From: a virus
Strand: one strand, 5' to 3'
IMG/VR virus record: IMGVR_UViG_3300025319_000005
Span: 127,289-191,288 of that record
Length of the DNA stretch: 64,000 nt
In this document: positions 1 through 64,000 of the stretch, piece by piece
Layout of the letters: each line of letters opens with the position of its first letter
Numbering within the stretch: position 1 is the stretch's first letter
The notes under the pieces: generated by a model
Database searches by the model: none
What the model was told of the DNA's origin: nothing
The model's input: the letters and a program-made list of their open reading frames with translations, nothing else
Translations under genes and position numbers: made by a program

Positions 1-492
1 GAAATTACTAAAAATAAAGAAAACCATAAAGAAAATTTTAATCCTGCATTAGTTTTTAAAAAAATTGGACAAAATATATTTCGAAAATTTCTTGAAACAG
101 AGAGAGGGTATACATTACTTTATGATTGTGAAGACAACACTTTTGACCAAACATATATAAAAAATGGGAAAATAGAAGTATTTGAATTAAAAACAGATTA
201 CACCCATATGATAAATGATGATAATACTGGAGAAATAGCAGATACAAAAAACATAGTAATCGAATTTAAATCCATTGATAAAATGGCTAAATTTTTTGTT
301 ACATACTTTCCTCAAATAAATGAGTTATGGTTAATTAGAACAGAAAAATTAAAGAAGCTTATTGAAGAAGAGAAATATAATTTTCAAACAATAAAAACAG
401 GTGACAATATAACTTATTTAACAAATAGAATAGAAATTAAATCAGAATTCAGCATAACAAATGTTTGCAAAGAAGAAATTGTAGTAGTGTAA
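1..492 (+). CDS. PD-(D/E)XK-like nuclease, 5' truncated by window edge
   Basis: Frame 1 is open from base 1 to the stop at 492; FD...EVFELKTD...NIVIE motif; next to a methyltransferase. Confidence 0.5.
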   Translation, partial: EITKNKENHKENFNPALVFKKIGQNIFRKFLETERGYTLLYDCEDNTFDQTYIKNGKIEVFELKTDYTHMINDDNTGEIADTKNIVIEFKSIDKMAKFFVTYFPQINELWLIRTEKLKKLIEEEKYNFQTIKTGDNITYLTNRIEIKSEFSITNVCKEEIVVV

Positions 493-1115
493 TGGTAAAA
501 AGCATATCATATAATGAAGAAGAAATTATAAACTGGATATTAAATCTCCATTGCAAGACTTCTATTGAGCTTGATCCAACATACAGTAAAGGAAATTTCT
601 ATAAAGGAAGTATTACTAAACCGAAATATAAATTCGACCTATATCCTCAAATTGATGGAGTAGAACGTGCTAATGCTGAAAAATTGCCATTAGAAGACAT
701 TAGCATTAATACTATAATGTTTGACCCACCATTCTTAGCAACAAAAGGAAAATCTTTAACAATAGACAATGGAAGTAATAAAATAAACAAAAGATTTGGT
801 GTTTATCCTACAGAAAAAGAATTACACACATTTTATATCAATGCTTTAATTGAATTCCATAGAATATTAAAACCTAATGGTGTCCTTATATTTAAATGTC
901 AAGATAAAGTAAGTTCCGGAACACAGTATTTTAGTCACAATTTCATAATTAATGAAGCAAATAAATTAGGGTTTTACACAAAAGACATGTTTATATTATT
1001 AGCAAAACAAAGAATAGTGGCAAACTGGCAGTTAAAAAACCAGAAGAATGCCAGAAAATTTCATTCATACTTTCTCGTATTTGAAAAATCGAATAAAACA
1101 GTCAAATATATTTAA
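492..1115 (+). CDS. DNA amino-methyltransferase (N6A/N4C)
   Basis: DPTYSKG and IMFDPPF motifs, RILKPNG; ATG overlaps the upstream TAA. Confidence 0.8.
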   Translation: MVKSISYNEEEIINWILNLHCKTSIELDPTYSKGNFYKGSITKPKYKFDLYPQIDGVERANAEKLPLEDISINTIMFDPPFLATKGKSLTIDNGSNKINKRFGVYPTEKELHTFYINALIEFHRILKPNGVLIFKCQDKVSSGTQYFSHNFIINEANKLGFYTKDMFILLAKQRIVANWQLKNQKNARKFHSYFLVFEKSNKTVKYI

Positions 1116-1117
1116 CT

Positions 1118-1342
1118 TTGGGACATTACATTGATAATTATTTAAAAGCACTTCCGCCTTTTTTAAAACAAAATCAAAACGATGAAAATGTTCTAACAAG
1201 GATTGTTATTGTTGAAAAATATAATATAAATCCTTGGATTTGCTCAGGCAATTTAATAGAAGATTTAAAAAAAGACATGGATTATTTTCGTGCTAAAATG
1301 TTTAACTGTGTTGGAATTCCCTCAAAATACTTCGAAATATAA
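1118..1342 (+). CDS. Small protein with RIVIVEKY motif and a portal-like C-terminal fragment
   Basis: DMDYFRAKMFNCVGIPSKY resembles a T4-gp20-type portal segment. Confidence 0.5.
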   Translation: MGHYIDNYLKALPPFLKQNQNDENVLTRIVIVEKYNINPWICSGNLIEDLKKDMDYFRAKMFNCVGIPSKYFEI

Positions 1343-1371
1343 TATTTTTTTAGATTATTTAATGATAAATC

Positions 1372-2010
1372 ATGTATTTATCTGAATCATATAAAAATCG
1401 TCTTAAATTGCTATCTGGAGTTATTCTTGAAGATGGTTCTGATGCTGTGAAGCACACTCCTGGTCTTGACGAATTCTTAGAAAAAGTAGTCGAAAGATAT
1501 AAAATTGACAACACATTTGTTGATATAATAAAACAATTTATTTTAAATTCTGATTGTAAAAAAATTTCAATTGAAAATCTTAAAATGGGTGATGCTGTTG
1601 CTATGTCTGATAGATTAATATTAAGTCCAAATGTTTTCAGAAATCATTTAGGTAGATTTTTATTCATATTATTTCATGAAACAGCTCATCAATATCAATT
1701 TAAAAAATATGGTGAGGATAAAATGCTTTCACTTTATACCGGCGACATTTCAATAAAAGAAGCTGCAGAACTTATGAAAAAAATAGAAGTTATCGCTGAT
1801 GACTTTGCTGCAAGAAAAATTAGAGAATTAATTAAATTAAAATTTTTACATCCAAAGCATAGTGAATTCAAAGGATTTTACAAGGATGTTCCTATTGAAA
1901 AACTTTCACAAACCATTATTCAAATAAAGGATATGTTAAAAAAACTAAACATAACCGAACCATCCAAAATTAGTGAAGTATTTTATAATTGGGTAAAGGC
2001 CGACTTATAA
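1372..2010 (+). CDS. Putative head-packaged HExxH metallopeptidase-like protein
   Basis: FHETAHQYQ motif; N-terminus LSESYKNRLKLLSG shared with the next ORF. Confidence 0.55.
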   Translation: MYLSESYKNRLKLLSGVILEDGSDAVKHTPGLDEFLEKVVERYKIDNTFVDIIKQFILNSDCKKISIENLKMGDAVAMSDRLILSPNVFRNHLGRFLFILFHETAHQYQFKKYGEDKMLSLYTGDISIKEAAELMKKIEVIADDFAARKIRELIKLKFLHPKHSEFKGFYKDVPIEKLSQTIIQIKDMLKKLNITEPSKISEVFYNWVKADL

Positions 2011-2050
2011 CTCTAATTATAACTTTTTTCAAGATATTTAATGATAAGTT

Positions 2051-3910
2051 ATGAACTTATCAGAATCGTACAAAAATCGCCTTAAATTATTGTCAGGAAT
2101 TATTTCTGAGAATGTTTCTAATATCCAAGAATTAGATATTGAAGACGTATCTATTCCGGCAAGCTACATAAAAGATTCCTTAAATCCACAAATATGGGAT
2201 GGTGATAAGTTAAAACCAGAAATAAGAGAACATTTACTAAATATAGTTAATGGATACAAAAAGCATCTTGAATTAAAAATAGAACCTAAAGATGTTAAAT
2301 TTTTGGGAAGTATGGCTAATTTCAACTGGACAGATGCAAGTGATATTGATGTCCATTTATTTTATGACATAAAAAACATCTCTGATAATACAGAACTTAC
2401 TAAGCAATTACTTGAAAGTAAAGGTAAAGATTGGAAAGATAATCACGATATAAAAATAAAAGGTTTCAATGTTGAATTATATGCTCAGGATATTAATGAC
2501 CAATATCACTCTGGTGGTGTTTATGATTTACTTAATAACGACTGGATTAGTAAGCCAAAAAAAGAAGATGTTAAAGTTGACAAAGAATTAATAAAAAGAA
2601 AATCTTCTTCCATTGCTACAAGAATAGAACATGTTGAAAAATTGTCTGATAATAATCCAGATAAAGTTTATAAAGAAGCAAAAAAATTAAAAGATAAAAT
2701 CAAAAAAATGAGACAAGCTGGTTTAGATAAAACTGGTGAATTTTCTGCTGAGAATTTAGTTTTTAAATACTTAAGAAACAATGGTTATCTTGATAGGTTA
2801 GGAAAAGTTATCTCAAAATCTTTTGATAAAAATCTATCACTGGATGAAACTAACATTACTGAAGCTAACCACGATATTGATCCAAGACATTTAAGGAAAG
2901 TTATTTTTAAAAGCAAACGCAGGCCAGAAATGATTATTGTCGTTAGTAAGACTTTAGATGGTAGAATTGTTGACATAGAAAATAAATTCAATATAAATTT
3001 CCCATTTAAAGTAGGACAGATTCTAAATAGAAACCATGAAACATGGGCTTGTAATAATCATTATTTTGTAAATGACAAAGATACTTGTCCGGAAGAAAAA
3101 GTATTTGGTATTAGAAAAAGTGATATTCCTCAAGGACATGAATTAAGAATGATGTTTCCGGGTAAATTTAAAAACGAATCAAAAATGGAATTAAATGAAG
3201 AAACCAATAAACTTTCCTCGAAAGAATCACTTGAAATAAAAAGGGTAGCTAAAAAAGGAAATTTAAATATTGGAAGATATGATATCAACGAGCTTATTAT
3301 GGGATTTCAAATTGAAAAAGAACATGGTACAGTTAATCCAATAACAAATGTTACTAATGATGATGAAGTGAAAACCTTAAAAATTGCTTTAGCTCATCTT
3401 AATGAGGTACCGGACTATTATACAAAACTTAAAAAGTATGTAGAAAATGGGATTTCAGAATCAAAAAAAGTAAAAAAAAAATTAATGAATGAATCAACAG
3501 ATTTTGAAGAAAAACAAAAGCATAAATTAATTATAAAAAAATCCGTTGACAATCTTGACGAAAACAAAATTAATCTTATTAAAAAGTTTATAATTTTTTG
3601 TTGTAAAGAATTAAAGATAGATAGTTCGTGCACTGTATTTTTAACAGGAAAAAGGGGTGGTCCAATTACTACTACTGCAAGTTATAATCCAGAAAATGAC
3701 CATATTTGGATTTATACAAAAAACAGGAATATGCTGGCAGATCCAATGAGATCGATGGCGCACGAAATAAGACATTTTAAACAAAAATTAGATGGTGTTT
3801 TAACTGAAAAGTCAGGTGAGGATGGAAGCATTCATGAGAATGAAGCAAATTCTTTTAGTGGATGTATGATTAGAAAGTTTGGTAAAAACAATAGAGAAAT
3901 TTATCAATAA
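2051..3910 (+). CDS. Multidomain protein: Pol-beta-type nucleotidyltransferase, DUF5661-like region, HExxH domain
   Basis: GSMANF..SDIDVH motif; EKEH..IALAHLNEVPDYYTKL; AHEIRH..ENEAN. Confidence 0.65.
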   Translation: MNLSESYKNRLKLLSGIISENVSNIQELDIEDVSIPASYIKDSLNPQIWDGDKLKPEIREHLLNIVNGYKKHLELKIEPKDVKFLGSMANFNWTDASDIDVHLFYDIKNISDNTELTKQLLESKGKDWKDNHDIKIKGFNVELYAQDINDQYHSGGVYDLLNNDWISKPKKEDVKVDKELIKRKSSSIATRIEHVEKLSDNNPDKVYKEAKKLKDKIKKMRQAGLDKTGEFSAENLVFKYLRNNGYLDRLGKVISKSFDKNLSLDETNITEANHDIDPRHLRKVIFKSKRRPEMIIVVSKTLDGRIVDIENKFNINFPFKVGQILNRNHETWACNNHYFVNDKDTCPEEKVFGIRKSDIPQGHELRMMFPGKFKNESKMELNEETNKLSSKESLEIKRVAKKGNLNIGRYDINELIMGFQIEKEHGTVNPITNVTNDDEVKTLKIALAHLNEVPDYYTKLKKYVENGISESKKVKKKLMNESTDFEEKQKHKLIIKKSVDNLDENKINLIKKFIIFCCKELKIDSSCTVFLTGKRGGPITTTASYNPENDHIWIYTKNRNMLADPMRSMAHEIRHFKQKLDGVLTEKSGEDGSIHENEANSFSGCMIRKFGKNNREIYQ

Positions 3911-3911
3911 A

Positions 3912-4264
3912 CAAGCTCGCGACTTGGTTTATTTATCCTTGTAAAATTTGTTTTGCATTTGCTACTGGTCCCGCAACATTTGCTGTATTATTTGATATTT
4001 TTATTTTATTATCAAGCTTGTCACATCTAGAATCTAATTCCCTGTGAAGTTCATTGATGTCTTTTCTAAGTTCTTCATCACCAAAATTAATACTTTGATT
4101 TACAGTATTATCTAATTCATCAATCTTTCTACCTAACCTAAAAATTGCAACCACTACCAATGCGATGACAGTAACTACACATAAAGTTGACAGAATTGTT
4201 AAAAAAATAATTGTTGTTGTTTCCATAATTTGTTTCTCCTTTGTTTTTATAAGTCGCGAGCTTG
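3912..4264. repeat. 14-bp inverted repeat flanking the membrane-protein gene
   Basis: CAAGCTCGCGACTT at 3912-3925 and AAGTCGCGAGCTTG at 4251-4264. Confidence 0.85.
3933..4226 (-). CDS. Small single-pass membrane protein with coiled-coil tail
   Basis: N-terminal hydrophobic helix; start at METTT; AGGAG upstream. Confidence 0.7.
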   Translation of the reverse strand: METTTIIFLTILSTLCVVTVIALVVVAIFRLGRKIDELDNTVNQSINFGDEELRKDINELHRELDSRCDKLDNKIKISNNTANVAGPVANAKQILQG

Positions 4265-4348
4265 AGTAAAACAAATTTAATTAGAAAAACTATTAAAGTC
4301 AATAGGTAGGTTTAAATTTTGAAATAATCAAAAGCCTCTATAGCATTA

Positions 4349-4720
4349 CTATGCAGGAGTGTTGTATTTTCCATCATCAAATATTGTTAATTGTTGTATT
4401 CTTTGAAGAAATATTACCTTCATTTCTGTTTCTTCGCCTATCCACCATGGTTTTTTTGAGTACATATTTGACATTAATGTGAAGAATTCTTTTTCATTAA
4501 GCCCGGTATCTGTCAAATAAACTCCAGAAGCAATTATTCCACTTATGGTTCTATTGTCTGATTTCAAAACTCTGGCATAGCAAAAAAACCTTTCCCCAAT
4601 CCTAATGTCAAATTCCATTCCAGGATTATACGACTTGTAAGCTGGTCTTATTGTAGAAAATGTGTCACATAAAAGTTTGTTATTCCAATTTTTCGAAAAC
4701 TCGATTCTTTCGTATTCCAT
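4349..4720 (-). CDS. ASCH/PUA-like hypothetical protein
   Basis: IEFSKNWNNKL..FSTIR pattern. Confidence 0.45.
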   Translation of the reverse strand: MEYERIEFSKNWNNKLLCDTFSTIRPAYKSYNPGMEFDIRIGERFFCYARVLKSDNRTISGIIASGVYLTDTGLNEKEFFTLMSNMYSKKPWWIGEETEMKVIFLQRIQQLTIFDDGKYNTPA

Positions 4721-4736
4721 TTACAATTATGCTTAT

Positions 4737-4928
4737 TTATTTGTAATTTTCCTTCCAACTATCACCTAATTCTTCTTTAATAATATCATCAATAAATGAA
4801 TCAATTTCATCATCTGAAAGGAATTTTTTACCAGCTTTCTTTTGCCGTTTTAATTCCCTATCCAAACCAAGTGAAATTCTTTCTATTAATTTTGATTTGT
4901 CTTTTATTAATTTATTTATTTCGTTCAT
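4737..4928 (-). CDS. Hypothetical protein
   Basis: ORF in a tight minus-strand operon. Confidence 0.55.
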   Translation of the reverse strand: MNEINKLIKDKSKLIERISLGLDRELKRQKKAGKKFLSDDEIDSFIDDIIKEELGDSWKENYK

Positions 4929-4934
4929 TTCTAT

Positions 4935-6026
4935 TTAATCCTCCAATTTTGACTCCGGTTCTTCTGAATTTCTTTTTTCAATTGCATTTTTAATAGCTTC
5001 TATTTGTTTTTTACCTAATTCTTCTGGATGGTGACAGATATCTATGCATAAATTTGATAAATCTGTATAATCCAATTGTGCAATGTAATTAATAAATGGC
5101 GCAAGGTCATGACTTGTAACATCTGCAGTACTTAATAAAGCTCTCCATAATGTAGGTCCAAAAAAGTAATGCCACTGTTCGTGAGAATATTTATCAGCTT
5201 CAGCATAAACATATTCTAATTCATATGGAGGTAATTGAGGGATTCCAATTGAAGCAAGGTAATCAACTACTCCTTTTGAAAGTTCGTGAATTAACACTGG
5301 AAAATTCATTGCAGATGCTTTTATGTCCTTTTTTTCAATATCAACTTTATTATGACCCTGAACAACAGGACGACCACCCATCTGCATTGCATCAGCCTGA
5401 ATCATTTGCCAGTTCCAATAATTTACAAGTGCAGACAATCTGTTGTATTTTCCTAAAAGCTCCGGATTTATATCATTTAATTTATCAGCAGCAATATAAT
5501 AAGCTGATGTCCATTGATGAATTGCGGCACCATGTACAATAGAATTAAGAATTCTTCTTTTTTCTATTTCAACTTTTAATTCTTCCTTTCTTTCATCACT
5601 AATCATTTCTTCTTCAACGTCACTATCATCAAAATCACCGTCTCCGGCTTCTTCATCTGAATTTTCTAAAAATGCTCTTAAATTAATTGTCTCAGGAACA
5701 TTATACATTTCCCGAACAAGGTCTATTGCAATTTCCGTCAATTCTTCTCTGTGAGGAGCTTCAAGTTGTAATAATTCTTGCATTAACATCATTGCATGCA
5801 TTGGACTTTGTCCTTCAGCACGTTCAATATATATGCGAGTGCAACGATTAAATTCATCCGCTCCAAGAAATGCCGGATTATAAGAAAAAAATCTATTCTC
5901 ATTAAATGGAAAAGTTTTTTCATCAATCATTCTAACTATTCTTGGATTTGGCATATAATTTCCATTTTCCAAATATTCAGCAAACATTAATGTTGCATCT
6001 TGTTCTATTTTTTGTATTTCTGGCAT
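4935..6026 (-). CDS. Hypothetical acidic phage protein
   Basis: 363-aa ORF; FPVLIHELSKG motif. Confidence 0.7.
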   Translation of the reverse strand: MPEIQKIEQDATLMFAEYLENGNYMPNPRIVRMIDEKTFPFNENRFFSYNPAFLGADEFNRCTRIYIERAEGQSPMHAMMLMQELLQLEAPHREELTEIAIDLVREMYNVPETINLRAFLENSDEEAGDGDFDDSDVEEEMISDERKEELKVEIEKRRILNSIVHGAAIHQWTSAYYIAADKLNDINPELLGKYNRLSALVNYWNWQMIQADAMQMGGRPVVQGHNKVDIEKKDIKASAMNFPVLIHELSKGVVDYLASIGIPQLPPYELEYVYAEADKYSHEQWHYFFGPTLWRALLSTADVTSHDLAPFINYIAQLDYTDLSNLCIDICHHPEELGKKQIEAIKNAIEKRNSEEPESKLED

Positions 6027-6063
6027 GTTTTTTTATTTAAAATTTTATATAACTAATTAATTA

Positions 6064-6210
6064 TCAGGCTTTCGGGCTGGGTTTTGTACTTGGAGACGGT
6101 ATAGACCATGGATCATTACCAGGCTTTGTTCCGGGTTTTGTTGTTGGTTCTGTTGTCGGTTTTGTTACCGGCGGAGCTGTTGTTGGCTCTGGTGAAAAAT
6201 TGTTTTTCAT
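6064..6210 (-). CDS. 48-aa Pro/Thr-rich peptide (not in ORF track)
   Basis: MKNNFSPEPTTAPPVTKPTTEPTTKPGTKPGNDPWSIPSPSTKPSPKA* fills the intergenic gap. Confidence 0.6.
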   Translation of the reverse strand: MKNNFSPEPTTAPPVTKPTTEPTTKPGTKPGNDPWSIPSPSTKPSPKA

Positions 6211-6259
6211 ATTGATTGTTTTATTGTTTAAACTGATTTTGTTCGAATAGGTTGCGAAG

Positions 6260-7036
6260 TTAAATAAAATATTTTGGAAACTTGTTAACTAACTTAAGAA
6301 AATTATTATACATATATTTTTCTCTATATTTTTCTTTATCCGGTATCCTTGAATCAATGTAAATTATATGGTCAAAAAGCCAATTTTCATGAGCAATCCT
6401 TATTGTTTCAGTTGTTCTATGGTCATTATCTGTTAATTTAAATTGGTTTACATGTATAAGTAAACTTTCAAAATCACATTTATATTCATTATCTTTTATG
6501 AATTCAAGAGAACTGTTAGGCATTTCAGCGAGAAACATATTTTCAACTCTTTTATTGTGTTGCTCTTTATTATGTTGAAATAATTCAAGCTCATTAACCC
6601 TTCTTACGTCAGTAATAACTATTTTTTTATTGTCTCCAATTTTTAATAATGCTCTGTTTGTCCAATAATGCATACCATTTTTTTCCTTCATTAATTCAGC
6701 AAACCAAATCATATAAGGTCTTAAAATTTCTTTTATCTCTGAGTTTTTTGGATTAAGAAAATTTACATCTTCAATACTAATTTCAATTCCTTTATCAATT
6801 AAATCATTAAATACTTGCGGTCTCATATATTCATCAATATCACCTTTAACAACATCACCAAAAGAAATTCTTTTAAAGCCAAGTTTTTCTACCATTAAAT
6901 TTCCAAAAGTATCTTTCCCCGATTTAGAATATCCACAACATCCAATTATTGTTTTATTTTTTAATAAATCAAAATTTATTTCACCATCTCCAGAAGTAAG
7001 TAATTCCCCCGGAATTTCAATATCAATTTTTTCCAT
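6260..7036 (-). CDS. Deoxynucleoside monophosphate kinase (T4 gp1-like)
   Basis: P-loop GYSKSGKDT, RISFGD and ITDVR motifs. Confidence 0.75.
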   Translation of the reverse strand: MEKIDIEIPGELLTSGDGEINFDLLKNKTIIGCCGYSKSGKDTFGNLMVEKLGFKRISFGDVVKGDIDEYMRPQVFNDLIDKGIEISIEDVNFLNPKNSEIKEILRPYMIWFAELMKEKNGMHYWTNRALLKIGDNKKIVITDVRRVNELELFQHNKEQHNKRVENMFLAEMPNSSLEFIKDNEYKCDFESLLIHVNQFKLTDNDHRTTETIRIAHENWLFDHIIYIDSRIPDKEKYREKYMYNNFLKLVNKFPKYFI

Positions 7037-7065
7037 ATCCAAATTTAAATATAAAAAACCACAAA

Positions 7066-9273
7066 TCAAAAATCAACAACATTATTATTGTCATTATGTG
7101 CAATATTTTGTAATTCCTGAACGTTGAAATTAAAATCCAACATTTCGTTTTCTATATGTTTTGCTTGTTGAATTGTTTCTGGCAATTTCAAATCATAACA
7201 ATTATTATATTCTTTTATTTCAAAGAATTTTTTAATAAAATCTTTTACTGAGTTAATTATTGTTTCGGTAGCTTTAGCATTATGTTTAGCTTTTAACTGA
7301 TTAAAAGTATATATTGTTTTTTTTGAACCATCAGAATCAATATTCGAATATTGTATATTTATACTAAGAGTAGCTCTATCCATAGTTTCTAAATCTTCAA
7401 CAGAATATATTACAAAACTTCCTTTTGCAACATTTGCACAATAAGTTTTAACACAATGACTCATTACTGATGATTCTTCATAAAATTTTTCCGGAGTATC
7501 AATTAAATTAAATTTGATATTATCAAAAATTCCTTCTGTATGTCTGAATTTATCTATGTGAATTTTTAAGTCTTCACTTAATTTTTTATCTGCAATCAAC
7601 CTAAAAGAAAGACTCAAAGAATTATGCATATCAACTAAAGCATCAAAAGTTTTTGATTTTAATATTTCAGTTAATTGAATCTCTACATTTATTAACATAA
7701 ATATAGTGTCCATATACAATTGAAGTATTTTTTCAAAATTAGCATCAGAGGTATGAAAGATTTTTAAAATATGGCAAAAATGTTTGTGGGTTATTTTAAA
7801 ATGTCCTATTCTGTTAATGCTTTGATTATACATATTTTGCACACAAACAATAAAGTCGTAAGCATCTTTTATATTATTATTTAATATTATTTTGTCAACT
7901 GTTTCAATTTCGTCAAAAGCAGAATTGTTATGTAAGAATCCATAAAACACTTGAGCAACTTCATCAAAATTTCTTTCTAAAAATAAGTCTACATAAAATT
8001 TTCTAAATTGTATATTTTTCAATCTCAATTTAATATCTTTATATATTGGAACCCTTGTGTCAACCTGTACTGTCGGATGAGTTGTTATTGAAAATAATAA
8101 ATCTTTTTTTTGGGGATGAGCTTTTAATTTTCTCTTTCTTTTTTTCTCTTCTGTTTTTATGTATTTAATTATTTTTGTATGTTTCGAAAATTCAGAAGTT
8201 ACTTTACTTTTAAACATAGTTTCCAAAATTGTTTTTGGATTGGTTGGATTTTTCTTTTTTAAGTTTGTCAAAGAACACACAAAAGAAGAATTTGTTAATA
8301 AATTAAGAAATTTATCCGGACCATAAGTAAGAATTAATGTCACGATGGGCTGATAAACTGAAAGTGACAACATTATACATAATCTTCTTTTTAAATATTG
8401 TATCCAAATATATCTGCTTGTAGACATATTTCCATTATAGTTACTGAGCGATTCTGGCTTATAATGACAATTATTTAAAAAAGATTCTTCACCACAATTA
8501 GTTGGAGAGCTACTTAAATTTCTAAATAAAGAATTCAAATACATTTCATCACGCTCTTTTTCTAATATTAAATTTATTCTATTAACATCCCTCTGGTCAC
8601 ATTTTGATTCTACTAGTTCACAAAATTTTATTAAAGGTTTTATTACCTGTCTTTCAAAAAGTCCTTGCGAAATTACATTTTCATATAATGCATTTAATGT
8701 CATATTGTTAACTATTGAAGAACAATGTTTAACAAGAAATCTAAACGGCACTGTAATTATTTTTTCCTTAATTTTTATCTTTATGGTATCGCTTTTTTTA
8801 GAAAGGTATAATGAACGATTACTAATATTCCTAAAAATCAATTTTTTTGTTGTAACAGAGACAAACACTATAGTTGCAAAAGAATATAAAGCATAAAAAT
8901 TTTCTTTTTCAACTACACCAAATCTTTTTGATGTAACATTTCCTTCTATTTCTTTAGAGTAAATTAACTTTACACCGGAAAGGGATTTGTACTCTTTACT
9001 GCAACTATTGCAAATTGTTTTTTGACTTGAAATTATTTTACCGTATCCATTTCTACTTATTGCTTCAAAAGGAATTTCAGTCATTTGACCACAAGTACAA
9101 TATAAAGCCCATCTTTTATTGGAATAATTGTTTTGAAAATGGCTGAATTCTTTTTTTACATTTGTTTCTGGTGTGCTTTCCACGTCATCAAAAGACGGAT
9201 TAGAAGAATCGTTATATTGTGGAGTCCTAACTAAATCAAATATAAGAGCAAGATATGGATTTTTTTCTTTCAA
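7066..9273 (-). CDS. Large protein with C-terminal PcfJ-like domain
   Basis: EESSVMSHCVKTY..IYSV..RATL..QLKAKHN. Confidence 0.7.
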   Translation of the reverse strand: MKEKNPYLALIFDLVRTPQYNDSSNPSFDDVESTPETNVKKEFSHFQNNYSNKRWALYCTCGQMTEIPFEAISRNGYGKIISSQKTICNSCSKEYKSLSGVKLIYSKEIEGNVTSKRFGVVEKENFYALYSFATIVFVSVTTKKLIFRNISNRSLYLSKKSDTIKIKIKEKIITVPFRFLVKHCSSIVNNMTLNALYENVISQGLFERQVIKPLIKFCELVESKCDQRDVNRINLILEKERDEMYLNSLFRNLSSSPTNCGEESFLNNCHYKPESLSNYNGNMSTSRYIWIQYLKRRLCIMLSLSVYQPIVTLILTYGPDKFLNLLTNSSFVCSLTNLKKKNPTNPKTILETMFKSKVTSEFSKHTKIIKYIKTEEKKRKRKLKAHPQKKDLLFSITTHPTVQVDTRVPIYKDIKLRLKNIQFRKFYVDLFLERNFDEVAQVFYGFLHNNSAFDEIETVDKIILNNNIKDAYDFIVCVQNMYNQSINRIGHFKITHKHFCHILKIFHTSDANFEKILQLYMDTIFMLINVEIQLTEILKSKTFDALVDMHNSLSLSFRLIADKKLSEDLKIHIDKFRHTEGIFDNIKFNLIDTPEKFYEESSVMSHCVKTYCANVAKGSFVIYSVEDLETMDRATLSINIQYSNIDSDGSKKTIYTFNQLKAKHNAKATETIINSVKDFIKKFFEIKEYNNCYDLKLPETIQQAKHIENEMLDFNFNVQELQNIAHNDNNNVVDF

Positions 9274-9278
9274 AATGA

Positions 9279-10391
9279 CTAATTACTTAATGGAAAATGA
9301 ATTTTTGGATGCGATTTATAATTTTCTAAAGTAATATCTTCTAAGGCATATTCAGAAATGTCATTAACTATTTTATCAGATATTTTAACTATTGGTAACT
9401 CATATGACTCTCTTAACAATTGTTCATTAACTCCATCAATTTGATTTAAATAAATGTGACAATCACCTAAGTTTCCTATTATCTCATATGGAATCATACT
9501 TACTTGTTTGGCAATCATACTTAAAAGAAGAGAATAGCTGCTGATATTATATGGTAAACCAAGTGCCGTATCAATGCTTCTTTGATTCCAACTTAATGAA
9601 ATTGCTCGTTTCGGAATGTTTTGTTGATCTAATTCAAAATCTTTCCAATTATTTTTCCCACCTTTGTCACTGCCACCATAACCCAAATTTTTATCAAACC
9701 ACTTATTTCTTTCTTCTGTGGTTAATTCTCTTGTCCAACATTGGAATCCATAATGACAAGGAGGTAAAACACATTTATCTAAAGTTCCTGGATTCCAAGC
9801 ACTAACCATTAATCTTCTACTATCTGGATTGGCTTTTAAGTCATTTATAAGATTCGATATTTGATCTACGAAACCAATTTTTGCTTGGATGCCTTTTTCT
9901 GTTTTTTCATATTCTGTAAAAGTCCACTTCCTCCATTGTTTACCATAAATTTCGCCTAAATTTCCCCATTTTTCAGAAAATCCTTCTTCGTTTTTTATTT
10001 TATCAATAAATTCTTCTTTTGATTCGTACCTTAATGGAGCTGGATTAAATTCTGGTGAATATTTTTTTGCTTCTTTGGTGGCATAATCATATAACATTTT
10101 CTTTTCTTTTTCAAATGCTTTATATGCGTCCCCATCCCAAATATGACAGTTGTTATCAACTAAATATTTTATGTTTGTATCTCCTTTTAAAAACCAAAGT
10201 AATTCAGTTACTATTGTTTTAAATGCCATTTTTTTGGTAGTAAGTAAAGGAAAACCGGTAGACAATTTATGACGTATTTCTCGACTAAATACACTTAAAG
10301 TTCCAGTTCCTGTTCTATCAGATTTTTTAGTACCATTTTCAAGAATATCTTTAAGTAAATTTTGATAATCTAAATCTAATTTATTTGCCAT
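9279..10391 (-). CDS. thyA: Thymidylate synthase
   Basis: DRTGTGT, FPLLTTKK, IYGKQWR, DSRR, LPPCH, QRS.D..LGLPYN motifs. Confidence 0.97.
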   Translation of the reverse strand: MANKLDLDYQNLLKDILENGTKKSDRTGTGTLSVFSREIRHKLSTGFPLLTTKKMAFKTIVTELLWFLKGDTNIKYLVDNNCHIWDGDAYKAFEKEKKMLYDYATKEAKKYSPEFNPAPLRYESKEEFIDKIKNEEGFSEKWGNLGEIYGKQWRKWTFTEYEKTEKGIQAKIGFVDQISNLINDLKANPDSRRLMVSAWNPGTLDKCVLPPCHYGFQCWTRELTTEERNKWFDKNLGYGGSDKGGKNNWKDFELDQQNIPKRAISLSWNQRSIDTALGLPYNISSYSLLLSMIAKQVSMIPYEIIGNLGDCHIYLNQIDGVNEQLLRESYELPIVKISDKIVNDISEYALEDITLENYKSHPKIHFPLSN

Positions 10392-10463
10392 AATTATTTT
10401 TTATACAAAAGTAGTAAAAATTTCAATACTATTTAATGTAACATACAATATTTTTCAACAAAA

Positions 10464-11861
10464 ATGCCGTCAAAAAATAAAAAACAGTTAAATTTTTTCT
10501 TATTAGTTAAAGCCTATAAAGAATCTGGAGAAAATGGCGTTTTTCGTCAATTAAAACATCTTGAAGGATATAAACCAAGACTTACTCCAACTTATATGAA
10601 CAAGTTGATTAAAACAGCTGAAAGTATTGCTGATTCAGATTTAATAGATATGACTTCTGGAGTAGAAGGAGAAAACCCATTAGGCGATACAAGAAATTTA
10701 AAAGTAGGCTACTGGGCATTATTTACAGGAAAATACAAACCAGCCGGCTCAAAAGATGAAATTCCAAAAGAAGGAGAATTTATAGCCCAAATAAAAAAAG
10801 TAGATAACGCGAAAGGTTTGGTTGAATTTAATCAAAAAGGTTTTAGAAATAAGTATGGAAATACTATTTTCATACCAAGAAGAGCTGTGGTCATCAATCA
10901 AGAATTTCAATATTTGGATTATGCTTTATTTGACAATGTAATACGTACCGGTAAAAACCCTCAAGAACTTGCGAAGCCAAAAGAAAATATGGAAGAGTCA
11001 ATTGAACTTAAAAGCAAATCACATAAGGGCAATAGATTATTTGATATGCTTAAAACTGCAAAGTTTCAACATTATGATTCTCCAAAAGGAGAATTATCTA
11101 CATTAAATCATGGAGAAGAAGATAGAAAAAGAATAGTTTCAAAACTAGGCAAAGCTGATAAAAAAACTTATAGAGAATGGATTAAAACTCCAGAAGGAAA
11201 AGAATCTTTGGAAAGGTTTGAGGATTTTACATCACCCTTATTTAAAAAGAATAAAATTGAAGAATCAGTAAGAAAAATGGTAAGGAAGTTGTTGCGAGAA
11301 AACTTATCAGGAGAAAATTTGATACCAGATGATATAATTGATAGCTTTTACAATAGAATAAAGAAAATATTAGACGCTGGAGCTGATAAAAAACATCCCT
11401 CAGTAGAACGAGAATTAAACAGAATCAAAATGTTGAATGCAGATGTTATACCTGAAAAGATAAAAGCTCTTTTAACAGAAGAAATCGAAAATAATAATAT
11501 TGATTTATCGAATTATAATGGCTGGGAAAAACAATCAGAATGGTTTGGAAATCCTTCATTAGGCTTAGAAAGTTATAAAAAGATATTTCAAAATCCATTT
11601 AACAACAAAATGGTTCCTGTTTTTATATACGGCAAAGAAGGAGAAGGAAAAGATAAACCAATTTTGGGCGGTACTGATGAAAAAGGAAACAGGGTTTTGT
11701 CAGGCGAAAAATTCGATGCTTCAGATTGGCATTTTGTAGTGCATGCCGGAGCTAATAGTCAATATTCTTATTCTGGAGGATTTTATCCAGAAACCCCAAC
11801 TTTAAAACAAGCTATGGATATTGTGGATGAGAAATATAAAAACAAAAAACTTATTCATTAA
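10464..11861 (+). CDS. Putative virion/internal protein
   Basis: CTATTTA upstream; internal EESVRKMVRKLLRE tag. Confidence 0.6.
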   Translation: MPSKNKKQLNFFLLVKAYKESGENGVFRQLKHLEGYKPRLTPTYMNKLIKTAESIADSDLIDMTSGVEGENPLGDTRNLKVGYWALFTGKYKPAGSKDEIPKEGEFIAQIKKVDNAKGLVEFNQKGFRNKYGNTIFIPRRAVVINQEFQYLDYALFDNVIRTGKNPQELAKPKENMEESIELKSKSHKGNRLFDMLKTAKFQHYDSPKGELSTLNHGEEDRKRIVSKLGKADKKTYREWIKTPEGKESLERFEDFTSPLFKKNKIEESVRKMVRKLLRENLSGENLIPDDIIDSFYNRIKKILDAGADKKHPSVERELNRIKMLNADVIPEKIKALLTEEIENNNIDLSNYNGWEKQSEWFGNPSLGLESYKKIFQNPFNNKMVPVFIYGKEGEGKDKPILGGTDEKGNRVLSGEKFDASDWHFVVHAGANSQYSYSGGFYPETPTLKQAMDIVDEKYKNKKLIH

Positions 11862-12008
11862 ATTCTTGTGATATTCAATCACATATTTTAATTTTTTCAA
11901 AATATATCATGAATCTTTTAAAATTTCATTCGTGAATAAAAATATATTACTTTCAGTATGTTTGCCTTAAAAGTTTTTTATTGCATATTTATAGTAAACA
12001 TACTTAAA

Positions 12009-12704
12009 ATGAAAACAGAAACAGAAAAAACAGAAGAGAAACAAAAAATCAAAGAATTGGTTGATAAGGGTTTAAAAAATAAAGAAATTGGGAAAATATT
12101 AGGAATGAAATATCGTACAGTTTGTTTTAAGTTAAGAGAATATAAATTAATTAGATATTCTAAACCGCAAATTTCTCAAGAAAAAATAGATGAAATGATT
12201 AGATTATATAATGAAGGATATAATTGTACCGAAATTTGTGAAAAAATAAATATAAGTAAAATTACAATTTCATTTATACTAAAGGAGAACGGAATCAAAA
12301 TAGTTAAACGAAGTGCTGATAGTAAACCAGAATTAAGATTATTAAGAGGTGAAAAATGTATAATTTGCGATAGAAACCTTGGACCATATGTTACAATATG
12401 TAGCACTTGTGTTTCTCAAGTTAGAAGGTATAAAATAAAGAAAAAAATGTTTGATTTTAAAGGTGGCAAATGTGAAGATTGTGGAGATGATAGTTTATGT
12501 GTGGATATTTATGATTTTCATCATTTAGATCCAGATGAAAAGGATTTTAATTTATCAAAAGTTTTAATAGACGGAAAATCTTGGGATGATATAGAAAAAG
12601 AATTAAAAAAATGCGCCTTACTCTGTTCTAATTGTCACAGAATTAGACATTCTGTTGAAAGAAAAAGTGAAAAATTTTGGAAATATATAAAATTAATTTC
12701 TTAA
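12009..12704 (+). CDS. HNH homing endonuclease with HTH N-terminus
   Basis: CEDCG..DFHHLDP..KCALLCSNCHR. Confidence 0.85.
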   Translation: MKTETEKTEEKQKIKELVDKGLKNKEIGKILGMKYRTVCFKLREYKLIRYSKPQISQEKIDEMIRLYNEGYNCTEICEKINISKITISFILKENGIKIVKRSADSKPELRLLRGEKCIICDRNLGPYVTICSTCVSQVRRYKIKKKMFDFKGGKCEDCGDDSLCVDIYDFHHLDPDEKDFNLSKVLIDGKSWDDIEKELKKCALLCSNCHRIRHSVERKSEKFWKYIKLIS

Positions 12705-12708
12705 AAAG

Positions 12709-12740
12709 AAAAGCTCCAGTAAAACAATTACTGGAGCTTT
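12709..12740. terminator. Bidirectional intrinsic terminator
   Basis: AAAGCTCCAGT..ACTGGAGCTTT hairpin between convergent units. Confidence 0.75.
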
Positions 12741-12745
12741 CACTG

Positions 12746-12862
12746 TGTTGATGGGGGGGATCGAACCAACCCGACTCATTTGCTTTCAGGAAATTGCTCT
12801 CACTTACTCCTTGCGAAGTAAAGGATTTGTCTTGCGAAAAACCACCACTGAGCTACATCAAC
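12746..12862 (-). ncRNA. tRNA-Phe(GAA)-like RNA with a large D-loop insertion
   Basis: Acceptor GTTGATG/CATCAAC; D stem GCTC/GAGC encloses GCAA-loop hairpins; anticodon loop CT-GAA-AG; GTTCGATC T-loop. Confidence 0.7.
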
Positions 12863-12885
12863 ATATTATTAAAGAACTAATTTTG

Positions 12886-12962
12886 TGTCGATTAGAGACT
12901 ACAAGTCCTCTCTTTTCTGGTTGTTCACACCAGCACTTTACGTGTACATAAGTTAAATCGAC
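12886..12962 (-). ncRNA. Non-canonical tRNA-like RNA, GAA in the anticodon position (copy 1)
   Basis: GTCGATT/AATCGAC acceptor; CTGGT-GTGAACA-ACCAG arm; AGAGA/TCTCT T-like arm. Confidence 0.7.
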
Positions 12963-12967
12963 ATATG

Positions 12968-13044
12968 TGTTGGTGAGAGACTACAAATCCGCTCTTATTC
13001 GGCTGTTCACACCGATACTTTATATGTGTATAAGTTACACCAAC
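12968..13044 (-). ncRNA. Non-canonical tRNA-like RNA, GAA in the anticodon position (copy 2)
   Basis: GTTGGTG/CACCAAC acceptor; TCGGT-GTGAACA-GCCGA arm; stems covary with copy 1. Confidence 0.7.
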
Positions 13045-13089
13045 ATATTTTATTTAAAAGAACTAAATCGTTTCAATTATTTAACGATA

Positions 13090-13097
13090 CAAAGATA
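13090..13097 (-). promoter_or_regulatory. Bacteroidota-type -7 promoter element (TATCTTTG)
   Basis: TAnnTTTG consensus about 45 nt upstream of the tRNA-like trio. Confidence 0.6.
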
Positions 13098-13181
13098 ATA
13101 ATATTTAAAACTTAAAACCAAATATTTTATAATAAAAATTTACCTATTTATTAAAAAGTTATTAACAATTCAAATACTACA

Positions 13182-13721
13182 ATGACTACAGAGGAAAAAA
13201 AATTAAGAATAGCTATAAGAAAATCATTAATGGAAATGGAAAACGTTTCTGAAAGCGATATTTTAACAAGAGCTGGAGTTAACTGGCAAGAGATGAAGCC
13301 TAAATTTTTAAAAACAGTTAAATGTCTTGTTTCAAAAATAGATGACGATAAATATAACGATGCAGAAGATTTAATAGGTAAAGCTATTGGTATGCTTAAA
13401 ATTTGGAAAGCAAAAATGAAAAAAGGAATAGGAATGGTTGATAGAACTTCGAATACTGAGACGTTGGATGAAATTGATATTACGGAAACTTTTGGTGGGA
13501 AATATGCTCTAGGAACTGGATATAAAAAAGATGAAATTGGCGATAAAAAATATCAAGGAAAACTTATTGATTATATTCTTTATAATCAAGGAAGAAACAC
13601 AGACCAAAGAGAGCCGACTGATAGAAAAATGTATTGCGGATATGATTTAGAACAATTATCTAATAAGGATTTACAAAAAATAAAGGATAACATGGAACAT
13701 CCAAGAGGAAGATACTGGTAA
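13182..13721 (+). CDS. Putative virion protein
   Basis: KLRIAIRKSLME N-terminal tag; CTATTTA upstream. Confidence 0.6.
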   Translation: MTTEEKKLRIAIRKSLMEMENVSESDILTRAGVNWQEMKPKFLKTVKCLVSKIDDDKYNDAEDLIGKAIGMLKIWKAKMKKGIGMVDRTSNTETLDEIDITETFGGKYALGTGYKKDEIGDKKYQGKLIDYILYNQGRNTDQREPTDRKMYCGYDLEQLSNKDLQKIKDNMEHPRGRYW

Positions 13722-13766
13722 TTAAAGAGTTGCAGTAAAATCCTTCCAATCTTTTTCTGATTTAAT

Positions 13767-14216
13767 CTAATCATAATTACATCCAAAAAAGGTTTCATTC
13801 GTTAATACATTACTTGTAAGTCCTGCTTCGGAAGTTACAACTACAGAGCTTTGTATTTCTCCTTTAACCCACATTTTAAAGATGTTATTATCCTCTTTAT
13901 ATTTATCTCTTTGTGATTTTATATCAAATCCGTAGTCTGCGTGTAGTCCAATAAAAACTCCTTTATTTTGATTGCCGATTTTTTCTACCAGCACTTCTGG
14001 CTTTACTAAATAATATAAACATTCTAAAGCTTCTTCGCTGTGTGCTGTCGAGGATTTCTTGCTAATAAATCTTTCATCAAATTTTCCTAATTTAGAAATT
14101 AGCTCTTCGACTTTTGACCTGTTGTTTTTAATAACTTTCAGTTCTTCTTCTAAATGAATTGTATTAAAACTAATACCAAATAGTGTTGTTGTTTCTTCGA
14201 ATTCTTCAATATCCAT
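13767..14216 (-). CDS. Hypothetical protein
   Basis: 149-aa ORF with TAnnTTTG directly upstream. Confidence 0.65.
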   Translation of the reverse strand: MDIEEFEETTTLFGISFNTIHLEEELKVIKNNRSKVEELISKLGKFDERFISKKSSTAHSEEALECLYYLVKPEVLVEKIGNQNKGVFIGLHADYGFDIKSQRDKYKEDNNIFKMWVKGEIQSSVVVTSEAGLTSNVLTNETFFGCNYD

Positions 14217-14253
14217 ATGACAAATCTAATATAAACAAATCTAAAATAAAGAT

Positions 14254-14523
14254 TTAAGAATATTTACCTCTTCGATTTGCTCTCCTTGGCTTTCTTTCTA
14301 ATTTTACTGGAGCTTCTTCTGTTTCCTCTATTTGTTCCGGTTCTGGTACCGGTTGTTTTGGAAGTGGCGTTTGGTCTTGTTTAATAACTTCTGGATTACC
14401 TATAGAAGGTGATTGCGTTTGTTGAGGAACAGATTCTCCTCCTTGAGAAGATTGTTCATCTTCGTTGATAATTCCTGCCAATTCACGCATTCTTTTTAGC
14501 TCTTCTGTAAGATTTTTTTTCAT
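14254..14523 (-). CDS. Small putative virion protein
   Basis: MKKNLTEELKRMRELAGI tag, near-identical to the neighbouring gene. Confidence 0.65.
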   Translation of the reverse strand: MKKNLTEELKRMRELAGIINEDEQSSQGGESVPQQTQSPSIGNPEVIKQDQTPLPKQPVPEPEQIEETEEAPVKLERKPRRANRRGKYS

Positions 14524-14536
14524 TTTACTTAATTTG

Positions 14537-15022
14537 TTATTTTCCTGGTTTTCCAGATTTTATCCACTCATCTCTAAGTTTCTCATTTTCTATTCTATTC
14601 CAAACTGATTTTTGAATTGCCTGAGATGCTTTTGTTCTAGAATTTGCAGATGCTTCATCTGGATAACGGACACGCCATTGATAAACAAGCTCCTTTGCTA
14701 CTCCTAAACCTCTGTATTTCTTATCAACAACAAGAGTATTGCCAAAATGATAGCTGGCAATTATTTTATCACCATCATATACAACAGCACCATCTTCATT
14801 GAATTTCGCTGAATATTTCCCTTTTAAAAATGGTTCTAATTTATCATCTTTTAATGTGGTAAGTTCACTTGGTTTTAAAAATTTCGCATTAGCGTTTGTT
14901 GTTATTGATGGTTTTCCTAAAAATTGGTCTTTTGTTAAATCATATACAGATGAAAACTTAGCTTCATTAATTCCTGCCAATTCACGCATTCTTTTAATTT
15001 CTTCTGTGAGATTTTTTTTCAT
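14537..15022 (-). CDS. GNAT-like acetyltransferase with virion tag
   Basis: VVDKKYRGLGVAKEL motif A; MKKNLTEEIKRMRELAGI. Confidence 0.6.
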   Translation of the reverse strand: MKKNLTEEIKRMRELAGINEAKFSSVYDLTKDQFLGKPSITTNANAKFLKPSELTTLKDDKLEPFLKGKYSAKFNEDGAVVYDGDKIIASYHFGNTLVVDKKYRGLGVAKELVYQWRVRYPDEASANSRTKASQAIQKSVWNRIENEKLRDEWIKSGKPGK

Positions 15023-15036
15023 ATATCATAAATAGC

Positions 15037-15942
15037 TTACAATATATATCTATTCATTAGATTAGTTAAACTTGGATGGTGTTGCGTTATTATTTCCCAG
15101 TTTTTTTTAGATAAAGATTCGAAATCGCAATGCTTTGAGTATTTATCTGGATTGTGTATTAATAACGTTTCCCATCCCAATGCAGAGATTTTATATTTAT
15201 TTTCTTCTATTAAGTAATCTAAATGTGGAAATAATTGAACAATTTTTATAAGCAAAAAACAATCTCCTATTTGAAAAATGGATAAATCACAATGTTTTAA
15301 GAGTTCTGGTTTAGTAGTTAATATTTCTACCCAATCCAAAGCTTTTAATTTTTTTAAATCTAATTTATGTATATATTTTTCTCCGCTTTTTTTAATTAAA
15401 ACCCTAACAGCATAATGGTCAAGCGTTTCTAAATTCAATTTTTCTATTATTTCCGGAGTTTTATGGAAAGATTCAATTATTTTTCCAATTTCATGTTTAG
15501 AATACGTGTATTTACCCAAATCTATCTTTGGTAAGAAGCTAATGTTTATCTCGAGCATTTTTATAGCATCTATGGCCGACAAATTTTCATAATCCAAATC
15601 AAAGTATTCAATCATGTCCGGATGTACTATAAATATAGGAATAAGGTCTCTAAGAGTAAAATCATGCTTATTTAAATCCAATCGTTCAAGAATATATTTA
15701 TCCCTTACAATTAGTCTGATAAGCTTCATTTTATCTAATTTATCCCATTCGATAATATCTTTTATTCTTTCGTTTTTTAATAATGATTTATCATCTATAA
15801 AGTTGGGATTGATGAATTTCGATAACACTTTAAATATAGGTTCCGGCAAAATCCTGTAATCTATTAACGCAGCATAATGACATATTGCTTTTTTGATAAT
15901 TTCTCGTTTACTTTGTATGTCAGGAATTTTAACTGAACTCAT
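15037..15942 (-). CDS. Helical-repeat hypothetical protein
   Basis: Repeated L..L...W..I...P units. Confidence 0.65.
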   Translation of the reverse strand: MSSVKIPDIQSKREIIKKAICHYAALIDYRILPEPIFKVLSKFINPNFIDDKSLLKNERIKDIIEWDKLDKMKLIRLIVRDKYILERLDLNKHDFTLRDLIPIFIVHPDMIEYFDLDYENLSAIDAIKMLEINISFLPKIDLGKYTYSKHEIGKIIESFHKTPEIIEKLNLETLDHYAVRVLIKKSGEKYIHKLDLKKLKALDWVEILTTKPELLKHCDLSIFQIGDCFLLIKIVQLFPHLDYLIEENKYKISALGWETLLIHNPDKYSKHCDFESLSKKNWEIITQHHPSLTNLMNRYIL

Positions 15943-15977
15943 ATATACAAATATGAATAAAGAATTATATAAAGTAA

Positions 15978-16409
15978 ATGTTTGAAATGGCTGAAGAAAA
16001 ATTTGATACATCAGGAAGACTAATCAAACATATTGAACCGGTTACTGGAATAATATATGAATACGAATATTTAGAAGATAGCTCAAGAATAATTACAATT
16101 ACAAATGAAAGTAATAAATCAAATTTTAAGACTATAAAAAAACAAAAATTCGAAGATGGAAATTATATTGATGTGGAGGCTAATGAATTTGGAGATACAT
16201 ACAATATTTTAAAGAGATTTAATAAAGACAATAAAGAAAATTATTATGAACGGACAAATATAAAAACAGGAAAAATATTTAAGAAAAAAAGCATCTGGAA
16301 AGAAGGAAAAGTATACCTTTGGACAACAGAATATGATGGAGAAACGAAAAAAATAGGTTTCCGAATGACACAAAATATAATTACAGGACTTACAAACAAT
16401 AATGTATAA
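15978..16409 (+). CDS. Hypothetical protein
   Basis: 143-aa ORF. Confidence 0.6.
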   Translation: MFEMAEEKFDTSGRLIKHIEPVTGIIYEYEYLEDSSRIITITNESNKSNFKTIKKQKFEDGNYIDVEANEFGDTYNILKRFNKDNKENYYERTNIKTGKIFKKKSIWKEGKVYLWTTEYDGETKKIGFRMTQNIITGLTNNNV

Positions 16410-16648
16410 TGGAAGAAAACACAATCAAAACAGAAAAAAAAGAAGATTCAGTATTTGAGATAGATTCTTTAGTAGCTGAAACTTATAATGAAATTGTAAA
16501 ATGGCACAATGAAGAACCAACCAAAGAGGGATTAAAGCAATTATCATTAGAAATTGTTGAGAAAATTGCCGGAGCTACTTTAAGCCACGTTGGTTTAAAA
16601 GGGAATCTTTCTATTTTTAAAGGAGAAGAGGCAAAGAAGGCAAAATAA
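16409..16648 (+). CDS. Hypothetical protein
   Basis: TAATG coupling to the upstream ORF. Confidence 0.6.
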   Translation: MEENTIKTEKKEDSVFEIDSLVAETYNEIVKWHNEEPTKEGLKQLSLEIVEKIAGATLSHVGLKGNLSIFKGEEAKKAK

Positions 16649-17440
16649 TTATTTCTTAAACAATCCAACTAACAAATTGTAGGATAGTCCGACGCCAATG
16701 TACGGTCCAAAAGTTAAATTTTGTTTACCATAAACGATTCCATATCCAAGTTGTGCACTGAGTGAAAAATTGTTTTGTTTTTCAGGATTTAAAATGGCTC
16801 CCTCTAATTTTCCCACATGTACATTGGGATTTTTGGGAGTAACAAAAATCTCCTTAAACCCTGTCTTTTTATTTTTAGCAACACCAACGACAAAATCCAT
16901 CCTCAATTCATCTTGTAAAATACTAGTGGTTCCAGGCAAAATATCCAAAGTATATGTTTTGTTATCACCGAATATATTTGCTTTTGCATTAAAAGAGCTT
17001 TTTCCTTTTAGTATTCTGGAGCTATCTGCATTTATAAAATCCCAATTAAGGTCATAATTTCCATTTCCTTTATCAGAAAGTAAATTTTTAGAAGTAATAG
17101 TATCTCCAACATAAATGACTTGAGTTTTAATTATAATCTCCGGCCTTCTATTTTTAAGGTCTTTAATTTCCTTTGCTAAATCTTCGCTGTATTTTTGAAT
17201 ATCTTTTACTTTTCCTTCAAAAGCAACAATAGAAGTTTGATAAAAACCACTTTTATTTTTTTCTATAGTCAATTCATTCTTTGATGCCTCTGCATTTTGA
17301 ATAGCAAGTGCTTTTTGTTCTTTTAAATCACCACAAGATTTAAAATTCAGTAATATTAAAATTACTACCGCTGCAGTTAATATGAATATAAACAAATTTT
17401 TATTTGCAAATAATTTACTAAATAAATCTAATATTTTCAT
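16649..17440 (-). CDS. Envelope protein (TM, coiled coil, C-terminal beta strands), possibly spanin-like
   Basis: N-terminal TM; C-terminal QLGYG..GPYIGVGLSYN. Confidence 0.5.
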   Translation of the reverse strand: MKILDLFSKLFANKNLFIFILTAAVVILILLNFKSCGDLKEQKALAIQNAEASKNELTIEKNKSGFYQTSIVAFEGKVKDIQKYSEDLAKEIKDLKNRRPEIIIKTQVIYVGDTITSKNLLSDKGNGNYDLNWDFINADSSRILKGKSSFNAKANIFGDNKTYTLDILPGTTSILQDELRMDFVVGVAKNKKTGFKEIFVTPKNPNVHVGKLEGAILNPEKQNNFSLSAQLGYGIVYGKQNLTFGPYIGVGLSYNLLVGLFKK

Positions 17441-20022
17441 TGTTTTTTTGTTTTTAATTTATATGCCTCAAGTAGTTTTTTTGATATTATTTTTCTAATA
17501 ACATAACTTTCTTTCATTAAAACTTTTCCAAATTCTTCCCATTTAAATGCTTTAATTTCAAGCCAATCAGTTGTTTTTTTATTACCACCCATAACTTTTA
17601 TTCTTGAATTAGCAATTCCGTTTATGATTTCGGGGTCAACATCCATTATGCTGTATTTATATCCTTTTTGTAATGCAAAATATCTACTGTCATTTTCTTT
17701 AACATCTCTGTCTAAGAATTCAACGAAATCACCAACTTCAATATTATATTTAGAGCTTGAGAATCCACTTATTAATTTTTCATATTCACCAAATCCAATT
17801 CTCGAGATAATTTCATCTCTGTTGATTACAATATCTTCTTTGGATTTTTCTTTAGATGTAAAATCAGTTAAAAAATCATAATATTTTCTATAAACAACTA
17901 AAGAAATATTTGAAGTATTTCCTTTAAAAGATTTTAAAGAAAATACTTCAAATATTTCTTTAGATTCTTCTATTTTTTCTTTGCTCTCACCAGCAATTTC
18001 TAACATTGTAACATAATCTTTCAATACTGTATATAGCATGTCTGGACTATCTGCAGAATAAGATTCTGGCTTATCTACTTTATAAAGTTTGGCGAAAAAA
18101 TTAATAATAATTTTTGCTACTTGAGGGTCTCTTATATCTTCTAAATCAAATTTAATATAAGGTTTATCTGCCTCTTCTTTTCCGTACTTAGTAAGAATTC
18201 CTCTATTAAACATTCTATAGAATTCAAATATCCCAGGAAGATGAACGCCTCTTAAAATATTATATTTAGTAACATGAGACGGGTCATCATAATATCTTAT
18301 AAATCTTTCTTTTTCAGCCTTTAAATTTCTTTGTATTTCTTGAGGATTTGATTCCTTAAATAAAAGTCTTAAAAAATTTATTTCTTTTCTTTCTGAATCT
18401 CCTTCAATTTTTGATTTTATAAATTCTTCATTTTTTTTAAGTAAATCTCTTCTTTCTTTTTGAGGTAATAAAGAAAGTTGGTCACCCAATTCAAATTCAG
18501 CATCAGATTCAGTTCTTGTTCCATCTGGAGCTACTTTTACATCTTTTTTCTGTGCTATGATTTTTCCTTCCGGAGTCTTTCTTAAAAATTTATGTTTATC
18601 AGATTTTGGCATTTCTAAAAAACTCATCATTTTGTTGATACCAACAGTTCCTCCACCAAACGCATCAGACATAACTGGGAAATAATTATCTAATATAGAT
18701 TTAAAAATTTCTTTATATGATTTAGCTTCTTTAGAATTAACATTAGAAAGTTTCTTTAACAATTTTTCAAAATCATCTTTCTTTGTTGTAATATAATTTT
18801 GTAAATTAACATGCTCAAACATTTTTTTAAAATCTTCTGCAGGTAAAAAATCTAATAAAAAATTAACTTTAGAAAGAATTAAATTTGGTTTTCTCTTTGA
18901 TAGTTCGGGTATATGAATAGAGAGCTCTTGAAGTGATTGATTAAATGTTATTGATTTAGAGTAACTATCAATATTTTCAATGAATTTCTCTGGACCAAAT
19001 TTCTTTAATGCTTCCAATGCATCTAAACTTCTGTTTTCGAACCATTCTTTTCCTTCTTTATTCGATATTATATATGGTTTACTATTTTCTACAAAATCTG
19101 GCCTTAACAAATCCAATCTATTAAAAATATCAAATTTTTTATTATCAAATGCCCAAGAAAAAGTATATGAGTCAGTTGTTTTCTCTATTGTTTGTTTTGC
19201 AACTGGAGTCCCTAAAAATTCAACTAATTTTTCAAACAAGTCATCCCATCCATAGAGATTGGTTCCAACCGGTTGATTTCCAACTTGCTTACTTTCAACC
19301 ATAATTTTTGTAGTAGTAACTATAGATAAAGACATTAATGTACTAATTGGAACTTTTGTTCCTTTTTCCGGTCCAAGTAAAGTATAAGTAGTTCTGCTAT
19401 ATTTTCTATGTTCATCATGCATCATACCATTATGCTTGCTTTGGCAGCCAACTCCAAAAGCTTTATTTGCATCGCAGAGTCTGTCAAAAAATTCACCCGC
19501 TCTTTGCGTATCAACTTTTACCCAAACACGACCTGAGCCGTCCGGTATTGTGTAAACTCTTTTAACAAGACCTTCTTCTTCAACTTTTGTTATGGGTGGT
19601 TCTGGAAATTCTTCTGCGGTCTTTTGAGAAATTTCTTTTTTATTTTTTTCTTCTATTTTTTTCTTTGAAAATTCGTAAGCTGTATTTAAGTCCATTTTTG
19701 GTAAATTACCTTCACTTCCGGCAATTTTAAACCAGGACATAACTGTGACCAATTTTTCTATATCTCCTGTTCCAAAATTCTCAATACCTCCCAAAACAGT
19801 AATTTGTTCAATAATCCACTTTACCATTTTTTTATTAATGACAGCTACATTTTGTTCGCCACCAAACGCTCTGAAATATATATGTTCTACAAAATCAAGA
19901 ATTCTTTCATCGGTTTTAGGCAATCCTTTAGCTCCAATTAAAAAATCTTTTTTCCAGTCAGCACTAACTTCTGTAATTAATCCACACTCAATAAGAAATG
20001 GTTTTATGCTTGGTTTTTTCAT
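17437..20022 (-). CDS. Large putative virion protein
   Basis: 861 aa; CTATTTA upstream; C-terminal ESYVIRKIISKKLLE. Confidence 0.65.
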   Translation of the reverse strand: MKKPSIKPFLIECGLITEVSADWKKDFLIGAKGLPKTDERILDFVEHIYFRAFGGEQNVAVINKKMVKWIIEQITVLGGIENFGTGDIEKLVTVMSWFKIAGSEGNLPKMDLNTAYEFSKKKIEEKNKKEISQKTAEEFPEPPITKVEEEGLVKRVYTIPDGSGRVWVKVDTQRAGEFFDRLCDANKAFGVGCQSKHNGMMHDEHRKYSRTTYTLLGPEKGTKVPISTLMSLSIVTTTKIMVESKQVGNQPVGTNLYGWDDLFEKLVEFLGTPVAKQTIEKTTDSYTFSWAFDNKKFDIFNRLDLLRPDFVENSKPYIISNKEGKEWFENRSLDALEALKKFGPEKFIENIDSYSKSITFNQSLQELSIHIPELSKRKPNLILSKVNFLLDFLPAEDFKKMFEHVNLQNYITTKKDDFEKLLKKLSNVNSKEAKSYKEIFKSILDNYFPVMSDAFGGGTVGINKMMSFLEMPKSDKHKFLRKTPEGKIIAQKKDVKVAPDGTRTESDAEFELGDQLSLLPQKERRDLLKKNEEFIKSKIEGDSERKEINFLRLLFKESNPQEIQRNLKAEKERFIRYYDDPSHVTKYNILRGVHLPGIFEFYRMFNRGILTKYGKEEADKPYIKFDLEDIRDPQVAKIIINFFAKLYKVDKPESYSADSPDMLYTVLKDYVTMLEIAGESKEKIEESKEIFEVFSLKSFKGNTSNISLVVYRKYYDFLTDFTSKEKSKEDIVINRDEIISRIGFGEYEKLISGFSSSKYNIEVGDFVEFLDRDVKENDSRYFALQKGYKYSIMDVDPEIINGIANSRIKVMGGNKKTTDWLEIKAFKWEEFGKVLMKESYVIRKIISKKLLEAYKLKTKKQ

Positions 20023-20068
20023 TTAAATAAAATGCTTTTCAGATAAATAGGTAAAAAAAGGATATTAT

Positions 20069-21583
20069 CTATAAAAATCCTTCGGTGGTAGCCCACCTAT
20101 ATTGTTCTGCAGTTAGGAAATTAGGAACTTTTTCTAAACCCTTTTTATTAGCTATCTTTGAAATGTAATAATTTTTCAAATCTTTTGAAAGCAAGTTAAA
20201 AAATCTATTAGGCATAAACGTATAAAAGTTATCTAAATATTTGTTTATGTAAAGTTTCTTTTCTCGTTCGTCAAGTTCGCTGAATTGTTCTGGTTCAATA
20301 AGATGAACTTTGTTTTTCAAGAGTCCTTTACGATAACGTTCTTTTTGTTCTGGCGTAGCCATTTCATATGCCCAAGAAGGTAGTTTTTTGCCAGAATTTG
20401 ACATTTGTTCAATGTAATAGGCCACTAACTTAGGGTCAGAGTCTAAAGCAACTGAATGAGGTAGTTCTCCACCTTTCTTTACTATATCTTTATAGTAGTA
20501 AACCTTTAGTCTGTTTTCTGCATTTTTAAAATAATAAGAAGGTAATGAGGTTGAGCTATATTTAGATAATTTTTTTTCTATAGCTTTTTGACGTTCCTCC
20601 GGTTCCATTAACAATAAATATTTTTCAGCAATAGTCCATCCATTCTCAGCGAATATTTTTATTTGCAATTCTCTTAGTCCGGGTATTGTGTCAATTATTG
20701 TTTCTGGTATTTTTAATCCTTTTCTAATACGTTCTTCAAGTGCCGGCATAAATCTTTGAATAGCTTCTGGATTTCTTTCTGCAATAGCTCCAAGTAATGA
20801 AAGCGCAGTATCACTTAAATCTTGACTTGTGGATAAATATTTTGCAATAGCTTCATTTAATGCATCAGCGATACTTGGATTATTTTTGAAAAATTCTCCG
20901 ACATCTATCTGACTATCATTCATGTTCATGAATTGATTCGACTCAAAATGAAACTGATATCTTCTTGTCGCATCATCTTGATTTAATTTCAATTTGTCTA
21001 TAATGATGTATAATGGACCGTCTTTTGTGTAATGTTCGTAATTATCAGGAAATCTCGTGCACCATTGACTAGTACATGCATAGAATTTCGAAGACTCGTA
21101 AGATTTAGGAACAACAACCATCCATCTTCTGTTTTCGAAAAATAATTCTGCTTGACCGTTATTTATAAAAAATCTATCAGTTAAAAGATATGATTCATCA
21201 TCTTTAACTTGACCGGTTCCTCCAAATCTTGAATTAAGAATAAATAACTCTGGAAGTGAACTTATTTTACCAATATCCTTAGCATTTTCTGGAAGAATAT
21301 TTTGTTTTTTAAGCTCATTATACATAATGAGATATTCCTTTGCTTTATATAAATCTTCTTTTCTTAATTTCCCTTTTTTGTGAAGAGAAAGTAACCACTT
21401 TGAATATTGTCCTAACTTATCTGGAATTCCTTTTTTTATAGGAGTTGTAGGGTCTGCTTTTATAATGTCGTAAAAAAAATCGAGACGAATATCTACATAG
21501 TACTTTTCGTATATGTCAGACACTTTTGACTCAGAGAGAATTCCAGCCAATTCCTGCAGTCTTTTTTTGAGTTTGTCGTCCAT
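20069..21583 (-). CDS. Putative virion protein
   Basis: KKRLQELAGILSE tag; WCT..GPLYII..YQFHFESNQFM motif. Confidence 0.7.
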   Translation of the reverse strand: MDDKLKKRLQELAGILSESKVSDIYEKYYVDIRLDFFYDIIKADPTTPIKKGIPDKLGQYSKWLLSLHKKGKLRKEDLYKAKEYLIMYNELKKQNILPENAKDIGKISSLPELFILNSRFGGTGQVKDDESYLLTDRFFINNGQAELFFENRRWMVVVPKSYESSKFYACTSQWCTRFPDNYEHYTKDGPLYIIIDKLKLNQDDATRRYQFHFESNQFMNMNDSQIDVGEFFKNNPSIADALNEAIAKYLSTSQDLSDTALSLLGAIAERNPEAIQRFMPALEERIRKGLKIPETIIDTIPGLRELQIKIFAENGWTIAEKYLLLMEPEERQKAIEKKLSKYSSTSLPSYYFKNAENRLKVYYYKDIVKKGGELPHSVALDSDPKLVAYYIEQMSNSGKKLPSWAYEMATPEQKERYRKGLLKNKVHLIEPEQFSELDEREKKLYINKYLDNFYTFMPNRFFNLLSKDLKNYYISKIANKKGLEKVPNFLTAEQYRWATTEGFL

Positions 21584-21692
21584 TTCTTTTAAATAGGAAA
21601 TTAAAGAGGAAAGTCAGGAAAAATCCTGACTTTTAACTTGATTTTTGTTGAATATTATCGTGCAACTTTCGAAAAATTCATTTTGTTTATCC

Positions 21693-21962
21693 TTATTTTC
21701 TCAATTTATAACCTTCCATAAAACTATCCCTACTTTTACCTGTATGTCCCCAATGTGATTTATCATTTTTATTGTTAGTAAAAAATTGCCAAGTAACTAT
21801 TTCATCCCCTAATCCATTTGATTCAATTAAATGTTTAACAATCTTAATTGAGTATTTTCGGTTAGGGTTATCATATATACCAATGGGATATTTTTTTGAT
21901 ATAATTTCCAATTCTTTTTTTAGTTTACTATCCATAATATTTTTTGGTTTCCTATACACCAT
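21693..21962 (-). CDS. Hypothetical protein
   Basis: 89-aa ORF. Confidence 0.5.
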   Translation of the reverse strand: MVYRKPKNIMDSKLKKELEIISKKYPIGIYDNPNRKYSIKIVKHLIESNGLGDEIVTWQFFTNNKNDKSHWGHTGKSRDSFMEGYKLRK

Positions 21963-22041
21963 AAGGTTTTAACTTATAATTATAAAATTTACGAATTAAA
22001 ATCCTGTCGAATTTTTTAATACTGCGCTTAGCCGATATACA

Positions 22042-23076
22042 TTATCTAATTTCAACATTAAGACGCTCAATTGAGGTGAATTTTATATTTTCTTGGATTT
22101 CATTTATTTCTGTATTTGTTAAAGTGCGATCATTTGATTGAAAAACTATTCTATAACACTTAGATTGTTTACCTGTTTTTGGGTGAGCAAATTCATCTAT
22201 TAATGAAACATTTTCTATTAAATCGCCTCCATTTTCTCTCACAATTTCACAAAAATTATTATGAGCGAAATTAGTATCTGCCCAAAATGCCAAATCTCTG
22301 GATATTGGTGGATAACTTGAGTATTCCTTAAATTTAACTACATCTCCAGAAATAAATTGATTTATAAATCTTTCATCAGACGACCAAAAGTAACGTATGT
22401 CTGGTATTTCAAATAAGAGGATAGACAATCTTTCCAAACCTAATCCAAAAGCAAATGCAGCTTTATTTTCTAAACCACAATTTTCCATAATTTTAGGTTG
22501 AACAACCCCTGCACCAAGAACCTCTAACCATTTTCCCTGAAACATAACTTCAACTTCAAAAGATGGATGTGTAAAAGGAAAATAATCTTCATTGAAGCGG
22601 TATTCACAATTTGGAAAAAGAACATCAATAAGACCTTTTAATGTTTTTTTAAGTTCTTCTTCTGCGTTTTTTCCATCTTCAATTACACATACACCTTCCA
22701 TTTGGTGAAAAACCGGATAATGAGAGCTGTCAATATCATCTTTCCGATACACATCACCTGTAACTAAAAATTTTGTATGACCAGCAGTTAATAATTCATT
22801 TTGGTGAGCCGATGTATGGGTTCGTAATATATGATTCTCATCAAAATAATAAGTATCACTCAATGAACGTGCAGGATGATCTTTTGGAATAAGTAGTTTA
22901 TCAAAACAATTTTCAGTTGTAACCTTTGGATTTAAATCATCAAATTTTTTATATTCATCTCCAAAGTAATCATAGATTTTTCTTTTAATAATTTCTAAAG
23001 GATGATTTTTTTGATTGTGTAAATTTCTGCCAATTTTAGCTTGGATTCCGGGGGTAATGTTTGATTTAAATTCCAT
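22042..23076 (-). CDS. pheS: Single-chain (mitochondrial-type) phenylalanyl-tRNA synthetase
   Basis: HPAR..DTYY, LRTHTSAHQ, HYPVFHQMEG, FPFTHPSFE, AFGLGLERL, plus C-terminal FDX-ACB domain (YPPISRDLAF..TLTNTEIN). Confidence 0.92.
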   Translation of the reverse strand: MEFKSNITPGIQAKIGRNLHNQKNHPLEIIKRKIYDYFGDEYKKFDDLNPKVTTENCFDKLLIPKDHPARSLSDTYYFDENHILRTHTSAHQNELLTAGHTKFLVTGDVYRKDDIDSSHYPVFHQMEGVCVIEDGKNAEEELKKTLKGLIDVLFPNCEYRFNEDYFPFTHPSFEVEVMFQGKWLEVLGAGVVQPKIMENCGLENKAAFAFGLGLERLSILLFEIPDIRYFWSSDERFINQFISGDVVKFKEYSSYPPISRDLAFWADTNFAHNNFCEIVRENGGDLIENVSLIDEFAHPKTGKQSKCYRIVFQSNDRTLTNTEINEIQENIKFTSIERLNVEIR

Positions 23077-23163
23077 AAAATAATTGTTTAATTGTTTTTT
23101 GTACAAATTTATAAAAATAATATTAATTAACAATATATTAAACGGAAATCTTTTTAGAATGTT

Positions 23164-23832
23164 TTAATCAAATTTCATATTCATTAGTTCTAACAATTCC
23201 TTGTCCATACTGTCAGAATATCCTGAGCTAAAAATGGCAAATTCCGTTATTAATTTTAAATATTTTGGAGACGGTTCTCCATTTGCCTTGCCCTTAGTCT
23301 GAATTGCCATTCCGGTATGAGTATCAATCTCAATTGTTACATGCGACTCATTCTTTTCGTCTCGTAAAGAAACTATTAACGAATTGCCTTGTTTCACTTT
23401 GGTAGTATATGTTCCTACGCAGTTTCTCATTGTTTCGCCTTCTGTTGCTAAATCTTCCACGTCCAAAAGAACAAAATAATGTATTCCATCACGGCATCTA
23501 TATAATATTTTATCATCCTCTTCTTTTTCTTTATTTTTAATAGTTTCATCAAATTTCATGTCGTCATGCCATACTTGTGCCAGTACATAAGCCTCCAAAA
23601 AAGATAAAGATAAGATATTTGGCTTTTCTTTTTTTGCCCAATCTATTATAAATAAAAATCCATCAAGATTATTCAGAAGAGTATCATCTTTCTTTACTTG
23701 ACCTCCAATCCAAATATTAAATTTGTCAGTTCCGGATAAACGTCCGATTTCACTTATTTTTCTAACAAGCTCCTCATCAATTTTGAAGTTATCTAAGAGA
23801 TATTTTTCTTTCTTTGTTAATTGCTCTGCCAT
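23164..23832 (-). CDS. PcfJ-like domain protein
   Basis: EGETMRNCVGTY..SLRD..HVTIE..QTKGKAN. Confidence 0.75.
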   Translation of the reverse strand: MAEQLTKKEKYLLDNFKIDEELVRKISEIGRLSGTDKFNIWIGGQVKKDDTLLNNLDGFLFIIDWAKKEKPNILSLSFLEAYVLAQVWHDDMKFDETIKNKEKEEDDKILYRCRDGIHYFVLLDVEDLATEGETMRNCVGTYTTKVKQGNSLIVSLRDEKNESHVTIEIDTHTGMAIQTKGKANGEPSPKYLKLITEFAIFSSGYSDSMDKELLELMNMKFD

Positions 23833-23835
23833 AAT

Positions 23836-24552
23836 CTATTTCTTAATGTAATTCAAAATTTGCTTAGCACAATCCTCAACATTAAATTTTTGTGTATCAA
23901 CAATAATCTCTGGGTTTAATGGAATTTCATAAGGTGCTGTATCGTGCACTCCTGTAAAATCCTTTATCTCCCCACTCCTCGCCTTTGCATACAACCCTTT
24001 AACGTCTCTTTGTTCACAAATACTCAAAGGTGTATTGACATATATTTCAGTAAAATCCTTACTTATACTCCTTACATAATCTCTTGCTTCAGCATATGGA
24101 GAAATAAGACTTACGACAGGTATTATACCTTGACTTTGTAAATAAACTGCCATTTTTCCAACATCTTGATTGTGTCTTATTCTTGCAGCTTTATCAAAGC
24201 CATAATTTTTAAATATTTCTCTGATTTCATCTCCATCCAAAAGCATGGCGGCATGACCACCTTCTTTCAGACGAGTTAAAACTTCTTTTGCTATCGTTGT
24301 TTTTCCAGAACATGAGAGCCCGGTAAAAAATAACATGCTCGTTCTATATTTTTTCTTTGTAAGTTTATCCCACACAATATCAAACCAATAATATGTAAGT
24401 ATTTTTACAATATTTTCCACAAGGCCAAGCATTATGGAGAGTTTTATGTTTCCAGTAAGAAGAAAAGAAACAACAAATGTTACAACAAAAGAATAAATTC
24501 TGTAAATTACAGATTTTGTCATGTGTTTTATGTTAATTATTTTCCTTAGCAT
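23836..24552 (-). CDS. cysC: Adenylyl-sulfate (APS) kinase with N-terminal DUF2061-like membrane segment
   Basis: FTGLSCSGKTT, LDGDEIR, RDVKGLY..G.IKDFTG..YE.P; start may be 24522. Confidence 0.9.
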   Translation of the reverse strand: MLRKIINIKHMTKSVIYRIYSFVVTFVVSFLLTGNIKLSIMLGLVENIVKILTYYWFDIVWDKLTKKKYRTSMLFFTGLSCSGKTTIAKEVLTRLKEGGHAAMLLDGDEIREIFKNYGFDKAARIRHNQDVGKMAVYLQSQGIIPVVSLISPYAEARDYVRSISKDFTEIYVNTPLSICEQRDVKGLYAKARSGEIKDFTGVHDTAPYEIPLNPEIIVDTQKFNVEDCAKQILNYIKK

Positions 24553-24555
24553 TGT

Positions 24556-24822
24556 TTAAGAGTTCACTGTTATAGTTATTCTGCATTGTTGCTCATCTAT
24601 TTCTTCTACCAAAAAATTTCCGGTAAGTATTTTCTTATCTTCAAATCTTTTACCATTAATCATATAGTTTTTTCTGAAACTAAATGTATTATTATCTTCG
24701 TTCATATGAAACTCGCTCACAGTATAACAATTCATAACAACCCTCAATTTGTGTTGTATTGTAGTTCTTTTCCTTCTTTGAAATTTAGGAAAACTGAATA
24801 AAAATTGTTTTGTAGCTGGCAT
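24556..24822 (-). CDS. Hypothetical protein
   Basis: Coupled ORF in operon. Confidence 0.55.
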   Translation of the reverse strand: MPATKQFLFSFPKFQRRKRTTIQHKLRVVMNCYTVSEFHMNEDNNTFSFRKNYMINGKRFEDKKILTGNFLVEEIDEQQCRITITVNS

Positions 24823-25394
24823 TAATTTGAGTTATTATTTTTTTCTGCTTCTATTTTTCTTTTTTTTCTCATTTGATATTGTTCACGATACTTCTTTTTA
24901 AGTTGTGGTTTTGTTAGTGGCTTTCTACCGGCACCCTTTGGTCGACCTCCTTTATTTGGAGTAGGTTCGATTACTTTAGTGGCATCTGAAACTTCCGGAG
25001 CTTCTTCGATTTTAGAAATGGGTTCAGTAACTATAAATTTAATTGAAGTACCTTCATTTTCAAGTTTGGGCTCTTTATATGGAAAATCATATATTGAGAC
25101 ATCTTCTTTTTGTGGTTTTGAAGTTTGTTCAAATATATCAAGAGCTTGTTCATTGACTGGGACAATAGGATATACTTGATACGAAATCATTCCAAATGGA
25201 ACAGAAAAATTTTCTATGCTTTCAATATTCCCTTTTTTCCTTTGAATAATGATAGATTTTGTTTCTGTTCCAATATCATCAACGAGAATGCAGTTTCCAT
25301 GAAATAATTCTACAGTTATGCTTTGGCTGTCTGTTTTCATAACAGATACATTTACTTTAATCCCCATTGGAGATATGTTTTTTATTAGTTTCAT
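24822..25394 (-). CDS. Hypothetical protein with AT-hook-like basic tail
   Basis: KGGRPKGAGRKP. Confidence 0.6.
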   Translation of the reverse strand: MKLIKNISPMGIKVNVSVMKTDSQSITVELFHGNCILVDDIGTETKSIIIQRKKGNIESIENFSVPFGMISYQVYPIVPVNEQALDIFEQTSKPQKEDVSIYDFPYKEPKLENEGTSIKFIVTEPISKIEEAPEVSDATKVIEPTPNKGGRPKGAGRKPLTKPQLKKKYREQYQMRKKRKIEAEKNNNSN

Positions 25395-25493
25395 TTGTAA
25401 TTGATTTTATTATACAAACATAACTAATTTAAAACAAAAAAGAAAGGCTCGCGATAAAAATTATGCGAACCTTTCTAATACAAAAAAATATTA

Positions 25494-27272
25494 TTATTTA
25501 ATATTCGGATTTGGAACAAAAACCTTTGAATTCAAATCTAAAATGTATTTCTTATTCTCATTCAAAAAGTCTTTTTTATAGAATTTATACTCTAATTCAA
25601 ATAAAGAGCCTGGTTTTTTCACGATTACAGTCTCTTCTGAATTGCTATTTATTTCCTTTACGTGTTCTTTGATAACTTTTATCGGCTCTTTGCATGGTTT
25701 TGAAGGAATAATTGGCTTACTTGTATAATCACATTCATTTAAGAATTCATTAAGTTCTTCGTTCTCAACTATTGATTCATTAAGTTTGAAGCTTGTTAAT
25801 TTTTTCCATCTTTCTTTTAAATATTCATCTGATGTTTTTTCTGTAACTAAGTATCTTTTATTTATTCCTTTTGCTTCATTTTCAGAAGTGGAGAACATTT
25901 TCTTTTTAGTTAAATCCAATCTTGCTTTTGGAGATTCGACAGATTCATTTTTTATACCATGTTTTTTTAAACCTTTTGAGGCAAATTCTAATTCTTCCGG
26001 ACTATTAACTTTGATTCCATCCATTCCAGGTGCTCCAATGATGTGGTTGTGTTTTAAGTTGTCTAAGTTTTTTTGAGGAACTGTTGTCCAAAAATTATCA
26101 CCTTCATTCATAGAAACAATTTTATATCCTTCTGCTATTTTGGGTCTCTTATTTGCTTTTTGTTTACCATATGCAGTTTCTTTTACTGTTTTTTTAAATG
26201 CATTAGGCGTAAGATAAGCGCCAGCTCCTGCACCACTTGGTCCGGAAGCTGTAACTCCTGCTCCAGCGCCACCTTCTTCATTAAGTTCCTCTGCTTTTTC
26301 TGTTTTAGAAACATGAATTTTATCTATATGATTGAAAAGATCTTTTTTCTCAATAGGAGTAAGAGATTTAAAATCAGATGTTCCAAATTTCTTTTTCATT
26401 TGACTCTTCACTAAATCAATATATTCTTCTTTTCCCATTGCGCTATTTTCAGCTCTTTCATTTAATTCTTTTTCATTTTTATCAAATAAAAGAGACTTCC
26501 CTTTTTCAGCTTTTTTATCGATTTTATCATAAGGACTTACTTTTGATAAAGGTTTAGTATTAGCATCTTTTATTGGTTTTATATTTTTTTCTTCTTTTTT
26601 TGATTCATTTATTGAGCCAAATAATTCTTCCGAAGAGGAAAATATGCTTTTAAGTGTTAGTTTTTTCATTGATTGTTTATTTTCATTAACGATAGATGTT
26701 GTGCTTTTGTCAGTTTTATCTTCAACTCCAAGCTTAGTGTTTGATAGATAACCTACTTCTTTTTTTGCAGCTTCTGAAAAAAGTTCTTTCATAGCTTTTT
26801 GTAATTCTGCTTTTTTAGAAGCGTCAGCAGAAATTGATTTAATAAAAGCATAAGCTGTTGTACTTTTACCTGAATATTTATTAGAATCTACTCCTCTAAA
26901 AAATCCAGCTTCTGTAGTTCTGTATTCAACATTAACCGTTTTGCCATTAAATTCGAAATTGATATCAGACTGAACTCTTTTTACACCAAGTATTACTTGC
27001 TTTTCTAAGCTTGATTTAGTTTTACCAGCAATTTTTATACTGAATTTGTTTTGTTCAGTGCCGGTACCATAAGCTTTTCCAGTTCCGTAAAATCCAGCTT
27101 TCTTTTCATTTTTTTCAAATCCCATTTTGGAAAACGCATCTTCTGTTGTAGATTCAAGCAATTCTTTTGCAAGCTCTATAACACTTTCTTTTATTTCGAC
27201 TCCCTGTTGAAAATCGTCAGTTCTTTTAACTTCTGGATTCGTAGAGGGTTCTTTATCTTTTGGATTAGCCAT
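25494..27272 (-). CDS. Putative virion protein
   Basis: 592 aa; many LxE sites; GAYLTPNAF motif; CTATTTA upstream. Confidence 0.65.
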   Translation of the reverse strand: MANPKDKEPSTNPEVKRTDDFQQGVEIKESVIELAKELLESTTEDAFSKMGFEKNEKKAGFYGTGKAYGTGTEQNKFSIKIAGKTKSSLEKQVILGVKRVQSDINFEFNGKTVNVEYRTTEAGFFRGVDSNKYSGKSTTAYAFIKSISADASKKAELQKAMKELFSEAAKKEVGYLSNTKLGVEDKTDKSTTSIVNENKQSMKKLTLKSIFSSSEELFGSINESKKEEKNIKPIKDANTKPLSKVSPYDKIDKKAEKGKSLLFDKNEKELNERAENSAMGKEEYIDLVKSQMKKKFGTSDFKSLTPIEKKDLFNHIDKIHVSKTEKAEELNEEGGAGAGVTASGPSGAGAGAYLTPNAFKKTVKETAYGKQKANKRPKIAEGYKIVSMNEGDNFWTTVPQKNLDNLKHNHIIGAPGMDGIKVNSPEELEFASKGLKKHGIKNESVESPKARLDLTKKKMFSTSENEAKGINKRYLVTEKTSDEYLKERWKKLTSFKLNESIVENEELNEFLNECDYTSKPIIPSKPCKEPIKVIKEHVKEINSNSEETVIVKKPGSLFELEYKFYKKDFLNENKKYILDLNSKVFVPNPNIK

Positions 27273-27365
27273 TTTTAATACTTCTTTGTTAATAAATAGC
27301 AGAAAAATTGGAAAAGCTGTAATGTTCTGAAAACAAAAAATCCAGCAACATTGCTGGATTAATTA

Positions 27366-27629
27366 TTAAATTAAATTTTTGCTTTTCCAAACCTCCCAAA
27401 TATCTCTTTCTATGTCTGGAATACCAGGATTATCAAGATATAACTTACCTTTATAAAGATAACCTTTGAATCTTTTTTTTGTTACAGATGATTCTAAAAT
27501 GCCAAATCTATCTTTTTTATTAAAAGTTACAGTATCAAAAATCTTTTTAGCATTTAACCAAAATTTATAATTCCATATTGCATTTAAAATATAAAATCGC
27601 AGAGTAGAATATTTCCAGTTATTAACCAT
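27366..27629 (-). CDS. Hypothetical protein
   Basis: Operon ORF. Confidence 0.55.
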   Translation of the reverse strand: MVNNWKYSTLRFYILNAIWNYKFWLNAKKIFDTVTFNKKDRFGILESSVTKKRFKGYLYKGKLYLDNPGIPDIERDIWEVWKSKNLI

Positions 27630-27632
27630 ATA

Positions 27633-27872
27633 CTAAAAAGGTAAAATTAAAGATATTGAACTACATATTAATAAAATACAAAATGCAGATAATAAAATCA
27701 TTAAAGAAACAGAACTGAATGCCATTGCTCCAATCATAAATTTTTCAATTAAAGAACCAGATTCAGACTCTTGAGACTTTGTGAATTTTTTATATTCCTT
27801 TATTATAAAATAAGATACATATCCAAACGCTATACTTAATAGCGCTAAGAATATTTTAAGAATTATTATCAT
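27633..27872 (-). CDS. Two-TM membrane protein
   Basis: Two hydrophobic helices. Confidence 0.6.
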   Translation of the reverse strand: MIIILKIFLALLSIAFGYVSYFIIKEYKKFTKSQESESGSLIEKFMIGAMAFSSVSLMILLSAFCILLICSSISLILPF

Positions 27873-28179
27873 GGTTTTCTAAATTATTGTTTTCTTTTAT
27901 TTGAGAAAATTGCTCTTGTAGTGCTGCTGTTATTTCGCCAACTTGTTTAGTAAATTGGTCTGGTTTTTCGTTCCCATTCTTTATAATTGTTAACGTTTCT
28001 ATCGTTGATTCAATTTTAGAAAGTTCAGTAAAAAGATCAACAGCTTGATTAACAATACCGGATACTCCACTATCTGAAATATTTTTATTTAAAACCAAAT
28101 CAAGTTGAGCCAAAACATTATCTCTTTGTGAATAAAGTTTTGACTCCACGGCTTTTAAAATTAAATTTTCTTTTTCCAT
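27856..28179 (-). CDS. Hypothetical coiled-coil protein
   Basis: Operon ORF. Confidence 0.6.
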   Translation of the reverse strand: MEKENLILKAVESKLYSQRDNVLAQLDLVLNKNISDSGVSGIVNQAVDLFTELSKIESTIETLTIIKNGNEKPDQFTKQVGEITAALQEQFSQIKENNNLENHDNNS

Positions 28180-28185
28180 TGTATT

Positions 28186-28755
28186 TTACATATCTTCTAA
28201 TTCAACTTGCTTCTTTCCTTTTTTTACTTTGCCTTCTTTTGCAAGTTTTTTCTCTTCTTTTCTTTCTTCTAAGTTTCTTCTACAGGCCAAATCGACTATC
28301 TCAGATGTACTCATTACTTTATCTGCTCCAAAGAAACGCATATTTGATTTGTATTCTTTTGAGTCCGGTGGGTTTTTACCAACTTTTTGTTTTTCCATAT
28401 CACCCATGTCAATACCACAAAGAGCTTTGTCAAGCATAATTATTTTTTGTTCAGGAGTAATGTCCTTCCACACATCATAAAATACAGTTAAAATGAAGTC
28501 ATAGGTATCATTAATCATTTTGTCCATATCATTTCTTTTGAAAAGATCAAACAATGAATAACTGCTTCCATCTTTTTTGGGTTTATCCGAATATAAGAAT
28601 TTAATCCTATTTGGCTCGATGTACTCGTTGTGTTGTGTAGTTTTTTTGATATGATTAGCTATAAATAGCATCTCATCATCAGCATCTTCAAATTTTTCAA
28701 TACTTTGAAAAACGGGGGTAGCATTTTTCAGCTTTAATTCTAATTCTTTGTCCAT
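28186..28755 (-). CDS. Phage metallopeptidase-like protein with a degenerate active site
   Basis: YDFIL..DVW..Q...LDKALCG (HExxH replaced)..PD. Confidence 0.5.
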   Translation of the reverse strand: MDKELELKLKNATPVFQSIEKFEDADDEMLFIANHIKKTTQHNEYIEPNRIKFLYSDKPKKDGSSYSLFDLFKRNDMDKMINDTYDFILTVFYDVWKDITPEQKIIMLDKALCGIDMGDMEKQKVGKNPPDSKEYKSNMRFFGADKVMSTSEIVDLACRRNLEERKEEKKLAKEGKVKKGKKQVELEDM

Positions 28756-28820
28756 TGGATAATTTTTTATTTGTTTAGGTTACAAATATAATTAGCGCAA
28801 ACGAGAAAATCAAATTTTTT

Positions 28821-31331
28821 TTATCTTTTAATTCTTGTGTTGAGAGGATTCATCAAAGTTTTTGTGTCAACTCCATCCTCAGGGTTTCTTATTTTTTTTT
28901 TGGTTTGATTTGAACTTTCTTGTGATTTTAATTGCTGTCTTACCCAATTTCTTCCAGCATTTCCGCCCCAAAGATTCCATTTTTGAATTAAAGGTGAATT
29001 ATTGATGTTTTTTCCAGCAGCAAGCTCTTGATTAACAGCCTGCTCATTGTTTGTAAAAAAAGCCTCCATTCTCTTTAATTGAGCATGCGTCATAAGCTCT
29101 GCATTAGATAAAGAATTGGCTTTTTGAATGCCGGAGCCTTCATTCGAGGCATCTGATTGAACAAGTTTATTATTTTGAACAGCTTGTAGTGCTTGTTGAG
29201 CCGTTTTAATAACATCACCAGATGGTTTAAATGTAGCTACTGTATTATCATTAGTGTCTGAATAACGAAAATTTCCACCTTCAAATAGGATTTTCCTAAT
29301 AGTTGCTCTTACTTTTTCTTCAAATAAACTTTTCATAGTAACATAATGTGCTAAATTTTCAAATGGAATAAAACCTTCCTTAACTCCTTTTTTTGTAAGT
29401 AATCTAATTTTAAATTTTCTGTTATGTATATTAGTCTCTAAAACTTCTATAAAATCACCATCTGGCATTTTAACAGAATTTCTTTCGCCATTTTTACTTA
29501 TAAATCCTAAATTTCTCAATATACGTCCTGCTTCTTCTGAGTTTTGCACAACTTCTGGAGTTGTTTGAAGTTGTTCCAAATCTTCTTCTAATAACCTCTC
29601 TATTTCTTCTTGCATATAGGATAAATCTTTTGGTTTCGGCCATATATTTTGCCAAGCATCATCTAATCCATATCCATGTGCTCCTGTAATTTTATTTACA
29701 TCAGAATCTTTTAAATCTTCAAAATCTTCAATAACATCATTTGAATTAAAGTTTTTTTCAGCAATGTATCTTAAAAGTTTTGTCCAAGGAAAAGTAATAA
29801 CATCAGTATTAAAATCTATTTTAAATCTTTGTTCTTTCCTTATCATTTTATCCCTTACTTTTGCAAATTCATCTGATTTTTTTTCATAAATTTCAGATAT
29901 ATATATTCTTTTTATATCTTCTGAATTTGGAAGAAATTCATTAATAAAATCCCAAATGCCTTCACCGTTATTACTTTCTTCGTCTATTGGTGTTTTTAAA
30001 AAATTTGATATTGTTTTTAATAATTTTTCATTTTGTTTTCCGAGCATATGGTAAGACATTTGTTTTTCTTCTCTACTTTCCCCTTCTTCTACTGCATAAT
30101 GATTTTCAACATAATAAAATGCACTTTCATCCTCATCTGAAAAACCTGCCCAATCTCTCCAATCATCACCAATATAAAGTTGAATTTCTTTATTATTAGC
30201 TTCAAAATTAGAATACATTTTTTTATCATTAAAATCACTGTATCCAAAAACGCTATGAGGCTCATCATAACCTCTCATTACTGCTATTATTTTCTGCATA
30301 AACATTGGTAATGATTTTATCTCTGCAGATTTTATTTTATAACCATTTGCTAATTTTGCTATAGGAGATAAATTTTTTATTTCTTCATCAGTTAAAGGAA
30401 TTTTGTGTTTTAATTTTAAATCAGGAGACATTTCTTTTATCTCTTCATCAGTTAAAGGAATTTTGAATTTTAATTTAGATTCAACAGGAATAGACATTAA
30501 TTGCTCTTGATTTATGTCGATACCTAATAAATATCTATTTAATGGTAATATTTTTATGTTAAACAATGAAGAAATAAGCTTTTTAAAATCGGGATACATT
30601 TTAATAGTTTGATTAATAGTATTATTGTGACCAAAATCAATATTTAATATTTCGCCCAATTTAGATATTAAATCAGCAGATTTCATTGCTGAATTTTTAT
30701 CTGGAACTTTATTAAAAGCACCTTGAAAATCGATTAATTCTTTTTTTGCTTTATCAAATTGAATAGCAATTTTCACAGAACCATCTTTATTAACAAGCAT
30801 ATAACCACCTTTACTTTTAACAAATTCTTTAGCTCTACCAATTTCAGAAAAACACCAACCCCTTTCTTCTCCCACTTTCATACAAAAGTTTTTATCTTTA
30901 ACAATAATCCATTTAGAACCATCTGGATAATTTATTACTGCTTTTCCTCCAGATATTTCTTTTAAAGTTAGAGGGTCTATATTTTTACTTTCAAACCACT
31001 TAACTGCAGTTTCGTAAACTTTATCAAATGGCATATTTGATGGAAATTTTGGAAAATTAGATTGATTAATCCAATTTATTATAACTTTTAATCTTGCATC
31101 GTTTATAATTTTTTCATTCAATTTTAATTCAGAAGCAAACCAAGGTATGTATTGGTTTTGTTGAATCAAATTTTCATCTTCAGGATTTTTTACTGTTTTT
31201 TTAGAAAACTGAATAACGGTATTAATTATATCTTCAGGAACCCTTTGAGAACGAAGTTTATCTATTCTATTCTCATTAAGTAAACCTGCGAGTGACATTA
31301 ATTTTGCTATATATTTTTCAGATAAATTCAT
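28821..31331 (-). CDS. Large putative virion protein
   Basis: LSEKYIAKLMSLAGLLNE tag; KIPLTDEEIK repeats; C-terminal WNLWGGNAGRNW. Confidence 0.7.
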   Translation of the reverse strand: MNLSEKYIAKLMSLAGLLNENRIDKLRSQRVPEDIINTVIQFSKKTVKNPEDENLIQQNQYIPWFASELKLNEKIINDARLKVIINWINQSNFPKFPSNMPFDKVYETAVKWFESKNIDPLTLKEISGGKAVINYPDGSKWIIVKDKNFCMKVGEERGWCFSEIGRAKEFVKSKGGYMLVNKDGSVKIAIQFDKAKKELIDFQGAFNKVPDKNSAMKSADLISKLGEILNIDFGHNNTINQTIKMYPDFKKLISSLFNIKILPLNRYLLGIDINQEQLMSIPVESKLKFKIPLTDEEIKEMSPDLKLKHKIPLTDEEIKNLSPIAKLANGYKIKSAEIKSLPMFMQKIIAVMRGYDEPHSVFGYSDFNDKKMYSNFEANNKEIQLYIGDDWRDWAGFSDEDESAFYYVENHYAVEEGESREEKQMSYHMLGKQNEKLLKTISNFLKTPIDEESNNGEGIWDFINEFLPNSEDIKRIYISEIYEKKSDEFAKVRDKMIRKEQRFKIDFNTDVITFPWTKLLRYIAEKNFNSNDVIEDFEDLKDSDVNKITGAHGYGLDDAWQNIWPKPKDLSYMQEEIERLLEEDLEQLQTTPEVVQNSEEAGRILRNLGFISKNGERNSVKMPDGDFIEVLETNIHNRKFKIRLLTKKGVKEGFIPFENLAHYVTMKSLFEEKVRATIRKILFEGGNFRYSDTNDNTVATFKPSGDVIKTAQQALQAVQNNKLVQSDASNEGSGIQKANSLSNAELMTHAQLKRMEAFFTNNEQAVNQELAAGKNINNSPLIQKWNLWGGNAGRNWVRQQLKSQESSNQTKKKIRNPEDGVDTKTLMNPLNTRIKR

Positions 31332-31345
31332 AGATAGTTAAATGA

Positions 31346-31804
31346 TTAATCGTTAACCATCTTTTTTAACATTGTTTTTATGTCTAATGGTTGCCTTGAA
31401 TTAAAACCCATATTATTTAAATTCCAATTAATTTCTTCATAAAATCCTAAATTATTAATAGGTGCACCTGAATCAATTGCTCTTTTTATGGCTAAACTTA
31501 AAGCCTCATTAGATTGAAGATAAGTATAATTTGGATTATACATTTTTACATTTTGTTCCGTGGTACTTGGCATGAATGTATTTACAGTCACCCCATTACT
31601 TGCATTATTAAGATTGGTTGCATTTTTTTGAGGATTTGTAATCCACTCATCTATTCTTGCAATCTCCTTAAGTCTGCCTGCTTCTTTTAAAATAGCACTT
31701 TTATCCACCTTATTTTCAGTGGTTTCTTTTAAAATCTCGTTTTTTTCTTCAAAAGACTTAACGAGTTTTTTCATCCTATCTTTTTCGCTTGTATTTTTGT
31801 TCAT
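31346..31804 (-). CDS. Putative virion protein
   Basis: EKDRMKKL / RLKEIARI tags. Confidence 0.6.
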   Translation of the reverse strand: MNKNTSEKDRMKKLVKSFEEKNEILKETTENKVDKSAILKEAGRLKEIARIDEWITNPQKNATNLNNASNGVTVNTFMPSTTEQNVKMYNPNYTYLQSNEALSLAIKRAIDSGAPINNLGFYEEINWNLNNMGFNSRQPLDIKTMLKKMVND

Positions 31805-31822
31805 TTTTTATGATTTTTATAA

Positions 31823-32311
31823 TTACCAACTTACGAATCCACTTATCGCTCCAGTATTAAAATTATCCCATCCTTTTGTTCTTGATTGATAATCTGATGT
31901 CGAATCTTTAGTAGATAACCCTATCATTCTGTCTGAATTTTTTGGCATGTCTTCATCTCCTATCAGCCCATTATATTCATCTACTATTTCTGACATAACT
32001 TTATTTACTGATTGCTGGTGATGTTTTAAAAACCAAACCACAAAACCATATGTTGGATTTTCATCATCTTCTTGGCTTGTTCTTAGCCATTTAAAAAAGT
32101 TAATAGATTTTGTTTTAAATTGTGCATTTCTATTATCTTTTGTAGTGAAATCAATAATTATCACACCCTTCTCTGGTTTAATTTGTACATTAGAAACAGA
32201 ACTAATATTATCAGGTGAAAATTTAGGTATTTCATTTCCTGTATCTTCTGATTCTAAAATTATATTTGAAAGCCAGGATTTAACACTAAGTTTCTTATTA
32301 AGTTTTTTCAT
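31823..32311 (-). CDS. Putative virion protein
   Basis: CTATTTA upstream; ILE site. Confidence 0.6.
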   Translation of the reverse strand: MKKLNKKLSVKSWLSNIILESEDTGNEIPKFSPDNISSVSNVQIKPEKGVIIIDFTTKDNRNAQFKTKSINFFKWLRTSQEDDENPTYGFVVWFLKHHQQSVNKVMSEIVDEYNGLIGDEDMPKNSDRMIGLSTKDSTSDYQSRTKGWDNFNTGAISGFVSW

Positions 32312-32359
32312 TACAAACTACGATTTAAGATTAAATAGTCTGTAATAACTTAAAAATGT

Positions 32360-32854
32360 TTAAAACTTCTTCATATAATATTGAATATTGGGAGCTATTT
32401 TAAGATCAAAAAGAGGAGCATTGGAAATTGTTAATGTTTTTTCAAATTCAGGAATTGATTCTTTAATGTCTTTTTTGATTGTTTTCCATCTTTCTACTAC
32501 GAATTTTCCAAAATCAGATACAGAAATATTGTTTTTTATCAAAGTTATTTGTTTTTCCTTATCTGGCATGTTATACTGAACACATTCATCGGTATTTGAA
32601 TCAAAAACTGTTACAAAACTTTCTCCAGACATAAATTTTTGTTTTAATTTAATTTTTGATTTAAATGTTATAAGTTGTTTAGTGTCTGTTGTTCTATCAA
32701 ATCTTATTAAAGTTTTATCTTTTATTATAAAATAAGAAATTACTTTATCAGCCTTATTAAGTTCTATATAATTGTAAAGTTCGTTTTGCTGATTGTATTT
32801 GAAAATATATTTATTATTATTTTTTGGCATATATTTGGTATTTTTATAAAACAA
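32360..32854 (-). CDS. Hypothetical protein
   Basis: ORF of about 160 aa. Confidence 0.55.
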   Translation of the reverse strand: MFYKNTKYMPKNNNKYIFKYNQQNELYNYIELNKADKVISYFIIKDKTLIRFDRTTDTKQLITFKSKIKLKQKFMSGESFVTVFDSNTDECVQYNMPDKEKQITLIKNNISVSDFGKFVVERWKTIKKDIKESIPEFEKTLTISNAPLFDLKIAPNIQYYMKKF

Positions 32855-33021
32855 ACGAGTTTAGATGAGATTGGAAATAGTTAATAATTATTTGTTCTGC
32901 TTTTCTAAGTTTTTTTAAAAAAATTATAATTGTGAATGCGAATTTAAAGTTCACAAGATGATTCTGATGACACTATAATTGATGTTTTACTTGATAAAAT
33001 ATATTTAGAACATAAGAATAA

Positions 33022-33978
33022 TTATTCCTTAAATATTTTAAAATATAGCTCTTCTATAGTTATGGAACATTTTTTATATTTCGAAGAATTTTTTCTCCAT
33101 GTAATAAATTCAAGATTAGCAATATGCCCTATAACTTCAGGAGGAATATTGTTTCTGAAGCCCTCTGAAATTGAATATTTATGATCTAAATGATAAGCTC
33201 CTTCAGTTCTATAATTTCCTCTTTTCTCATGATGAATAAGTGAACGTATTGGTTGTTTTTCTGTAATTGATTTGACTTTTCTATAATATTTTTGTCTTTC
33301 AGATAATGTTTTTTCATATTCCTCATAATTTAATCCTGTACGTTTAACAAAATCACATTCTGGACATCCTTGTTCGTGTCCTGTGTGTGCAAGTGGAATT
33401 TGAAGGAAGTCACCATGTTCTTTACAGGTTATAAATCCTTTTGTGTGATTATTAATATATATAAAATTTACATATGTATATTTATTTTTATGAATTGCAT
33501 TTGAATCGTTTACAAACTTTTCATGTGTACCTCTTTGAGAGTTGCCTTTTTTTATTATTCCACATTCTGGACATCCTTGTTCTTGATTTAAATGAGCATC
33601 TGGAGTTTGTGAAAAACCTCCATGACTTGGACAAGTTATAATTCCTTTTGTGAAAGCATCAATATATATAAATTTATCGTATATATAAAAAGAATCATGA
33701 ACATCATTTCCTTCTTTAACAAATGTTTCTTTTGTTTTTCTACATCTATCTCCAACTAATTCATTTGCACATTTTTTACATCCATGAATACTCAAATGAT
33801 TTCTTGGTAGTTGAGAAAAATCTCCGTGTTTTTCACAAGTAATTATAATATGCGTATCCCAATTAACAAATATTGATTTAGGGTATGTATACAATTTATT
33901 ATGAATATCATTTGCTCTTTCAATAAATGTTTCTGTTGTTATTTTTTCAATAACCAAACCGTTGTTATTCTTTAACAT
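33022..33978 (-). CDS. Homing endonuclease-like protein (DUF723-type Zn repeats + HNH-like C-terminus)
   Basis: Three ITC..HG.F.Q.P..H...GC..C repeats; HLDHKYS..NL. Confidence 0.8.
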   Translation of the reverse strand: MLKNNNGLVIEKITTETFIERANDIHNKLYTYPKSIFVNWDTHIIITCEKHGDFSQLPRNHLSIHGCKKCANELVGDRCRKTKETFVKEGNDVHDSFYIYDKFIYIDAFTKGIITCPSHGGFSQTPDAHLNQEQGCPECGIIKKGNSQRGTHEKFVNDSNAIHKNKYTYVNFIYINNHTKGFITCKEHGDFLQIPLAHTGHEQGCPECDFVKRTGLNYEEYEKTLSERQKYYRKVKSITEKQPIRSLIHHEKRGNYRTEGAYHLDHKYSISEGFRNNIPPEVIGHIANLEFITWRKNSSKYKKCSITIEELYFKIFKE

Positions 33979-34156
33979 TTTTTATAAATTTTTTTTCAAG
34001 TATTTCACGTATGACTTCTGCTACGCTTATAAAGTTGTTTTTTTCAGAAGACCTTTTTATTGCTTCTCTTTTTAATTCTTCATGAAGCTCTTTTGACATT
34101 CTCATATTTAATTGAAAATTTTTTTTCATTGTTTTACAAGCTTTAGTGTTATACAA
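33965..34156 (-). CDS. Ribbon-helix-helix DNA-binding protein
   Basis: QLNMRMSKELHEELKREA..SVAEVIREIL. Confidence 0.65.
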   Translation of the reverse strand: MYNTKACKTMKKNFQLNMRMSKELHEELKREAIKRSSEKNNFISVAEVIREILEKKFIKNVKE

Positions 34157-34252
34157 ACATAAATAGTATAGAAAAAATGTAAACTCTTATTTAATTGTAA
34201 TTAAGTGTTTATTTTTACTCATTAATTATTTATTTTTAAAAATAAAACAACA

Positions 34253-35170
34253 ATGCGTAAATTCAACATTATCGGAGGCATGCCTAGATGTGGCACAACT
34301 TTAGCTGGACAAATTTTAAATTCTAATCCGAATTTTCATGTGACACCAACTTCTTCAATTTTGGATTCATTAAAGAATATAAGAAGCACATTTAGTCACA
34401 ACCCAACTTGGAAGGCTCAAGATAGATTAAAGCTTATGCCAAATATTAGAGCTTCTATGAAGGGGTTTTTAAATGGATTTTTTGAAAATGAAAATGTTGT
34501 GTTTGACAAAAACAGAGGTTGGTCAAATAATATTTCTTTATTAGATGATGTTCTTGGAAATAATGACACAAAAATAATCTGGTTTTATAGAAATCCTGTT
34601 GAAATTATTTCTTCCATAGAAAGCCAACACAACAAGACAATACTTTTAGAAAACACTGATGAAGCTACTATTCCAGGAATGTTTATGTCGCTCGACCGGC
34701 GCATAGGAACGTATACAAATGAAGATGGATTAGTTGGACACCCAGTTGCCACATTGAAAGACGCGATTGAGATGGGATATCTTTCAAGAATTTTATTTGT
34801 AAAATACTATGATTTAACTAATAACACACAATTTGTTATGAACGCTATTCATCAATTTATAGGAGAAGATTTCTATGAATATGATTTAAAAAATGTTAAA
34901 CAAACAACATATGAATTTGACGGGACTTATAATTATAAATTTCCACACACAATAAAAGAAGGAGAGATAAAATGGAAAAAAGCAGATATGACTCTTCCTA
35001 TGAAATATATACAAGCAATAAATGAAAGATTTTCCACTCTTAATAAATTAATTTTTGAAGGTGATGTATCTGAATTTGCTGGAGAAGAATTTTCTTCACA
35101 TCAATTAAATATTGTTATGCCACCAACACAACAAAATTCGGTTATAGAACAAAATCCTTTTCAAATATAA
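34253..35170 (+). CDS. Sulfotransferase family protein
   Basis: GGMPRCGTTL 5'-PSB motif; FDKNRGW; RNPVEIISS; VKYYDL. Confidence 0.85.
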   Translation: MRKFNIIGGMPRCGTTLAGQILNSNPNFHVTPTSSILDSLKNIRSTFSHNPTWKAQDRLKLMPNIRASMKGFLNGFFENENVVFDKNRGWSNNISLLDDVLGNNDTKIIWFYRNPVEIISSIESQHNKTILLENTDEATIPGMFMSLDRRIGTYTNEDGLVGHPVATLKDAIEMGYLSRILFVKYYDLTNNTQFVMNAIHQFIGEDFYEYDLKNVKQTTYEFDGTYNYKFPHTIKEGEIKWKKADMTLPMKYIQAINERFSTLNKLIFEGDVSEFAGEEFSSHQLNIVMPPTQQNSVIEQNPFQI

Positions 35171-35173
35171 TGT

Positions 35174-37285
35174 TTACAAATTATCATTATTATTTTGTAA
35201 ATTCCTTATGAATTCAATAGGATTAACTCCTCCCAAATCTTCAATACGTTGAATGTTTTGAATGAAATTATCTAAATTTAATTCAGATTCATTTCCTCTC
35301 GAAGTAGAAAGTCTTAAATCTGCAAGCTCTTTATAAGAAATTTCTTTTTCTTGTAAAAATTCCATTATATTAGTTTTAAATCGGTCAGAACCTTGTCTAT
35401 TGCAAGTTGCTTTAACTTGGTCAAATTCTAATTTTCCATATTTATCAGCTTTCAATCCAAGCATAAATTTTTCAGGTTCCCCTCCCTCTCTTTTTTCGTC
35501 AATATCTTCTACTATGCATAACACATATTGAGAATTAGAAACTCTATTTACATATGAGCCGGCACAATTTTTCATGTCCTGCGAAGCCTTAAGGAGTAAT
35601 TCTGGTGTTCTTATCAATCTTACTTTTAAGTTTTTTTCATATTCTTCAAGAATTTTATATTGTGAAACAAAACTTACAAATTCTTTATTTTTAGCATCAT
35701 TAGAAAGTAAATTAAAATGGTCAATTAATTTATTATGATATTCTTCTAATTCCTCTATTTTTTTTATTTTGTGGAATTCTTTATTTGAATCCCAGTTGAG
35801 CGCTCTAATCATTCTAAGACTATCGTCGTAACTCGTCAAATCAAAACTCTTCAATAAAGTATAATCTAAAGGTATTTTTGACAATTCTTCCTCATTTACT
35901 TCTTGAATTTGTTCTGTGTCTTTAATTAAAAATCTTTCTCTGGCATATTTCAATTCAGTATTAGTTTTATTAAAAGAAAATAGTTTTTTTCTTTCTAAAG
36001 AACTTAAGGCCAACGAAATTATTTGATTAATTTTAAGCATATTCATATCTGCTCTAAATTCTAAGCTATACCATAAATTAACTAATAAATTAACATTATT
36101 TTTTTTAACAAGTTCTATAAGTTCATTAAATGAAATGAATTTAGTATATTTTATTAAAATTTTATAATCAGAAAATCTTTCTATTATATTAAAAACATAT
36201 GGGGAAACACTTTTTTCTTTTATGTCTTCACGCAAAAATCTTTCACCATCTTTATTTTTTCCTGTTTGATTTTCATTGTTGTTAAATCTGGAAGCATCAA
36301 ACTTAAACGTTACCTCTCTTCCGCTTTCAGCCTTAAATACATAACCCATTTTTTCAGAATCATAAGCATCTAATTCTTTGCTTATTTCTTCGTTTTTATA
36401 ATTTACAAGATAATTGAAAATTTTAAGAGGAGATGTTGCTCCATTATCTGATAACTCTTGTGGATTAGGAAGTTTGCAATCATTCATCATATCAAAAAGA
36501 AATATAGTTCCTTTTGTTAATGCTATTGTAGATAAGTTTGAATAGCAAATTATTCCAAAAAATATTGAGGCTACTTTTATAATAATGTCCAGTCCTGATT
36601 TACCGACCATTTGACTCATTAATTCATCTATTATATTTATGTTCTGTGAATCGGATACAAAATTAGCCATTCTATTTATAAATAAATGAACATCAAATAA
36701 TCGTTCAGTTGTCTTTACTTCTCCATAAAGAAAAAACTCTAAAACAATTGACATCACCCTATCAAGATTAAATTCAATTTCTTCCTTGCTGAAATCTTTA
36801 AAATAAAGTTTTTTGGCAGTTTTATCAAATTTTATCCAAGATAAACTTTCATTTAATTCTAAAGAAGGTTCATCTTTTGAAATGACGAAAGGCATTGACC
36901 TTTTTTTATCAAAATTTATTTTTGCTATAAATCTTTGTTTTATTAATTTAACATCATTTTCATCTTCATAAAAACAATATGACTCAAAAAATTGTTTTTC
37001 ACATTCTTGAATAATTCCAGCCGTTTCCTTAGTTGAATAATCTGTATCGCATTTTTCGCATTTAAGAGAAAATCTGGCCATACTATTCTCATCGAATAAA
37101 CCTGTAATATCACCTATATCAGCTCCTTCTTTTATACTTACTTTCATTTCTGAGGCTACGACCTTTCTATCTTGTTTGATTAAATGGCCACATTTACAAA
37201 AAAATAAATCTGTATCATTTTTTGCGTCATCATAATGAAAAGTAAACTTATTTAATATTTCTTCTTCTTTGATTAATTCTCTCAT
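35174..37285 (-). CDS. Large PcfJ-like domain protein
   Basis: N-terminal FCKCG..CEKC; C-terminal MKNCAGSY..QVKATCN; paralog of 7066-9273. Confidence 0.7.
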   Translation of the reverse strand: MRELIKEEEILNKFTFHYDDAKNDTDLFFCKCGHLIKQDRKVVASEMKVSIKEGADIGDITGLFDENSMARFSLKCEKCDTDYSTKETAGIIQECEKQFFESYCFYEDENDVKLIKQRFIAKINFDKKRSMPFVISKDEPSLELNESLSWIKFDKTAKKLYFKDFSKEEIEFNLDRVMSIVLEFFLYGEVKTTERLFDVHLFINRMANFVSDSQNINIIDELMSQMVGKSGLDIIIKVASIFFGIICYSNLSTIALTKGTIFLFDMMNDCKLPNPQELSDNGATSPLKIFNYLVNYKNEEISKELDAYDSEKMGYVFKAESGREVTFKFDASRFNNNENQTGKNKDGERFLREDIKEKSVSPYVFNIIERFSDYKILIKYTKFISFNELIELVKKNNVNLLVNLWYSLEFRADMNMLKINQIISLALSSLERKKLFSFNKTNTELKYARERFLIKDTEQIQEVNEEELSKIPLDYTLLKSFDLTSYDDSLRMIRALNWDSNKEFHKIKKIEELEEYHNKLIDHFNLLSNDAKNKEFVSFVSQYKILEEYEKNLKVRLIRTPELLLKASQDMKNCAGSYVNRVSNSQYVLCIVEDIDEKREGGEPEKFMLGLKADKYGKLEFDQVKATCNRQGSDRFKTNIMEFLQEKEISYKELADLRLSTSRGNESELNLDNFIQNIQRIEDLGGVNPIEFIRNLQNNNDNL

Positions 37286-37390
37286 TTTTTGGATTGTTAT
37301 TGTTCGCTTTTCAAATTTAAATCAAATAAAGTTAAAAAACAAAAATCCGGACAGTAATACCATCCGGATTTCTAAATAAAAATTATTTTT

Positions 37391-38188
37391 TTATAAATTT
37401 TTCAACTCTTCGTTTATTTTTTTAAGCTCTTCTTCTAACATAGATTTTTTTGCCATTTTACGAGCTTCTCTTCTGACTGTTTCGATTAATTCTTTTCTGG
37501 TATAGCTTTCTTTAAGTTCTACCTGAAGAGCTTCTTTAGGAGCATCTTTTGGCTCCCCATCTTGATTGCTGTTACCTTGATCGGTTTCTATACCTTTCAT
37601 AATAGGTGCTTCATCTTTTACAACAGGAGCCTTTTCTTTCACAACGGCTTTAGCTTGACCAGCAGTAACACCTTTTCCACCTTTTGCAGCACCTGCCTCA
37701 ACATATGTTTTTGTTTCTTTATCCGTAAGACCATCCATTGTATTCATTTCTTCTTTGTTTTTTTCAACAAATGGTGCAGAAACTTCTTTTTTTGGATTTT
37801 CTTTTTTGGATTCAAAAGTTGCGTTGTGTTGACCAGCAGTAACACCTTTTCCGCCTTTTTCTGTGCCGGCTTTTACACTGACAGCGGTAGCAGCTTTTTG
37901 GTCACTACCTAAATTTTTAGCAGTTGAATTTAGTTTCACATCTGCCGGAGCAACTGATGGAGCTTTCCCTGTTTTAGATTCTGAATTTTTTGTGCTTTTA
38001 AAAACAAGAGCCTTATTAGAGTCTCCAAGACCATCATTTTTATTCATTTTTTGATCGATTGGACTCCCGAGAGATTTAATCTTTGCAGGTTGTTCTTTTT
38101 CTTCTGATAATTGTTTTTGGATATTTTTTGCTTCTGCAAGAACCATTTTTTTAAAATCTTCTGCAGTGATTTTTTTTATATTTGCCAT
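37391..38188 (-). CDS. Low-complexity putative head/scaffold-like protein
   Basis: KGGKGVTAGQ repeat; LKE sites. Confidence 0.6.
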   Translation of the reverse strand: MANIKKITAEDFKKMVLAEAKNIQKQLSEEKEQPAKIKSLGSPIDQKMNKNDGLGDSNKALVFKSTKNSESKTGKAPSVAPADVKLNSTAKNLGSDQKAATAVSVKAGTEKGGKGVTAGQHNATFESKKENPKKEVSAPFVEKNKEEMNTMDGLTDKETKTYVEAGAAKGGKGVTAGQAKAVVKEKAPVVKDEAPIMKGIETDQGNSNQDGEPKDAPKEALQVELKESYTRKELIETVRREARKMAKKSMLEEELKKINEELKNL

Positions 38189-38248
38189 TTTTTCTATTGT
38201 TTTAGAATAAATATAGCGTGAAAAAAGGAAAATCAAGAATTTAAAGTG

Positions 38249-38740
38249 TTATTTAATCCATGGAAAATCTTTTCTGAACAATACTTTTGTTTTTTCATTT
38301 CTGTTTAAATCACTTTCTGTTATTTCTTTAAAATATTCTTCGGCAGTTTTTTTAAGAAGGACTATTTTATGCGTATCTAAATCCTCTTTAATAAAAGCAG
38401 TACTTCTATTTCTTCTAAGTAATTCATATTGTTGATATATTGAATTAACTAAAACAGCCCAATTATTTTTAACTACTAAATCGAAATGCTTTAAAGCATG
38501 GCACGCTTCACACAAAAGAATAAACTCTGCAGTATCATGTTCAGTTCCATTCCACCATTGTAAATGTGCTTGTAATGACTCTTTATCGCCATTAGTGTAT
38601 CCACAACCAAGACATGTATCTGAGCCGTTTTCAAAAACATCTTTTATAATTTCATTATATTTTTCTCTGCCTCCAGGTAGTGATTTTAAAAATTCCTTTT
38701 CAGAAGGAGAAATTGACGGTATTAACTTAAAATGTTTCAT
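38249..38740 (-). CDS. HNH-fold protein
   Basis: CLGCG..LQAH..LCEACHALKH. Confidence 0.6.
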   Translation of the reverse strand: MKHFKLIPSISPSEKEFLKSLPGGREKYNEIIKDVFENGSDTCLGCGYTNGDKESLQAHLQWWNGTEHDTAEFILLCEACHALKHFDLVVKNNWAVLVNSIYQQYELLRRNRSTAFIKEDLDTHKIVLLKKTAEEYFKEITESDLNRNEKTKVLFRKDFPWIK

Positions 38741-38774
38741 ATTTGGATATTAACCAAACAAAGATAGTAAAATA

Positions 38775-39356
38775 TTAGCTTTTAACAAAACCAACCTTAA
38801 TATTATTATTAACAAACATAAAATAACAATTTTTTCCAGAATGTTTTAAACCGGTTGCTCTATAATTGAAAAACTTAGCATCTTTTCCTGAATAATTTTC
38901 AACATAAGAATTAGCTATTTCTTCGTTTTTCATATTAAATTCAAACTCTTGTCTTGATATCGCTTTAATATTATCTTTGTTTTTAAGGCACATAAAATAT
39001 GCGTAATTTTTATCGTCATATGAAGAATATGACCTTACCATAAGAAGCTTTCCTGATATATCTAATTCTTCCGGCCTGAAATAAAATTGCTCAAGATGTT
39101 TTTCACATTTTTCTAAAATACCTACCATCATAGTAAATACCTCTGGAAGCTCTATTTTTCTCTCTTTCCATAAATTTTCAATATTTATAACCATATTATA
39201 CGCTTCGTCGTTCTGACTAATCCCATAAGCAAAATGAGGGTCAAATTTTAGAGATTTTTCAAAAGCATGTATTCTGAAAACGTCAATTCTTTTTTCGTTT
39301 GATACTATAATAGTTCGTATAAGATTTTCTTTCATTTCATTTAAATATGCATCCAT
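38775..39356 (-). CDS. Hypothetical protein
   Basis: 193-aa ORF with TAnnTTTG upstream. Confidence 0.6.
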   Translation of the reverse strand: MDAYLNEMKENLIRTIIVSNEKRIDVFRIHAFEKSLKFDPHFAYGISQNDEAYNMVINIENLWKERKIELPEVFTMMVGILEKCEKHLEQFYFRPEELDISGKLLMVRSYSSYDDKNYAYFMCLKNKDNIKAISRQEFEFNMKNEEIANSYVENYSGKDAKFFNYRATGLKHSGKNCYFMFVNNNIKVGFVKS

Positions 39357-39449
39357 AGTTCAAAATTAACATCAATTTTAAAATAGTGAACGGAAATTTG
39401 TTTTTTCTTAGTATTTATAAGAAAATATCTAAGATAAAATACATAAACA

Positions 39450-39971
39450 ATGGAAAAGAAAATCATAAAAATATCAGCAAAGCAACTTCAAACAATAATT
39501 TCCGAAGAAGCGTCAAGATATAAAAAAGTTTTAGAACTTAAAAGAAAACAAAAATCAATTATATCCCAACTAAATGAAATGTATGAGGCTCAAGAACTTC
39601 AAGAGTTGATGGGTGGAGAAATTAATGTTGATGAGGGATTTAAAGAGATACTTCAAAAAGCTAAAAAAGCTATAGGAATGCAAACTCCAGAGGAAAAAAG
39701 AGAAGCAGCGTTAGCAAAAATAAATTCAAACAAAAATTTAAAGGCTAAATATGCAGAAGCATTATCGATAAGCTCAGAAAGAGGAGAAGCTTATATTAAG
39801 TATTGGGAAAAATGGCCAAATAGCAACGAAGGTGCAGAATGGGATGAAGCTCAAAAAAATTATGTACCATTATCTGATGTTGGACTTTCTAATAGACCTT
39901 TAGCTCAAAGACTTGGAGCAGGAACAAGCTCTATGACTACTGGTGGCGGAGCTGGTGCTGTTAAAAAATAA
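39450..39971 (+). CDS. Putative virion protein
   Basis: KIIKISAKQLQTIISEE tag; TATTTAT upstream. Confidence 0.6.
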   Translation: MEKKIIKISAKQLQTIISEEASRYKKVLELKRKQKSIISQLNEMYEAQELQELMGGEINVDEGFKEILQKAKKAIGMQTPEEKREAALAKINSNKNLKAKYAEALSISSERGEAYIKYWEKWPNSNEGAEWDEAQKNYVPLSDVGLSNRPLAQRLGAGTSSMTTGGGAGAVKK

Positions 39972-39992
39972 ACATATAAATATTTAAACATT

Positions 39993-40018
39993 AGAAAAGA
40001 CTCCTCGGAGTCTTTTCT
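39993..40018. terminator. Bidirectional intrinsic terminator
   Basis: AGAAAAGACTCC-TC-GGAGTCTTTTCT between convergent genes. Confidence 0.75.
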
Positions 40019-40021
40019 GTT

Positions 40022-40450
40022 TTAAGTAAGTGCTAATATTTTTTTATCTATTTCTGTTAATGAAGAAATTCCTTTTTCACTTATTTTATCCAATACAGCA
40101 TCTGAATTGAGATTTTCTCTAATAAATGAAGTTGTCAAGTAATTTAAATAATCTTTTTTCGATTCTCCAGATATTTCTAATGAATTACCAAATAAAACAA
40201 ACTTTGTGATGTCTTCATAGGAAAAATTAATTTCACATCTCAAATATTCGGTAAATAATTTTTCAATTGTCGAATCATCAACAACTGCATACATTGCTTC
40301 AAATCCTTCTTTTGTAGTAAATTCAATACATTCAAAAGAATTATATAACTCACATAATTCCACTACATAAGAATCTTCAAGTTTTCCAACAATTGTTTCC
40401 ATTTGTTTAACTGTGTGTTTTGTTATTACTTTAATGAATTTCATAATCAT
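40022..40450 (-). CDS. Hypothetical protein with DUF6576-like C-terminus
   Basis: DAVLDKISEKGISSLTEIDKKIL. Confidence 0.6.
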   Translation of the reverse strand: MIMKFIKVITKHTVKQMETIVGKLEDSYVVELCELYNSFECIEFTTKEGFEAMYAVVDDSTIEKLFTEYLRCEINFSYEDITKFVLFGNSLEISGESKKDYLNYLTTSFIRENLNSDAVLDKISEKGISSLTEIDKKILALT

Positions 40451-40521
40451 TAGTTTTTAATAAATACTAATCCTTTCCTATTAAAACGAATTTTAGCACA
40501 ATTTGTTGCAAAATTTTAAAT

Positions 40522-40788
40522 TTAAGAGAATATCATTCTCGTATTTGATTGGAAAATACAATAATAATCTCCATCTTCGTATTTTGTATTCCAAATACCA
40601 TTTTTTGTTTTTTCATCCCACTCAGCAACAGCTTCTTGTTTTGATACATTTTTTGTTATATCAATCCATAAATTATCAAATCTGTCATATAGCCTTACAA
40701 TATATTCTTCTTTTTCTTCTAAAGAATCAATAATTCGATGACGTTCTAATATTCTTTGATTCTTTTCATACTTTGTTCTTTTGCTCAT
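40522..40788 (-). CDS. Hypothetical protein
   Basis: YIVRLYDRFDNLWID..DYYCIF. Confidence 0.6.
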   Translation of the reverse strand: MSKRTKYEKNQRILERHRIIDSLEEKEEYIVRLYDRFDNLWIDITKNVSKQEAVAEWDEKTKNGIWNTKYEDGDYYCIFQSNTRMIFS

Positions 40789-40789
40789 A

Positions 40790-41446
40790 TTATTTACAGT
40801 TTTTTAAATAAACACATTCCATATGTTTTTTATTAGTTCCCATCATCTCTTTTAATGATTTAAAATTTAACCATTTATCATTTTGATTACCACAAACTAT
40901 AACCTGTGTATCTAAAGAATTTATTATATTTTTAAGCTTATCATAATCAACTTTCCAATATGTGTATTTGTGAGATTGAACGGAATAAGGTGGGTCTATA
41001 AAATATGTGAAATTTTCATTTACTGGCATGGTCATAGCATCCTTTTGATAAATTTTCCAATGTTTTATTTTATATACTTCGCCTGCAATCCTTTTTCTAT
41101 CTTTTTCCCACGTACTCCTTACGCTCATTATGTTATTTGGTCGCGCCGCTCCCCTATTTCCTTGATAACCTATTAACCACCTTTCTTCATTACTTAAACT
41201 TTTTATGGTTCGTAAATCAAAACCAGGAGGAGCATCTGGTAAATTTAAAATATCATTTGCAGTTGCACCTTGCAAATATTTCCAGATTTTAAAAACTTTA
41301 TCATATGTTTCATAAAGAATTACATTTTTTTCAAAATATTCTAATGAATATCTTGCAAATCCAGCAAATGGCTCTATAATAGTGTCTTTTTCTGGAGCTG
41401 GATAACATCCTTTGACTTTCGATTTGGTACCGTAATAGCTAATCAT
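40790..41446 (-). CDS. DNA adenine methyltransferase-like protein (Dam/D12 class)
   Basis: SYYGTK, IEPFAG and FIDPPY motifs. Confidence 0.8.
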   Translation of the reverse strand: MISYYGTKSKVKGCYPAPEKDTIIEPFAGFARYSLEYFEKNVILYETYDKVFKIWKYLQGATANDILNLPDAPPGFDLRTIKSLSNEERWLIGYQGNRGAARPNNIMSVRSTWEKDRKRIAGEVYKIKHWKIYQKDAMTMPVNENFTYFIDPPYSVQSHKYTYWKVDYDKLKNIINSLDTQVIVCGNQNDKWLNFKSLKEMMGTNKKHMECVYLKNCK

Positions 41447-41534
41447 GTTTTTATGTTTTTAATTGTTTATGCAAAAATACTATTTTTTTATTAACATTGT
41501 TGTTTGCTGGATATTTTTTAATTAAAATTGCACT

Positions 41535-42320
41535 ATGGAAAATAATGTTACAAAAATAGAAAAAGAAGGCGTTTCATATATATGTGCCCCTGATTTAAAA
41601 AAACAACATATTAACAAATTCATAAGCTTCACTCCGTTTGAGATAGAAAGATGCGCTCAATTTTCTATTGATATGATGAACAATAAGAACAAACCCAGAG
41701 GAAAACACGCAAAAGAAAACAGGCAAAGAGATGATGAAGAATATCTTTTCAACTGGTTTATTGGCTCATTGGGAGAAGTTGCAACCTATAACAAAGCATT
41801 AAAATCAACAATAGATTGTTCTCCAGTTGATTTAACAATGATTGAAGGTTTTGATAATCAAGATTTTATATTTTTTGATAAATTTCCGATAAGCGTAAAA
41901 TCGACTAAGCATTATGGAGGAAACATGTTATTAGAAGACGATAAATATGATTTAGACGCACTTTATTTGCATAGTGAAGGTGGTAAAACTACTCCTTTGG
42001 AAGTAACTGCATTTATAGGCGTTGCAGTTGGATTAGATAAATATAGATTTGATGAAGGTCTTAAAAAAGAAGATTACAAAAAATTTCTAATGTCATTAAA
42101 CCCAAAATATCACATTTATGGTTTTTTAGGAAAAAATGATTTAAAAAAAGAAAAGGAAAAAGGGAATCTTTTTTTAAAACACACAATAATAAGCGGAAAA
42201 ACAAAAATGGAAGAAAATAATGTTGTTATACGTTTAGATGCATTAAGACCATTTGAAGGGCTCATAAAATTAAAAGAAAAAATTTTAAAAGAAAAAAATG
42301 AAGAAATTGAAATTAGGTAG
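41535..42320 (+). CDS. Putative restriction endonuclease-like (PD-(D/E)XK) protein
   Basis: GSLGEVA..D..ISVKSTK; overlaps a C5 methyltransferase. Confidence 0.55.
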   Translation: MENNVTKIEKEGVSYICAPDLKKQHINKFISFTPFEIERCAQFSIDMMNNKNKPRGKHAKENRQRDDEEYLFNWFIGSLGEVATYNKALKSTIDCSPVDLTMIEGFDNQDFIFFDKFPISVKSTKHYGGNMLLEDDKYDLDALYLHSEGGKTTPLEVTAFIGVAVGLDKYRFDEGLKKEDYKKFLMSLNPKYHIYGFLGKNDLKKEKEKGNLFLKHTIISGKTKMEENNVVIRLDALRPFEGLIKLKEKILKEKNEEIEIR

Positions 42321-43239
42321 TCTATACTCTGGAGTAGAAGGGATAGGGTTAGGATTTGAACAGGCTGGTTCAGAAACTTTATGGGCAAATGAAATGGATG
42401 CGAACGCATGCAAAACAATAATGGCTAATTTCAACAACAAAGTATATGAATGTAAAGTTGAAGAATTAAAACCAGATTCTTTGGTGCCAGTTGATATTTT
42501 AACTGCAGGTTTTCCATGCCAGAGCTTCAGTATTGCTGGATATCAAAAAGGGTTTGAAGATGAAAGGGGACATCATTTTTTTGAAGTTATTCGATTAGCA
42601 AAAATAATTAAACCAAAAGTAATATTTCTTGAAAATGTTAAAAACCTTAAATCACACGACAAAGGTAAAACATTTCAAATAATGTGCGATACACTTACTA
42701 ATATTGGTTATAATTTTAAATACGATATTTTAAATACATACGAATATGGAAATATTCCACAAAACAGAGAGCGAATTTATATAGTCTGTTTTAGAAATGA
42801 TTTAGATATAACAAAATTTGAATTTCCAAATAAAATACCTTTAACCTTATCTTTTGAAGAGTTATTAGAAAATAATGTAGATGAAAAATTTTATTATAGA
42901 GAAGATAAATACAACTACACACAATTAGCAGAAACAATGACCAAAACAGATACTGTTTATCAATGGAGAAGAGTCTATGCTAGGGAGAACAAAAAAGGAT
43001 TATGTCCAACGTTAACCGCAAACATGGGAACTGGAGGTCACAATGTTCCGCTTATTTTAACAAAAGAAGGAATAAGAAAATTAACTCCAAGAGAATGTTT
43101 TAATTTACAAGGTTTTCCGTTGAATTTTATTTTACCAGATAAAATGTCTAATGCTCAATTGTACAAGCAGGCAGGAAATAGCGTAAGTGTTCCAGTAATC
43201 AAAAGAATAGCTGAAAACATATTAAATGCATTGAATTAA
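42298..43239 (+). CDS. dcm: DNA (cytosine-5) methyltransferase
   Basis: GFPCQSFS, ENVKNL, PQNRERIY, LTPREC, QAGNSV motifs. Confidence 0.95.
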   Translation: MKKLKLGSLYSGVEGIGLGFEQAGSETLWANEMDANACKTIMANFNNKVYECKVEELKPDSLVPVDILTAGFPCQSFSIAGYQKGFEDERGHHFFEVIRLAKIIKPKVIFLENVKNLKSHDKGKTFQIMCDTLTNIGYNFKYDILNTYEYGNIPQNRERIYIVCFRNDLDITKFEFPNKIPLTLSFEELLENNVDEKFYYREDKYNYTQLAETMTKTDTVYQWRRVYARENKKGLCPTLTANMGTGGHNVPLILTKEGIRKLTPRECFNLQGFPLNFILPDKMSNAQLYKQAGNSVSVPVIKRIAENILNALN

Positions 43240-43481
43240 TATTCAATTTCTCCTGATTTATAAACCGTGAATGTTGTTGAAATATACTGTATCGGTTTTG
43301 TGACTTTAACATTAATATACATTACGCCTTTATTTTTTTCTGGATATTTTTCAAATATTACAAATCTGGTGTTTTCATCATGATTAGCGAAATGCATTTC
43401 ATCAATTTTGTAATCACCCGTAGCTAATAGTTCAACAATTTTGCCAACAGAATTTAATGATTCATCATTATTTTTTTTCAT
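43236..43481 (-). CDS. Small protein resembling a tail-sheath C-terminal fragment
   Basis: DENTRFVIFEKY..INVKVTKPIQYISTTFTVYKSG. Confidence 0.5.
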   Translation of the reverse strand: MKKNNDESLNSVGKIVELLATGDYKIDEMHFANHDENTRFVIFEKYPEKNKGVMYINVKVTKPIQYISTTFTVYKSGEIEY

Positions 43482-43729
43482 GATTTCATATTTTTAAACA
43501 TTAAGCTTTCCATTGAGACTTGAAATTCTGTTTCAAATACAGGACTAGCCACTAAATCATAAGAAAATAATGAAATATCTATTTCACTTGTATAAATTCC
43601 AGGACTTACAAACATTTTAGGACTAGCCCACCAAATAGGAACGTTTCCATAACAATCAAATTTGGGAGTATAATAACGTCTACCAAAGTATTTTTCAATT
43701 ATAACAAATCTTGTAAATATGTTTTCCAT
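43478..43729 (-). CDS. Small protein containing a tail-sheath N-terminal motif
   Basis: TRFVIIEKY; FVSPGIYTSEIDIS. Confidence 0.55.
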   Translation of the reverse strand: MENIFTRFVIIEKYFGRRYYTPKFDCYGNVPIWWASPKMFVSPGIYTSEIDISLFSYDLVASPVFETEFQVSMESLMFKNMKS

Positions 43730-43735
43730 TATTTA

Positions 43736-44554
43736 TTACAAATTTCTATTTCTACCATCAAATATCATCATCATCTCTGTAGAACCGCTTCTTACTGGGA
43801 TAAAATAATCATTTTCAAATACTATGCTATTTAAACTAGTTGAGCCTGATACATTATTGTTCCACCGATTAACTTTTGGTTTATATTTTTCAAAAAGAAC
43901 AATTCTTGAATAAACATCTTCTCTTTCAAATGTGTAATCAAAATAATTTAACATTCCAGTAGATGCTGATAATGGTTGAACCGGGACGAGATCAAGAGCT
44001 ATAGTTTGTGCAAAAACTTGCCTTATCATAGGAAATACTATTCCGTCAAAATTTGTTTCTTCCTTTTTTTTCTTGAATATTTTATTCCAGATAGAAACAA
44101 AAAATGATTTTATTTTTAAGAATATCTTTTTCCACTTAGAGTCAAAACTTCTACTACTAACACCAATAATAGAAGATGAAAATTTACGTATTAAATCATT
44201 AGTTTCTTTTGTAGTTAATTTTCCAACCGGAACTGTATATGTTCTTTGTATCGGACTATTAACATCATTTATAAAACAAGATGCTTGATTTTCATATAAT
44301 TGAACAATATTACTTTTTTGATAACCGTGTAAACCATCAAGGAATCCTGAGTTTTTCCAATTTTTATAAATAATCTTTCTTTGATTTTCTAAATCTATGG
44401 ATTTGTTGTGTTTTTCAAAGAGAACTTCTCTGGTTTCAGAACTGCTTTCTTCTTCTACTTTTTTGGTTTCATTTACGAGATTTGTCCAATTACTAATAAC
44501 ATTGAACACAGAATTATCTCTTTCGGTTATTTTTATATCTAAAGGCATGTGCAA
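43736..44554 (-). CDS. Mosaic protein of major-capsid-like and portal-like fragments
   Basis: WKNSGFLDGL..QLYENQA and FPMIRQVFAQTIALDLVPVQPL..TGML.YFD (gp23-like); ENDYFIPVR (gp20-like). Confidence 0.65.
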   Translation of the reverse strand: MHMPLDIKITERDNSVFNVISNWTNLVNETKKVEEESSSETREVLFEKHNKSIDLENQRKIIYKNWKNSGFLDGLHGYQKSNIVQLYENQASCFINDVNSPIQRTYTVPVGKLTTKETNDLIRKFSSSIIGVSSRSFDSKWKKIFLKIKSFFVSIWNKIFKKKKEETNFDGIVFPMIRQVFAQTIALDLVPVQPLSASTGMLNYFDYTFEREDVYSRIVLFEKYKPKVNRWNNNVSGSTSLNSIVFENDYFIPVRSGSTEMMMIFDGRNRNL

Positions 44555-44601
44555 TTTTAACTTATATTTTTGTTAAAATCAATTTTTTAGTTGCCTATTT
44601 T

Positions 44602-45069
44602 TTAGTCACCTTTTGTAGAAATGTTTTTTTCTTGGTTTCTGGTAAGTTCGTTTTCTACACCTATAGATATGCTTCTAAAAGATTCTGGCGATTTTTCAAT
44701 AATTTTTAAAATACTTTCAAAATCAAATCTTTGAGCCGAAAATTGTTTTGGCTTATTTAAACTTCCACCAACGTCAACTTTCCATACATACCATTTTGTA
44801 TCTGGCTCTGTGTATATTACTTTGGATTTTTCCCAATTCTGAATAGCTTCTTCTCCTGTGTTTGAAACTGAATTTGATGGCCAGGAACTTGGGATATTAA
44901 TACTTTTCTTAATTTCGTAAACTTCTGGCTTATTGCTATAATGAACCAAATCAATTAATTTCAACAAAAAATAGTTCATTTCTTCAGTAGAATATTCTCC
45001 TGGTTTTGATGTGTTTTCAAAATATGATTCGAAAAGACACTTTCTTATTATTTTTCTAATTTGTTCCAT
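44602..45069 (-). CDS. Putative virion protein
   Basis: MEQIRKIIRKCLFE tag; CTATTTA upstream. Confidence 0.6.
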   Translation of the reverse strand: MEQIRKIIRKCLFESYFENTSKPGEYSTEEMNYFLLKLIDLVHYSNKPEVYEIKKSINIPSSWPSNSVSNTGEEAIQNWEKSKVIYTEPDTKWYVWKVDVGGSLNKPKQFSAQRFDFESILKIIEKSPESFRSISIGVENELTRNQEKNISTKGD

Positions 45070-45106
45070 TGATGATAAATAGATTTAAAATTCTATTTAT
45101 CTTTGT

Positions 45107-45562
45107 ATGAGAAACATCAGAAAAATGATAAGGAAAATCTTAATAGAGGAATCAAAACCCACGGTTGTTTATTCTGCTGTTGTTATTGAGAAACTTGAAG
45201 GTATTGGGAAGTTGGATTTGATTTTTAGTAAGTACATCGAAAACGGTTGGCAAAAACCGGTTCATTATCATATGACAATCGGACCGGGAAAATTTCCTGA
45301 GAGCTTGTATTTAAAAGGAGATTTAGATAAAGAAGTAACATTAGAAATAACGTCTGTAGGAATTTCAGAAAATGCTATAGCATTGGGAGTTTCAGGATAT
45401 TATTCAAGAAATGACAATCCACACATTACTATTGCTTTCAATAAAGAAAACGGAGGAAATCCGGAAGATAGCAAAGTGATTGAAAATTGGGGACATATTG
45501 ATAATTTTTATGTGACTGGAATAATAAGAGAAGTTGGCGAAAATAATTTAGTTATTAAATAA
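45107..45562 (+). CDS. 2H phosphoesterase (RNA-repair CPDase-like) with virion tag
   Basis: HMT and PHIT motifs; IRKMIRKILIEE N-terminus. Confidence 0.7.
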   Translation: MRNIRKMIRKILIEESKPTVVYSAVVIEKLEGIGKLDLIFSKYIENGWQKPVHYHMTIGPGKFPESLYLKGDLDKEVTLEITSVGISENAIALGVSGYYSRNDNPHITIAFNKENGGNPEDSKVIENWGHIDNFYVTGIIREVGENNLVIK

Positions 45563-45566
45563 TTAG

Positions 45567-45645
45567 TACCTTCAATAGGATTCGAACCTACATTTTCAGC
45601 TCCGTTACACTTATTGAGTCCGTAGCTCAATGTGGCTATAAAGGC
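45567..45645 (-). tRNA. Atypical tRNA-Arg(ACG) lacking a D arm
   Basis: Acceptor GCCTTTA/TGAAGGT; ATTGAG-CTACGGA-CTCAAT; GTAGG-TTCGAAT-CCTAT. Confidence 0.65.
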
Positions 45646-45646
45646 A

Positions 45647-46333
45647 TTATATTAATTCATATCGTTTTGCCCACTTTCTCACCGCAACATCACTAACTCC
45701 AAATTTTCTACCAAGTGCACAATATGAATTATTTTCTATCATTTCTTTTAATTCTTCTTTAGAGGGTCTGTTTTTTACTTTTCTAAAATTTAATCTAGGT
45801 ACATATTTTCTCGTTGTTTTTTTATTTGTTTTATTTTTTTTTGCATTTTTTCTGTCTACGCCAATTTTACCACGGCAATGAGTTTCTAATGTGAAATTGC
45901 AGTTTGGACATAAAAATCTTAAGTTTTCTAATCTATTATCATTATTTATTCCGTTTTCGTGGTCAATAATTAAACTAATTTTTTTACCTCTCCATATTTC
46001 TCCTTGTCCACATTCTTTACATTCATATTCTATCATGTTATTATCTCGTATTCTTTTTTTTAAACAAGCCCTTGCAACAGAACTGTTTTCACAAAAAATT
46101 TCTTCATCACTTTTCCTTAATAATCTGTCTTCATTAAACATTTTTTTAGCAAAATCACTACGGTTTAAAAAATGAGAAGTATCTATTGACCATTTATTTA
46201 AATTTGTTTTAAGTATTTTATAAGATGAAGAAGAATCGCTTCTTCCAGATTTTACTATAACATCTCTAAATGTGATGCTTTCAGATACTAATTTTTGTAA
46301 TTCTTCTTTTGTATATTCTTTATGTTCTTTCAT
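45647..46333 (-). CDS. HNH homing endonuclease
   Basis: CKECG..DHENGINNDNRLENLRFLCPNC. Confidence 0.88.
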   Translation of the reverse strand: MKEHKEYTKEELQKLVSESITFRDVIVKSGRSDSSSSYKILKTNLNKWSIDTSHFLNRSDFAKKMFNEDRLLRKSDEEIFCENSSVARACLKKRIRDNNMIEYECKECGQGEIWRGKKISLIIDHENGINNDNRLENLRFLCPNCNFTLETHCRGKIGVDRKNAKKNKTNKKTTRKYVPRLNFRKVKNRPSKEELKEMIENNSYCALGRKFGVSDVAVRKWAKRYELI

Positions 46334-46390
46334 AATTCTAACTTATTTTAATGTAAATAGGTTAGAATTTTTTAATAAAGTAAATAGTTG

Positions 46391-46466
46391 AGGATAAGAA
46401 GAGAATTAAACTCCTGTTAAATATGTTTTGCAGACATATCCCGATTTCAACATTGGGTACTTATCC
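46391..46466 (-). tRNA. tRNA-Cys(GCA)
   Basis: GGATAAG/CTTATCC; CT-GCA-AA; U discriminator. Confidence 0.85.
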
Positions 46467-46480
46467 TTGTAAAAATTAAA

Positions 46481-46750
46481 AAAGTAAAATCCTAAGTATA
46501 GCCGCGATTTTGTTCTATCTCATCATTTATCTGAAGGTATTGCTACCAACTGGAGACTTTAAACGTCTACCACGCACCTACCCGACTATCAACAACGTAA
46601 AGGTTCCCCGTCTACAGTCTGTTTGGCTTGCATCCTATGTTGCGGAAGTACATACGCTATTTGTTATAGCTTCTTCCTCCTTTTAAAAGATGTCGCGAAC
46701 TTCCTCTCGATTTTAAGAATCGAGCGATGAGTCCTTCAGGATTTTACTTT
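46481..46750 (-). ncRNA. rnpB: RNase P RNA (compact)
   Basis: P1 AAAGTAAAATCCT/AGGATTTTACTTT; CR-I-like GAGAGGAAGTTCGCG; CR-V-like AGAACAAAATCGCGGCTATA. Confidence 0.85.
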
Positions 46751-46755
46751 TCTTG

Positions 46756-46827
46756 AGGCTCCACTGACAATCGATGTCAGGACTCAAATTTACAAGATTC
46801 GTGTTTTGCCACTTAAACTACGGAGCC
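46756..46827 (-). tRNA. tRNA-Thr(TGT)
   Basis: Cloverleaf with CT-TGT-AA. Confidence 0.9.
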
Positions 46828-46843
46828 ATTATTTGTTCTTATG

Positions 46844-46917
46844 TGGAATCTACCGGCATTGAACCGGTCTCTCAGGCGTGCAAGGCAAGTGTTCTAAGCC
46901 AAATGAACTAAGACCCC
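46844..46917 (-). tRNA. tRNA-Ala(TGC)
   Basis: GGGGTCT/AGATTCC with G3:U70; CT-TGC-AC. Confidence 0.88.
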
Positions 46918-46955
46918 AATTTAATTTGTTCAAAGTACAAATTATTAAAAACTTT

Positions 46956-47031
46956 TGGCGAGTATGACCGGTCCTGACCCGGCGACCTCCTCATAGACAG
47001 TGAGGCATTCTTCCAACTGAACTACACACTC
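46956..47031 (-). tRNA. tRNA-Asp(GTC)
   Basis: Cloverleaf with encoded GCCA end. Confidence 0.9.
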
Positions 47032-47043
47032 ATTATTTTTTAA

Positions 47044-47352
47044 AAAAGTAAGACGCCATTTCGCTGATAGCGTTTTTTGTGTTCTGTTTAATGCGCCAAA
47101 GAACATCTGATTATGTTCAGCATTTAGCGTTCATGCTTGGTTATTATAACATACTAACATTCCTAATATTGTCTGATTACCTATTTTGAGTTTGCATAGT
47201 AGGTTGATTTTTATTTCCAGGGTAAAAATCAACAAACAAACCTAACGTCTGATAAACTTTATTTTTCATCCGGTAAACGTTTTGTACATTGTTTAGTTCA
47301 TTAGGCTAAAACAACACGTCTTTTTCACGGACAACATTAGTAACTTACTTTT
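47044..47352 (-). ncRNA. Unassigned structured RNA of about 300 nt
   Basis: Closing stem AAAAGTAAG/CTTACTTTT; long-range CTAATGTTGTC/GACAATATTAG; several hairpins; no ORF of 60 aa or more. Confidence 0.6.
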
Positions 47353-47356
47353 CTTG

Positions 47357-47430
47357 TAGTGCATCTGAGAATTGAACTCAGTACTTCCACGTTATCGGCG
47401 TGGCACTCTGGACCGATGAGTTAATGCACT
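47357..47430 (-). tRNA. tRNA-Ile(GAT)
   Basis: Cloverleaf with CC-GAT-AA loop. Confidence 0.9.
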
Positions 47431-47444
47431 GTTTTTATTTAAAG

Positions 47445-47517
47445 TCTAGGTGGCCTGCTCCGACCAGGCGGTCTCCAGTTCCCAAAACTGGCGGATTTCC
47501 AACTTTCCCACACCTAG
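47445..47517 (-). tRNA. tRNA-Pro(TGG)
   Basis: CTAGGTG/CACCTAG; TT-TGG-GA. Confidence 0.9.
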
Positions 47518-47555
47518 AAATTTTGTTTATCTTTCCAAACTGTCTTTTAATAAGA

Positions 47556-47618
47556 GTTCAAGCTCGGTTATCCACCGATTCGAAGGACTGCATTAGCCTT
47601 CTCTGCAGACACTTGAAC
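47556..47618 (-). ncRNA. Small three-stem RNA with a possible pseudoknot
   Basis: GTTCAAG/CTTGAAC, CTGCA/TGCAG, TCGGT/ACCGA stems; GAAGG/CCTTC. Confidence 0.5.
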
Positions 47619-47620
47619 AT

Positions 47621-47696
47621 TGGAGCGAAAAACCAGGTTCAAACTGGCGACCCCCAGAGTGGAAATCTGGCGCTCTATCAACTGAGCTATTTTCGC
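47621..47696 (-). tRNA. tRNA-Gly(TCC)
   Basis: Cloverleaf with TCCA end. Confidence 0.92.
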
Positions 47697-47785
47697 TTAT
47701 GTATATAATTCTCTCAGACCATATTACCAAGATTTACTTTGGACTCACCGTATTTTAAAAGTGAGCAGAATTGTATTTAATTAAA

Positions 47786-48733
47786 TTATTCTAATAATAA
47801 TTCATCAATTGTTAAAATTGAATTTAAATTATCTATTGTTTTTTTAAATATCATTTTAACATTAATGTTGTTTTGTTCTAATACTAAACTCATTTTTGTT
47901 TTATCTATTATTGAATAATATCCTTTAGTTTCTATGTATAAGTTAAAATTTGGCAAATAAAAATCTGGCACATACGTTTTTTCAACACCTTCTTTAATAT
48001 ATTGAATATATATTTTTCTAATCCACAATATTTTATTGTCATTTAACCATTGCGACATTTTTAATTCATATTTTCCTCTTAAAGAATATTCTTCACCAAT
48101 AATATTTTTTTGTTTATAAAATTTCACATGTTTAAAATTGTTACTTATTTCATTTTCTTCTAACATCTTGGAGTGAGATTTGCTAATTTTCGATTTTTGT
48201 TCAGAAGAAAGTGGCTTTCCTAATTGGTGATGTATTCTCTTACCAGTAGCATACATTTCTTTTTGTTGCTCAGATGCTTTATTTACCCTATTATCAGTTT
48301 CCTTTGTAAGTCCTCTTGACCATCCCATTTTTGATTTAGTCTCTGCATTACTGTATTTTTTATTTTTATATTCAACTCCATCCGGTGTATGCATTTGAAA
48401 TATATGACCACATATACCAAGTTTGTGAAATATTAATTCGCAATGAGGACATTTATATTTATCTACATCAACTTTCCAAGATTCATCTACTGTTATTTGT
48501 TTTTTATTAACTGTATTACATTTATTATAATGCCTTTCAAAATTAGAAACAGAAATATTTTTATTACATTTATCACAACATTTTGTGTTTTTAGGTTTTC
48601 CAAGTAAAGAAATACTTAAATTTTTTAATCTTTCTTTTAACTTTGGATTAGATTCACAATTTACTATATGAGCACCAAATTGTTGTGGGATCTCAAACTC
48701 AAAAGACTCTTTGCAATGCGGACAAGTTTTCAT
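47786..48733 (-). CDS. Homing endonuclease-like protein (Zn fingers, NUMOD3-like, PD-(D/E)XK)
   Basis: GWSRGLTKETD; YVPDFYLP..IETKG. Confidence 0.8.
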   Translation of the reverse strand: MKTCPHCKESFEFEIPQQFGAHIVNCESNPKLKERLKNLSISLLGKPKNTKCCDKCNKNISVSNFERHYNKCNTVNKKQITVDESWKVDVDKYKCPHCELIFHKLGICGHIFQMHTPDGVEYKNKKYSNAETKSKMGWSRGLTKETDNRVNKASEQQKEMYATGKRIHHQLGKPLSSEQKSKISKSHSKMLEENEISNNFKHVKFYKQKNIIGEEYSLRGKYELKMSQWLNDNKILWIRKIYIQYIKEGVEKTYVPDFYLPNFNLYIETKGYYSIIDKTKMSLVLEQNNINVKMIFKKTIDNLNSILTIDELLLE

Positions 48734-48802
48734 ACTTTTTTATTATAAATAGTATAAAAAATTGCAGGTTAGAAAATTGTTAGCACGTTATTGTTTTTTG
48801 AG

Positions 48803-48885
48803 TGGGAGTTGATGGAGACGAGCCACCCGAGTTTTAAAACAACCGATTTACAGTCGGTCCCGCTACCCCTACGGAATAAACTCCC
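48803..48885 (-). tRNA. tRNA-Tyr(GTA)
   Basis: CT-GTA-AA with long variable arm. Confidence 0.88.
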
Positions 48886-48897
48886 ATTTTAATGTTG

Positions 48898-48969
48898 CAC
48901 AGACGGTTATAATCGAAATAACTACGTGTAGTTTTTGGAGAACTCACCGACACCAAGCCTGTCGTCTGT
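48898..48969 (-). tRNA. tRNA-Trp(CCA)
   Basis: ACAGACG/CGTCTGT; CT-CCA-AA; G discriminator. Confidence 0.8.
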
Positions 48970-49008
48970 ATTTTATCTATTTTTTAAGCTGTAAGATAAT
49001 TAGCTAAG

Positions 49009-49080
49009 TAGCGAAAACTGGAATCGAACCAATGTAGACACAGCTTATGAGACTGGTGGGAAACCAACATCCTTTTCGCA
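49009..49080 (-). tRNA. tRNA-Met(CAT), initiator-like
   Basis: CT-CAT-AA; 1:72 mismatch. Confidence 0.75.
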
Positions 49081-49093
49081 ATATATTTTTTTG

Positions 49094-49166
49094 TAGCCCC
49101 TGCCGGTCCTGACCCGACGACTTCATTCATGTAAAAAATGCACTCTACCAACTGAGTTAAGGGGCT
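49094..49166 (-). tRNA. tRNA-Val(TAC)
   Basis: Cloverleaf with TT-TAC-AT. Confidence 0.9.
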
Positions 49167-49171
49167 ATTAG

Positions 49172-49245
49172 TAGCATATATCAGAATCAAACTGATGACC
49201 TTCCTCATATGAAAAGGACGCTCTAATCAACTGAGCTAATATGCT
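49172..49245 (-). tRNA. tRNA with CAT anticodon (Met elongator or Ile2)
   Basis: Cloverleaf with TT-CAT-AT. Confidence 0.88.
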
Positions 49246-49255
49246 ATTTAAAAAG

Positions 49256-49327
49256 AGCGGGTGATGAGGATTAAACTCACGGCCTCATCCTTGGCAAGGA
49301 TGCGCTCTATCGCTGAGCTACACCCGC
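49256..49327 (-). tRNA. tRNA-Gly(GCC)
   Basis: GCGGGTG/CACCCGC; TT-GCC-AA. Confidence 0.92.
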
Positions 49328-49400
49328 TTTTTTGATTATCAATATGTCAAATAACTCTGCAAACTTTTAAGTCATTGCTCGACTTGTAAACTTTTTAAGC

Positions 49401-49433
49401 AACAAAAAACCCGAACCTTTTTTAAGTCCGGGT
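49401..49433 (-). terminator. Attenuator terminator of tRNA operon 1
   Basis: ACCCGGAC..GTTCGGGT followed by TTTTTGTT. Confidence 0.85.
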
Positions 49434-49472
49434 GTGTTATGTTGTTTCCCTTTTAAGTTTTTATATCTTACT

Positions 49473-49601
49473 TCATGAAACAAAATGTTTTAACACACCC
49501 ATATTATCGCGGCTATAATCGCCAGGGGTAATACACGCATACCCGACTGTCGGCATGACTGCCCAAATCGTTGTAATTGTTGTATGTGTTAAATTTTTCA
49601 T
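49473..49601 (-). CDS. Leader peptide of tRNA operon 1 (42 aa)
   Basis: MKNLTHTTITTIWAVMPTVGYACITPGDYSRDNMGVLKHFVS*; contains antiterminator strand GGGTGTGTTA. Confidence 0.8.
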   Translation of the reverse strand: MKNLTHTTITTIWAVMPTVGYACITPGDYSRDNMGVLKHFVS

Positions 49602-49624
49602 TGAAGATGTTTTCTTTTTAATTA

Positions 49625-49740
49625 AACTTAAATAGTATAAAAAATTATTTTCTCAAATATTTCTTTCGACCAATTATAACGCAAAGATATAATTAAAGTT
49701 TAATAAAAAGCAAATTTATTTTCATTTATTTTTTATTTAA
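49625..49740 (-). promoter_or_regulatory. Promoter block of tRNA operon 1 (TTTG..TATCTTTG plus CTATTTA)
   Basis: Near-duplicate at about 57995-58110. Confidence 0.75.
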
Positions 49741-49913
49741 CTTGTAAAATCCTGATATTCAGCTAAATAATTTTTTGTAAAATCCTAAACATAATCGTAA
49801 AATCCTGTCATTGATAATATTAAACAAAAAATCCACAATTTTTTTAAGCAAGGGAGCCAACGAATTTATTCGTTGGAGTATGTCAGTCAATAATATTTCC
49901 TTGCAATTTGTTT

Positions 49914-50117
49914 TTACCAACCTTCTTTAGCAACTCCGGATGCAACTGCAGCTTCTGCGTTAGCAGAGCTCATTATAGCACACATTTTATGTCCTTCTTT
50001 AGTTTCTCCTTTACATACGTATCCACCTTTTGCGTTTTTAGATATGATAGGATTAACGAAAGTTTGTTTGCTTTTTAATTTCATACAATATCCTTCTAAT
50101 ACGATTAATGTGCTCAT
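49914..50117 (-). CDS. DUF5679-like small protein
   Basis: GYCMKLKSK..G.HKM; paralog of 51512-51712. Confidence 0.65.
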   Translation of the reverse strand: MSTLIVLEGYCMKLKSKQTFVNPIISKNAKGGYVCKGETKEGHKMCAIMSSANAEAAVASGVAKEGW

Positions 50118-50221
50118 GATTTTTAGTTTTAAGTTTTTTATAAATATGAAATATTTTATAAAACAAGTTTTAATATATGTTTATGTTCTAAATTAGCTTA
50201 TATTTATATAAAAACAAGCTC

Positions 50222-50975
50222 ATGAAAAATTTAAAAAAAATAATAGAAGAAACAGTAAGTAAAGTTCTGGGTGAAGGCGATTTTTTAACACATCAAATAA
50301 AAAATTCAATAAGCGTGTTAAATAATGTTTTCAAAGACAACTTAGTTGCAAAGATAAACGAAACAAATGATAAAGATAAACGAAACAAATGATAGTGTTA
50401 TTGATGTTTATATTAAGAAATACAATATAAATGCATTAACAAAAATAGATAAAACGATAGAAAATTTAGGATATTTTATTTCTATTTTTAGTATAAATGG
50501 ATTTCAAAAGAAATTTAACAAAGATTCATTTTTTAAAAAAATAAAAGACTTAAAAGAATTAACTCCAATATACCTAAAGCTGGAGAAAAAAATGGACTCA
50601 AATGAAGATATAGATACAATTATCCCATCTATGTTATATCACATTACACATGAAAGACATCTCGCAAAAATCAAGAAAATAGGTTTAGTTCCAAAATCTA
50701 AATCTAAAAAATCAGCTCATCCTGAAAGAATATATTTAGCGTGGAATGAAGAATCTGCTATAAAATTAGTAAAAGAATTTTCAGATTTAGAATACGAATT
50801 TGAACATAATTATGTTTTATTAAAAATTGACACAAGTAAAATTTCTGAGTTTAGACGTGATAAAAATTTCAAATTACATAATGACCCAAACTTTACAGAT
50901 GGTTATTTTACATATGATAATATACCTCCTGCTGCAATAAATTTTGAAAATATGAAATTAATAAACCTTGAATAA
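50222..50975 (+). pseudogene. ART/Tpt1-fold protein interrupted by a 22-bp tandem duplication
   Basis: LYHIT..IKKIGLVPK..RIYLA..IPP motifs; AAGATAAACGAAACAAATGATA x2 at 50351-50394. Confidence 0.6.
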
Positions 50976-51507
50976 TATGAGTTTGTTAGAAAAAATTAAA
51001 ATAGAAAGATTTATTTCGGAAGATATTGACGAAGTTAAACAGTTAATTAAAAACATACATTCAAAAATCTGTTTTAATGAAACAAATATTCACATTTATA
51101 ATAATTTAATGTATAAACTTTTTTTTAACGGTTATAGTTTTCTTTTGGATTTTTCATTAAAAGTAACATATAGAAAAAAAATAATAGGAGTTATGTTATT
51201 ATCTGACTTTTCGTTTTATTGGCTATTAGAAACATATAAAGAAGATGACAAAAACATAAGCAAAAAAATAAAAAAATATAAGAACAAAGAAGGTTTAAGG
51301 AGTGTTTTTTTTGGAATTGATAGGAAATATCAAAAAAAAGGATTAGGCTCTAAAATGATTGAATATATACAAAAAAACTATAAGCAGTTTGATTATTTGT
51401 GGGGAATTCAACATAAAGAGATTTCAAATATGGAATTTTTCTTAAAAAGAAGAAAAGTTGTTGCAGAAATAGGAAATTCCGTATATACTGTGCAGGATTT
51501 GAAATAA
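50968..51507 (+). CDS. GNAT acetyltransferase
   Basis: IDRKYQKKGLGSKMI. Confidence 0.75.
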   Translation: MNNMSLLEKIKIERFISEDIDEVKQLIKNIHSKICFNETNIHIYNNLMYKLFFNGYSFLLDFSLKVTYRKKIIGVMLLSDFSFYWLLETYKEDDKNISKKIKKYKNKEGLRSVFFGIDRKYQKKGLGSKMIEYIQKNYKQFDYLWGIQHKEISNMEFFLKRRKVVAEIGNSVYTVQDLK

Positions 51508-51511
51508 AAGC

Positions 51512-51712
51512 TTAAAACCCTTCTTTAGTAACTCCAGATGCTACGGCAGCTTCTGCGTTGGCTTTACTCATTAATAGACTCATCTTATGTCCATCTTTAC
51601 TTTCGCCCTTTGCAATGTACCCACCCTTTTTAGTTAAGCTAATAACAGCATTAACCATTACTCCCTTTGATTTTGTCTTAAGACAATAAGCCTCTAATAC
51701 TACTTTTTCCAT
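51512..51712 (-). CDS. DUF5679-like small protein
   Basis: EAYCLKTKSK; paralog of 49914-50117. Confidence 0.65.
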   Translation of the reverse strand: MEKVVLEAYCLKTKSKGVMVNAVISLTKKGGYIAKGESKDGHKMSLLMSKANAEAAVASGVTKEGF

Positions 51713-51750
51713 TTTTTTTGGTTTTATAGTAAATATTAAAAATTTTTATT

Positions 51751-52098
51751 TTAAGTCGGTGATGTTATTAATTGAAATTTAGTAGGATGCGACAATCTAT
51801 AATCAACTTGTCTTTCATCAACATATTCTCGATAATTAACATAACCTTTAACATATGGAGTTACGCGAGCATCGAAAAAAATAACATCTCCGTTATTTAA
51901 CGCTCCTAATTTCTCAAATCCTTTTGTTTTGTTAAACCACAAATGGTCAGTAACAATTTTATCAGACTTATCCTTAATATCTTTTAAGAGTATTGTTTCT
52001 ACAGGATATCCATGATAATTCTTCTTTGTTCCAAATTTCTCAAATATTCCACTAAATCTGTCCCGTATATTTTCTATTTTTTCTAAATCTTTTCTCAT
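51751..52098 (-). CDS. Hypothetical protein
   Basis: TDHLWF..FDARVTPYVKGY..LSHPT. Confidence 0.65.
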   Translation of the reverse strand: MRKDLEKIENIRDRFSGIFEKFGTKKNYHGYPVETILLKDIKDKSDKIVTDHLWFNKTKGFEKLGALNNGDVIFFDARVTPYVKGYVNYREYVDERQVDYRLSHPTKFQLITSPT

Positions 52099-52667
52099 TG
52101 ATAAAACCCTTTTCTTTTTATATAATTAGCAACTTGCGGTGCTAAAAAATCTTTCACATCTCTATTTTCCTTTATCTCGTTTCGGATAAATGTGGAAGAC
52201 ATTTCAATTAAATTAACATCAAACATTTTTACTTTTGGATGTAAAATTAGATTACCGCCATCGCTGGAGCTACGTGAATATACATAAATTTGATATTCTT
52301 CAAGTATTTTTTGATAATCTTTCCACTTGTGTAAGTTTTCTAAATTATCAGTTCCCATTATTATAACAAATTCATTTTCTTTAAATGTTTCTTTTAATAA
52401 ATTGAGCGTATCTATAGTATACGAAGGTTTTGATAAATTAAATTCAATATCACTGGCTCTCATATGTTCATTATCAATTAATGCCATATTAACCATTTTT
52501 AACCTTTCTTTTTCTGATAGTAGAGAATTTTTATCCTTGAGAGGATTGTGAGGAGATATTATAAACCACACACATTCCAATTCGGTATGTTCAAGCATGT
52601 AAGACGCCAATATTGTGTGACCGTTGTGGATTGGATTAAAACTACCGAAGAATAAACCTATTTTCAT
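52095..52667 (-). CDS. nadD: Nicotinate-nucleotide adenylyltransferase
   Basis: GSFNPIHNGH, SYTIDTL, GTDN..L.KW, SSTFIR motifs. Confidence 0.95.
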   Translation of the reverse strand: MKIGLFFGSFNPIHNGHTILASYMLEHTELECVWFIISPHNPLKDKNSLLSEKERLKMVNMALIDNEHMRASDIEFNLSKPSYTIDTLNLLKETFKENEFVIIMGTDNLENLHKWKDYQKILEEYQIYVYSRSSSDGGNLILHPKVKMFDVNLIEMSSTFIRNEIKENRDVKDFLAPQVANYIKRKGFYQ

Positions 52668-52749
52668 ATGTGATATTATTAAACGAAGATAATCATTATA
52701 ATGTTGCAACTAACTTTTTTAAACTATTTATTGAAAAAAGAAATATAAA

Positions 52750-54123
52750 ATGAATAATAAAGAACTAAGAAAATCGATAAGAAGGATTTTAAAGGAAAAT
52801 CTTGAAAATTCTGATTGGGTGAATGCCAGTGATGCTCAAAAAGCTGCAATGCAAGATATAGACTCAGAAGATGAATTTGAACACTTAGGAACTAATAGGT
52901 TTGAAAAAGATTTTGATGTTGAAGATTTTCTATATGATTTAGAAGCTCAAAAAAATATGTCTGAGCCATCTGTAAAAAGATTAGAAAAACAAATTGGGCA
53001 ATTAAAAAGATTTGGAAAGGGTTCTTTGAATGAATTATCGCCAGAAATAAGACAATCCGCACTTAAAAAAGCTGTTGATTATATTGAACAACCTGGAGAT
53101 ACCTATCATAAAGACCCGCTCCAATATATTAAGAAAAAAAACCAAGCAAATTCATTTATTTCTCATGTTAATCCTGAGTTAAAAAAAGAAGCTATGGAAA
53201 TAGCAAAAATGATAGATGTAAATTGTGAAAGTCGTATAGAAAAAGAAGCGGTAGGAAGTACACTTGAACCAAATGTTGTATTATATTTTGGTCAAAACAT
53301 TGCAGATTTAAGTAATCAAATACTTAAAATTGCCATTAAAAAAGATAATCATACATGGGAAACCAAAAAATTTATTCCTGAAAATATTCAAAGAAGATTG
53401 GCTAATTTTATAAAAAAGATTCAAACAAAAGAAATATCTAGTCCAGTTAAACAATTGAATGAGAGATTTCTTGGTGGATGGCATTATTTCGCAACTCCAG
53501 AAGGTAAAGAAGAATATATTAAAGACCTCGAGTCTAAAAAGATTAATGCAAAAGGAGAAGAATTAGAGCAAATTGAAAAAGAACTTAAAAAGTTAAAATC
53601 AATAAAACCAAAATCCTTAAAAGAAGAAACATCAAAACTTGACAAGCCAAAAGATTCTGCAGGAAATTCAATATCATCCGGAGTGAGAGTTGAAGATTTA
53701 GAGTCGGGTAGTGCTGGACGAGTTGAGAGATTTGGTATTGACGACAAAGGACAATTAACAGTTCATGTTGCTTGGATAACAAAATATGGACAGATAGCTC
53801 CAAAGTCCATTGTTTATCCCAAAAATATAATTGTTAAAGATTCTGCAAAAAAGATAACAGACGAAGGAATTAAAGATACTTTAAAAAATATTTATAAAGA
53901 ATTGAATCCTATTGAAAAATGGAAACAAATGAAAGAAAATCGTAAAAAGCTCGAAAAAGAAGTTAGTGATTTACGAAGAGAAGTTTCTGAAAAGGAAAAA
54001 GAATTAGAAAAAATAGTGAATAGTAATCATATTAAAGCTGATGTAAGTAATGATGTTGACGAAGGAATTGGAGCTGGATTATCACTTCCAATAAAAAAAG
54101 GAGCCGGAAGCAGATTTAAATAA
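52750..54123 (+). CDS. Putative virion protein
   Basis: ELRKSIRRILKE tag; CTATTTA upstream. Confidence 0.65.
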   Translation: MNNKELRKSIRRILKENLENSDWVNASDAQKAAMQDIDSEDEFEHLGTNRFEKDFDVEDFLYDLEAQKNMSEPSVKRLEKQIGQLKRFGKGSLNELSPEIRQSALKKAVDYIEQPGDTYHKDPLQYIKKKNQANSFISHVNPELKKEAMEIAKMIDVNCESRIEKEAVGSTLEPNVVLYFGQNIADLSNQILKIAIKKDNHTWETKKFIPENIQRRLANFIKKIQTKEISSPVKQLNERFLGGWHYFATPEGKEEYIKDLESKKINAKGEELEQIEKELKKLKSIKPKSLKEETSKLDKPKDSAGNSISSGVRVEDLESGSAGRVERFGIDDKGQLTVHVAWITKYGQIAPKSIVYPKNIIVKDSAKKITDEGIKDTLKNIYKELNPIEKWKQMKENRKKLEKEVSDLRREVSEKEKELEKIVNSNHIKADVSNDVDEGIGAGLSLPIKKGAGSRFK

Positions 54124-54130
54124 AACTATT

Positions 54131-55144
54131 TTGGAAAATAAGTTAAGAAAATATATTCAAAAAATCCTTCAAGAATCTTTAAATACAGAAGACATTCCTG
54201 AAGACATCCCCATTAAAAAAGATTTAAAATTCACTGAGACCTCAAGAGGTTCGCATCATGGCCAGCAGGATTTAACAGCTTATGCCACAATAGAGGGAAT
54301 AGTAGTTGGCTATGTTGAATATTCTATATTTCAGAACGAAATCCACATAGAAATGATTGAAGTTGTTGAAGAACAAAAAAGACAAGGAATAGCAACAAAA
54401 TTATTTCATTTTATAAGACTTAAAAATTCTGGTATGAAAATTATTCCAGGATATTCAACCGAAGAAGGAAGTAAATTTTATAATGCTTATAAAAGCAAAA
54501 AACTAAAAGAAGATATAAATGTTCCTATAAATGTTGGAGATACCGTTCTTGGTGGCCGTTTTAAAAATAAAAAAATTATTATTAAAGATATAGGAAAGTC
54601 AGATAAGGGCGACATTACAATTAATGACAAGCCTCTTTTAAAAGTTAGGATTCCAAAGAAAATAAATGAAGAAAAATTGACATGTTTATATATTCATGGT
54701 TTAGGAGCTGAAATATCTGATGATATTAAAAATTCTCTTTCCAAATACAATCTCATATATCCCAAAATAAACTACGACAAAACAACAAAACCATATTATC
54801 AATGTTTAGAAATATTAAATAAAGATAAGGTGGATTTTATAATAGGTCATTCTATAGGTGGAGTTATGGGTTATTATTTAGCTAAAGAAACAAATATTCC
54901 AGCTTTATTATTATGTCCGGCATTTGGAGATGAATATAAAGTTCTCACAAGTAAGTTAGTTAAAGATAATAACCCAAAAATAGTTGTTATCATAGGAAAA
55001 AAAGATGATGAAGTTGATAATAAAAAAGTTAAATCCACTTTAGAAAATCAACCCAATTGTGTTATTAAAGAATTAAATATCGGACATGATATTACAGAAA
55101 AAAATCTGATTTTATTTGCTGATGGTTTTGTTGAAAATTTATAA
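54131..55144 (+). CDS. GNAT + alpha/beta-hydrolase fusion with virion tag
   Basis: KRQGIATKL; YIHG..GHSIGG..D..GH. Confidence 0.7.
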   Translation: MENKLRKYIQKILQESLNTEDIPEDIPIKKDLKFTETSRGSHHGQQDLTAYATIEGIVVGYVEYSIFQNEIHIEMIEVVEEQKRQGIATKLFHFIRLKNSGMKIIPGYSTEEGSKFYNAYKSKKLKEDINVPINVGDTVLGGRFKNKKIIIKDIGKSDKGDITINDKPLLKVRIPKKINEEKLTCLYIHGLGAEISDDIKNSLSKYNLIYPKINYDKTTKPYYQCLEILNKDKVDFIIGHSIGGVMGYYLAKETNIPALLLCPAFGDEYKVLTSKLVKDNNPKIVVIIGKKDDEVDNKKVKSTLENQPNCVIKELNIGHDITEKNLILFADGFVENL

Positions 55145-55171
55145 TTGAAATTATTATTTTTTAATATAAAG

Positions 55172-55244
55172 TGCTTCCAGTTGGACTTGAACCAACGACC
55201 CGAAAATTAAGAATTTCCTACTCTACCATCTGAGCTATGAAAGC
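55172..55244 (-). tRNA. tRNA-Lys(CTT)
   Basis: Cloverleaf with TT-CTT-AA. Confidence 0.9.
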
Positions 55245-55332
55245 AATAATTTATAATGTATTATAGATATATGTTGAGTAAAATCCACAGAATGTTCTAT
55301 TTTATGGATTGTGCTCAACAAATATGTAATTG

Positions 55333-55406
55333 TGTGTCCGACAAGATTTGAACTTGTGACCTCCGCATTAAAAGTGCGGTATTCTAACCAGCTGAATTAC
55401 GAACAC
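55333..55406 (-). tRNA. tRNA-Lys(TTT)
   Basis: Cloverleaf with CT-TTT-AA. Confidence 0.92.
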
Positions 55407-55410
55407 ATAG

Positions 55411-55497
55411 TGTACCCAGAAAGATTCGAACTTTCAACGGCCTTTCGGCTCCCCACAGGGTAAAAACCTGTTGCTCTACCAATTGAGCCATGGGTAC
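55411..55497 (-). tRNA. tRNA with TTT anticodon and long variable arm
   Basis: ACAGG-TTTTTAC-CCTGT; variable arm with GCC-GAAA-GGC hairpin. Confidence 0.85.
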
Positions 55498-55501
55498 AAA
55501 T

Positions 55502-55538
55502 AAAAAAGCCTGAATCTACACAGAGACTCAGGCTTTTT
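55502..55538 (-). terminator. Attenuator terminator upstream of the Lys tRNAs
   Basis: AAGCCTGAGTCT..AGATTCAGGCTTTTTT. Confidence 0.85.
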
Positions 55539-55553
55539 GGACTTATAAAAAAG

Positions 55554-55619
55554 TCAATGAGCTATCGTCCCCGGAGACCAGGGTTTCTTAGATTTTTTTA
55601 TTTTGATTATTGTTAACAT
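55554..55619 (-). CDS. Lys-rich leader peptide (21 aa)
   Basis: MLTIIKIKKSKKPWSPGTIAH*. Confidence 0.7.
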   Translation of the reverse strand: MLTIIKIKKSKKPWSPGTIAH

Positions 55620-55730
55620 TTTGTTTATTTTTTTAAATTAAAAAGAGCCCACACTCAACTGGTGGCTAATTTTTATGAACGAGTATTACCCAAGTTCTGT
55701 CATCCACTATGACAAATTTCTATTGTTATT

Positions 55731-56083
55731 TTAACCTTGAATATCTTGACATTCCGTGATGTTATAGGTCTTTATAAAATCCTTACCATCAGTTATTATT
55801 AAATCCAAGTTACTTGAATAGTACCCGTTATTAGAACCGTGTCCAGCTATTTTTACAGAATGTCCTTGTATTGGAATTAATTCAATTCCGTAATCAGGAA
55901 TTCTTTTGAAGAAATCATCATTTGTTAAATCAAATTCTAATCCTTCAAATCAGCGATTGTTAAATCATCTAATGTTAATGAATGTGATTCACAACAATCT
56001 GATTCATGATTTGAATATAACTTTACTTCATTTTCAAATTCAATTGCATCTGAGTCAACTTTTACTACTTTTAATTTGTTCAT
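55731..56083 (-). pseudogene. Phage protein with an apparent 1-nt frameshift
   Basis: SDCCESH half continues in another frame as LEFDL..HGSNNGYYS; one T appears missing near 55947. Confidence 0.6.
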
Positions 56084-56099
56084 TTTATTTATGTTTTTG

Positions 56100-56173
56100 G
56101 GTGCTATATCGGCTACGACCCGATTACCTTCTGTACCACAAACAGACACTCTACCAATTGAGCTAATAACACC
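56100..56173 (-). tRNA. tRNA-His(GTG)
   Basis: G-1:C73; TT-GTG-GT. Confidence 0.9.
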
Positions 56174-56186
56174 ATATTAAATTTGT

Positions 56187-56957
56187 TTAAAATACAAATT
56201 TTAAGACTTTAATATTATTTACTTTTTCACTATATCCAAAATTTCTAATTTCATCATGTATTTCTATGTGACAATTTGCACAAACCATAATACATTTATC
56301 AACTTCTACTTTTAATCTTTCAAAACCATAAGATTTGCCACCAATAGTAAAATCTTTTTCACTTGGATTTGTATGATGAAATTGTAAAACTGATGTTGAT
56401 TTATTATATCCACAACATTCACATTTCCATCCTTTATATTCAATTAATCTAATTTTACTTCTTTTTCTCCAATCTATAACAGCCTGACTTTTGGTTTTAG
56501 TTTTTTGTCTTTTTTTATTTGTTTTAATCAAATCATCAGAAATGTAATTTCTAATTGTTGTCCTATCTACCTTAAAATAAGCGGCTGTTTTTCTTAAAGA
56601 CTTACTTTCTATATAAAAATTAACAACTTCTATTTCAATAAGTTCTTTTTTCTTAAATGTACCACTTGATTTATTTAATCCATACAAATTACATATTTTA
56701 ATTAACTTATCTTCTCCAATGTCCAAAATTGACCTTATTTCGTCATAGCTTTTCAATTCTCTTCTGTAAGCAATTATTTTGTTTATAACTTCATCAGTTA
56801 TTCCAATTAAAAAACTGTTTCTTACTCCGCCAAGTCCAACATTATTTATGTGATAAGACACAGTGCTTTTTGAACACTTTAATTGTTCAACTATTTCTTT
56901 TATAGTTGAGCCTTTTTCTCTTAAAGAGATAATTTTATTTTTCAAACCTTTATCCAT
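56187..56957 (-). CDS. HNH homing endonuclease with HTH
   Basis: CECCGY..LQFHH..KCIMVCANCH; paralog of 12009-12704. Confidence 0.85.
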   Translation of the reverse strand: MDKGLKNKIISLREKGSTIKEIVEQLKCSKSTVSYHINNVGLGGVRNSFLIGITDEVINKIIAYRRELKSYDEIRSILDIGEDKLIKICNLYGLNKSSGTFKKKELIEIEVVNFYIESKSLRKTAAYFKVDRTTIRNYISDDLIKTNKKRQKTKTKSQAVIDWRKRSKIRLIEYKGWKCECCGYNKSTSVLQFHHTNPSEKDFTIGGKSYGFERLKVEVDKCIMVCANCHIEIHDEIRNFGYSEKVNNIKVLKFVF

Positions 56958-57028
56958 ATTATTAACTTTATTTGTTAATAAATATGGGATAAAATTCAAA
57001 AAAACAAAATTTATTTCAAAGAACGTTG

Positions 57029-57100
57029 CGGACCCGCCTGGACTTGAACCAGAAAACGCAGATTAACAATCTGAAGTGATACCAATTTCACCACAGGTCC
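57029..57100 (-). tRNA. tRNA-Asn(GTT)
   Basis: TT-GTT-AA; G discriminator. Confidence 0.85.
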
Positions 57101-57106
57101 CAATAT

Positions 57107-57427
57107 TTATTTTTTAATTTCTTCTTTAGTAATAGAATCACCAACCTCTATTACTTTGCCAAAAACTTTTTTTGTCCAACCATTTATTCCTCCTTTATTA
57201 TTTCCTATTAAACAACCTTTTTGTGCATTAATTGCTTTTACTAAATGTGTGTAGAAATTGCCGTGCACTTTCGCATAGACTATATCTCCTACTTTAACTT
57301 CATCTATTGTAATTGGGGCAATTTTATGTTCTTGTCCCGACTTAATTAAAGGAACCATTGAGTTTCCTTTTTCACTGGTGACGAAAGTCTCACCGTTTTG
57401 TAATCTTTCTAATTTATAATTTCTCAT
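57107..57427 (-). CDS. S24/S26 peptidase-like protein
   Basis: KGNSMVPLIKSG..VGDIV..HLV. Confidence 0.7.
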   Translation of the reverse strand: MRNYKLERLQNGETFVTSEKGNSMVPLIKSGQEHKIAPITIDEVKVGDIVYAKVHGNFYTHLVKAINAQKGCLIGNNKGGINGWTKKVFGKVIEVGDSITKEEIKK

Positions 57428-57443
57428 TTTTTATTATTTGTTT

Positions 57444-57532
57444 TGGCGGAAAACGGGCAAATCGAATACCATTCAAATTAACGAACCTCTCGCTTAGCAG
57501 GCGGAGACAACTCCCTGGTTGTTTCGTTTTCC
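57444..57532 (-). tRNA. tRNA-Ser(GCT)
   Basis: CT-GCT-AA, long variable arm, GCCA end. Confidence 0.85.
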
Positions 57533-57559
57533 ATTTATTATTTCAAAGAACATTTTTTG

Positions 57560-57645
57560 CAGAGGCTAAGAGAGTTCAACTCTTACAACCTTTTCAAGTC
57601 CTAGCTATTTTCAAGATAGTGTACCTCCGTCAACTGGGAGCCTCT
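57560..57645 (-). tRNA. tRNA-Ser(TGA)
   Basis: CT-TGA-AA, long variable arm, G73. Confidence 0.8.
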
Positions 57646-57724
57646 ATGTTTGCCTATTAACTCTATCACTCACCTAAACGGTGGATTACAGAACTTCGGC
57701 AGGATTTTATTCCTGTTCAGTTAG

Positions 57725-57801
57725 TGGAGATTGCCAGAATTGAACTGGCGTTAATTTCACGGTTCTTCAAACCGCAGCTAGACCGTCTCAGCTAAATCTC
57801 C
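57725..57801 (-). tRNA. tRNA-Phe(GAA)
   Basis: GGAGATT/AATCTCC; TT-GAA-GA. Confidence 0.88.
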
Positions 57802-57822
57802 ATTATTTTCAAAAAACGTTAT

Positions 57823-57858
57823 AAAACAAAAAACCCGAACTCTTTTGTAAGTCCGGGT
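57823..57858 (-). terminator. Attenuator terminator of tRNA operon 2
   Basis: ACCCGGAC..GTTCGGGT followed by TTTTTGTTTT; homologous to 49401-49433. Confidence 0.85.
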
Positions 57859-57886
57859 GTGTTTATGTTGTTTTAATTTTAATCTT

Positions 57887-57976
57887 TTACGATTCAAAAG
57901 GACAATACACACCCGCTCGGCTTTTATTACTAAAACTCGATTTGTTAAAATGCTTATGTGTATTATTTGTTGTCAT
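57887..57976 (-). CDS. Leader peptide of tRNA operon 2 (29 aa)
   Basis: MTTNNTHKHFNKSSFSNKSRAGVYCPFES*; contains antiterminator strand CGGGTGTGT. Confidence 0.8.
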   Translation of the reverse strand: MTTNNTHKHFNKSSFSNKSRAGVYCPFES

Positions 57977-57994
57977 TTTGTATTCTTAATATTC

Positions 57995-58110
57995 TTTAAA
58001 TAGTATAAAAAATTATTTTTCTAAAAATTCTTATTATCAATTATAACGCAAAGATATAATTAAAGTTTCAAAAAAGCAAATTTATTTTGATTTATTTTTT
58101 ATTTCATTAA
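57995..58110 (-). promoter_or_regulatory. Promoter block of tRNA operon 2
   Basis: TATCTTTG at 58049-58056 and CTATTTA; duplicate of 49625-49740. Confidence 0.75.
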
Positions 58111-58118
58111 AAAAGGTA

Positions 58119-58398
58119 TCTCGGGTTTTCTGATAATTTGCCGTTGTCATACTGATTAGAGTCGAACTAATCGTGTTGCGTTTCTACATTTCTACAATTT
58201 ACATTTTTACAAAGTCGGCCTTTTTGATTCTATTGCCTTTTCCATAAGGATGTCTTGTGAGACTTGTTTTTTGTATTTATCTCCTTTCGAAGTTAATTAC
58301 TATGAACGTTTTTTAGAAACTTTCTTGAAACTATCTGGTGTATCGTCACCTGAACCTATCCGGTAAATGTTGCCGGAACCATCCATACTGGCCCGAGA
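58119..58398 (-). ncRNA. Candidate structured RNA of about 280 nt
   Basis: Closing stem TCTCGGG/CCCGAGA; T-arm-like GATTAG-TTCGACT-CTAATC; TGTA repeats. Confidence 0.5.
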
Positions 58399-58404
58399 AT
58401 GTTT

Positions 58405-58941
58405 TTATTCAGAACTCATAAGAGATTCTAAATCTACATGAGAAAAAGAAAGCTCTATTGTTTTTTGATTTAATATTTCAATTTCATTTTGAGTGGTTCT
58501 GTACTTTGTTTTGAAGTGTGAAATTTTACTTTTCACTTCCGTAGAAGTAACAGCCGGAATATATTCAACTTTTATTGATTTTCTTGTTCCGTTTCCAAGG
58601 TTCTCAAATTTTGTTGTTTTTGTTGGTTTAGTGCGAGCTAATGCATTTTCATAAATTGATAATAGCAATTTGTTATTATGCATAGAGCGAACTTTATTGT
58701 CTACTTGATTTTCTTTGTTAAAAGAAGAAATCTTTGAATTTATTTCTTCAGAAAATCCAAGGGCTTTTTCCAAACGAGAAACAGCTTCTCCAAATTTTTT
58801 AATATCTGCCTCATCAGTAATGACCTGGTCATCTTCTTTAGTTGAACCAAGTGGAGCTCTAAAAGTTTCACTTTGAATAGATTGAACTGATTTAGAAATT
58901 TCATTTTTAAGTCTTAGTGCTTCTGATACAGTAATGTTCAT
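58405..58941 (-). CDS. DIP1984/DUF6847-like coiled-coil protein
   Basis: ITVSEALRLKNEI..Q.EI..LN..TIE. Confidence 0.55.
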   Translation of the reverse strand: MNITVSEALRLKNEISKSVQSIQSETFRAPLGSTKEDDQVITDEADIKKFGEAVSRLEKALGFSEEINSKISSFNKENQVDNKVRSMHNNKLLLSIYENALARTKPTKTTKFENLGNGTRKSIKVEYIPAVTSTEVKSKISHFKTKYRTTQNEIEILNQKTIELSFSHVDLESLMSSE

Positions 58942-59007
58942 GATGATATATTTTAATTATTTATTGTTTGGGATACAAATGTAATAATAAATTTAATACA
59001 AACAAAT

Positions 59008-59157
59008 TTATTTACATTTTTCTTCTTTAGATAACTCTTCTATAATAACAGAAAGTTGTCCACATGCGGCACCGTTGTTAATTTCTGATTGAGTTGCCAC
59101 TGCTACGGCATATTCAAAACCGCTTTCTTCTAATTGTTTTTTTATTTCTTCGTTCAT
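59008..59157 (-). CDS. Stand-alone C-terminal fragment of an RlmN/Cfr-like radical SAM enzyme (49 aa, not in ORF track)
   Basis: MNEEIKKQLEESGFEYAVAVATQSEINNGAACGQLSVII.. Confidence 0.75.
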   Translation of the reverse strand: MNEEIKKQLEESGFEYAVAVATQSEINNGAACGQLSVIIEELSKEEKCK

Positions 59158-59169
59158 TTTTTTGTTTTT

Positions 59170-60057
59170 TTAAATTAAAGTTAAACCGTTAAATCCAAAT
59201 TTTAAATTCTTACCATTAAATACAACTAAATTAGAAGGATGTTCTGGCTTTAAAACGCATCTTGAGTATGCTTTTACAACCTCTATATCTAATTTTTCTG
59301 GTATATATAAATAGTTATTACATTTACAACTATCAAAATAATTCCATTGTTTTGATAATAACATTCTTTTCGTTTTAAAATCAAAACTCGAAAAGTCTAT
59401 AAAATTTTCTTTACAAAAGTCATTAATTTTCATCAAAGAAACAAATCCAACATCATATATTTTTAAAAAATTTGCAAATTCTAAAAATTCGTATATTTCT
59501 TTCTCAGAATCAATATTGTTTTTAATTAGATTACAACTTAAATGTAGTAAGTTTTTGTTAATTAATTTTTCTTGAGCTCTTTTTAACTCTACGGTAGATA
59601 ATGCCTTAAAACCTAAAATTTCATTATTCTTAACATCTTCATAGTGATGTCTACTAATAGAAATGCTATCAAAATTATTTATTTCGCCATTCTCGAATAA
59701 ATTTAATAATTGAAATCCATTTGTGTTCATTACAAGAAATGTTTCCGGAAAGTAAAATCGAATTAAATCAATTATTTTATAAAGTTTTTTTAGTTCTAAA
59801 GTTGGTTCACCTCCAGTGATTGATATTTTTTTAACTTCAATTTCTTCTTTTAATGAAATTAAAGTTTGTTCAAATTTTTCAAAATCAAAAGCGTTTGCTA
59901 CATTTTTAAACTCACAAAAAGAACAATTTGCGTTACATCCATTTAATTGAACATATAAATTAATATACGGTTCCGTTATTGGAACCATTTCACAGCCATT
60001 TAATGAACAGTTATGAGATTTTAAATCTATAGTTTTCCCAAAAATAGTTGTTTGCAT
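59170..60057 (-). CDS. Radical SAM protein
   Basis: CNANCSFC, ITGGEP and NTNG motifs. Confidence 0.9.
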   Translation of the reverse strand: MQTTIFGKTIDLKSHNCSLNGCEMVPITEPYINLYVQLNGCNANCSFCEFKNVANAFDFEKFEQTLISLKEEIEVKKISITGGEPTLELKKLYKIIDLIRFYFPETFLVMNTNGFQLLNLFENGEINNFDSISISRHHYEDVKNNEILGFKALSTVELKRAQEKLINKNLLHLSCNLIKNNIDSEKEIYEFLEFANFLKIYDVGFVSLMKINDFCKENFIDFSSFDFKTKRMLLSKQWNYFDSCKCNNYLYIPEKLDIEVVKAYSRCVLKPEHPSNLVVFNGKNLKFGFNGLTLI

Positions 60058-60059
60058 TT

Positions 60060-60371
60060 TTAACAGTGGCTAAAATTACTTGTTTTACCTCCTCTACCAC
60101 ACGGATCTACATCAGAAGAATTAGAAGAAGATTTTCTCTTTAAGTCTTCAATTTCTTTTTTTAATTTTTCCAACTCTAAACATTTTTTATCTAATTCAAT
60201 TTGTGTTTTACACTTTAATTTGAATTCTTTCAAAACTGCTTCTGAAATTTGCCCAGTATCAACAAGTGTTTTTTCTGCTGCTTCAACAAAAGTTTCCATA
60301 TCGTTTGGGTGAGTTTTAGAAAAAAATTTATAATATTCTTCCAAAAATGCTATTTCGTCTTTTTTTGCCAT
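60060..60371 (-). CDS. Hypothetical protein ending DPCGRGGKTSNFSHC
   Basis: Operon ORF between two radical SAM genes. Confidence 0.65.
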   Translation of the reverse strand: MAKKDEIAFLEEYYKFFSKTHPNDMETFVEAAEKTLVDTGQISEAVLKEFKLKCKTQIELDKKCLELEKLKKEIEDLKRKSSSNSSDVDPCGRGGKTSNFSHC

Positions 60372-60378
60372 GTTGTTT

Positions 60379-61164
60379 TTATTTTAAATTTACACCTTCA
60401 ATAACTCCTTCTCCAAGATGGTTATTATTAGAAACTTCATTTGGATTTATAGGACTTAATTTAATGAAAAAATTGTCCTTATCAAAATTTTCTTTTAATT
60501 TATCAATATTAAAATCACTTTCATCAACTAAAGTCATGTTTAAAGTAGTTTTTAAGTTGCTGAAAGTTTTTATTTTTCCAAGTTCTGAAATTGTCATTTT
60601 CTTTTTGTATGGAATTAGCCAATTTCTTTTTTCATCTTCCAGTGAATGCAAAGATACTTGAAGAGTGATATTATCTTTTATCCAACTAAAATCAGCATCT
60701 TTAATTCCAATTGTAGAAACATAATGATGGGTATTTGAATACAAACTTGTAATTCTACGAATTGCTTCTTTAACATTTTCAACATTAAGTCCGAAATCAC
60801 CCATTCTGGTATAATTAATTTTAAACTCCTGGCTTTTAGATGGATCAATATCTTTATTTTTTTCAATGACAAACATTACTTGTTCAACTATTTCCTGAGC
60901 TGTTAAATTTCTCCATTTTTTCATTTGTCCAGTTGCACAAAATTTACAACGAATAGGACATCCTGACATTACGCTTACACCAATCATATAGCGCTCTTTT
61001 CGACTTCCTAAATTTTCATCTTTTAAAAAATTTTGGTGTTTACCTATTGCGTTTTTTGTGTAAAATGGAAGAAATGTATCAGTGGTTTCTATCAACATTC
61101 CATCTTTTAACTTTAAACAATACACGGCTCCATTTGAGAATTCTTTTTTACCGGCGATTTCCAT
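60379..61164 (-). CDS. RlmN/Cfr-like radical SAM protein, N-terminal part
   Basis: VSVMSGCPIRCKFCATG..RNLTAQEIVEQV..MGD..VSTIG..LQVSLHS; lacks the C-terminal ACGQL. Confidence 0.8.
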   Translation of the reverse strand: MEIAGKKEFSNGAVYCLKLKDGMLIETTDTFLPFYTKNAIGKHQNFLKDENLGSRKERYMIGVSVMSGCPIRCKFCATGQMKKWRNLTAQEIVEQVMFVIEKNKDIDPSKSQEFKINYTRMGDFGLNVENVKEAIRRITSLYSNTHHYVSTIGIKDADFSWIKDNITLQVSLHSLEDEKRNWLIPYKKKMTISELGKIKTFSNLKTTLNMTLVDESDFNIDKLKENFDKDNFFIKLSPINPNEVSNNNHLGEGVIEGVNLK

Positions 61165-61165
61165 A

Positions 61166-61414
61166 TTATTCTAATTCTTTCTTAATTTTTAATTTAGCTT
61201 GTTGCCTGGTTCTGTGTTTTTCAACCTTTTTTTCAGTTTTAATATCTGCTCTTTCTCTTTTAGCATCTCCTATATTATCATAATTTTCATAAGAAGTATT
61301 ATGGTCTATAAAAGCCGGAGTATTACGTTTATCTCCGGTTAAACAATAAGGTTTCATTTTCCTTTGTTTTATCCAGTTTTTTATTTTTTTGTTTATTTTT
61401 TTAGTTCTGCTCAT
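61166..61414 (-). CDS. Small basic hypothetical protein
   Basis: KKVEKHRTRQQAK C-terminus. Confidence 0.55.
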   Translation of the reverse strand: MSRTKKINKKIKNWIKQRKMKPYCLTGDKRNTPAFIDHNTSYENYDNIGDAKRERADIKTEKKVEKHRTRQQAKLKIKKELE

Positions 61415-61438
61415 ATTTAAAAAGTTGCAAATTATTCT

Positions 61439-62344
61439 TTAATGTCTTTGTGGGTCTATTTTTTTATGACAATTAACACAACAAGTTATTCCATCAATAT
61501 TTTCATGTTCTTTTATTACTAATATAATTAAATTTTCAAATTCCTCATTATTTAATTCTGCTATTTTCCTTCCACTTAATATACCTAAAACTATATCATT
61601 AAATGATTTACTTTTATGATGCACTTCCAATTCTCTATTTTTAACAAAACAAAATTGACATGTAAAATCATCTCTTATCAATATTGGTTTTACCCATACT
61701 GGATATAATCTTGTTCGTATAACTTGATTTCTTTCTCTATTTCCTTTCCAAAACCAATGTTTTTCTCCGGTTACTTTCTTTATTCTTCCAGACGTATAGC
61801 CTTCAATTAGTGATTTTGAAACTTTTTCTTTTGTTTCTTCATTTTTCATTGGATTTTTATTACCCTTCATTCTGTCTGAATTTAATTTTGATACTTGTTT
61901 TTTAGTTAATCTTTTCTTTTTAACAGTTCTTCCATATTTTTTTATAGATGGATTATTGTCAGATTTCATTAAATCCACTATTTTCTTTTTATTTTTTTTC
62001 TTACATTTTTCACATTTTTTTCCTAATATTATTCTGGATTTTGTTTTTGTTGCATTTCTTTTTACAGTAGCATAAATTTTGTTACACTGTGGACATTTTA
62101 TTTTTTTTTCTACAGTTTTATAATTGTTATGTTTGGTACCTTTACATTTCTCACACAAAACTTGATGTTTTGTTCCTGTAAATTTGTTTAAACAATACTT
62201 ACACTCTTTATCTTCATGTCTTTGCTTGTAGTTTTCTGATGCTATCTTATTAGAAAGTATTCTTCTACATTCCTTAGAACAAATTTGCTGAACTTTTGTT
62301 CCTACAAATTTAGCATTACATATTACACAATTTTTATCTTCCAT
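61439..62344 (-). CDS. HNH homing endonuclease (Zn fingers, NUMOD3-like)
   Basis: RDDFTCQFC..LEVHH..GITCCVNCH. Confidence 0.85.
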   Translation of the reverse strand: MEDKNCVICNAKFVGTKVQQICSKECRRILSNKIASENYKQRHEDKECKYCLNKFTGTKHQVLCEKCKGTKHNNYKTVEKKIKCPQCNKIYATVKRNATKTKSRIILGKKCEKCKKKNKKKIVDLMKSDNNPSIKKYGRTVKKKRLTKKQVSKLNSDRMKGNKNPMKNEETKEKVSKSLIEGYTSGRIKKVTGEKHWFWKGNRERNQVIRTRLYPVWVKPILIRDDFTCQFCFVKNRELEVHHKSKSFNDIVLGILSGRKIAELNNEEFENLIILVIKEHENIDGITCCVNCHKKIDPQRH

Positions 62345-62433
62345 ATTATTTACACCAACTTAACATACGTGTCAATTGTAAATATATGTGAATTTTATTT
62401 CAAAACAAATTATTAATAAAATGTTGTGAATTT

Positions 62434-63168
62434 TTACTGAAAAGCTGGCAATAAATCAGAAACTTCTGATTCGTGAAGTATTATTCCATTTTGGGCACAG
62501 AATTTTATAATTGACAAACAACTGTCTTTTTGGGCAGGATGGTTTCCATATGCCTTTAATTGATTGAAATATAACTGATGTTTCTCAGACTCTTGTCTTC
62601 TAACACATCCCAATGTAAGTCTTTCATTTGTTTTGTCATTAAAAACACGAAAACCTATATAATGTTTTTCAATTACATAATTATAATATGAAGCAATGCA
62701 ATGATTCATTGTTGAGCCTTCATGATTTAATTCGTCAATAGTTGCAATCAACTCTATTCTAATATCTCCATATGCACCTGATAATTTAACGAATGGAGCT
62801 ACTGCTTTTTTAAACTCTTCAGCGAGTTTTTTATCTAAACTTCCATCGGTTTTAAACTCGGATACAAGTTTATTATGAAGAATTTCAACAGAATATTTAT
62901 TGAGATTTAAAATTTCATTTTCGTCTCTACCATAAATCTTTAACATGCGAACTGTGTCTACATATATCGTCAAATAATCTTTACCAGACACAGAAGGTTC
63001 ATTCATACCTTGAGTGAAAAATGATTGTATTTGTTCAAAAGATAAAATTTCACCATCACCAAAATTACAATTTAATCTCAGGAAGAATTTTTCAATATCT
63101 TCTTCAGTGGAAAATTGTTTTAATATTTCTATTTGGTCCGGTGTTATTTTTTTGAGAGTTTCGGTCAT
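62434..63168 (-). CDS. PcfJ-like domain protein
   Basis: EGSTMNHCIASY..RLTL..NQLKAYGN. Confidence 0.75.
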   Translation of the reverse strand: MTETLKKITPDQIEILKQFSTEEDIEKFFLRLNCNFGDGEILSFEQIQSFFTQGMNEPSVSGKDYLTIYVDTVRMLKIYGRDENEILNLNKYSVEILHNKLVSEFKTDGSLDKKLAEEFKKAVAPFVKLSGAYGDIRIELIATIDELNHEGSTMNHCIASYYNYVIEKHYIGFRVFNDKTNERLTLGCVRRQESEKHQLYFNQLKAYGNHPAQKDSCLSIIKFCAQNGIILHESEVSDLLPAFQ

Positions 63169-63216
63169 GAATATTTTTTACTTAATTAAACGATAAAGTT
63201 AATAAAATGTTTCCAA

Positions 63217-64000
63217 TTAACTTTTTTTATTTAAAAATATCTTTATCAAATCTTTAAATACGGTACTTTCTACTTTATTTGATTGCGTAAACGTTTCTTC
63301 ACCATCTAAAACTTTGGAAATAACTTTTTCTTTTTCTTTCAATAAATTCATTATATCTTCATCAATAGTTTCGCAGCAGTATAGTGTGATAATTTGTACA
63401 TTGCCAATTGTTGTTGCTCTATGAATTCTGTCATGAGCTTGCGTATTAATGCTTGGACTGAATGACTGAGAAATCACAATAGCAGTATTTGCTATAGTGA
63501 GTGTTATCCCAACCGAGGCGGCGCCTAAACTTCCAAGAAACACCATAACTTCACTATCTTTATCCATGAATTTTTGAACTGCTTCATTCTTTTCATCCAT
63601 TGATTTCTTACCGGTAAAAACCACCGATTTATTACCAAAGTATTGATGTAATTCGTCAATGTTTTTTAAAAATTCTGCAAATACAACAATTTTTTCACCA
63701 TTTTCAATATAATTTTCAATTATCTCAATGGCTTGTTTTGTCTTTATGGAGCAAGTTATTTGTTTTAGTTTTTGGGCTTTAGCTAAGTATCCCAATTCGG
63801 TTTCTACTTCTGTAATTTCATCAACAACACCTTTTTCAGCTTTTTTATATTCTCGCCACTGTTCCAAAGAAAGTTCAATAGGAATGTCGGTAAAAGTTTT
63901 TGGAGGTAAATGCTTAAGGATGTCTTCTTTTTTTCTTCTTATAAAATATGGAGATATTCTTTCGCTTAATTCTTCTAAATTAGAATTTCCACTAAAATCC
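63217..64000 (-). CDS. SNF2-family helicase, C-terminal part (5' end outside window)
   Basis: IRRKKEDILKHLPPK; KIVVFAEF; SVGITLT..QAHDRIHR. Confidence 0.9.
   Translation of the reverse strand, partial: DFSGNSNLEELSERISPYFIRRKKEDILKHLPPKTFTDIPIELSLEQWREYKKAEKGVVDEITEVETELGYLAKAQKLKQITCSIKTKQAIEIIENYIENGEKIVVFAEFLKNIDELHQYFGNKSVVFTGKKSMDEKNEAVQKFMDKDSEVMVFLGSLGAASVGITLTIANTAIVISQSFSPSINTQAHDRIHRATTIGNVQIITLYCCETIDEDIMNLLKEKEKVISKVLDGEETFTQSNKVESTVFKDLIKIFLNKKS

Follow-up and report, generated by a model that had tools for sequence, protein, structure and literature searches.

In staphylococci, the non-proteogenic tRNA-Gly species NP1-3 act as donors for FmhB, FemA and FemB (PMC7826273). A selC* tRNA-Cys of the class with an A51a bulge functioned in translation in E. 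coli (PMC5389517). Some phages encode tRNAs whose anticodon loops are altered, and evasion of anticodon nucleases through these changes was proposed (PMC10264068). Moreover, the Mom protein of phage Mu is a GNAT enzyme that takes glycine from charged tRNA for DNA modification (PMC13219725). Mitochondrial phenylalanyl-tRNA synthetase (PheRS) reads G1-C72, A73, C74 and the anticodon, position 20 being out of its reach, and E. coli PheRS additionally needs U20 and U59 (PMC9976931). Binding of a tRNA by EF-Tu is set by the T-stem pairs 49-65, 50-64 and 51-63 (PMC3239215).

We analysed a window of 64,000 nt belonging to a 212.6-kb virus record (G000) that is a T4-like jumbo phage. Three tRNA-Phe(GAA)-like RNAs, named A, B and C, lie on the minus strand at positions 12746-13044, and their status as genuine conserved RNA genes was confirmed. 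These RNAs are neither selC*/allo-tRNAs nor canonical tRNA-Phe. Like the staphylococcal tRNA-Gly species, they are extra isoacceptors beside an ordinary one, have an altered T loop, keep the cognate anticodon and are predicted to escape EF-Tu; unlike them, they correspond to Phe, are phage-encoded, come with their own synthetase and carry a T-stem insert instead of weak base pairs, and no Fem-like gene was found. The phage RNAs are predicted to work like non-proteogenic tRNAs. With selC* tRNA-Cys and its partners CysRS* and SelB* the locus shares a non-canonical tRNA, a bulge near position 51 and a dedicated synthetase gene. It differs from selC* and allo-tRNAs by 7/5 stems (not 8/4 or 9/3), a variable region of 4-6 nt and a sense GAA anticodon, and from selC* also by inserts of up to 49 nt and by the lack of an elongation-factor gene: a search for EF-Tu/SelB (PF00009) matched none of five phage records, one of them complete, but 14 of 14 controls. 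The nuclease-evading phage tRNAs are likewise phage genes with changed anticodon loops; however, they keep a normal body and use host synthetases, whereas the present RNAs carry T-stem and D-loop inserts.

Two relatives were central to the comparison, a complete phage genome of 519 kb (G001) and a further member of the clade, 87% complete (G002). A Pfam scan of G001 identified T4-like capsid, portal and sheath genes, and this genome also encodes TonB-receptor and Por-tail proteins, many synthetases, a CCA enzyme, Clp proteins and RNA ligases. The TonB-receptor and Por-tail genes suggest that its host belongs to the Bacteroidota. Contigs from four public DNA runs (three studies) showed no differing letter over the parts of the RNA locus that they covered.

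RNA A (77 nt, short type; 12968-13044, minus strand) and its paralogue RNA B (77 nt; 12886-12962, minus strand) have their GAA anticodons at 13008-13006 and 12926-12924, respectively, both with G32 and C37; RNA A has the T loop UUUGUAG and no encoded CCA. They are 77% identical and spaced by 82 nt (the 77 nt being counted through the discriminator), and tandem duplication is evident. A preliminary description, made from the sequence of the window, had presented A and B as cloverleaf repeats that lack the D-loop GG and the T-loop UUC, and this can indeed be read in the sequence. It had also called their anticodon loop, GU-GAA-CA, invariant, which holds between A and B but not across the family, where the loop reads C/G-U-GAA-C/A-A. 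RNA C (117 nt, long type; 12746-12862, minus strand) has its GAA at 12787-12785 within the loop CU-GAA-AG, a C31.C39 mismatch, G38 and the T loop UUCGAUC, and it keeps both GG and UUC. Its D loop is enlarged to 50 nt (12849-12800) and contains GCAA-capped hairpins, as previously described; there are two of them, and the centroid structure has the second only. All three RNAs start with G and have A73, again as described, together with U33 and GAA.

The T-stem carries the shared mark of the family, an insert that the preliminary description had overlooked. RNA A has a one-base bulge at 12991, after position 50, and RNA C a UU bulge at 12769-12768. RNA B can be drawn with a one-base bulge at 12909/12908 or with a contiguous stem and an 8-nt loop, and the bulge-free T-stem is lower in energy (-17.1 vs -13.5 kcal/mol). 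None of the three was detected by ARAGORN or by the Rfam tRNA model RF00005, and Rfam gave no credible match up to an E value of 10 over 12600-13200, Y RNA/YrlA and tmRNA included; three relatives of A, B and C in G001 do score as Rfam tRNA (41-44 bits). Whichever reading of their function holds, the family is partly missed by standard annotation. A cloverleaf scan found three cloverleaves in the real 400 nt, and a single one in 1 of 300 dinucleotide shuffles. Folded singly, the sequences gave weak structures (z of -1.1 to -2.1) whose minimum-energy form is not the cloverleaf, so that the assignment of the cloverleaf rests on covariation.

The genes form a stand-alone unit with its own promoter and terminator, in line with the preliminary description: all three are on the minus strand, between a promoter motif and a terminator. 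The promoter region (13090-13122, minus strand) comprises TTTG at 13122-13119 and TATCTTTG at 13097-13090, an arrangement which we take to be a Bacteroidota-type promoter. A motif search located GTTCTTT, presumably a boxA-like element, at 13057-13063 (minus strand); the motif recurs at 12877-12871, ahead of RNA C. Among 20 distinct family loci, TAnnTTTG occurred at most 130 nt upstream in 19 and GTTCTTT upstream in 17; random windows of the genomes had these motifs in 10% and 3% of cases, respectively, a contrast that is overstated by the mostly coding nature of these background windows. Downstream, an intrinsic terminator hairpin of 14 bp (12709-12741, minus strand; z of -7.5) faces a convergent gene of HTH and HNH type (11958-12704) that ends at the terminator. 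This gene had no match in any related locus and is likely a recent mobile insertion.

We then looked at the distribution of the RNAs. A search with PheRS yielded 5 syntenic phage loci among 23; the DNA reached the RNA site in 4 of these, and all 4 had GAA tRNA-like genes. A conserved uncharacterised protein of about 300 aa (15037-15939, minus strand) served as a synteny marker and led to 38 loci, partly redundant (some represent closely related strains or a contig shared by two collections), with 1-5 RNA copies in 28; where the downstream flank extended for 1.3 kb or more, 24 of 26 loci carried 1-5 copies. Of the ten loci without RNA, eight break off after no more than about 1 kb, and in two of these eight the contig edge falls in a copy; the others have a transposon-like insertion (L061) or a weak marker match (L062). 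Homologues of a small divergent gene (13182-13721, plus strand) adjoin the RNA cluster in relatives, and the flanking small protein as the sole query retrieved none. BLAST of the RNA locus against annotated phages gave short matches only. The single match of a first DNA pattern scan was discarded as a chance occurrence in a coding region. Also set aside were 65-nt repeats of G000 (C1:31.7-32.5 kb) that have a few bases in common with the D loops but look coding and unrelated. A model (R1), which is poor on short types, gave high scores over 22 other virus records only for the two training members. Near the PheRS genes of other viruses, GAA tRNAs looked ordinary among the 30 loci listed.

In total, the family comprises 41 distinct RNAs. 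The scan that defined them presupposed GAA, U33 and G1, and we therefore repeated it blindly, with no requirement for the anticodon, G1, U33 or A73, over 726,595 bases. Of the 39 distinct cloverleaves that it returned, 35 had a bulge in the T-stem, and GAA/G1-C72/A73 was present in 34 of these 35. The compensatory stem changes that had been noticed between A and B extend to the family alignments, where covariation is seen in the acceptor, anticodon and T stems: 14 of 21 pairs change on both sides among 8 RNAs of the A/B type, and 12 of 21 among 17 RNAs of the C type, with 1-6 for slid controls, the shuffle controls taking no account of relatedness. The 7-bp acceptor, 4-bp D and 5-bp anticodon stems hold in the family, apart from pair 31-39, which is unpaired in 10 of 41 RNAs including RNA C. 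GAA, G1-C72 and A73 are kept, acceptor pairs 2-7 vary, and 30 of 41 RNAs have no encoded CCA. Homologues preserve both GAA and the stems, and they lie near the monomeric pheS, a gene present in 14 of the 38 marker loci within the 6 kb examined upstream. GG and UUC are found in 21 and 23 of the 41 RNAs, respectively. Their absence, used earlier as an argument for non-canonical RNAs, is true of A and B but carries little weight, UUC being absent from 9 of 21 other tRNAs of G000.

The weak single-sequence folding and the evident tandem duplication would be expected if these were decaying tRNA-Phe duplicates or RNAs that merely tune the phage PheRS. We consider this highly improbable: compensatory changes affect the acceptor, anticodon and T stems, the inserts contain paired hairpins of their own, the promoter motif is conserved, and the family is retained although the PheRS of the phages diverge by as much as 46%.

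All 41 RNAs can be parsed with an insert on the 5' side of the T-stem, after position 50 (20 RNAs), 51 (20) or 52 (1). It measures 1-3 nt in 26 RNAs (a single base in 10) and 23-49 nt in the other 15, as in L004:17358-17477, and the long inserts mostly fold as two hairpins. Long inserts are the sole type in the G002 clade; RNA C and its closest relatives have their extra hairpins in the D loop and not in the T-stem. No RNA of the 41 reaches five contiguous T-stem pairs with a 7-nt loop, RNA B reaching five with an 8-nt loop. An anticodon-blind scan of four phage records found 31 contiguous and 7 bulged T-stems, and all 7 bulged ones belonged to GAA cloverleaves. By a cruder count based on ARAGORN, five contiguous pairs were present in 20 of 21 tRNAs of G000 and 41 of 49 of G001, the shortfalls being single mismatches, parser register slips and one doubtful call. 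When the T-stem pairs were scored without the insert, the predicted EF-Tu affinity was ordinary (-0.5 to +0.7 kcal/mol). Because the place of the insert is fixed while its size and sequence are free, the pattern fits a role in blocking. No tRNA-like architecture in which one or two hairpins interrupt the T-stem was found in the main texts of the openly accessible literature, and the accessible parts of reviews on non-canonical tRNAs (PMC7609411, PMC10424219) and jumbo phages (PMC7824862) contain no such RNAs.

The anticodon arm is also unusual: C37 occurs in 33 of 41 RNAs and G32 in 6, and G32, C37, G38 or an unpaired 31-39 is found in 40 of 41. By comparison, G32, C37 and an unpaired 31-39 were each seen in 0 of 71 other tRNAs, two of which have U37. 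C37 does occur in ordinary tRNA-Phe of other phages, one of which (G022) is complete and has no PheRS. Accordingly, C37 together with the loss of UUC was rejected as proof of a non-ribosomal role, both being present in otherwise ordinary tRNAs. The tRNAs of G000 that lack UUC and the many tRNAs of G001 with extra variable-arm hairpins indicate that remodelling is general in these phages. The preliminary description had mentioned a PheRS and a normal tRNA-Phe in the window. Both are present, but the latter (57725-57801, minus strand, main tRNA cluster), although of ordinary type with a contiguous T-stem, carries G37 and a variable region of 9 nt. Ordinary tRNA-Phe genes are located elsewhere in the genome in G000 (one) and G001 (two), and none was seen in G002 at 87% completeness.

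The PheRS of the window (22042-23076, minus strand; 344 aa) was identified by domain and structure-relative searches as a monomeric enzyme of mitochondrial type, with the catalytic domain (PF01409) and a C-terminal FDX-ACB domain in one chain. In these phages, the gene for this enzyme lies 6-10 kb from the RNA cluster. Among solved relatives, human mitochondrial PheRS matched with an E value of 3e-103 and the best bacterial alpha chain with 5e-45; identity to Tupanvirus PheRS is 60%, and the motifs YRKD...HYPVFHQMEG, FPFT and FGLGLER are conserved in 60 homologues. The protein resembles human FARS2 (PDB 8P8X/3CMQ/3TUP) and Tupanvirus PheRS in having the catalytic and FDX-ACB domains in one chain; it differs from them in being encoded by a tailed bacteriophage and paired with remodelled RNAs, its activity being predicted. 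BLAST against annotated phages found no mitochondrial-type PheRS. The bases conserved in the RNAs are the identity set of a mitochondrial-type PheRS, a match that gives good support to the earlier suggestion of special substrates for the phage enzyme. Among the other tRNAs, 8 of 21 in G000 and 9 of 49 in G001 combine G1-C72 with A73. From 16 translation, RNA-repair and Clp genes of G001, G002 shares PheRS and the CCA enzyme only, the latter being encoded by both genomes; a further class II synthetase-like domain occurs in G002. The RNA family offers a testable reason for a mitochondria-type PheRS as a phage core gene.

In our best reading, which we hold tentatively, the locus would encode a private PheRS/tRNA pair that supplies ribosome-excluded Phe-tRNA to a transferase. 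One transcript would very probably be trimmed and receive CCA from the phage enzyme, and the phage PheRS would probably charge the RNAs with Phe, with host PheRS charging them poorly. Somewhat less surely, the T-stem insert would break the 49-65/50-64/51-63 stretch and so keep the RNAs off EF-Tu and the ribosome. The weakest step is the last one, in which free Phe-RNA might feed a transferase, PcfJ being the candidate, and the RNAs might serve as donors rather than decoys, with DNA, protein or a sugar as the possible acceptor. If they are donors, this would represent a new tRNA-dependent phage chemistry, and a natural PheRS/tRNA pair ignored by the host enzyme, if true, would be useful for genetic-code engineering.

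The same T-stem could instead belong to an armoured but translating tRNA-Phe, which by its odd anticodon arm, T loop and inserts would escape host tRNA nucleases and would decode Phe codons during infection; host PheRS would no longer read such RNAs, and the phage would bring an elbow-blind PheRS of its own. We regard this strong rival, which the preliminary description did not include, as only slightly less probable than our best reading. The 7/5 stems, the 7-nt loop and the ordinary EF-Tu pairs are retained, and one-base bulges need not block EF-Tu, given that a tRNA of the 51a-bulge class functioned in translation in E. coli. In addition to the proposed evasion of anticodon nucleases by phage tRNAs, a Schlafen protein of bacteria cleaves tRNAs in the T loop, at UUC (PMC13462974), human SAMD9 cuts tRNA-Phe (PMC10246899), and Avs9 is a bacterial SAMD9 look-alike with no known substrate (10.1101/2025.05.19.654893). 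A graded series also leads from ordinary tRNA-Phe to C37 with an intact T-stem (L105 and the first gene of L114) and on to C37 with a D-loop hairpin and a bulge (second gene of L114), and no other tRNA-Phe was seen in G002. However, the 23-49 nt inserts, present in 15 of 41 RNAs and exclusive in the G002 clade, are hard to reconcile with translation; G32 and an unpaired 31-39 have no counterpart among the 71 other tRNAs; extra hairpins of other tRNAs in these phages are placed in the variable arm and in 0 of 31 cases in the T-stem; and the five records encode no phage elongation factor. If the RNAs do translate, EF-Tu and the ribosome would tolerate far larger T-stem changes than assumed, and the RNAs would point to an unrecognised defence targeting tRNA-Phe.

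The T-stem evidence is equally compatible with a donor and with a decoy. Charged or not, RNAs kept off EF-Tu could act as free decoys or inhibitors that absorb a host defence directed at tRNA-Phe or Phe-tRNA, such as a nuclease or an acetylating toxin, and their altered loop would make them hard to cut; decoys were among the options of the preliminary description. The copy number, which reaches 5 per locus with often near-identical copies (L041), would suit such a role, as would the conserved promoter and boxA-like motif and the existence in these phages of other stand-alone Phe-derived RNAs that keep GAA yet look non-decoding. We nevertheless consider decoys the less probable of the two close rivals: likeness to the target would be expected, yet the anticodon loop deviates in 40 of 41 RNAs, the conservation of G1-C72/A73 and the synteny with pheS need charging to matter, and a bacterial defence enzyme specific for tRNA-Phe was not found in the literature searched.

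Returning to the private PheRS/tRNA pair, we examined which protein could take Phe from the charged RNAs. Directly upstream of pheS lies a gene for a PcfJ-domain protein of 222 aa (23164-23832, minus strand) with a truncated GNAT fold in residues 105-207. The structural model (pLDDT 89) had HAT1 as its best GNAT match (Z 8.1, rmsd 3.6, 102 aligned residues), and MprF gave Z 6.1; the structural matches were nearly all acyl-CoA enzymes, and Z values near 8 are common. Conserved residues of the protein include Cys138, His164 and Glu131. By sequence, the PcfJ core had no solved relative. Of 24 pheS loci, 5 have an orthologue beside pheS or at most 3 kb from it, and these 5 belong to this clade; the common order of pheS, PcfJ and RNA genes may stem from ancestry alone. 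The model indicates a fold but no function, and PcfJ is a weak candidate for the transferase of Phe. Mom provides a precedent for a phage GNAT with a charged tRNA as donor, although it uses ordinary host tRNA-Gly, and PcfJ is a different, truncated GNAT.

Known transferases were searched for as well. Aat was absent from 4 of 4 records, CDPS and Fem-like GNAT proteins from 5 of 5, and the Mom family (PF25680) matched 0 of 5 records but also 0 of 14 control genomes; an approximate Mom-like motif, a weak probe, had no match in the proteins and loci examined. Neither a Pfam scan of 349 of the 745 ORFs of G001 and 80 G002-specific ORFs nor a PHROGs scan of 50 core proteins detected an aminoacyl-tRNA transferase. 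The T-stem insert and the GNAT fold encoded next to pheS lend weight to the previous proposal of aminoacyl donors, but the searches detected none of the known transferases. The most specific form of this proposal, in which a PcfJ-type GNAT adds Phe to phage DNA or proteins by way of PheRS, the CCA enzyme and EF-Tu-excluded mimics, appears rather unlikely to us. If true, the virus would encode an orthogonal synthetase/tRNA pair that serves non-ribosomal chemistry, and the PcfJ family would gain a function.

Several further observations were made in these genomes. The window has four PcfJ-domain genes (7066-9273, 23164-23832, 35174-37285 and 62434-63168), and the family is expanded in G001 too. 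Several short synthetase genes consisting of the catalytic domain only are present in G001 and G002 (L084:1106-1747, L067:11905-12582, L087:10322-10909, L073:7546-8283 and L090:18654-19481). Moreover, G001 carries counter-defence genes, namely Acb3, Tad3, NAD synthase, nicotinate phosphoribosyltransferase, RtcB and RNA ligases (L080:1232-2053, L076:8859-9479, L072:6717-8558, L073:10916-12130 and L073:6141-7532).

Far from pheS, G001 has a fourth family member (L063:18245-18341); it is of the long D-loop type, and a single base bulges from its T-stem. On a contig with phage-like content from a bacterial bin (L114:1340-1581), a C37 tRNA-Phe with a normal T-stem adjoins a family member, and this gene pair is a possible intermediate. 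C37 was also seen in otherwise ordinary tRNA-Phe of seven bacterial genome bins (L110-L113, L115, L116 and L109), three of them Bacteroidales. Stand-alone genes derived from tRNA-Phe, with GAA and a normal T-stem, are found in G000 with C33 (C1:73045-73119 and 85424-85497; L149:447-520 and L150:426-498) and in G001 with 8-nt anticodon loops (L063:4818-4891 and 17799-17872); from their loops, they are unlikely to decode. A structured leader common to G000 and G001 (L150:500-560, L063:4750-4817), with no Rfam match, lies directly upstream of one of these genes and is possibly a separate small RNA freed by tRNA processing. In another tRNA-like gene of G001 (L064:17497-17585) the anticodon arm is enlarged and irregular, and the window contains a weak Rfam tRNA match of 34.6 bits at 45567-45645 that ARAGORN did not call. 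Finally, in the main clusters (window 46390-57801; L080, L084), tRNA-Asp has U37 and tRNA-Ile has C33, and several class I tRNAs, those for Lys, Glu, Asn, His, Trp and Thr, carry long variable arms.

Follow-up and report, generated by a model that had tools for sequence, protein, structure and literature searches.

Candidate codon-sensing leader-peptide attenuators ahead of phage tRNA arrays

The purpose of phage tRNA genes has long been disputed, between compensation for codon usage and replacement of destroyed host tRNAs, and the locus described here raises the question of whether such genes may be supplied on demand. In the window (the whole stretch of 64,000 nt of DNA that was analysed, belonging to a large uncultured phage), three tRNA blocks are each preceded by a short open reading frame (ORF) and an intrinsic terminator, an arrangement claimed in a first-pass annotation and found in all three units as located there. 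The blocks lie on the minus strand, as do all features given below. In trp/his-type attenuators, ribosome stalling on hungry codons frees an antiterminator, and the classic anatomy of leaders of the trpL, hisL and pheL type comprises a cognate-codon ORF, an antiterminator, a terminator and a U tract. The present units are probably ribosome-coupled attenuators of this type, by which each tRNA block would be transcribed only when its codons are decoded slowly. This reading, also that of the first-pass annotation, is upheld by conserved frames, a well-placed antiterminator, matching that tracks re-partitioned arrays and a positional peak. The leader ORFs are probably translated and the transcription stop is probably switchable.

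Two of the three units combine a Bacteroidota-type promoter with an antiterminator of 9-10 bp. The promoter-like site of operon 2, found by pattern scan (58048..58080), has a TTTG box, a 20-nt spacer and a TAnnTTTG box, as in Bacteroidota sigma-A promoters, of which we take the TTTG box to be the -33 element. The -7 consensus, the TAnnTTTG box, is from PMC9723704. A near-copy of the site, detected by the same scan, opens operon 1 (49681..49714), while a sigma-70 promoter scan of the window gave matches at chance (87 versus 84.6). Each 5' leader also contains a second AT-rich motif (49630-49644 in operon 1, 57998..58012 in operon 2). This motif is a candidate phage late-promoter element, and of 135 ORFs 32 have a related 7-mer ahead of them, against about 4% expected.

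In operon 1, leader ORF 1 (49473..49601, 42 amino acids, MKNLTHTTITTIWAVMPTVGYACITPGDYSRDNMGVLKHFVS, from the ORF list) contains antiterminator segment 2 at about 49501-49492 and is followed by segment 3, intrinsic terminator 1 and its U tract (49403..49437; terminator core 49433-49409), the terminator being retained in the consensus structure of seven sequences. The proximal tRNAs are Gly(GCC), Met(CAT), Val(TAC), Met(CAT), Trp(CCA) and Tyr(GTA) (48802..49327, ARAGORN; the second Met, Trp and Tyr needed a relaxed score). Beyond an inserted endonuclease ORF (47786-48733; 47786..48761 with the motif ahead of it), ARAGORN places Gly(TCC), Pro(TGG) and Ile(GAT) (47356..47696), then Asp(GTC), Ala(TGC) and Thr(TGT) (46755..47031) and Cys(GCA) (46390-46466). 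An HNH ORF (45647-46333) separates the last from Arg(ACG) (45567-45645), an Rfam match of 34.6 bits. With default settings ARAGORN called 16 tRNAs in the window; Met, Trp, Tyr and Ser(GCT) were called only after relaxing the score, at which a tmRNA call at the Ser tRNAs was rejected.

In operon 2, leader ORF 2 (57887..57976, 29 amino acids, MTTNNTHKHFNKSSFSNKSRAGVYCPFES, from the ORF list), identical in length and frame in the relatives L001 and L006, has its segment 2 at about 57914-57906, followed by segment 3 and intrinsic terminator 2 (57833..57862; core 57858-57833). Block 2 (56099..57801) contains Phe(GAA) (57724-57801), a degenerate Ser(TGA)-like gene read by eye (about 57560-57645) that occupies the Ser(tga) position of L001 and L006, Ser(GCT) (57444-57532, relaxed score), an S24-like ORF (57107-57427), Asn(GTT) (57028-57100), an HNH ORF (56187-56999) and His(GTG) (56099-56172). 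Leader ORF 3 (55554..55619, 21 amino acids, MLTIIKIKKSKKPWSPGTIAH, from the ORF list) has five Lys codons and precedes a predicted intrinsic terminator of 15 bp (55503..55538) and block 3, with Lys(TTT), Lys(TTT) and Lys(CTT) (55171..55497, ARAGORN and Rfam). No promoter of its own was seen for block 3, which appears to be nested in operon 2, its leader probably being a second gate within that operon. The first-pass set of His, Lys, Phe, Asn and Ser for operon 2 thus holds for all but Lys, whose tRNAs are in block 3 and not in block 2. An L10-leader identity suggested by Rfam over the Lys leader (27.7 bits against a cut-off of 44) was judged a chance match. Rfam gave no known leader family for the units and Pfam no family for any of the three peptides.

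Gating of this kind is not universal among phage tRNAs, since neither leader nor terminator lies upstream of three solitary tRNAs with a GAA anticodon, found in other parts of the genome to which the window belongs, or of the isolated tRNAs of the related genome G006.

All three leader regions fold better than shuffled sequences (z -2.4, -4.1 and -3.1). In leaders 1 and 2 the final third of the ORF includes a segment complementary to the 5' arm of the terminator, with predicted antiterminators of 10 bp and 9 bp, respectively; the latter is predicted for a transcript truncated within the terminator loop, and its duplex exceeds shuffles with p=0.002. For the Lys leader an antiterminator of only 7 bp is predicted, the duplex being no better than shuffles (p=0.086; 0.09-0.34 over three Lys leaders). 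Four unrelated leaders, found without the search motif, carry antiterminators of their own (p 0.006-0.014). When the motif was searched for without regard to tRNAs or ORFs, a leader ORF was present in 35 of 36 matches followed by a tRNA and in 4 of 26 others. Matches lacking tRNAs served only as controls; some were in GC-rich contigs and belong to a different element whose 3:4 stems are weak, others were repeat arrays, and a few arose by chance. Since full-length folds in a mask simulation favour the terminator at most ribosome positions, the switch must be kinetic.

Does the codon content of each leader correspond to the tRNAs it precedes, as the first-pass annotation claimed? Matches were scored over those codons at which a ribosome could stall and still leave the antiterminator uncovered. 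The claim is borne out for leaders 1 and 2: 24 of 28 codons match in leader 1 (background 0.48), equalled by none of 33,728 windows of equal length drawn from 135 phage proteins, and 10 of 15 in leader 2 (background 0.21; 2 of 35,483 windows), rising to 12 of 15 once Lys is counted. The Lys leader matches at 4 of 10 (background 0.12; 775 of 36,158 windows, P 0.02), and its match on its own is weak (P 0.02-0.07). Over whole ORFs the counts are 30/41, 14/28 and 5/20, respectively. The Lys leaders of relatives have five consecutive Lys.

The matching follows the arrays when these are divided differently. Five phage-like lineages, whose arrays are partitioned in different ways, have the leader/terminator/tRNA design; in lineage B the Asp, Val and Met tRNAs are in the other operon and their codons in the other leader, albeit that leader 2 of this lineage, with a TTG start chosen by the analyst, is marginal (18/28, P 0.06). 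The comparison of true with shuffled pairings proposed in the first-pass annotation came out in its favour: the true pairing ranks first of 6 in the window, first of 120 in one complete relative and first of 362,880 permutations for nine leaders from five lineages, and over 11 leaders it was surpassed by none of 2,000,000 random pairings, ranks that overstate independence because the leaders share descent. Ile isoacceptors are distinguished as well: ahead of Ile(GAT) blocks the Ile codons are ATT in 5 of 5, whereas ahead of Ile(TAT) they are ATA in 4 of 5 (p 0.048).

Position gives further information. Matched codons lie 1-20 codons ahead of segment 2, with 41 of 45 matched at codons -10 to -6 (13.2 expected); at segment 2 itself the match is 13/45, equal to background, and it remains at background thereafter. 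By this peak and the mask simulation, a ribosome stalled on the sensing codons would not cover segment 2. These data also bear on whether the terminators are fixed stops, passed by a phage antitermination factor or internal promoters, with the ORFs being chance or vestigial. The copy of the second motif ahead of the endonuclease ORF (48747-48761) is a candidate internal promoter from which the distal part (half) of operon 1 could be transcribed around the attenuator. However, leader ORF 1 is open and in frame in 7/7 aligned copies (the window counted) though the flanks show indels of 1-2 nt, and the leader frame outscores both alternative frames in 9 of 9 leaders; together with the positional peak and the antiterminators of the four unrelated sequences, this makes fixed stops highly improbable.

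The attenuators could instead respond to translation failure in general, caused by antibiotics, ribosome damage or blocked initiation; the match of codons would then do no more than tune the response or record history. A protector helix between segments 1 and 2 appears when leader 1 and its relatives are folded to a consensus, and in full-length folds, but it beats shuffles in only 1 of 36 cases. For transcripts truncated within the terminator loop, the antiterminator is predicted to form even without a ribosome; the switch may therefore open on any translation block and not solely on a codon-specific one. The search motif also precedes tRNA genes of Bacteroidia, in some cases accompanied by Ro60 or RtcB, and the leader/terminator design is not confined to phages. 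Leaders there contain 17-19 of the 20 amino acids and precede whole arrays or Ro60/RtcB genes, as a general sensor would allow; one has 19 amino acids, yet only two tRNAs downstream. That they were designed to contain every amino acid was rejected, only 1 of 5 being more diverse than ordinary protein windows, which also counts against general sensing. The Anabaena trn operon, a long spare tRNA array with linked HNH and rtcB genes, offers a precedent, being silent until translation is impaired and induced by general translational stress (PMC8421152, which counts Bacteroidetes among phyla with two array types). Unlike the units here, it is controlled through promoter direct repeats and is not codon-specific; the main text of that paper contains neither 'attenuat' nor 'leader', and TrcR is given as its repressor in PMC10272220. 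A general sensor would not require one genome to have several leaders, each with a matching codon set of its own (rank 1/120), nor paralogous Lys and Gln leaders, and we consider it improbable.

The Lys and Gln leaders are instructive in this respect. The Lys leader is paralogous to a Gln leader in G006; the two share one terminator and differ in their codon runs (AAA/AAG versus CAA/CAG). Leu, Gln and Glu tRNAs, predicted by the first-pass annotation to sit elsewhere behind their own leader, were not found in the window's contig, which is 81% complete. A complete relative of 519 kb has a Leu/Glu block and a Gln block, each behind its own leader, and in a preset test both of these previously unseen blocks had leader, terminator and antiterminator. 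The Gln leader, which has seven Gln codons in a row ahead of a block with four Gln tRNAs, is significant; the Leu/Glu leader, at 9/19, is not (P 0.06-0.2; the preset rule failed at P 0.21), so that the prediction stands for the presence of the blocks and for Gln but not for Leu/Glu enrichment. Against GenBank phages, the leader-1 region gave 14 short weak matches, none above 15% coverage, and hence no cultured relative was found there.

In the proposed mechanism, host RNA polymerase would initiate and a ribosome would load on the leader ORF. A freely running ribosome would cover segment 2, allowing the terminator to form and transcription to stop, while a ribosome stalled at a codon short of charged tRNA would let segment 2 pair with segment 3, and the block would be transcribed. 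The newly made tRNAs would relieve the stall, so that tRNA supply would be under negative feedback. The Lys block, like the Gln block of the relative, would form a second gate in a longer operon whose first leader also has those codons.

What the ribosome would report is most likely the loss or overload of tRNAs in infection, whether from host tRNA nucleases or from phage demand. A ribosome cannot distinguish a missing from an uncharged tRNA, a property well known from trp/his attenuators, and the trigger could be amino-acid starvation, with arrays serving starved rather than tRNA-destroying hosts; the mechanism would be the same and the trigger alone would differ. E. coli pheST is attenuated via the pheM leader. 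In bacilli, His leaders precede hisS paralogues (PMC2965389), and the HisRS-like gene inside the His-matched operon 2 of L001 recalls such synthetase attenuation, in which the output likewise restores decoding of the sensed codons; here the output is tRNA itself, in multi-isotype sets. Starvation is nevertheless the weaker trigger, because extra tRNA would bring no amino acid and cure nothing, and would be expected to reduce the charged fraction. The isoacceptor-level match (Ile ATA versus ATT) points to tRNA species and not to the amino acid, and the Bacteroidia copies adjoin RNA-repair genes; overall, we think starvation unlikely.

If tRNA loss is the signal, a role against nucleases of the PrrC/PARIS type may be inferred. 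Phage tRNAs counter anticodon nucleases of PARIS and retrons, giving phages a reason to replace cleaved tRNAs; inducible codon-sensing transcription is not mentioned in the available text of these reports (PMC11464382, PMC11555353, PMC10264068). More tentatively, and at somewhat less than even chances, huge Bacteroidota phages may sample all 20 amino acids to isoacceptor level through four or five attenuators (two nested), inducing only the tRNA sets destroyed by host anticodon nucleases as an inducible counter-defence, with a cassette common to Bacteroidia arrays and Ro60/RtcB repair loci and leader codons recording the attacked tRNAs.

Leader-peptide attenuation is known for amino-acid genes, in Flavobacterium among others (PMC9723704). 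The units here share with amino-acid operon attenuators (trpL, hisL, pheL and the multivalent thrL and ilvGMEDA) a short cognate-codon ORF, an antiterminator overlapping the terminator 5' arm, a U tract and the controlled genes next. They differ in that the genes behind them encode tRNAs, endonucleases and an RNase P-like RNA instead of biosynthesis enzymes, in sensing up to 12 amino acids per leader, in their occurrence in phage, in apparently nested gates and in a weak protector helix. T-box riboswitches also sense tRNA status and switch a terminator, but they bind tRNA directly, without a translated leader, and no T-box matched in the window at the Rfam gathering score or at E up to 1. In the literature searched, no account was found of ribosome-coupled attenuation controlling tRNA genes. 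If the codon-sensing gates are real, phage tRNA genes would be an on-demand supply and the dispute over them directly testable. Attenuation would extend from enzymes to tRNA, RNase P-like RNA and RNA-repair genes, the sorting of arrays into fixed isotype sets would be explained, and the leaders would serve as ready reporters of tRNA loss with which Bacteroidota defences that target tRNAs could be found.

Operon 1 also contains two non-coding elements absent from the first-pass annotation. A conserved stretch of about 320 nt (47030..47350), aligned in the window and three relatives, had no convincing match in Rfam and is probably a structured RNA outside recognised families; two-sided changes occur at 20 of 76 predicted pairs, a count that has no control. 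The other is an RNase P-like RNA (46483..46744; RF00010, E 1.9e-9), which scores 39 bits, under the gathering score of 100, and whose core blocks are unchanged in 6/6 aligned sequences.

On the minus strand of the window there are three tRNA blocks, each with a short ORF and an intrinsic terminator upstream, as the first-pass annotation had claimed. Block 1 contains tRNAs for Gly, Met, Val, Met, Trp, Tyr, Gly, Pro, Ile, Asp, Ala, Thr, Cys and Arg, block 2 for Phe, Ser, Asn and His, and block 3 three for Lys; the Met, Trp, Tyr and Ser tRNAs were called only at a relaxed ARAGORN score and the Arg tRNA comes from Rfam. The promoter regions of operons 1 and 2 are copies of one another. A terminator scan revealed no terminator between that of leader 2 and the leader of block 3 (the Lys leader), nor was a promoter seen before the latter, so block 3 is probably nested in operon 2 as a second gate. 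A second promoter-like motif has one copy at 48747, inside operon 1, which could allow the distal half of this operon to escape its gate. Three endonuclease ORFs are inserted among the tRNA genes (45647-46333, 47786-48733 and 56187-56999), the middle one accompanied by this motif copy.

The window covers bases 127,289-191,288 of a linear virus record that is 212,632 bases long, with 29% G+C and an estimated completeness of 81%. AGGAG is nearly absent before ORFs (4 of 135), and a pattern scan identified promoter-like sites of the TAnnTTTG type, a consensus reported for Flavobacterium in PMC9723704; together, these features point to a probable Bacteroidota host.

The leaders had also been described as rich in the amino acids of the downstream tRNAs. 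Codons were scored in the sensing stretch, from codon 2 up to 12 nucleotides before segment 2 (the part of the ORF able to pair with segment 3, the terminator 5' arm), and over whole ORFs. In the sensing stretch, 24 of 28 codons match in leader 1, 10 of 15 in leader 2 and 4 of 10 in the Lys leader, with backgrounds of 0.48, 0.21 and 0.12; an equal match occurs in 0 of 33,728, 2 of 35,483 and 775 of 36,158 sliding windows of 135 phage proteins, respectively. The description thus holds for leaders 1 and 2, but the match of the Lys leader to its block is weak when taken alone. Two relatives have five consecutive Lys codons at the corresponding position. The Lys codons of leader 2 are explained by the probable nesting of the Lys block in operon 2.

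A motif comprising only segment 2, segment 3 and the terminator end matched 32 viral, 43 metagenome and 9 genome loci; an earlier terminator pattern had matched 6. Among 71 non-identical matches, many of them close kin, 36 have a tRNA within 1 kb, and a short ORF runs across segment 2 in 35 of these; it does so in 4 of the 26 without a tRNA despite more than 1 kb of room (nine with neither tRNA nor room were excluded). A terminator-plus-ORF scan of 26 loci placed leaders before nearly all phage tRNA blocks whose start was visible, including motif-less ones, and found none at the lone Leu tRNA of locus L013 or at blocks truncated by locus ends. One motif-less leader, rich in Ile and Arg, is followed by Ile(TAT) and Arg(TCT), and another, rich in Leu, Ser and Tyr, by Leu, Leu, Ser, Ser and Tyr. 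The partition of the arrays varies, with P/T/R/G/A/V in L013 (match 16/19) and Q/H/P/A/S/M/G/L/T/R in L079 (19/20). In lineage B, one of five lineages, the tRNAs for Asp, Val and Met are in the other operon, and their codons are likewise in the other leader.

Concordance between leader codons and anticodons in relatives, proposed earlier as a check, is borne out. Nine leaders from five lineages were compared, one per family, without close duplicates, bacterial loci or the second block of L058, which is truncated; background frequencies were those of the window's genome throughout, segment 2 was placed by eye in the L058 leader, and lineage B leader 2, which requires a TTG start chosen by the analyst, matches only marginally (18/28, P 0.06). 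Of 362,880 possible pairings of leaders with arrays, the true one scores highest, whether sensing stretches or whole ORFs are used, a rank that overstates independence because the leaders share ancestry. Inside single genomes the true pairing comes first of 6 in the window and first of 120 in G006, a complete relative, and the leader frame scores above both alternative frames in all nine. The match is 34/45 at 15-11 and 41/45 at 10-6 codons upstream of segment 2, then falls to 26/45 in the codons immediately preceding it and to 13/45 within it (13.2 expected per bin), the profile that a ribosome footprint predicts. Of the Ile codons, 5 of 5 are ATT where the block carries Ile(GAT) and 4 of 5 are ATA where it carries Ile(TAT) (p 0.048); Arg codons are mixed. 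Operon 2 of L001 and L006 includes tRNA-Thr(GGT), with ACT in the leader, while the window, which has no tRNA-Thr(GGT), has AGT at that position, a single event only.

Leu, Gln and Glu tRNAs are absent from the window's contig, and had been predicted to lie elsewhere behind an L/Q/E-rich leader; this was recorded before retrieving the unseen cluster of G006 (518,809 bases). There, a 33-codon leader precedes Thr, four Leu, Arg, Met-or-Ile(CAT), Ile(TAT) and three Glu tRNAs, and a 26-codon leader with seven Gln codons in a row precedes four Gln tRNAs, both with a terminator and a predicted antiterminator. These blocks thus lie behind leaders as predicted, and the match is significant for the Gln leader (6/13; 0 of 35,753 windows as good), but the Leu/Glu leader fails the preset rule (9/19, P 0.21), also reaching only 11/19 (P 0.075) with the nested Gln counted and 7/19 (P 0.061) with the originally proposed L/Q/E set; its 12-codon core is rich in such residues. 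The Gln leader has the same terminator as the Lys leaders and a different codon run, indicating that the cassette was duplicated and re-tuned. The five gated blocks of G006 serve all 20 amino acids, counting a Cys tRNA, read by eye, that ARAGORN mislabelled Pro(agg). Such a call at L001:13324 is, by eye, a Cys(GCA) tRNA with an enlarged D arm, and the label recurs in L003, L006, L059 and L066.

Leaders 1 and 2 each carry, in the final third of the ORF, a G-rich segment that complements the first part of the terminator 5' arm. In folds of transcripts ending at the terminator loop, the predicted antiterminator has 10 base pairs in leader 1, 9 in leader 2 and 7 in the Lys leader; with a 30-nucleotide ribosome mask it holds up to an A-site position of about codon 29, 15 and 11, respectively, just beyond the matched codons. 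Antiterminators are better than shuffles in four leaders found independently of the motif (p 0.006-0.014), and not in three Lys leaders (p 0.09-0.34). In full-length folds the terminator is preferred at most ribosome positions (probability 0.3-0.98), so any switch would be kinetic. A consensus fold of seven leader-1 copies contains a 9-base-pair protector helix (1:2), but the best such duplex outperforms shuffles of the upstream sequence just once in 36 cases and the antiterminator is predicted even without a ribosome, making the untranslated default questionable.

Seven of the nine genome matches fall in Bacteroidota records, each with a leader ORF followed by tRNA genes. Five were extended (G001-G005, loci L097-L101): arrays with 26 and 29 tRNAs called and a Ro60/TROVE gene follow in two of them, two tRNAs with HNH and RtcB in another, ten tRNAs in a fourth and a single nearby tRNA in the fifth. 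Their leaders contain 17-19 of the 20 amino acids, a diversity beyond that of ordinary protein windows in just one of them; where an array serves nearly all amino acids, codon matching cannot discriminate. A Y RNA-like match is also among the elements accompanying Ro60/TROVE, RtcB and HNH, and similar neighbour genes, one with an Smr domain, occur at three of the seven matches.

The anatomy of the leaders, their conservation, the codon match and its position are read directly from the sequences; the arrangement is real and conserved, and very likely a translation-coupled attenuator system of tRNA operons. As in the trp, his and ilv attenuators, there is a leader ORF, a codon match, a terminator, a predicted antiterminator and an appropriate position of the sensing codons. 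The leader would be translated in coupling with the host polymerase, a stalled ribosome would free segment 2 and permit read-through of the terminator, and the newly made tRNAs would relieve the stall. Since extra tRNA supplies no amino acid, loss or overload of tRNA is a more likely trigger than amino-acid lack, with host nucleases a candidate cause of loss. Control of tRNA genes by leader-peptide attenuation was not found described in the literature searched, mostly open-access titles and abstracts. An inducible tRNA array under promoter-repeat control has been described (PMC8421152; 'attenuat' and 'leader' absent from the main text), as have leader peptides upstream of hisS paralogues (PMC2965389; no tRNA-gene attenuators in the passages available), amino-acid leaders in Flavobacterium (PMC9723704) and large Bacteroidota phages (PMC12619734; 'attenuat' absent from the passages available).

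Operon 1 also contains an RNase P-like RNA (46483-46744, minus strand), scoring below the Rfam gathering threshold, whose core blocks do not vary among six aligned phage sequences. This RNA would be switched on together with the tRNAs it might process. Between tRNA-Ile and tRNA-Asp lies a conserved ORF-free stretch of about 320 nucleotides (47030-47350, minus strand), aligned in three relatives, missing from L001 and L065 and without an Rfam family, with a predicted multi-helix fold and two-sided changes. Isolated tRNAs whose anticodon loop is of GAA type occur outside the window in its own genome (G000:C1:72639-72712, 73046-73119 and 85425-85497) and in G006 (L103-L105). They have neither leader nor terminator, lie in a region where another promoter-like motif is repeated (53 copies genome-wide), and may serve as early tRNAs or as decoys. 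In operon 2 of L001, a HisRS-like gene of 228 amino acids (3685-4371, plus strand) is flanked by tRNA-His and tRNA-Thr(GGT), and is absent at the corresponding position of the window. The window encodes, outside the gated operons, a 363-residue protein with a Phe-tRNA synthetase core and a fused anticodon-binding domain (22042-23133, minus strand). Two copies of an ORF of 66-67 amino acids, 75% identical, are located at 49914-50117 and 51512-51712 (minus strand); the copy scanned has no Pfam family, and a homologue lies after the Lys block in L001. A GC-richer family of viral elements (L011, L012, L014-L016, L019, L021, L022, L027, L030, L032-L034, L036 and L037) has the same 7-nucleotide inverted pair, no tRNAs and a weak downstream stem, presumably resembling phage immunity antisense RNAs.

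Follow-up and report, generated by a model that had tools for sequence, protein, structure and literature searches.

A short leader open reading frame (ORF) whose codons match the tRNA genes that follow it lies, together with a predicted terminator and a competing helix, in front of a phage tRNA array, and this element is real and conserved. We read it, with a probability of about 0.85, as a ribosome-mediated transcription attenuator of the trp (ribosome-stalling) type that would gate the phage tRNA operon. Attenuation was also the original prediction made for this DNA, and the conservation of the element, the co-variation of leaders with arrays, the position at which the codon match stops and the covariation of the helices all fit it.

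Genomic setting and features of array 1

The virus record (IMG/VR IMGVR_UViG_3300025319_000005) comprises 212,632 bases with a GC content of 29%, and the window analysed here is a 64,000-nucleotide part of it. Genes recognised by Pfam in the window include a capsid-protein-like fragment, thymidylate synthase, methylases and a PheRS-like gene (22042–23133, −; a single chain in which the catalytic core is fused to an FDX-ACB anticodon-binding domain), and ARAGORN placed two tRNA arrays there, both on the minus strand. The leader 1 transcript is predicted to start near 49677, and the promoter before the second array (leader 2) is near-identical to that of leader 1. As both array promoters match the Bacteroidetes consensus TTTG/TANNTTTG given in the available text of PMC6847099, the phage host is probably a member of that phylum, the Bacteroidota. 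The features of leader 1 and array 1 are listed here in the direction of transcription.

49682–49714 (−): Bacteroidota-type promoter of leader 1, with a −33 element TTTG at 49714–49711, a −7 element TATCTTTG at 49689–49682 and a spacer of 21
49473–49601 (−): leader 1 ORF of 42 codons, from the ORF list
49584–49593 (−): segment 1, codons 3–6, predicted to pair with segment 2 in an untranslated leader (duplex −11.4 kcal/mol)
49509–49583 (−): sensor codons 7–31, with all 12 amino acids of array 1, from composition, permutation and position tests
49489–49501 (−): segment 2, the antiterminator strand, codons 34–38 (duplex with segment 3 −17.3 kcal/mol)
49404–49439 (−): segments 3 and 4, terminator and U tract (stem-loop 49433–49409, 10 bp, −13.2 kcal/mol)
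49346–49385 (−): small hairpin (49385–49369) and boxA-like motif (from 49355) between the terminator and the first tRNA, conserved at 85–92% in relatives
48802–49327 (−): tRNA Gly(GCC), CAT, Val(TAC), CAT (initiator-like), Trp(CCA) and Tyr(GTA) from ARAGORN, the CAT tRNAs being named by anticodon (Met or Ile2)
47786–48733 (−): endonuclease gene inside array 1 (Pfam Phage_endo_I, E = 9.7e-9)
46755–47696 (−): tRNA Gly(TCC), Pro(TGG), Ile(GAT), Asp(GTC), Ala(TGC) and Thr(TGT) from ARAGORN
46483–46744 (−): RNase P RNA-like gene inside array 1 (Rfam RF00010, 39.2 bits, E = 6.4e-10)
46390–46466 (−): tRNA-Cys(GCA) from ARAGORN
45647–46333 (−): HNH endonuclease-like gene (Pfam HNH, E = 8.7e-4, below the cut-off)
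45567–45645 (−): non-standard tRNA with an ACG anticodon that lacks a D-arm and has its long extra arm after the anticodon arm (Rfam only, 34.6 bits; function putative)

Ten of the 14 tRNAs of array 1 were called by ARAGORN under default settings, and Met, Trp and Tyr were called at a relaxed score (a score of 80 with introns gave 354 calls, mostly false). The claim that a 42-residue leader covers the 12 amino acids of 14 tRNAs holds, with one caveat: 13 of the tRNAs are ARAGORN-callable, and the fourteenth, Arg(ACG), is non-standard and D-armless. Similar tRNAs with Arg anticodons and a long extra arm also occur in L032, L044, L093, L140 and L141, and the D-armless tRNAs seen carry Arg anticodons (ACG, CCT, TCG and TCT); a regular-expression search for D-armless Arg tRNAs found none, and a search by terms found no description of D-armless tRNAs in the text of PMC5389517 covered. 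The RF00010 match lies below the gathering score of 100 and was absent in a smaller search, and both ends of the RNase P RNA-like gene are conserved at the same place in relatives.

Several further sequences were noted in and around the arrays. Two spacers in array 1 (47350–47035 and 47622–47530, −) are non-tRNA sequences with 68–86% identity in relatives and no same-strand Rfam match, and are possibly unknown structured RNAs. Two similar ORFs of 66–67 amino acids lie at 49914–50117 and 51512–51712 (−), the first of these having no Pfam match. In G000 C1, isolated tRNA-like genes whose anticodon loops read GAA are found outside the arrays at 73045–73119, 85424–85497 and about 72640–72740, with no leader seen before them. 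The phage record, which may be incomplete, showed no array for Leu, Glu or Gln.

Leader 1 encodes the amino acids of its own array

When re-read in the ORF (49601..49473, −), residues 7–29 are 23 consecutive codons for amino acids of the array (TTITTIWAVMPTVGYACITPGDY), as had been claimed; they carry 11 of the 12 amino acids, and Arg (CGC) at residue 31, also confirmed, completes the set past one out-of-set Ser. The composition is likewise unlike that of the proteome, in agreement with the original prediction, with the 12 amino acids making up 48% of the 182 genome ORFs and the longest in-set run there being 15. The leader run of 23 is the longest across all six frames of the 212-kb genome. 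Dinucleotide shuffles of the leader ORF gave a run of 23 in 2/100,000 cases and mononucleotide shuffles in 0/100,000, and a run of at least 23 is given in leader 1 by only 17 of the 125,970 possible sets of 12 amino acids. Most of the amino acids are sensed by just 1–3 codons, and classical attenuator leaders have more control codons per amino acid.

The leader segment is richer in GC (48%) than the genome (29%), and this bias makes these amino acids more frequent (the shuffles average 13–16 in-set residues of 23). The ORF might thus encode a small protein with a function of its own, or have arisen by chance within a structured RNA of higher GC content, the terminator being constitutive or leaky. 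We consider this explanation largely refuted and very improbable, since GC-matched shuffles of the 69-nt sensor stretch reach 23/23 in 1–4 of 200,000 cases, the match of leader 2 to its array is made with AT-rich codons, and both the permutation and position tests given below and the lack of protein-like conservation stand against it. The leader 1 ORF had no Pfam match.

A second leader and a Lys leader in the window

Two further elements precede tRNA genes in the window.

57828–58080 (−): leader 2, paralogous, with promoter, ORF and the antiterminator and terminator of leader 1, upstream of tRNAs Phe, Ser, Ser, Asn, His and Lys
55503–55619 (−): Lys-rich ORF of 21 codons (55619–55554) and strong terminator (55538–55503), before three tRNA-Lys

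The leader 2 ORF (57976–57887, −) has 29 codons and is rich in N, H, K, F and S, the amino acids of its array (in which Ser(GCT) comes from relaxed ARAGORN and Ser(TGA) was read by hand). Over the last 16 codons before the antiterminator, leaders 1 and 2 each match their own array at 14/16 codons and the other array at 2/16. The Lys leader, with five Lys codons in a row, is conserved in G001 and G004; no antiterminator was found for it, and its minimum free energy (MFE) folds always kept the terminator.

Predicted RNA switch

The 10-mer at 49500–49491 is the exact complement of 49439–49430, which overlaps the 5′ arm of the terminator at 49433–49430, and here the original prediction was correct to the base (the antiterminator partner as a whole, 49439–49429, overlaps this arm). 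The layout is the classical 1:2 / 2:3 / 3:4 arrangement, with segment 1 as a fourth segment added to those first described. As in an attenuator, the antiterminator (2:3) and protector (1:2) helices would be mutually exclusive, an intrinsic terminator predicted from sequence and covariation stands before the first tRNA gene, a short conserved ORF lies between the promoter and the tRNA genes, and the putative control codons are matched to the product of the operon.

In the mechanism we propose, the Bacteroidota-type promoter would start the leader 1 transcript and the leader ORF would be translated. During quick decoding, a ribosome at codon 32 or later would cover segment 2, which would let the terminator fold and end the transcript ahead of tRNA-Gly. 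A ribosome lingering at any of codons 7–31, where the matching charged tRNA is scarce, would leave segment 2 to pair with the 5′ arm of the terminator, and with the antiterminator formed, transcription would run on through the 14 tRNA genes and the gene for the RNase P-like RNA. Where the leader is not translated, segments 1 and 2 would pair and termination would follow. The switch would thus release the very tRNAs that decode its sensor, which would amount to negative feedback on tRNA supply.

The expectation that a stalled ribosome frees the antiterminator and full translation favours termination was borne out in one of two folding models and not in the other. In equilibrium rather than cotranscriptional folds of the RNA ahead of the ribosome only, with the switch point set partly by the chosen 13-nt mask, the antiterminator probability was 0.55–0.99 for A-site codons 1–30, 0.53 at codon 31 and at most 0.06 from codon 32 (0.23 without a ribosome), giving a switch at codons 31–32. 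With a footprint-only mask, also at equilibrium, which leaves the upstream RNA free to pair forward, the terminator wins for codons 12–29 with a probability of 0.78–0.95. Because of this second result the attenuator model needs segment 1 to be unavailable, and steric hindrance or a trailing ribosome could make it so; segment 1 lies inside the footprint of an initiating ribosome, and a trailing ribosome would therefore be expected to hide it. We note that the antiterminator state is ahead by only 1.0–2.6 kcal/mol in these equilibrium folds, and that the G002 A-type leader (the type to which leader 1 belongs) has an equilibrium antiterminator probability of at most 0.29 with the full stem, so that its switch would depend on the order of folding.

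The hairpin and motif past the terminator, the latter of which we take to be boxA-like, presumably have a role in the element, and related motifs occur at 57817, 57551 and 57024. They raise the question of whether read-through is set by the nascent peptide, through arrest of the ribosome, or by a protein, through an antitermination factor of phage or host origin that acts near the boxA-like site, with the codons being secondary. Such control would draw on the conservation of the hairpin and motif, on the recurrence of W, MP, C and DY/GDY in the A-type peptides and on the marginal equilibrium folding, but the boxA-like site is downstream of the terminator and so could not prevent termination, unrelated peptides share one RNA layout, and substitutions in the peptides are mostly non-synonymous. 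We find control of this kind quite improbable.

A T-box-like riboswitch, which would bind uncharged tRNA directly and without translation, has in its favour that T-boxes control tRNA-related genes via a terminator and antiterminator, and the G-rich strand of the leader loosely resembles a T-box motif. The T-box model has a stem I with a specifier loop and a bulged antiterminator, whereas the antiterminator helix here is unbulged, and a T-box would leave the conserved open frame and its matched codons unexplained. No match to a T-box or other cis-regulatory Rfam family was found over 45400–49800 at the gathering score or with E ≤ 1, and we regard the probability of this mechanism as negligible. 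No curated Rfam leader-peptide family matched the leader either, the sole match over it being MicC at chance level (E = 0.94).

Leaders in related phages and covariation of the helices

The frame of leader 1 is open in all seven A-type leaders compared (that of the window included), which are 129–141 nt long and differ by whole codons, and the other two frames contain 2–4 stops. In a comparison of six of these leaders, non-synonymous substitutions outnumber synonymous ones (144 vs 49), yet the sensor keeps to the set at 121 of its 126 residues, which suggests that selection acts on the class of codon and not on a protein product. G001, a complete genome of 519 kb, has A and B leaders and a third leader with Leu, Arg, Gln, Glu and Ile codons, the last preceding a Leu/Arg/Glu/Ile/Gln array. 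In G002 the Val, Asp and Met tRNAs are found in the B array, and the corresponding residues are present in the B leader and absent from the A-type sensor. ARAGORN calls of 'Pro(AGG)' in G001 and G004 were read by hand as Cys(GCA) and rejected.

An RNA-only pattern made up of helix and U-tract letters, and so blind to peptides and tRNAs, found 88 loci in IMG/VR with 73 distinct matches. The terminator hairpin is closed in 26 matches, 20 of these lying before or on a tRNA gene; amongst those without a closed hairpin, 0/47 lie before a tRNA and one is inside a tRNA. In each of the 20 tRNA-associated matches a short ORF extends across the antiterminator strand. In metagenomes, the terminator, ORF and tRNA occur together in 21 of 33 distinct matches. 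Many matches in the two collections are near-duplicates, representing roughly ten types by reading. A narrower RNA pattern matched only three known contigs. A blastn search of annotated phages returned 19 records that matched the tRNA part only, with the leader covered in none. Three sets of RNA contigs from the same study as the phage record gave no match over 45500–50000, which speaks neither for nor against the element.

Across 24 aligned leaders, whose relatedness inflates these figures, 96% of the terminator cells are paired with 26 two-sided changes (0/500 shuffles as high), and 87.5% of the antiterminator cells are paired with 14 two-sided changes (above 500/500 shuffles). The search pattern fixed 4/9 terminator pairs and 6/11 antiterminator pairs, and those six therefore carry no covariation information, while two-sided changes are seen in 5/11 antiterminator pairs. 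When strands were permuted amongst eight leaders, own-leader pairing was among about the best 3 (1:2) and the best 11 (2:3) of 40,320 permutations. L083, in which a tRNA acceptor stem makes up the helix, was for this reason left out of this permutation and of alignment A3. In this locus (6940–7100) the leader ORF runs into tRNA-Trp. The acceptor stem of this tRNA replaces the antiterminator, and its 3′ strand can pair with sequence further downstream to give a terminator, so that L083 may be a variant in which the first tRNA would act as the switch.

In cellular genomes the pattern was found at 102 loci with 97 distinct matches, full flanks being available for 80 only, and for this one motif (other helix sequences are possible) none of the 97 is a leader before a tRNA array. 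Three cellular matches near a tRNA were rejected, two being the acceptor stem of tRNA-Val itself and one unrelated. A Balneolia metagenome-assembled genome carries, in L145 (2565–2700), an ORF of 21 codons with Arg codons at its end, accompanied by a terminator and by the letters of the helix pattern. It is placed before two genes which by reading resemble arginine biosynthesis enzymes, and may be a cellular relative of the leader family. L155, L199, L225 and L229 are bacterial matches of the helix pattern with strong terminators (L155 and L199 are named Acidobacteriota), two of them with a short Lys/Arg/Thr-rich ORF, and all precede a gene which by reading resembles aspartate-semialdehyde dehydrogenase.

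Leaders co-vary with their arrays

We compared the match of leaders to arrays under permutation, using one leader per type and ending arrays at gaps of more than 1.5 kb. The true assignment of eight leaders scored 7.06 against a permutation mean of 3.49 and was the best of 40,320, and for the six leaders outside the two types of the window it was the best of 720; it should be noted that the tRNA sets behind these ranks (ARAGORN calls plus hand-checked misses) were curated after the peptides had been seen. Near-duplicates were left out, as were L024, L051, L089 and L092, whose arrays cover most amino acids, and the C-type and Lys leaders, which were found by other routes; L083 was kept and scored without its Trp.

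The match is also limited in position. In 12 partly related leaders the own-array match is 0.75–1.0 over codons −17 to −3 relative to segment 2, falls to 0.5 at −2 and −1 and is at background from there on. It thus ends some three codons short of the antiterminator, a distance of roughly one ribosome footprint, as a footprint would predict. It extends to isoacceptors as well: ATA makes up 43% of Ile codons genome-wide, and in the sensors it accounts for 0/10 Ile codons in four leaders before Ile(GAT) arrays and 8/10 in three before Ile(TAT) (Fisher p = 7e-4, with lineages that are not independent). In L013 (4590–5290, from G002), three tRNA genes follow a leader of 24 codons in which ATA and AGA/AGG are common: tRNA-Ile(TAT), a tRNA split by an intron and hand-read as Arg(TCT), and a CAT tRNA. 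This suggests that the CAT tRNA is Ile2.

This matching bears on whether the leader might be a general translation gauge, which would be translated and switch the terminator according to how active ribosomes are in general, or to the stage of infection, and not according to particular tRNAs. Twelve amino acids with so few codons each for most would be a possible broad test of speed, and the four distant leaders left out of the permutation do precede arrays covering most amino acids. However, each leader follows the array that it precedes, even in the choice between ATA and ATT/ATC for Ile and where tRNAs have moved from one array to another. A gauge would have no need of this, and we judge this explanation unlikely, although it is the least unlikely of the alternatives.

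Comparison with known systems and likely trigger

Leader-peptide attenuators include trpL and hisL, with thrL and ilvL as multivalent leaders, and E. coli pheM/pheST is an attenuator of aminoacyl-tRNA synthetase genes. With the amino-acid operon attenuators the phage leaders share a short leader ORF with control codons, the 1:2, 2:3 and 3:4 helices, a U-tract terminator and stalling that would free segment 2, and the available text of PMC3082878 describes a four-segment layout for the E. coli pheL/pheA leader. They differ from these operons in being phage-borne, in that they would control non-coding tRNA genes rather than enzymes, in covering 12 amino acids in one leader with few repeats of each, in splitting the code among the separate leaders of the arrays with codons that follow the anticodons, and in having segment 1 upstream of the control codons and not within them. 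With pheM/pheST they would share the principle that stalling reports the supply of charged tRNA and raises a component of the translation machinery, but the output in that case is the synthetase for one amino acid and here would be the tRNAs themselves.

Amongst tRNA operons, the Anabaena trn operon has in common with array 1 a tRNA array with a homing-endonuclease gene and a link to translational stress (PMC8421152), and in the main text of that paper the terms 'attenuat' and 'leader' are absent and no leader peptide is described. The term 'attenuat' is also absent from the main text on huge phages (PMC7162821). No published case of leader-peptide attenuation of tRNA genes was found in the literature searched, which covered few subscription journals and no supplements. 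Such control is known for amino-acid genes, and judged by its sequence the phage element would work like an attenuator of the trp/phe kind.

We think that the trigger is likely to be a shortage of working tRNA. Codon choice in the leaders follows the anticodons, which makes the supply of working tRNA a more likely input than the amino acid alone, and extra tRNA would be no cure for amino-acid starvation. Host anticodon nucleases are one known cause of such a shortage that phage tRNAs counter, and by analogy are a possible trigger: in the available text of PMC11555353 and PMC12409363, the tRNA-Tyr of T5 and SP15 counters retron-Eco7, and tRNA-Lys counters PrrC and PARIS. The arrays described here would share with these the replacement of host tRNAs destroyed on infection, for which the level of expression matters. 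The T5 tRNAs are described with a strong promoter in the text of PMC11555353 available, from which 'attenuat' is absent, whereas expression here would be conditional.

Implications for large phages

Why phages carry tRNAs is a long-standing question, with codon bias, decay of host tRNAs and defence against anticodon nucleases as the answers offered. A sensor placed before the tRNAs makes this question testable, because the condition that opens the switch would be the condition that the tRNAs serve. It is conceivable, though we put it at somewhat short of an even chance, that large phages self-test the decoding capacity of their host, with each array gated by its own codon-matched sensor and the sensors together covering most of the code by isoacceptor; tRNAs lost to an anticodon nuclease or to infection-driven decay would be detected, and replacements, along with RNase P RNA for their maturation, would be transcribed only then. 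If the attenuation reading is true, attenuation reaches beyond enzymes to tRNA genes, where a single stretch of 25 codons would take 12 inputs and the negative feedback would be direct. The leaders would then predict which amino acids are served by unusual tRNAs, such as the D-armless Arg form, and could act as small reporters of tRNA supply in Bacteroidota.

Follow-up and report, generated by a model that had tools for sequence, protein, structure and literature searches.

Well-known attenuators of amino-acid operons include the trpL and hisL leaders, the multivalent thrL and ilvL leaders, and pheM, which lies before pheST; the operon of the NT-box of Clostridium acetobutylicum holds tRNA-Asn genes. 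The mechanism of attenuation has been described for pheL (PMC3082878, accessible passages), and the C. acetobutylicum NT-box has been described as a T-box riboswitch (PMC4574755, accessible passages).

With regard to phages, codon demand, host RNA decay, and defence against nucleases are possible reasons why they carry tRNAs. According to the accessible portions of the respective reports, PrrC targets tRNA-Lys and a phage tRNA-Lys can rescue (PMC11555353), the T5 tRNA-Lys counters PARIS/AriB (PMC12409363) as well as PrrC, a T5-like tRNA-Tyr counters retron-Eco7 (PMC11555353), and Cas13a prefers the tRNAs for Lys, Glu, Gln, and Thr (PMC11042736). AriB cuts at U36AAUC|A41, and a change of U39 to A alone blocks it (PMC12409363, accessible portion). 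No description of attenuation of phage tRNA genes was found in the accessible full-text literature. The strings "attenuat-" and "leader" are absent from PMC11555353 and from a 2026 review (PMC13191261), and a survey of viral tRNA clusters that includes Cellulophaga phages (PMC6409571) contains neither of them, nor "terminator" or "promoter". Six phage non-coding RNAs were reported in the accessible part of an RNA-seq study of phage phi38:1 (PMC5335546), which may bear on terminated leaders.

The locus described here is a short leader with a run of Lys codons in front of three tRNA-Lys genes of a phage. Judged from its sequence and from folding models, it is very probably a ribosome-dependent transcription attenuator of the trp type, which would gate these three genes inside a larger attenuated unit.

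The Phage and Its Host

The window, i.e., the whole stretch of DNA that was analysed (64,000 nucleotides), belongs to a virus record of 212,632 bases, which is linear and has 29% GC; Lys makes up 11.6% of residues and Gln 3%. A complete relative (G001) comprises 518,809 bases with terminal repeats. The best 80 genome matches of a nadD-like gene located 2.5 kb from the cassette are almost all from Bacteroidota (taxon as titled), and two tRNA blocks begin at a promoter of the form TTG-N20-TAnnTTTG, which we take to be the Bacteroidota-type consensus. These matches and promoters suggest that the host is a member of Bacteroidota. The sequencing runs containing the leader stretch are labelled as soil, sediment, or groundwater, none of those listed is an RNA run, and no leader variants were found in four DNA sequencing runs, whose cover is fragmentary.

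The Lys Leader and the tRNA-Lys Genes

The cassette comprises the following elements:

55554..55619, minus strand: Lys leader ORF, with ATG at 55619 and 21 codons plus TGA ending at 55554
55584..55604, minus strand: control codons 6-12 (K I K K S K K), of which codons 9-12 are the predicted sensing window
55569..55583, minus strand: segment 1:2 GC hairpin over codons 13-17, a predicted protector or pause hairpin (from folds)
55567..55573, minus strand: segment 2, the 5' strand of the predicted antiterminator helix (from the fold)
55540..55555, minus strand: small 5-bp hairpin that spans the stop codon and the spacer and can exist in either state
55521..55527, minus strand: segment 3, the predicted antiterminator partner, comprising the loop and the adjoining end of the terminator 5' arm (from the fold)
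about 55502..55538, minus strand: intrinsic terminator with a 15-bp stem and a U run, ending 4 nt ahead of the first tRNA
55410..55497, minus strand: tRNA-Lys(UUU), 88 nt, with a long variable arm, a G31-C39 pair, and C38 (ARAGORN; Rfam 64 bits)
55332..55406, minus strand: tRNA-Lys(UUU), 75 nt (ARAGORN; Rfam 71 bits)
55171..55244, minus strand: tRNA-Lys(CUU), 74 nt (ARAGORN; Rfam 62 bits)

The leader peptide, MLTIIKIKKSKKPWSPGTIAH, is encoded by 21 codons, and codons 6-12 contain five Lys (four AAA and one AAG), just as a first-pass annotation of this DNA had reported (five Lys in seven codons, both AAA and AAG). The GC hairpin that this annotation placed after the leader is present, but it lies inside the ORF right behind the Lys run and not past the stop; a hairpin occupies this place in all four versions of the leader, in a shifted register. 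The strong terminator claimed directly before the tRNA-Lys genes was recovered as a stem of 15 pairs followed by a U run, and its hairpin amounts to -19.0 kcal/mol. The fold of the whole leader has a z score of -4.9 against 200 shuffles. The stop codon and the stem are 18 nt apart; of 12 ordinary terminators, 11 likewise stand more than 12 nt behind the stop. A long spacing of this kind is expected if ribosomes trail the polymerase.

It had also been cautioned that Lys-rich ORFs arise easily in A-rich DNA. A run of five Lys in seven codons was detected in just 4 of the 1141 short ATG ORFs (15-35 aa) of the contig, the Lys leader among them, and none was seen in the other short ORFs found ahead of the 37 terminator-like hairpins. 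Such runs are thus not a common product of the A-rich background. The start context of the leader ranks higher than the starts of 97% of 135 long ORFs and than 99.8% of 7458 ATGs, with a scoring matrix that favours A-rich DNA. Together with the whole-codon indels in relatives, this start context would speak for translation of the leader. A sigma-70 promoter scan returned 69 sites vs. 68.6 expected and hence gave no information. The region upstream of the leader (55735-55615) was considered as a tRNA remnant and rejected, with a fold z score of -0.2 against shuffles and no alignment to the tRNA-Thr of relatives.

All three genes proposed behind the terminator, i.e., Lys(TTT) with a long arm, Lys(TTT), and Lys(CTT), were identified by both ARAGORN and Rfam, and their anticodon stems indeed all differ. 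Together, they cover both Lys codons and would relieve the shortage sensed. A BLAST search of the cassette against cultured phages gave tRNA-level matches alone, none covering the leader, and an exact search of viral contigs for the long-arm tRNA-Lys gave 0 matches. Long variable arms on normally short-armed tRNAs were observed on the Lys gene at 55497-55410, at L001 11877-11963, and at L044 3794, 4004, and 5330, and, in relatives, the tRNAs concerned include tRNA-Asn and tRNA-His. In addition, two unrelated long-arm Lys bodies take turns at the first position of the cassette.

Conservation in Relatives

One relative (L001) was found through a neighbouring protein with 73% identity, and scans with peptide patterns gave true matches in 2 of 22 viral and 8 of 10 metagenome cases (G001 again being one of the eight), the other 20 and 2, respectively, being chance matches. 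The metagenome pattern contained no Lys codons; therefore, the Lys runs found there were not built in by the search. Nine other contigs (L001, G001, and seven metagenome contigs) carry three further versions of the Lys leader. Across the four versions, the leader has 21, 22, 23, and 23 codons, and the differences are of whole codons. A lack of conservation of the Lys codons, which the first-pass annotation had said would refute its reading, was not seen; in the three further versions, four or five Lys stand directly before Pro-Trp, and the frame, the stop position, and the terminator are kept. Within the last 17 leader codons, 8 of 16 variable columns are third positions. Every version has at least one AAG, which accounts for 6 of 19 Lys codons vs. 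14% genome-wide.

With regard to the downstream part, 12 stem pairs of the terminator are invariant in all four versions, and the spacing from leader to tRNA is 15-20 nt longer in L001 and L026 with the same hairpin. Four or five tRNA-Lys genes follow the leader in eight of the nine contigs, those that reach far enough, and every cassette seen opens with a tRNA that has a long variable arm and closes with one Lys(CTT), which reads AAG. Two wider pattern scans found no Lys-only leader in other lineages, and this leader is known from one clade; the wider Lys-run and Gln-run patterns returned G001, two chance matches, and no more.

Predicted Antiterminator

When only the 5' arm and loop of the terminator have been transcribed, segment 2 (55573-55567) is predicted to pair with 55527-55521, and this pairing, extended by inner helices, reaches -16.9 kcal/mol. 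In folds with ribosome masking, the gain from pairing amounts to -3.9 kcal/mol as long as the A site is on codons 1-8 and hairpin 1:2 is free to form. It is largest, at -10 to -11 kcal/mol, for an A site on codons 10-12, is -6 kcal/mol on Pro13, and is 0 from Gly17. At footprint offsets of 6, 8, 10, and 13 nt, the peak coincides with the last Lys codons or is at most one codon away from them in all four versions; shifting the footprint from 6 to 13 nt moves it by about two codons, still within the Lys run. An antiterminator exclusive of the terminator is predicted in each of the four versions. The antiterminator pairing, which had earlier been judged less clear here than in the other two leaders, is thus clearer than assumed: a predicted helix blocks the 5' arm of the terminator best when the ribosome is on the last Lys codons and disappears shortly afterwards.

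Among the 37 terminator-like hairpins of the contig, whose median antiterminator gain is -4.0, the three tRNA-operon terminators rank 2, 3, and 4 (the Lys terminator being rank 3); the hairpin at rank 1 lies antisense to a repeat of a coding gene. Synonymous recoding reached the observed gain in 22 of 1000 trials for the window leader, in 1 of 1000 for the Gln leader of G001, and in 107, 125, and 159 of 1000 for the three relatives, where this control is weak. For covariation of the antiterminator, 93% of 60 cells pair, with one double change, a value that 63 of 500 shuffles also reach and that is not significant; the terminator shows no variation among versions. In equilibrium folding, the full transcript adopts the terminator at every ribosome position, and the switch would therefore need kinetic control.

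The Outer Unit

Upstream of the Lys leader, the following elements were found:

58049..58080, minus strand: Bacteroidota-type promoter heading the whole unit, TTG, 20 nt, TAnnTTTG (pattern match)
57887..57976, minus strand: outer leader, 29 codons, rich in Phe/Ser/Asn/His, with three Lys codons
57826..57858, minus strand: outer terminator
56099..57801, minus strand: outer block with tRNA-Phe, Ser(TGA)-like, Ser(GCT), Asn, and His, and two inserted ORFs
57644-57558, minus strand: tRNA Ser(TGA)-like (by likeness to G001)
57532-57444, minus strand: tRNA-Ser(GCT)

A near-identical copy of this promoter precedes a third leader, at about 49689. The outer leader thus holds three Lys codons and its block no tRNA-Lys; in L001, the outer leader has two Lys codons alone, at the edges of its window. 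The 2.2 kb from the outer terminator (57858) to the Lys leader contain neither a terminator nor an exact promoter; two promoter sites with one mismatch occur in this interval, more than 1 kb away and below the background of 2.6 per kb. G001, L028, and L029 likewise have no terminator or exact promoter between the outer terminator and the Lys leader, and L001 has two exact promoter-like matches within an antisense ORF, about 3.7-3.9 kb upstream. Since no terminator or exact promoter separates the two attenuators, the nesting noted in the first-pass annotation is supported. A weak private promoter for the Lys leader is still conceivable, because the promoter regex misses the real outer promoters of L001, G001, and L028.

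The window is without the tRNA-Thr(GGT) of its relatives, and its outer leader has AGT where theirs have ACT (one event). Several further observations concern this region. At L028 2381-2455, a tRNA-Thr(GGT) body carries a GAT anticodon, which is either a natural switch or an assembly error. An extra ORF between tRNA-His and tRNA-Thr, absent from the window, occurs in relatives (L001 13415-14074; L017 1375-2008) and looks, judged by eye, like a short histidyl-tRNA synthetase-type domain. A small S24-peptidase-like ORF (57107-57427, minus strand; below the Pfam cut-off) between the Ser and Asn genes is kept in the window, L001, and G001. In addition, HTH/HNH-type and phage-endonuclease ORFs are inserted between tRNA genes (56187-56999, 47786-48733, and 45647-46333, minus strand) and are likely mobile homing endonucleases.

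Leaders in Front of Other tRNA Blocks

A third unit of the window begins with two elements:

49601-49473, minus strand: third leader, 42 codons
49433-49409, minus strand: terminator of the third leader

The tRNAs behind it are Gly, Met, Val, Met, Trp, Tyr, Gly, Pro, Ile, Asp, Ala, Thr, and Cys; the leader contains all 11 amino acids of this block and is conserved in L001 and G001. In the same array, a degenerate RNase P class A-like RNA (46744-46483, minus strand; 39 bits, E 2e-9, gathering score 100) sits between tRNA-Thr and tRNA-Cys, and a further tRNA at 45645-45567 (minus strand) is an Rfam-only match of 34.6 bits.

A parallel to the Lys cassette is present in G001 (L045 5435-5884), where a nested leader with seven Gln codons is followed by four tRNA-Gln genes with different anticodon stems. 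The outer leader of G001 is built from Leu/Arg/Glu/Ile and two Gln codons, and its codons CTA, TTA, CTT, AGA, GAA, ATA, and ACG match the anticodons behind it; the partner of ACG, a Thr(CGT) gene, was missed by ARAGORN. In LR745206 (L187 10902-12700), the genes for His, Phe, Trp, and four Lys come immediately after a homologous-looking outer leader to which Trp is added, and a nested Ser/Arg leader lies behind this block. LR756504 (L188 10068-13400), a huge phage like LR745206, also carries attenuated tRNA units, as well as three tRNA-Lys that immediately follow a promoter-like site, without an attenuator in between.

Similar units were detected in unrelated and in cultured phages. An unrelated phage (G002), found by a scan for the terminator pattern in which 6 of 10 matches were without tRNA, has three leaders matched to their tRNA blocks. 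Six further G002-like loci include four with units, one with 19 tRNAs and no unit, and one without a tRNA block. A leader, a terminator, and cognate tRNAs were found in five of eight cultured Bacteroidota phages (phi4:1, phi17:2, phi38:1, Calle_1, and phi10:1), the cultured Cellulophaga phages being L137, L184-L186, and L189; the other three (crAss001, immuto 2-6A, and pT24) are without such units, and no attenuated tRNA unit was found in L149 and L190. One phi4:1 leader seems to start at GTG. Tenacibaculum phage pT24 (L141 1410-2480) shows unusual tRNA calls with the anticodons CTA, TAT, and CGG behind a promoter-like site, and a leader at L148 274-391 (IMGVR_UViG_3300012346_000598) lists nearly all amino acids about once before 20+ tRNA genes.

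Among permutations, the true pairing of leaders with operons ranks first of 6 in the window, of 120 in G001, of 6 in G002, and of 6 in phi4:1. A further comparison used 21 leaders, which are not independent; where a terminator had more than one ORF ahead of it, the leader was picked by eye. In all 21, cognate codons are more frequent among the ten leading up to the structure-defined edge (182/210) than among those past it (65/214). Left out of this test were L001, L028, L029, L144, phi17:2, and Calle_1 (near-duplicates), as well as L145, L146, L148, and one LR756504 leader. With a fixed window over the first 65%, a test in which single-residue sets cannot reach below p 0.05, the Leu/Glu leader of G001 and the Pro/Arg/Cys leader of G002 were not enriched (p 0.27 and 0.67).

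On the host side, the tRNA-Lys pattern matched in 53 of 61 Bacteroidota genomes, and none of the 30 host tRNA-Lys loci examined (one without upstream DNA) has a terminator with a Lys-run leader. A K/R-rich ORF before tRNA-Lys in 12 of these 30 loci was ruled out as a leader, there being no terminator; presumably, it encodes a small conserved ribosome-associated protein, which it resembles.

Proposed Mechanism and Alternatives

The proposed sequence of events is as follows. Host RNA polymerase would start near 58050, pass the outer attenuator, and reach the Lys leader. With ample charged and intact tRNA-Lys, the ribosome would run to the stop and cover segment 2, and the terminator would form. 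When tRNA-Lys is short, the ribosome would wait on Lys codons 9-12 and cover segment 1. Segment 2 would then be available for pairing with the terminator 5' arm near the loop, and transcription would enter the tRNA genes. Newly made tRNA-Lys would then shut the switch, which amounts to negative feedback.

The same fold would result from any pause on codons 9-13, the Lys run is A-rich, and Pro13 falls within the sensing window at short offsets; the leader might accordingly respond to general translation speed (ribosome shortage, host shut-off, or slow poly-A/poly-Lys decoding) and not to tRNA-Lys itself. We consider this improbable, since CAA/CAG are the codons of the parallel nested leader in front of tRNA-Gln, and the leaders of unrelated phages follow the content of their own tRNA blocks. 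It is very improbable that the hairpin terminates constitutively and with some leakage, or is bypassed through a phage antitermination protein or a private promoter, the Lys-rich frame being an inherited side effect of A-rich DNA. The base composition (29% GC, with Lys at 11.6% of residues), the terminator winning at equilibrium, and the weak covariation among just four related versions would agree with such a terminator, but the scarcity of the Lys run (4/1141 short ORFs), indels that keep the frame, the rank of the antiterminator among 37 hairpins, the Gln parallel, and the 21/21 edge test all speak against it.

A role mainly in RNA processing or stability, as a signal for cutting or protection ahead of the first tRNA, modulated by the ribosome, could be imagined from the U run ending 4 nt from the tRNA 5' end, from a stem long enough for a double-strand RNase, and from the degenerate RNase P-like RNA in the adjoining array. 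A stem followed by a U run is the pattern of an intrinsic terminator, the same hairpin stands 15-20 nt farther from the tRNA in L001 and L026, and other units lie 40-150 nt ahead of their first tRNA, which makes this role extremely improbable. Attenuation dependent on a ribosome that stalls at Lys codons remains the preferred reading.

Possible Purpose of the Switch

If the Lys leader is an attenuator, its useful trigger would be a lack of tRNA-Lys molecules, caused by cleavage or demand, because more tRNA cannot cure a lack of lysine. That it serves to replace tRNA-Lys destroyed by host nucleases, with varied tRNA bodies as a hedge, has about an even chance of being correct overall and is somewhat favoured once attenuation is granted, in which case supply control for a Lys-heavy late proteome would take the remaining share. 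PrrC or PARIS are examples of possible host nucleases, not findings.

Contigs with identical leaders have differing anticodon arms on the same tRNA body, and C or A at position 39 was found in 11 of 19 phage Lys(UUU) genes vs. 0 of 66 host matches, for which the pattern favours canonical tRNAs. All three tRNA-Lys of the cassette depart from the AriB site U36AAUC|A41: the first is without UAAU, the third has UAAUU|U, and the second reads UAAUG|C, as does the Thr(CGU) of E. coli, which is barely cut. Demand does not explain the nested Gln cassette, because Gln is just 3% of residues.

On a wider scale, it is an evenly balanced proposition that Bacteroidota phages run a codon-resolved immune sensor, in which each tRNA array is divided into attenuated blocks, every leader naming the codons that its block serves, and the tRNAs that host nucleases cleave most often (Lys and Gln) sit behind an additional, nested single-codon gate, which releases fast-evolving variants only when that tRNA is destroyed. 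If true, leader sequences would be a genome-readable record of the tRNAs attacked by hosts, and such leaders could act as live reporters for new tRNA-cutting defences. A conditional, codon-specific switch speaks against a constitutive compensation of codon bias. It would also show which shortage the phage meets during infection, and why phages carry tRNAs becomes testable in this way. The Cellulophaga phages phi4:1, phi17:2, phi38:1, Calle_1, and phi10:1 offer a cultured test system for the same design.

Comparison with Known Systems

A ribosomal protein L10 leader was rejected as an assignment (27.7 bits vs. a gathering score of 44, E 0.44), with tRNA genes and no rplJ downstream. The lysine riboswitch (L-box aptamer), which we take to be RF00168, shares lysine-linked control of termination with the phage leader but differs in its large aptamer that binds free lysine, and its Rfam model has no match in 44-60 kb of the window. 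T-box riboswitches are similar in that a leader RNA reads tRNA status and switches a terminator, and they are a possible precedent for feedback at the level of tRNA; unlike the phage Lys leader, they need no ribosome or ORF. No T-box Rfam match was found to E=1 in 44-60 kb of the window or at the gathering score in three related loci.

Nuclease-countering tRNAs of the T5 type resemble those of the cassette in that a phage tRNA-Lys is altered around positions 38-41. The papers on them deal with resistance or a strong promoter, whereas conditional expression is proposed for the Lys cassette, in which three to five different bodies are stacked.

The closest counterparts are the trp-type attenuators (trpL, hisL, and pheL), with which the phage Lys leader shares a short ORF, tandem control codons, 1:2/2:3/3:4 helices, an intrinsic terminator, and, as predicted, stall-dependent antitermination. 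While these attenuators control enzymes in cells, the phage leader would control tRNA genes, with no biosynthetic or synthetase genes, and its useful signal would be missing tRNA bodies and not the amino acid. It also differs in lying within another attenuated unit and in having lysine as its sole control residue. Attenuation would thereby be extended from enzymes to tRNA genes and given a two-level logic.
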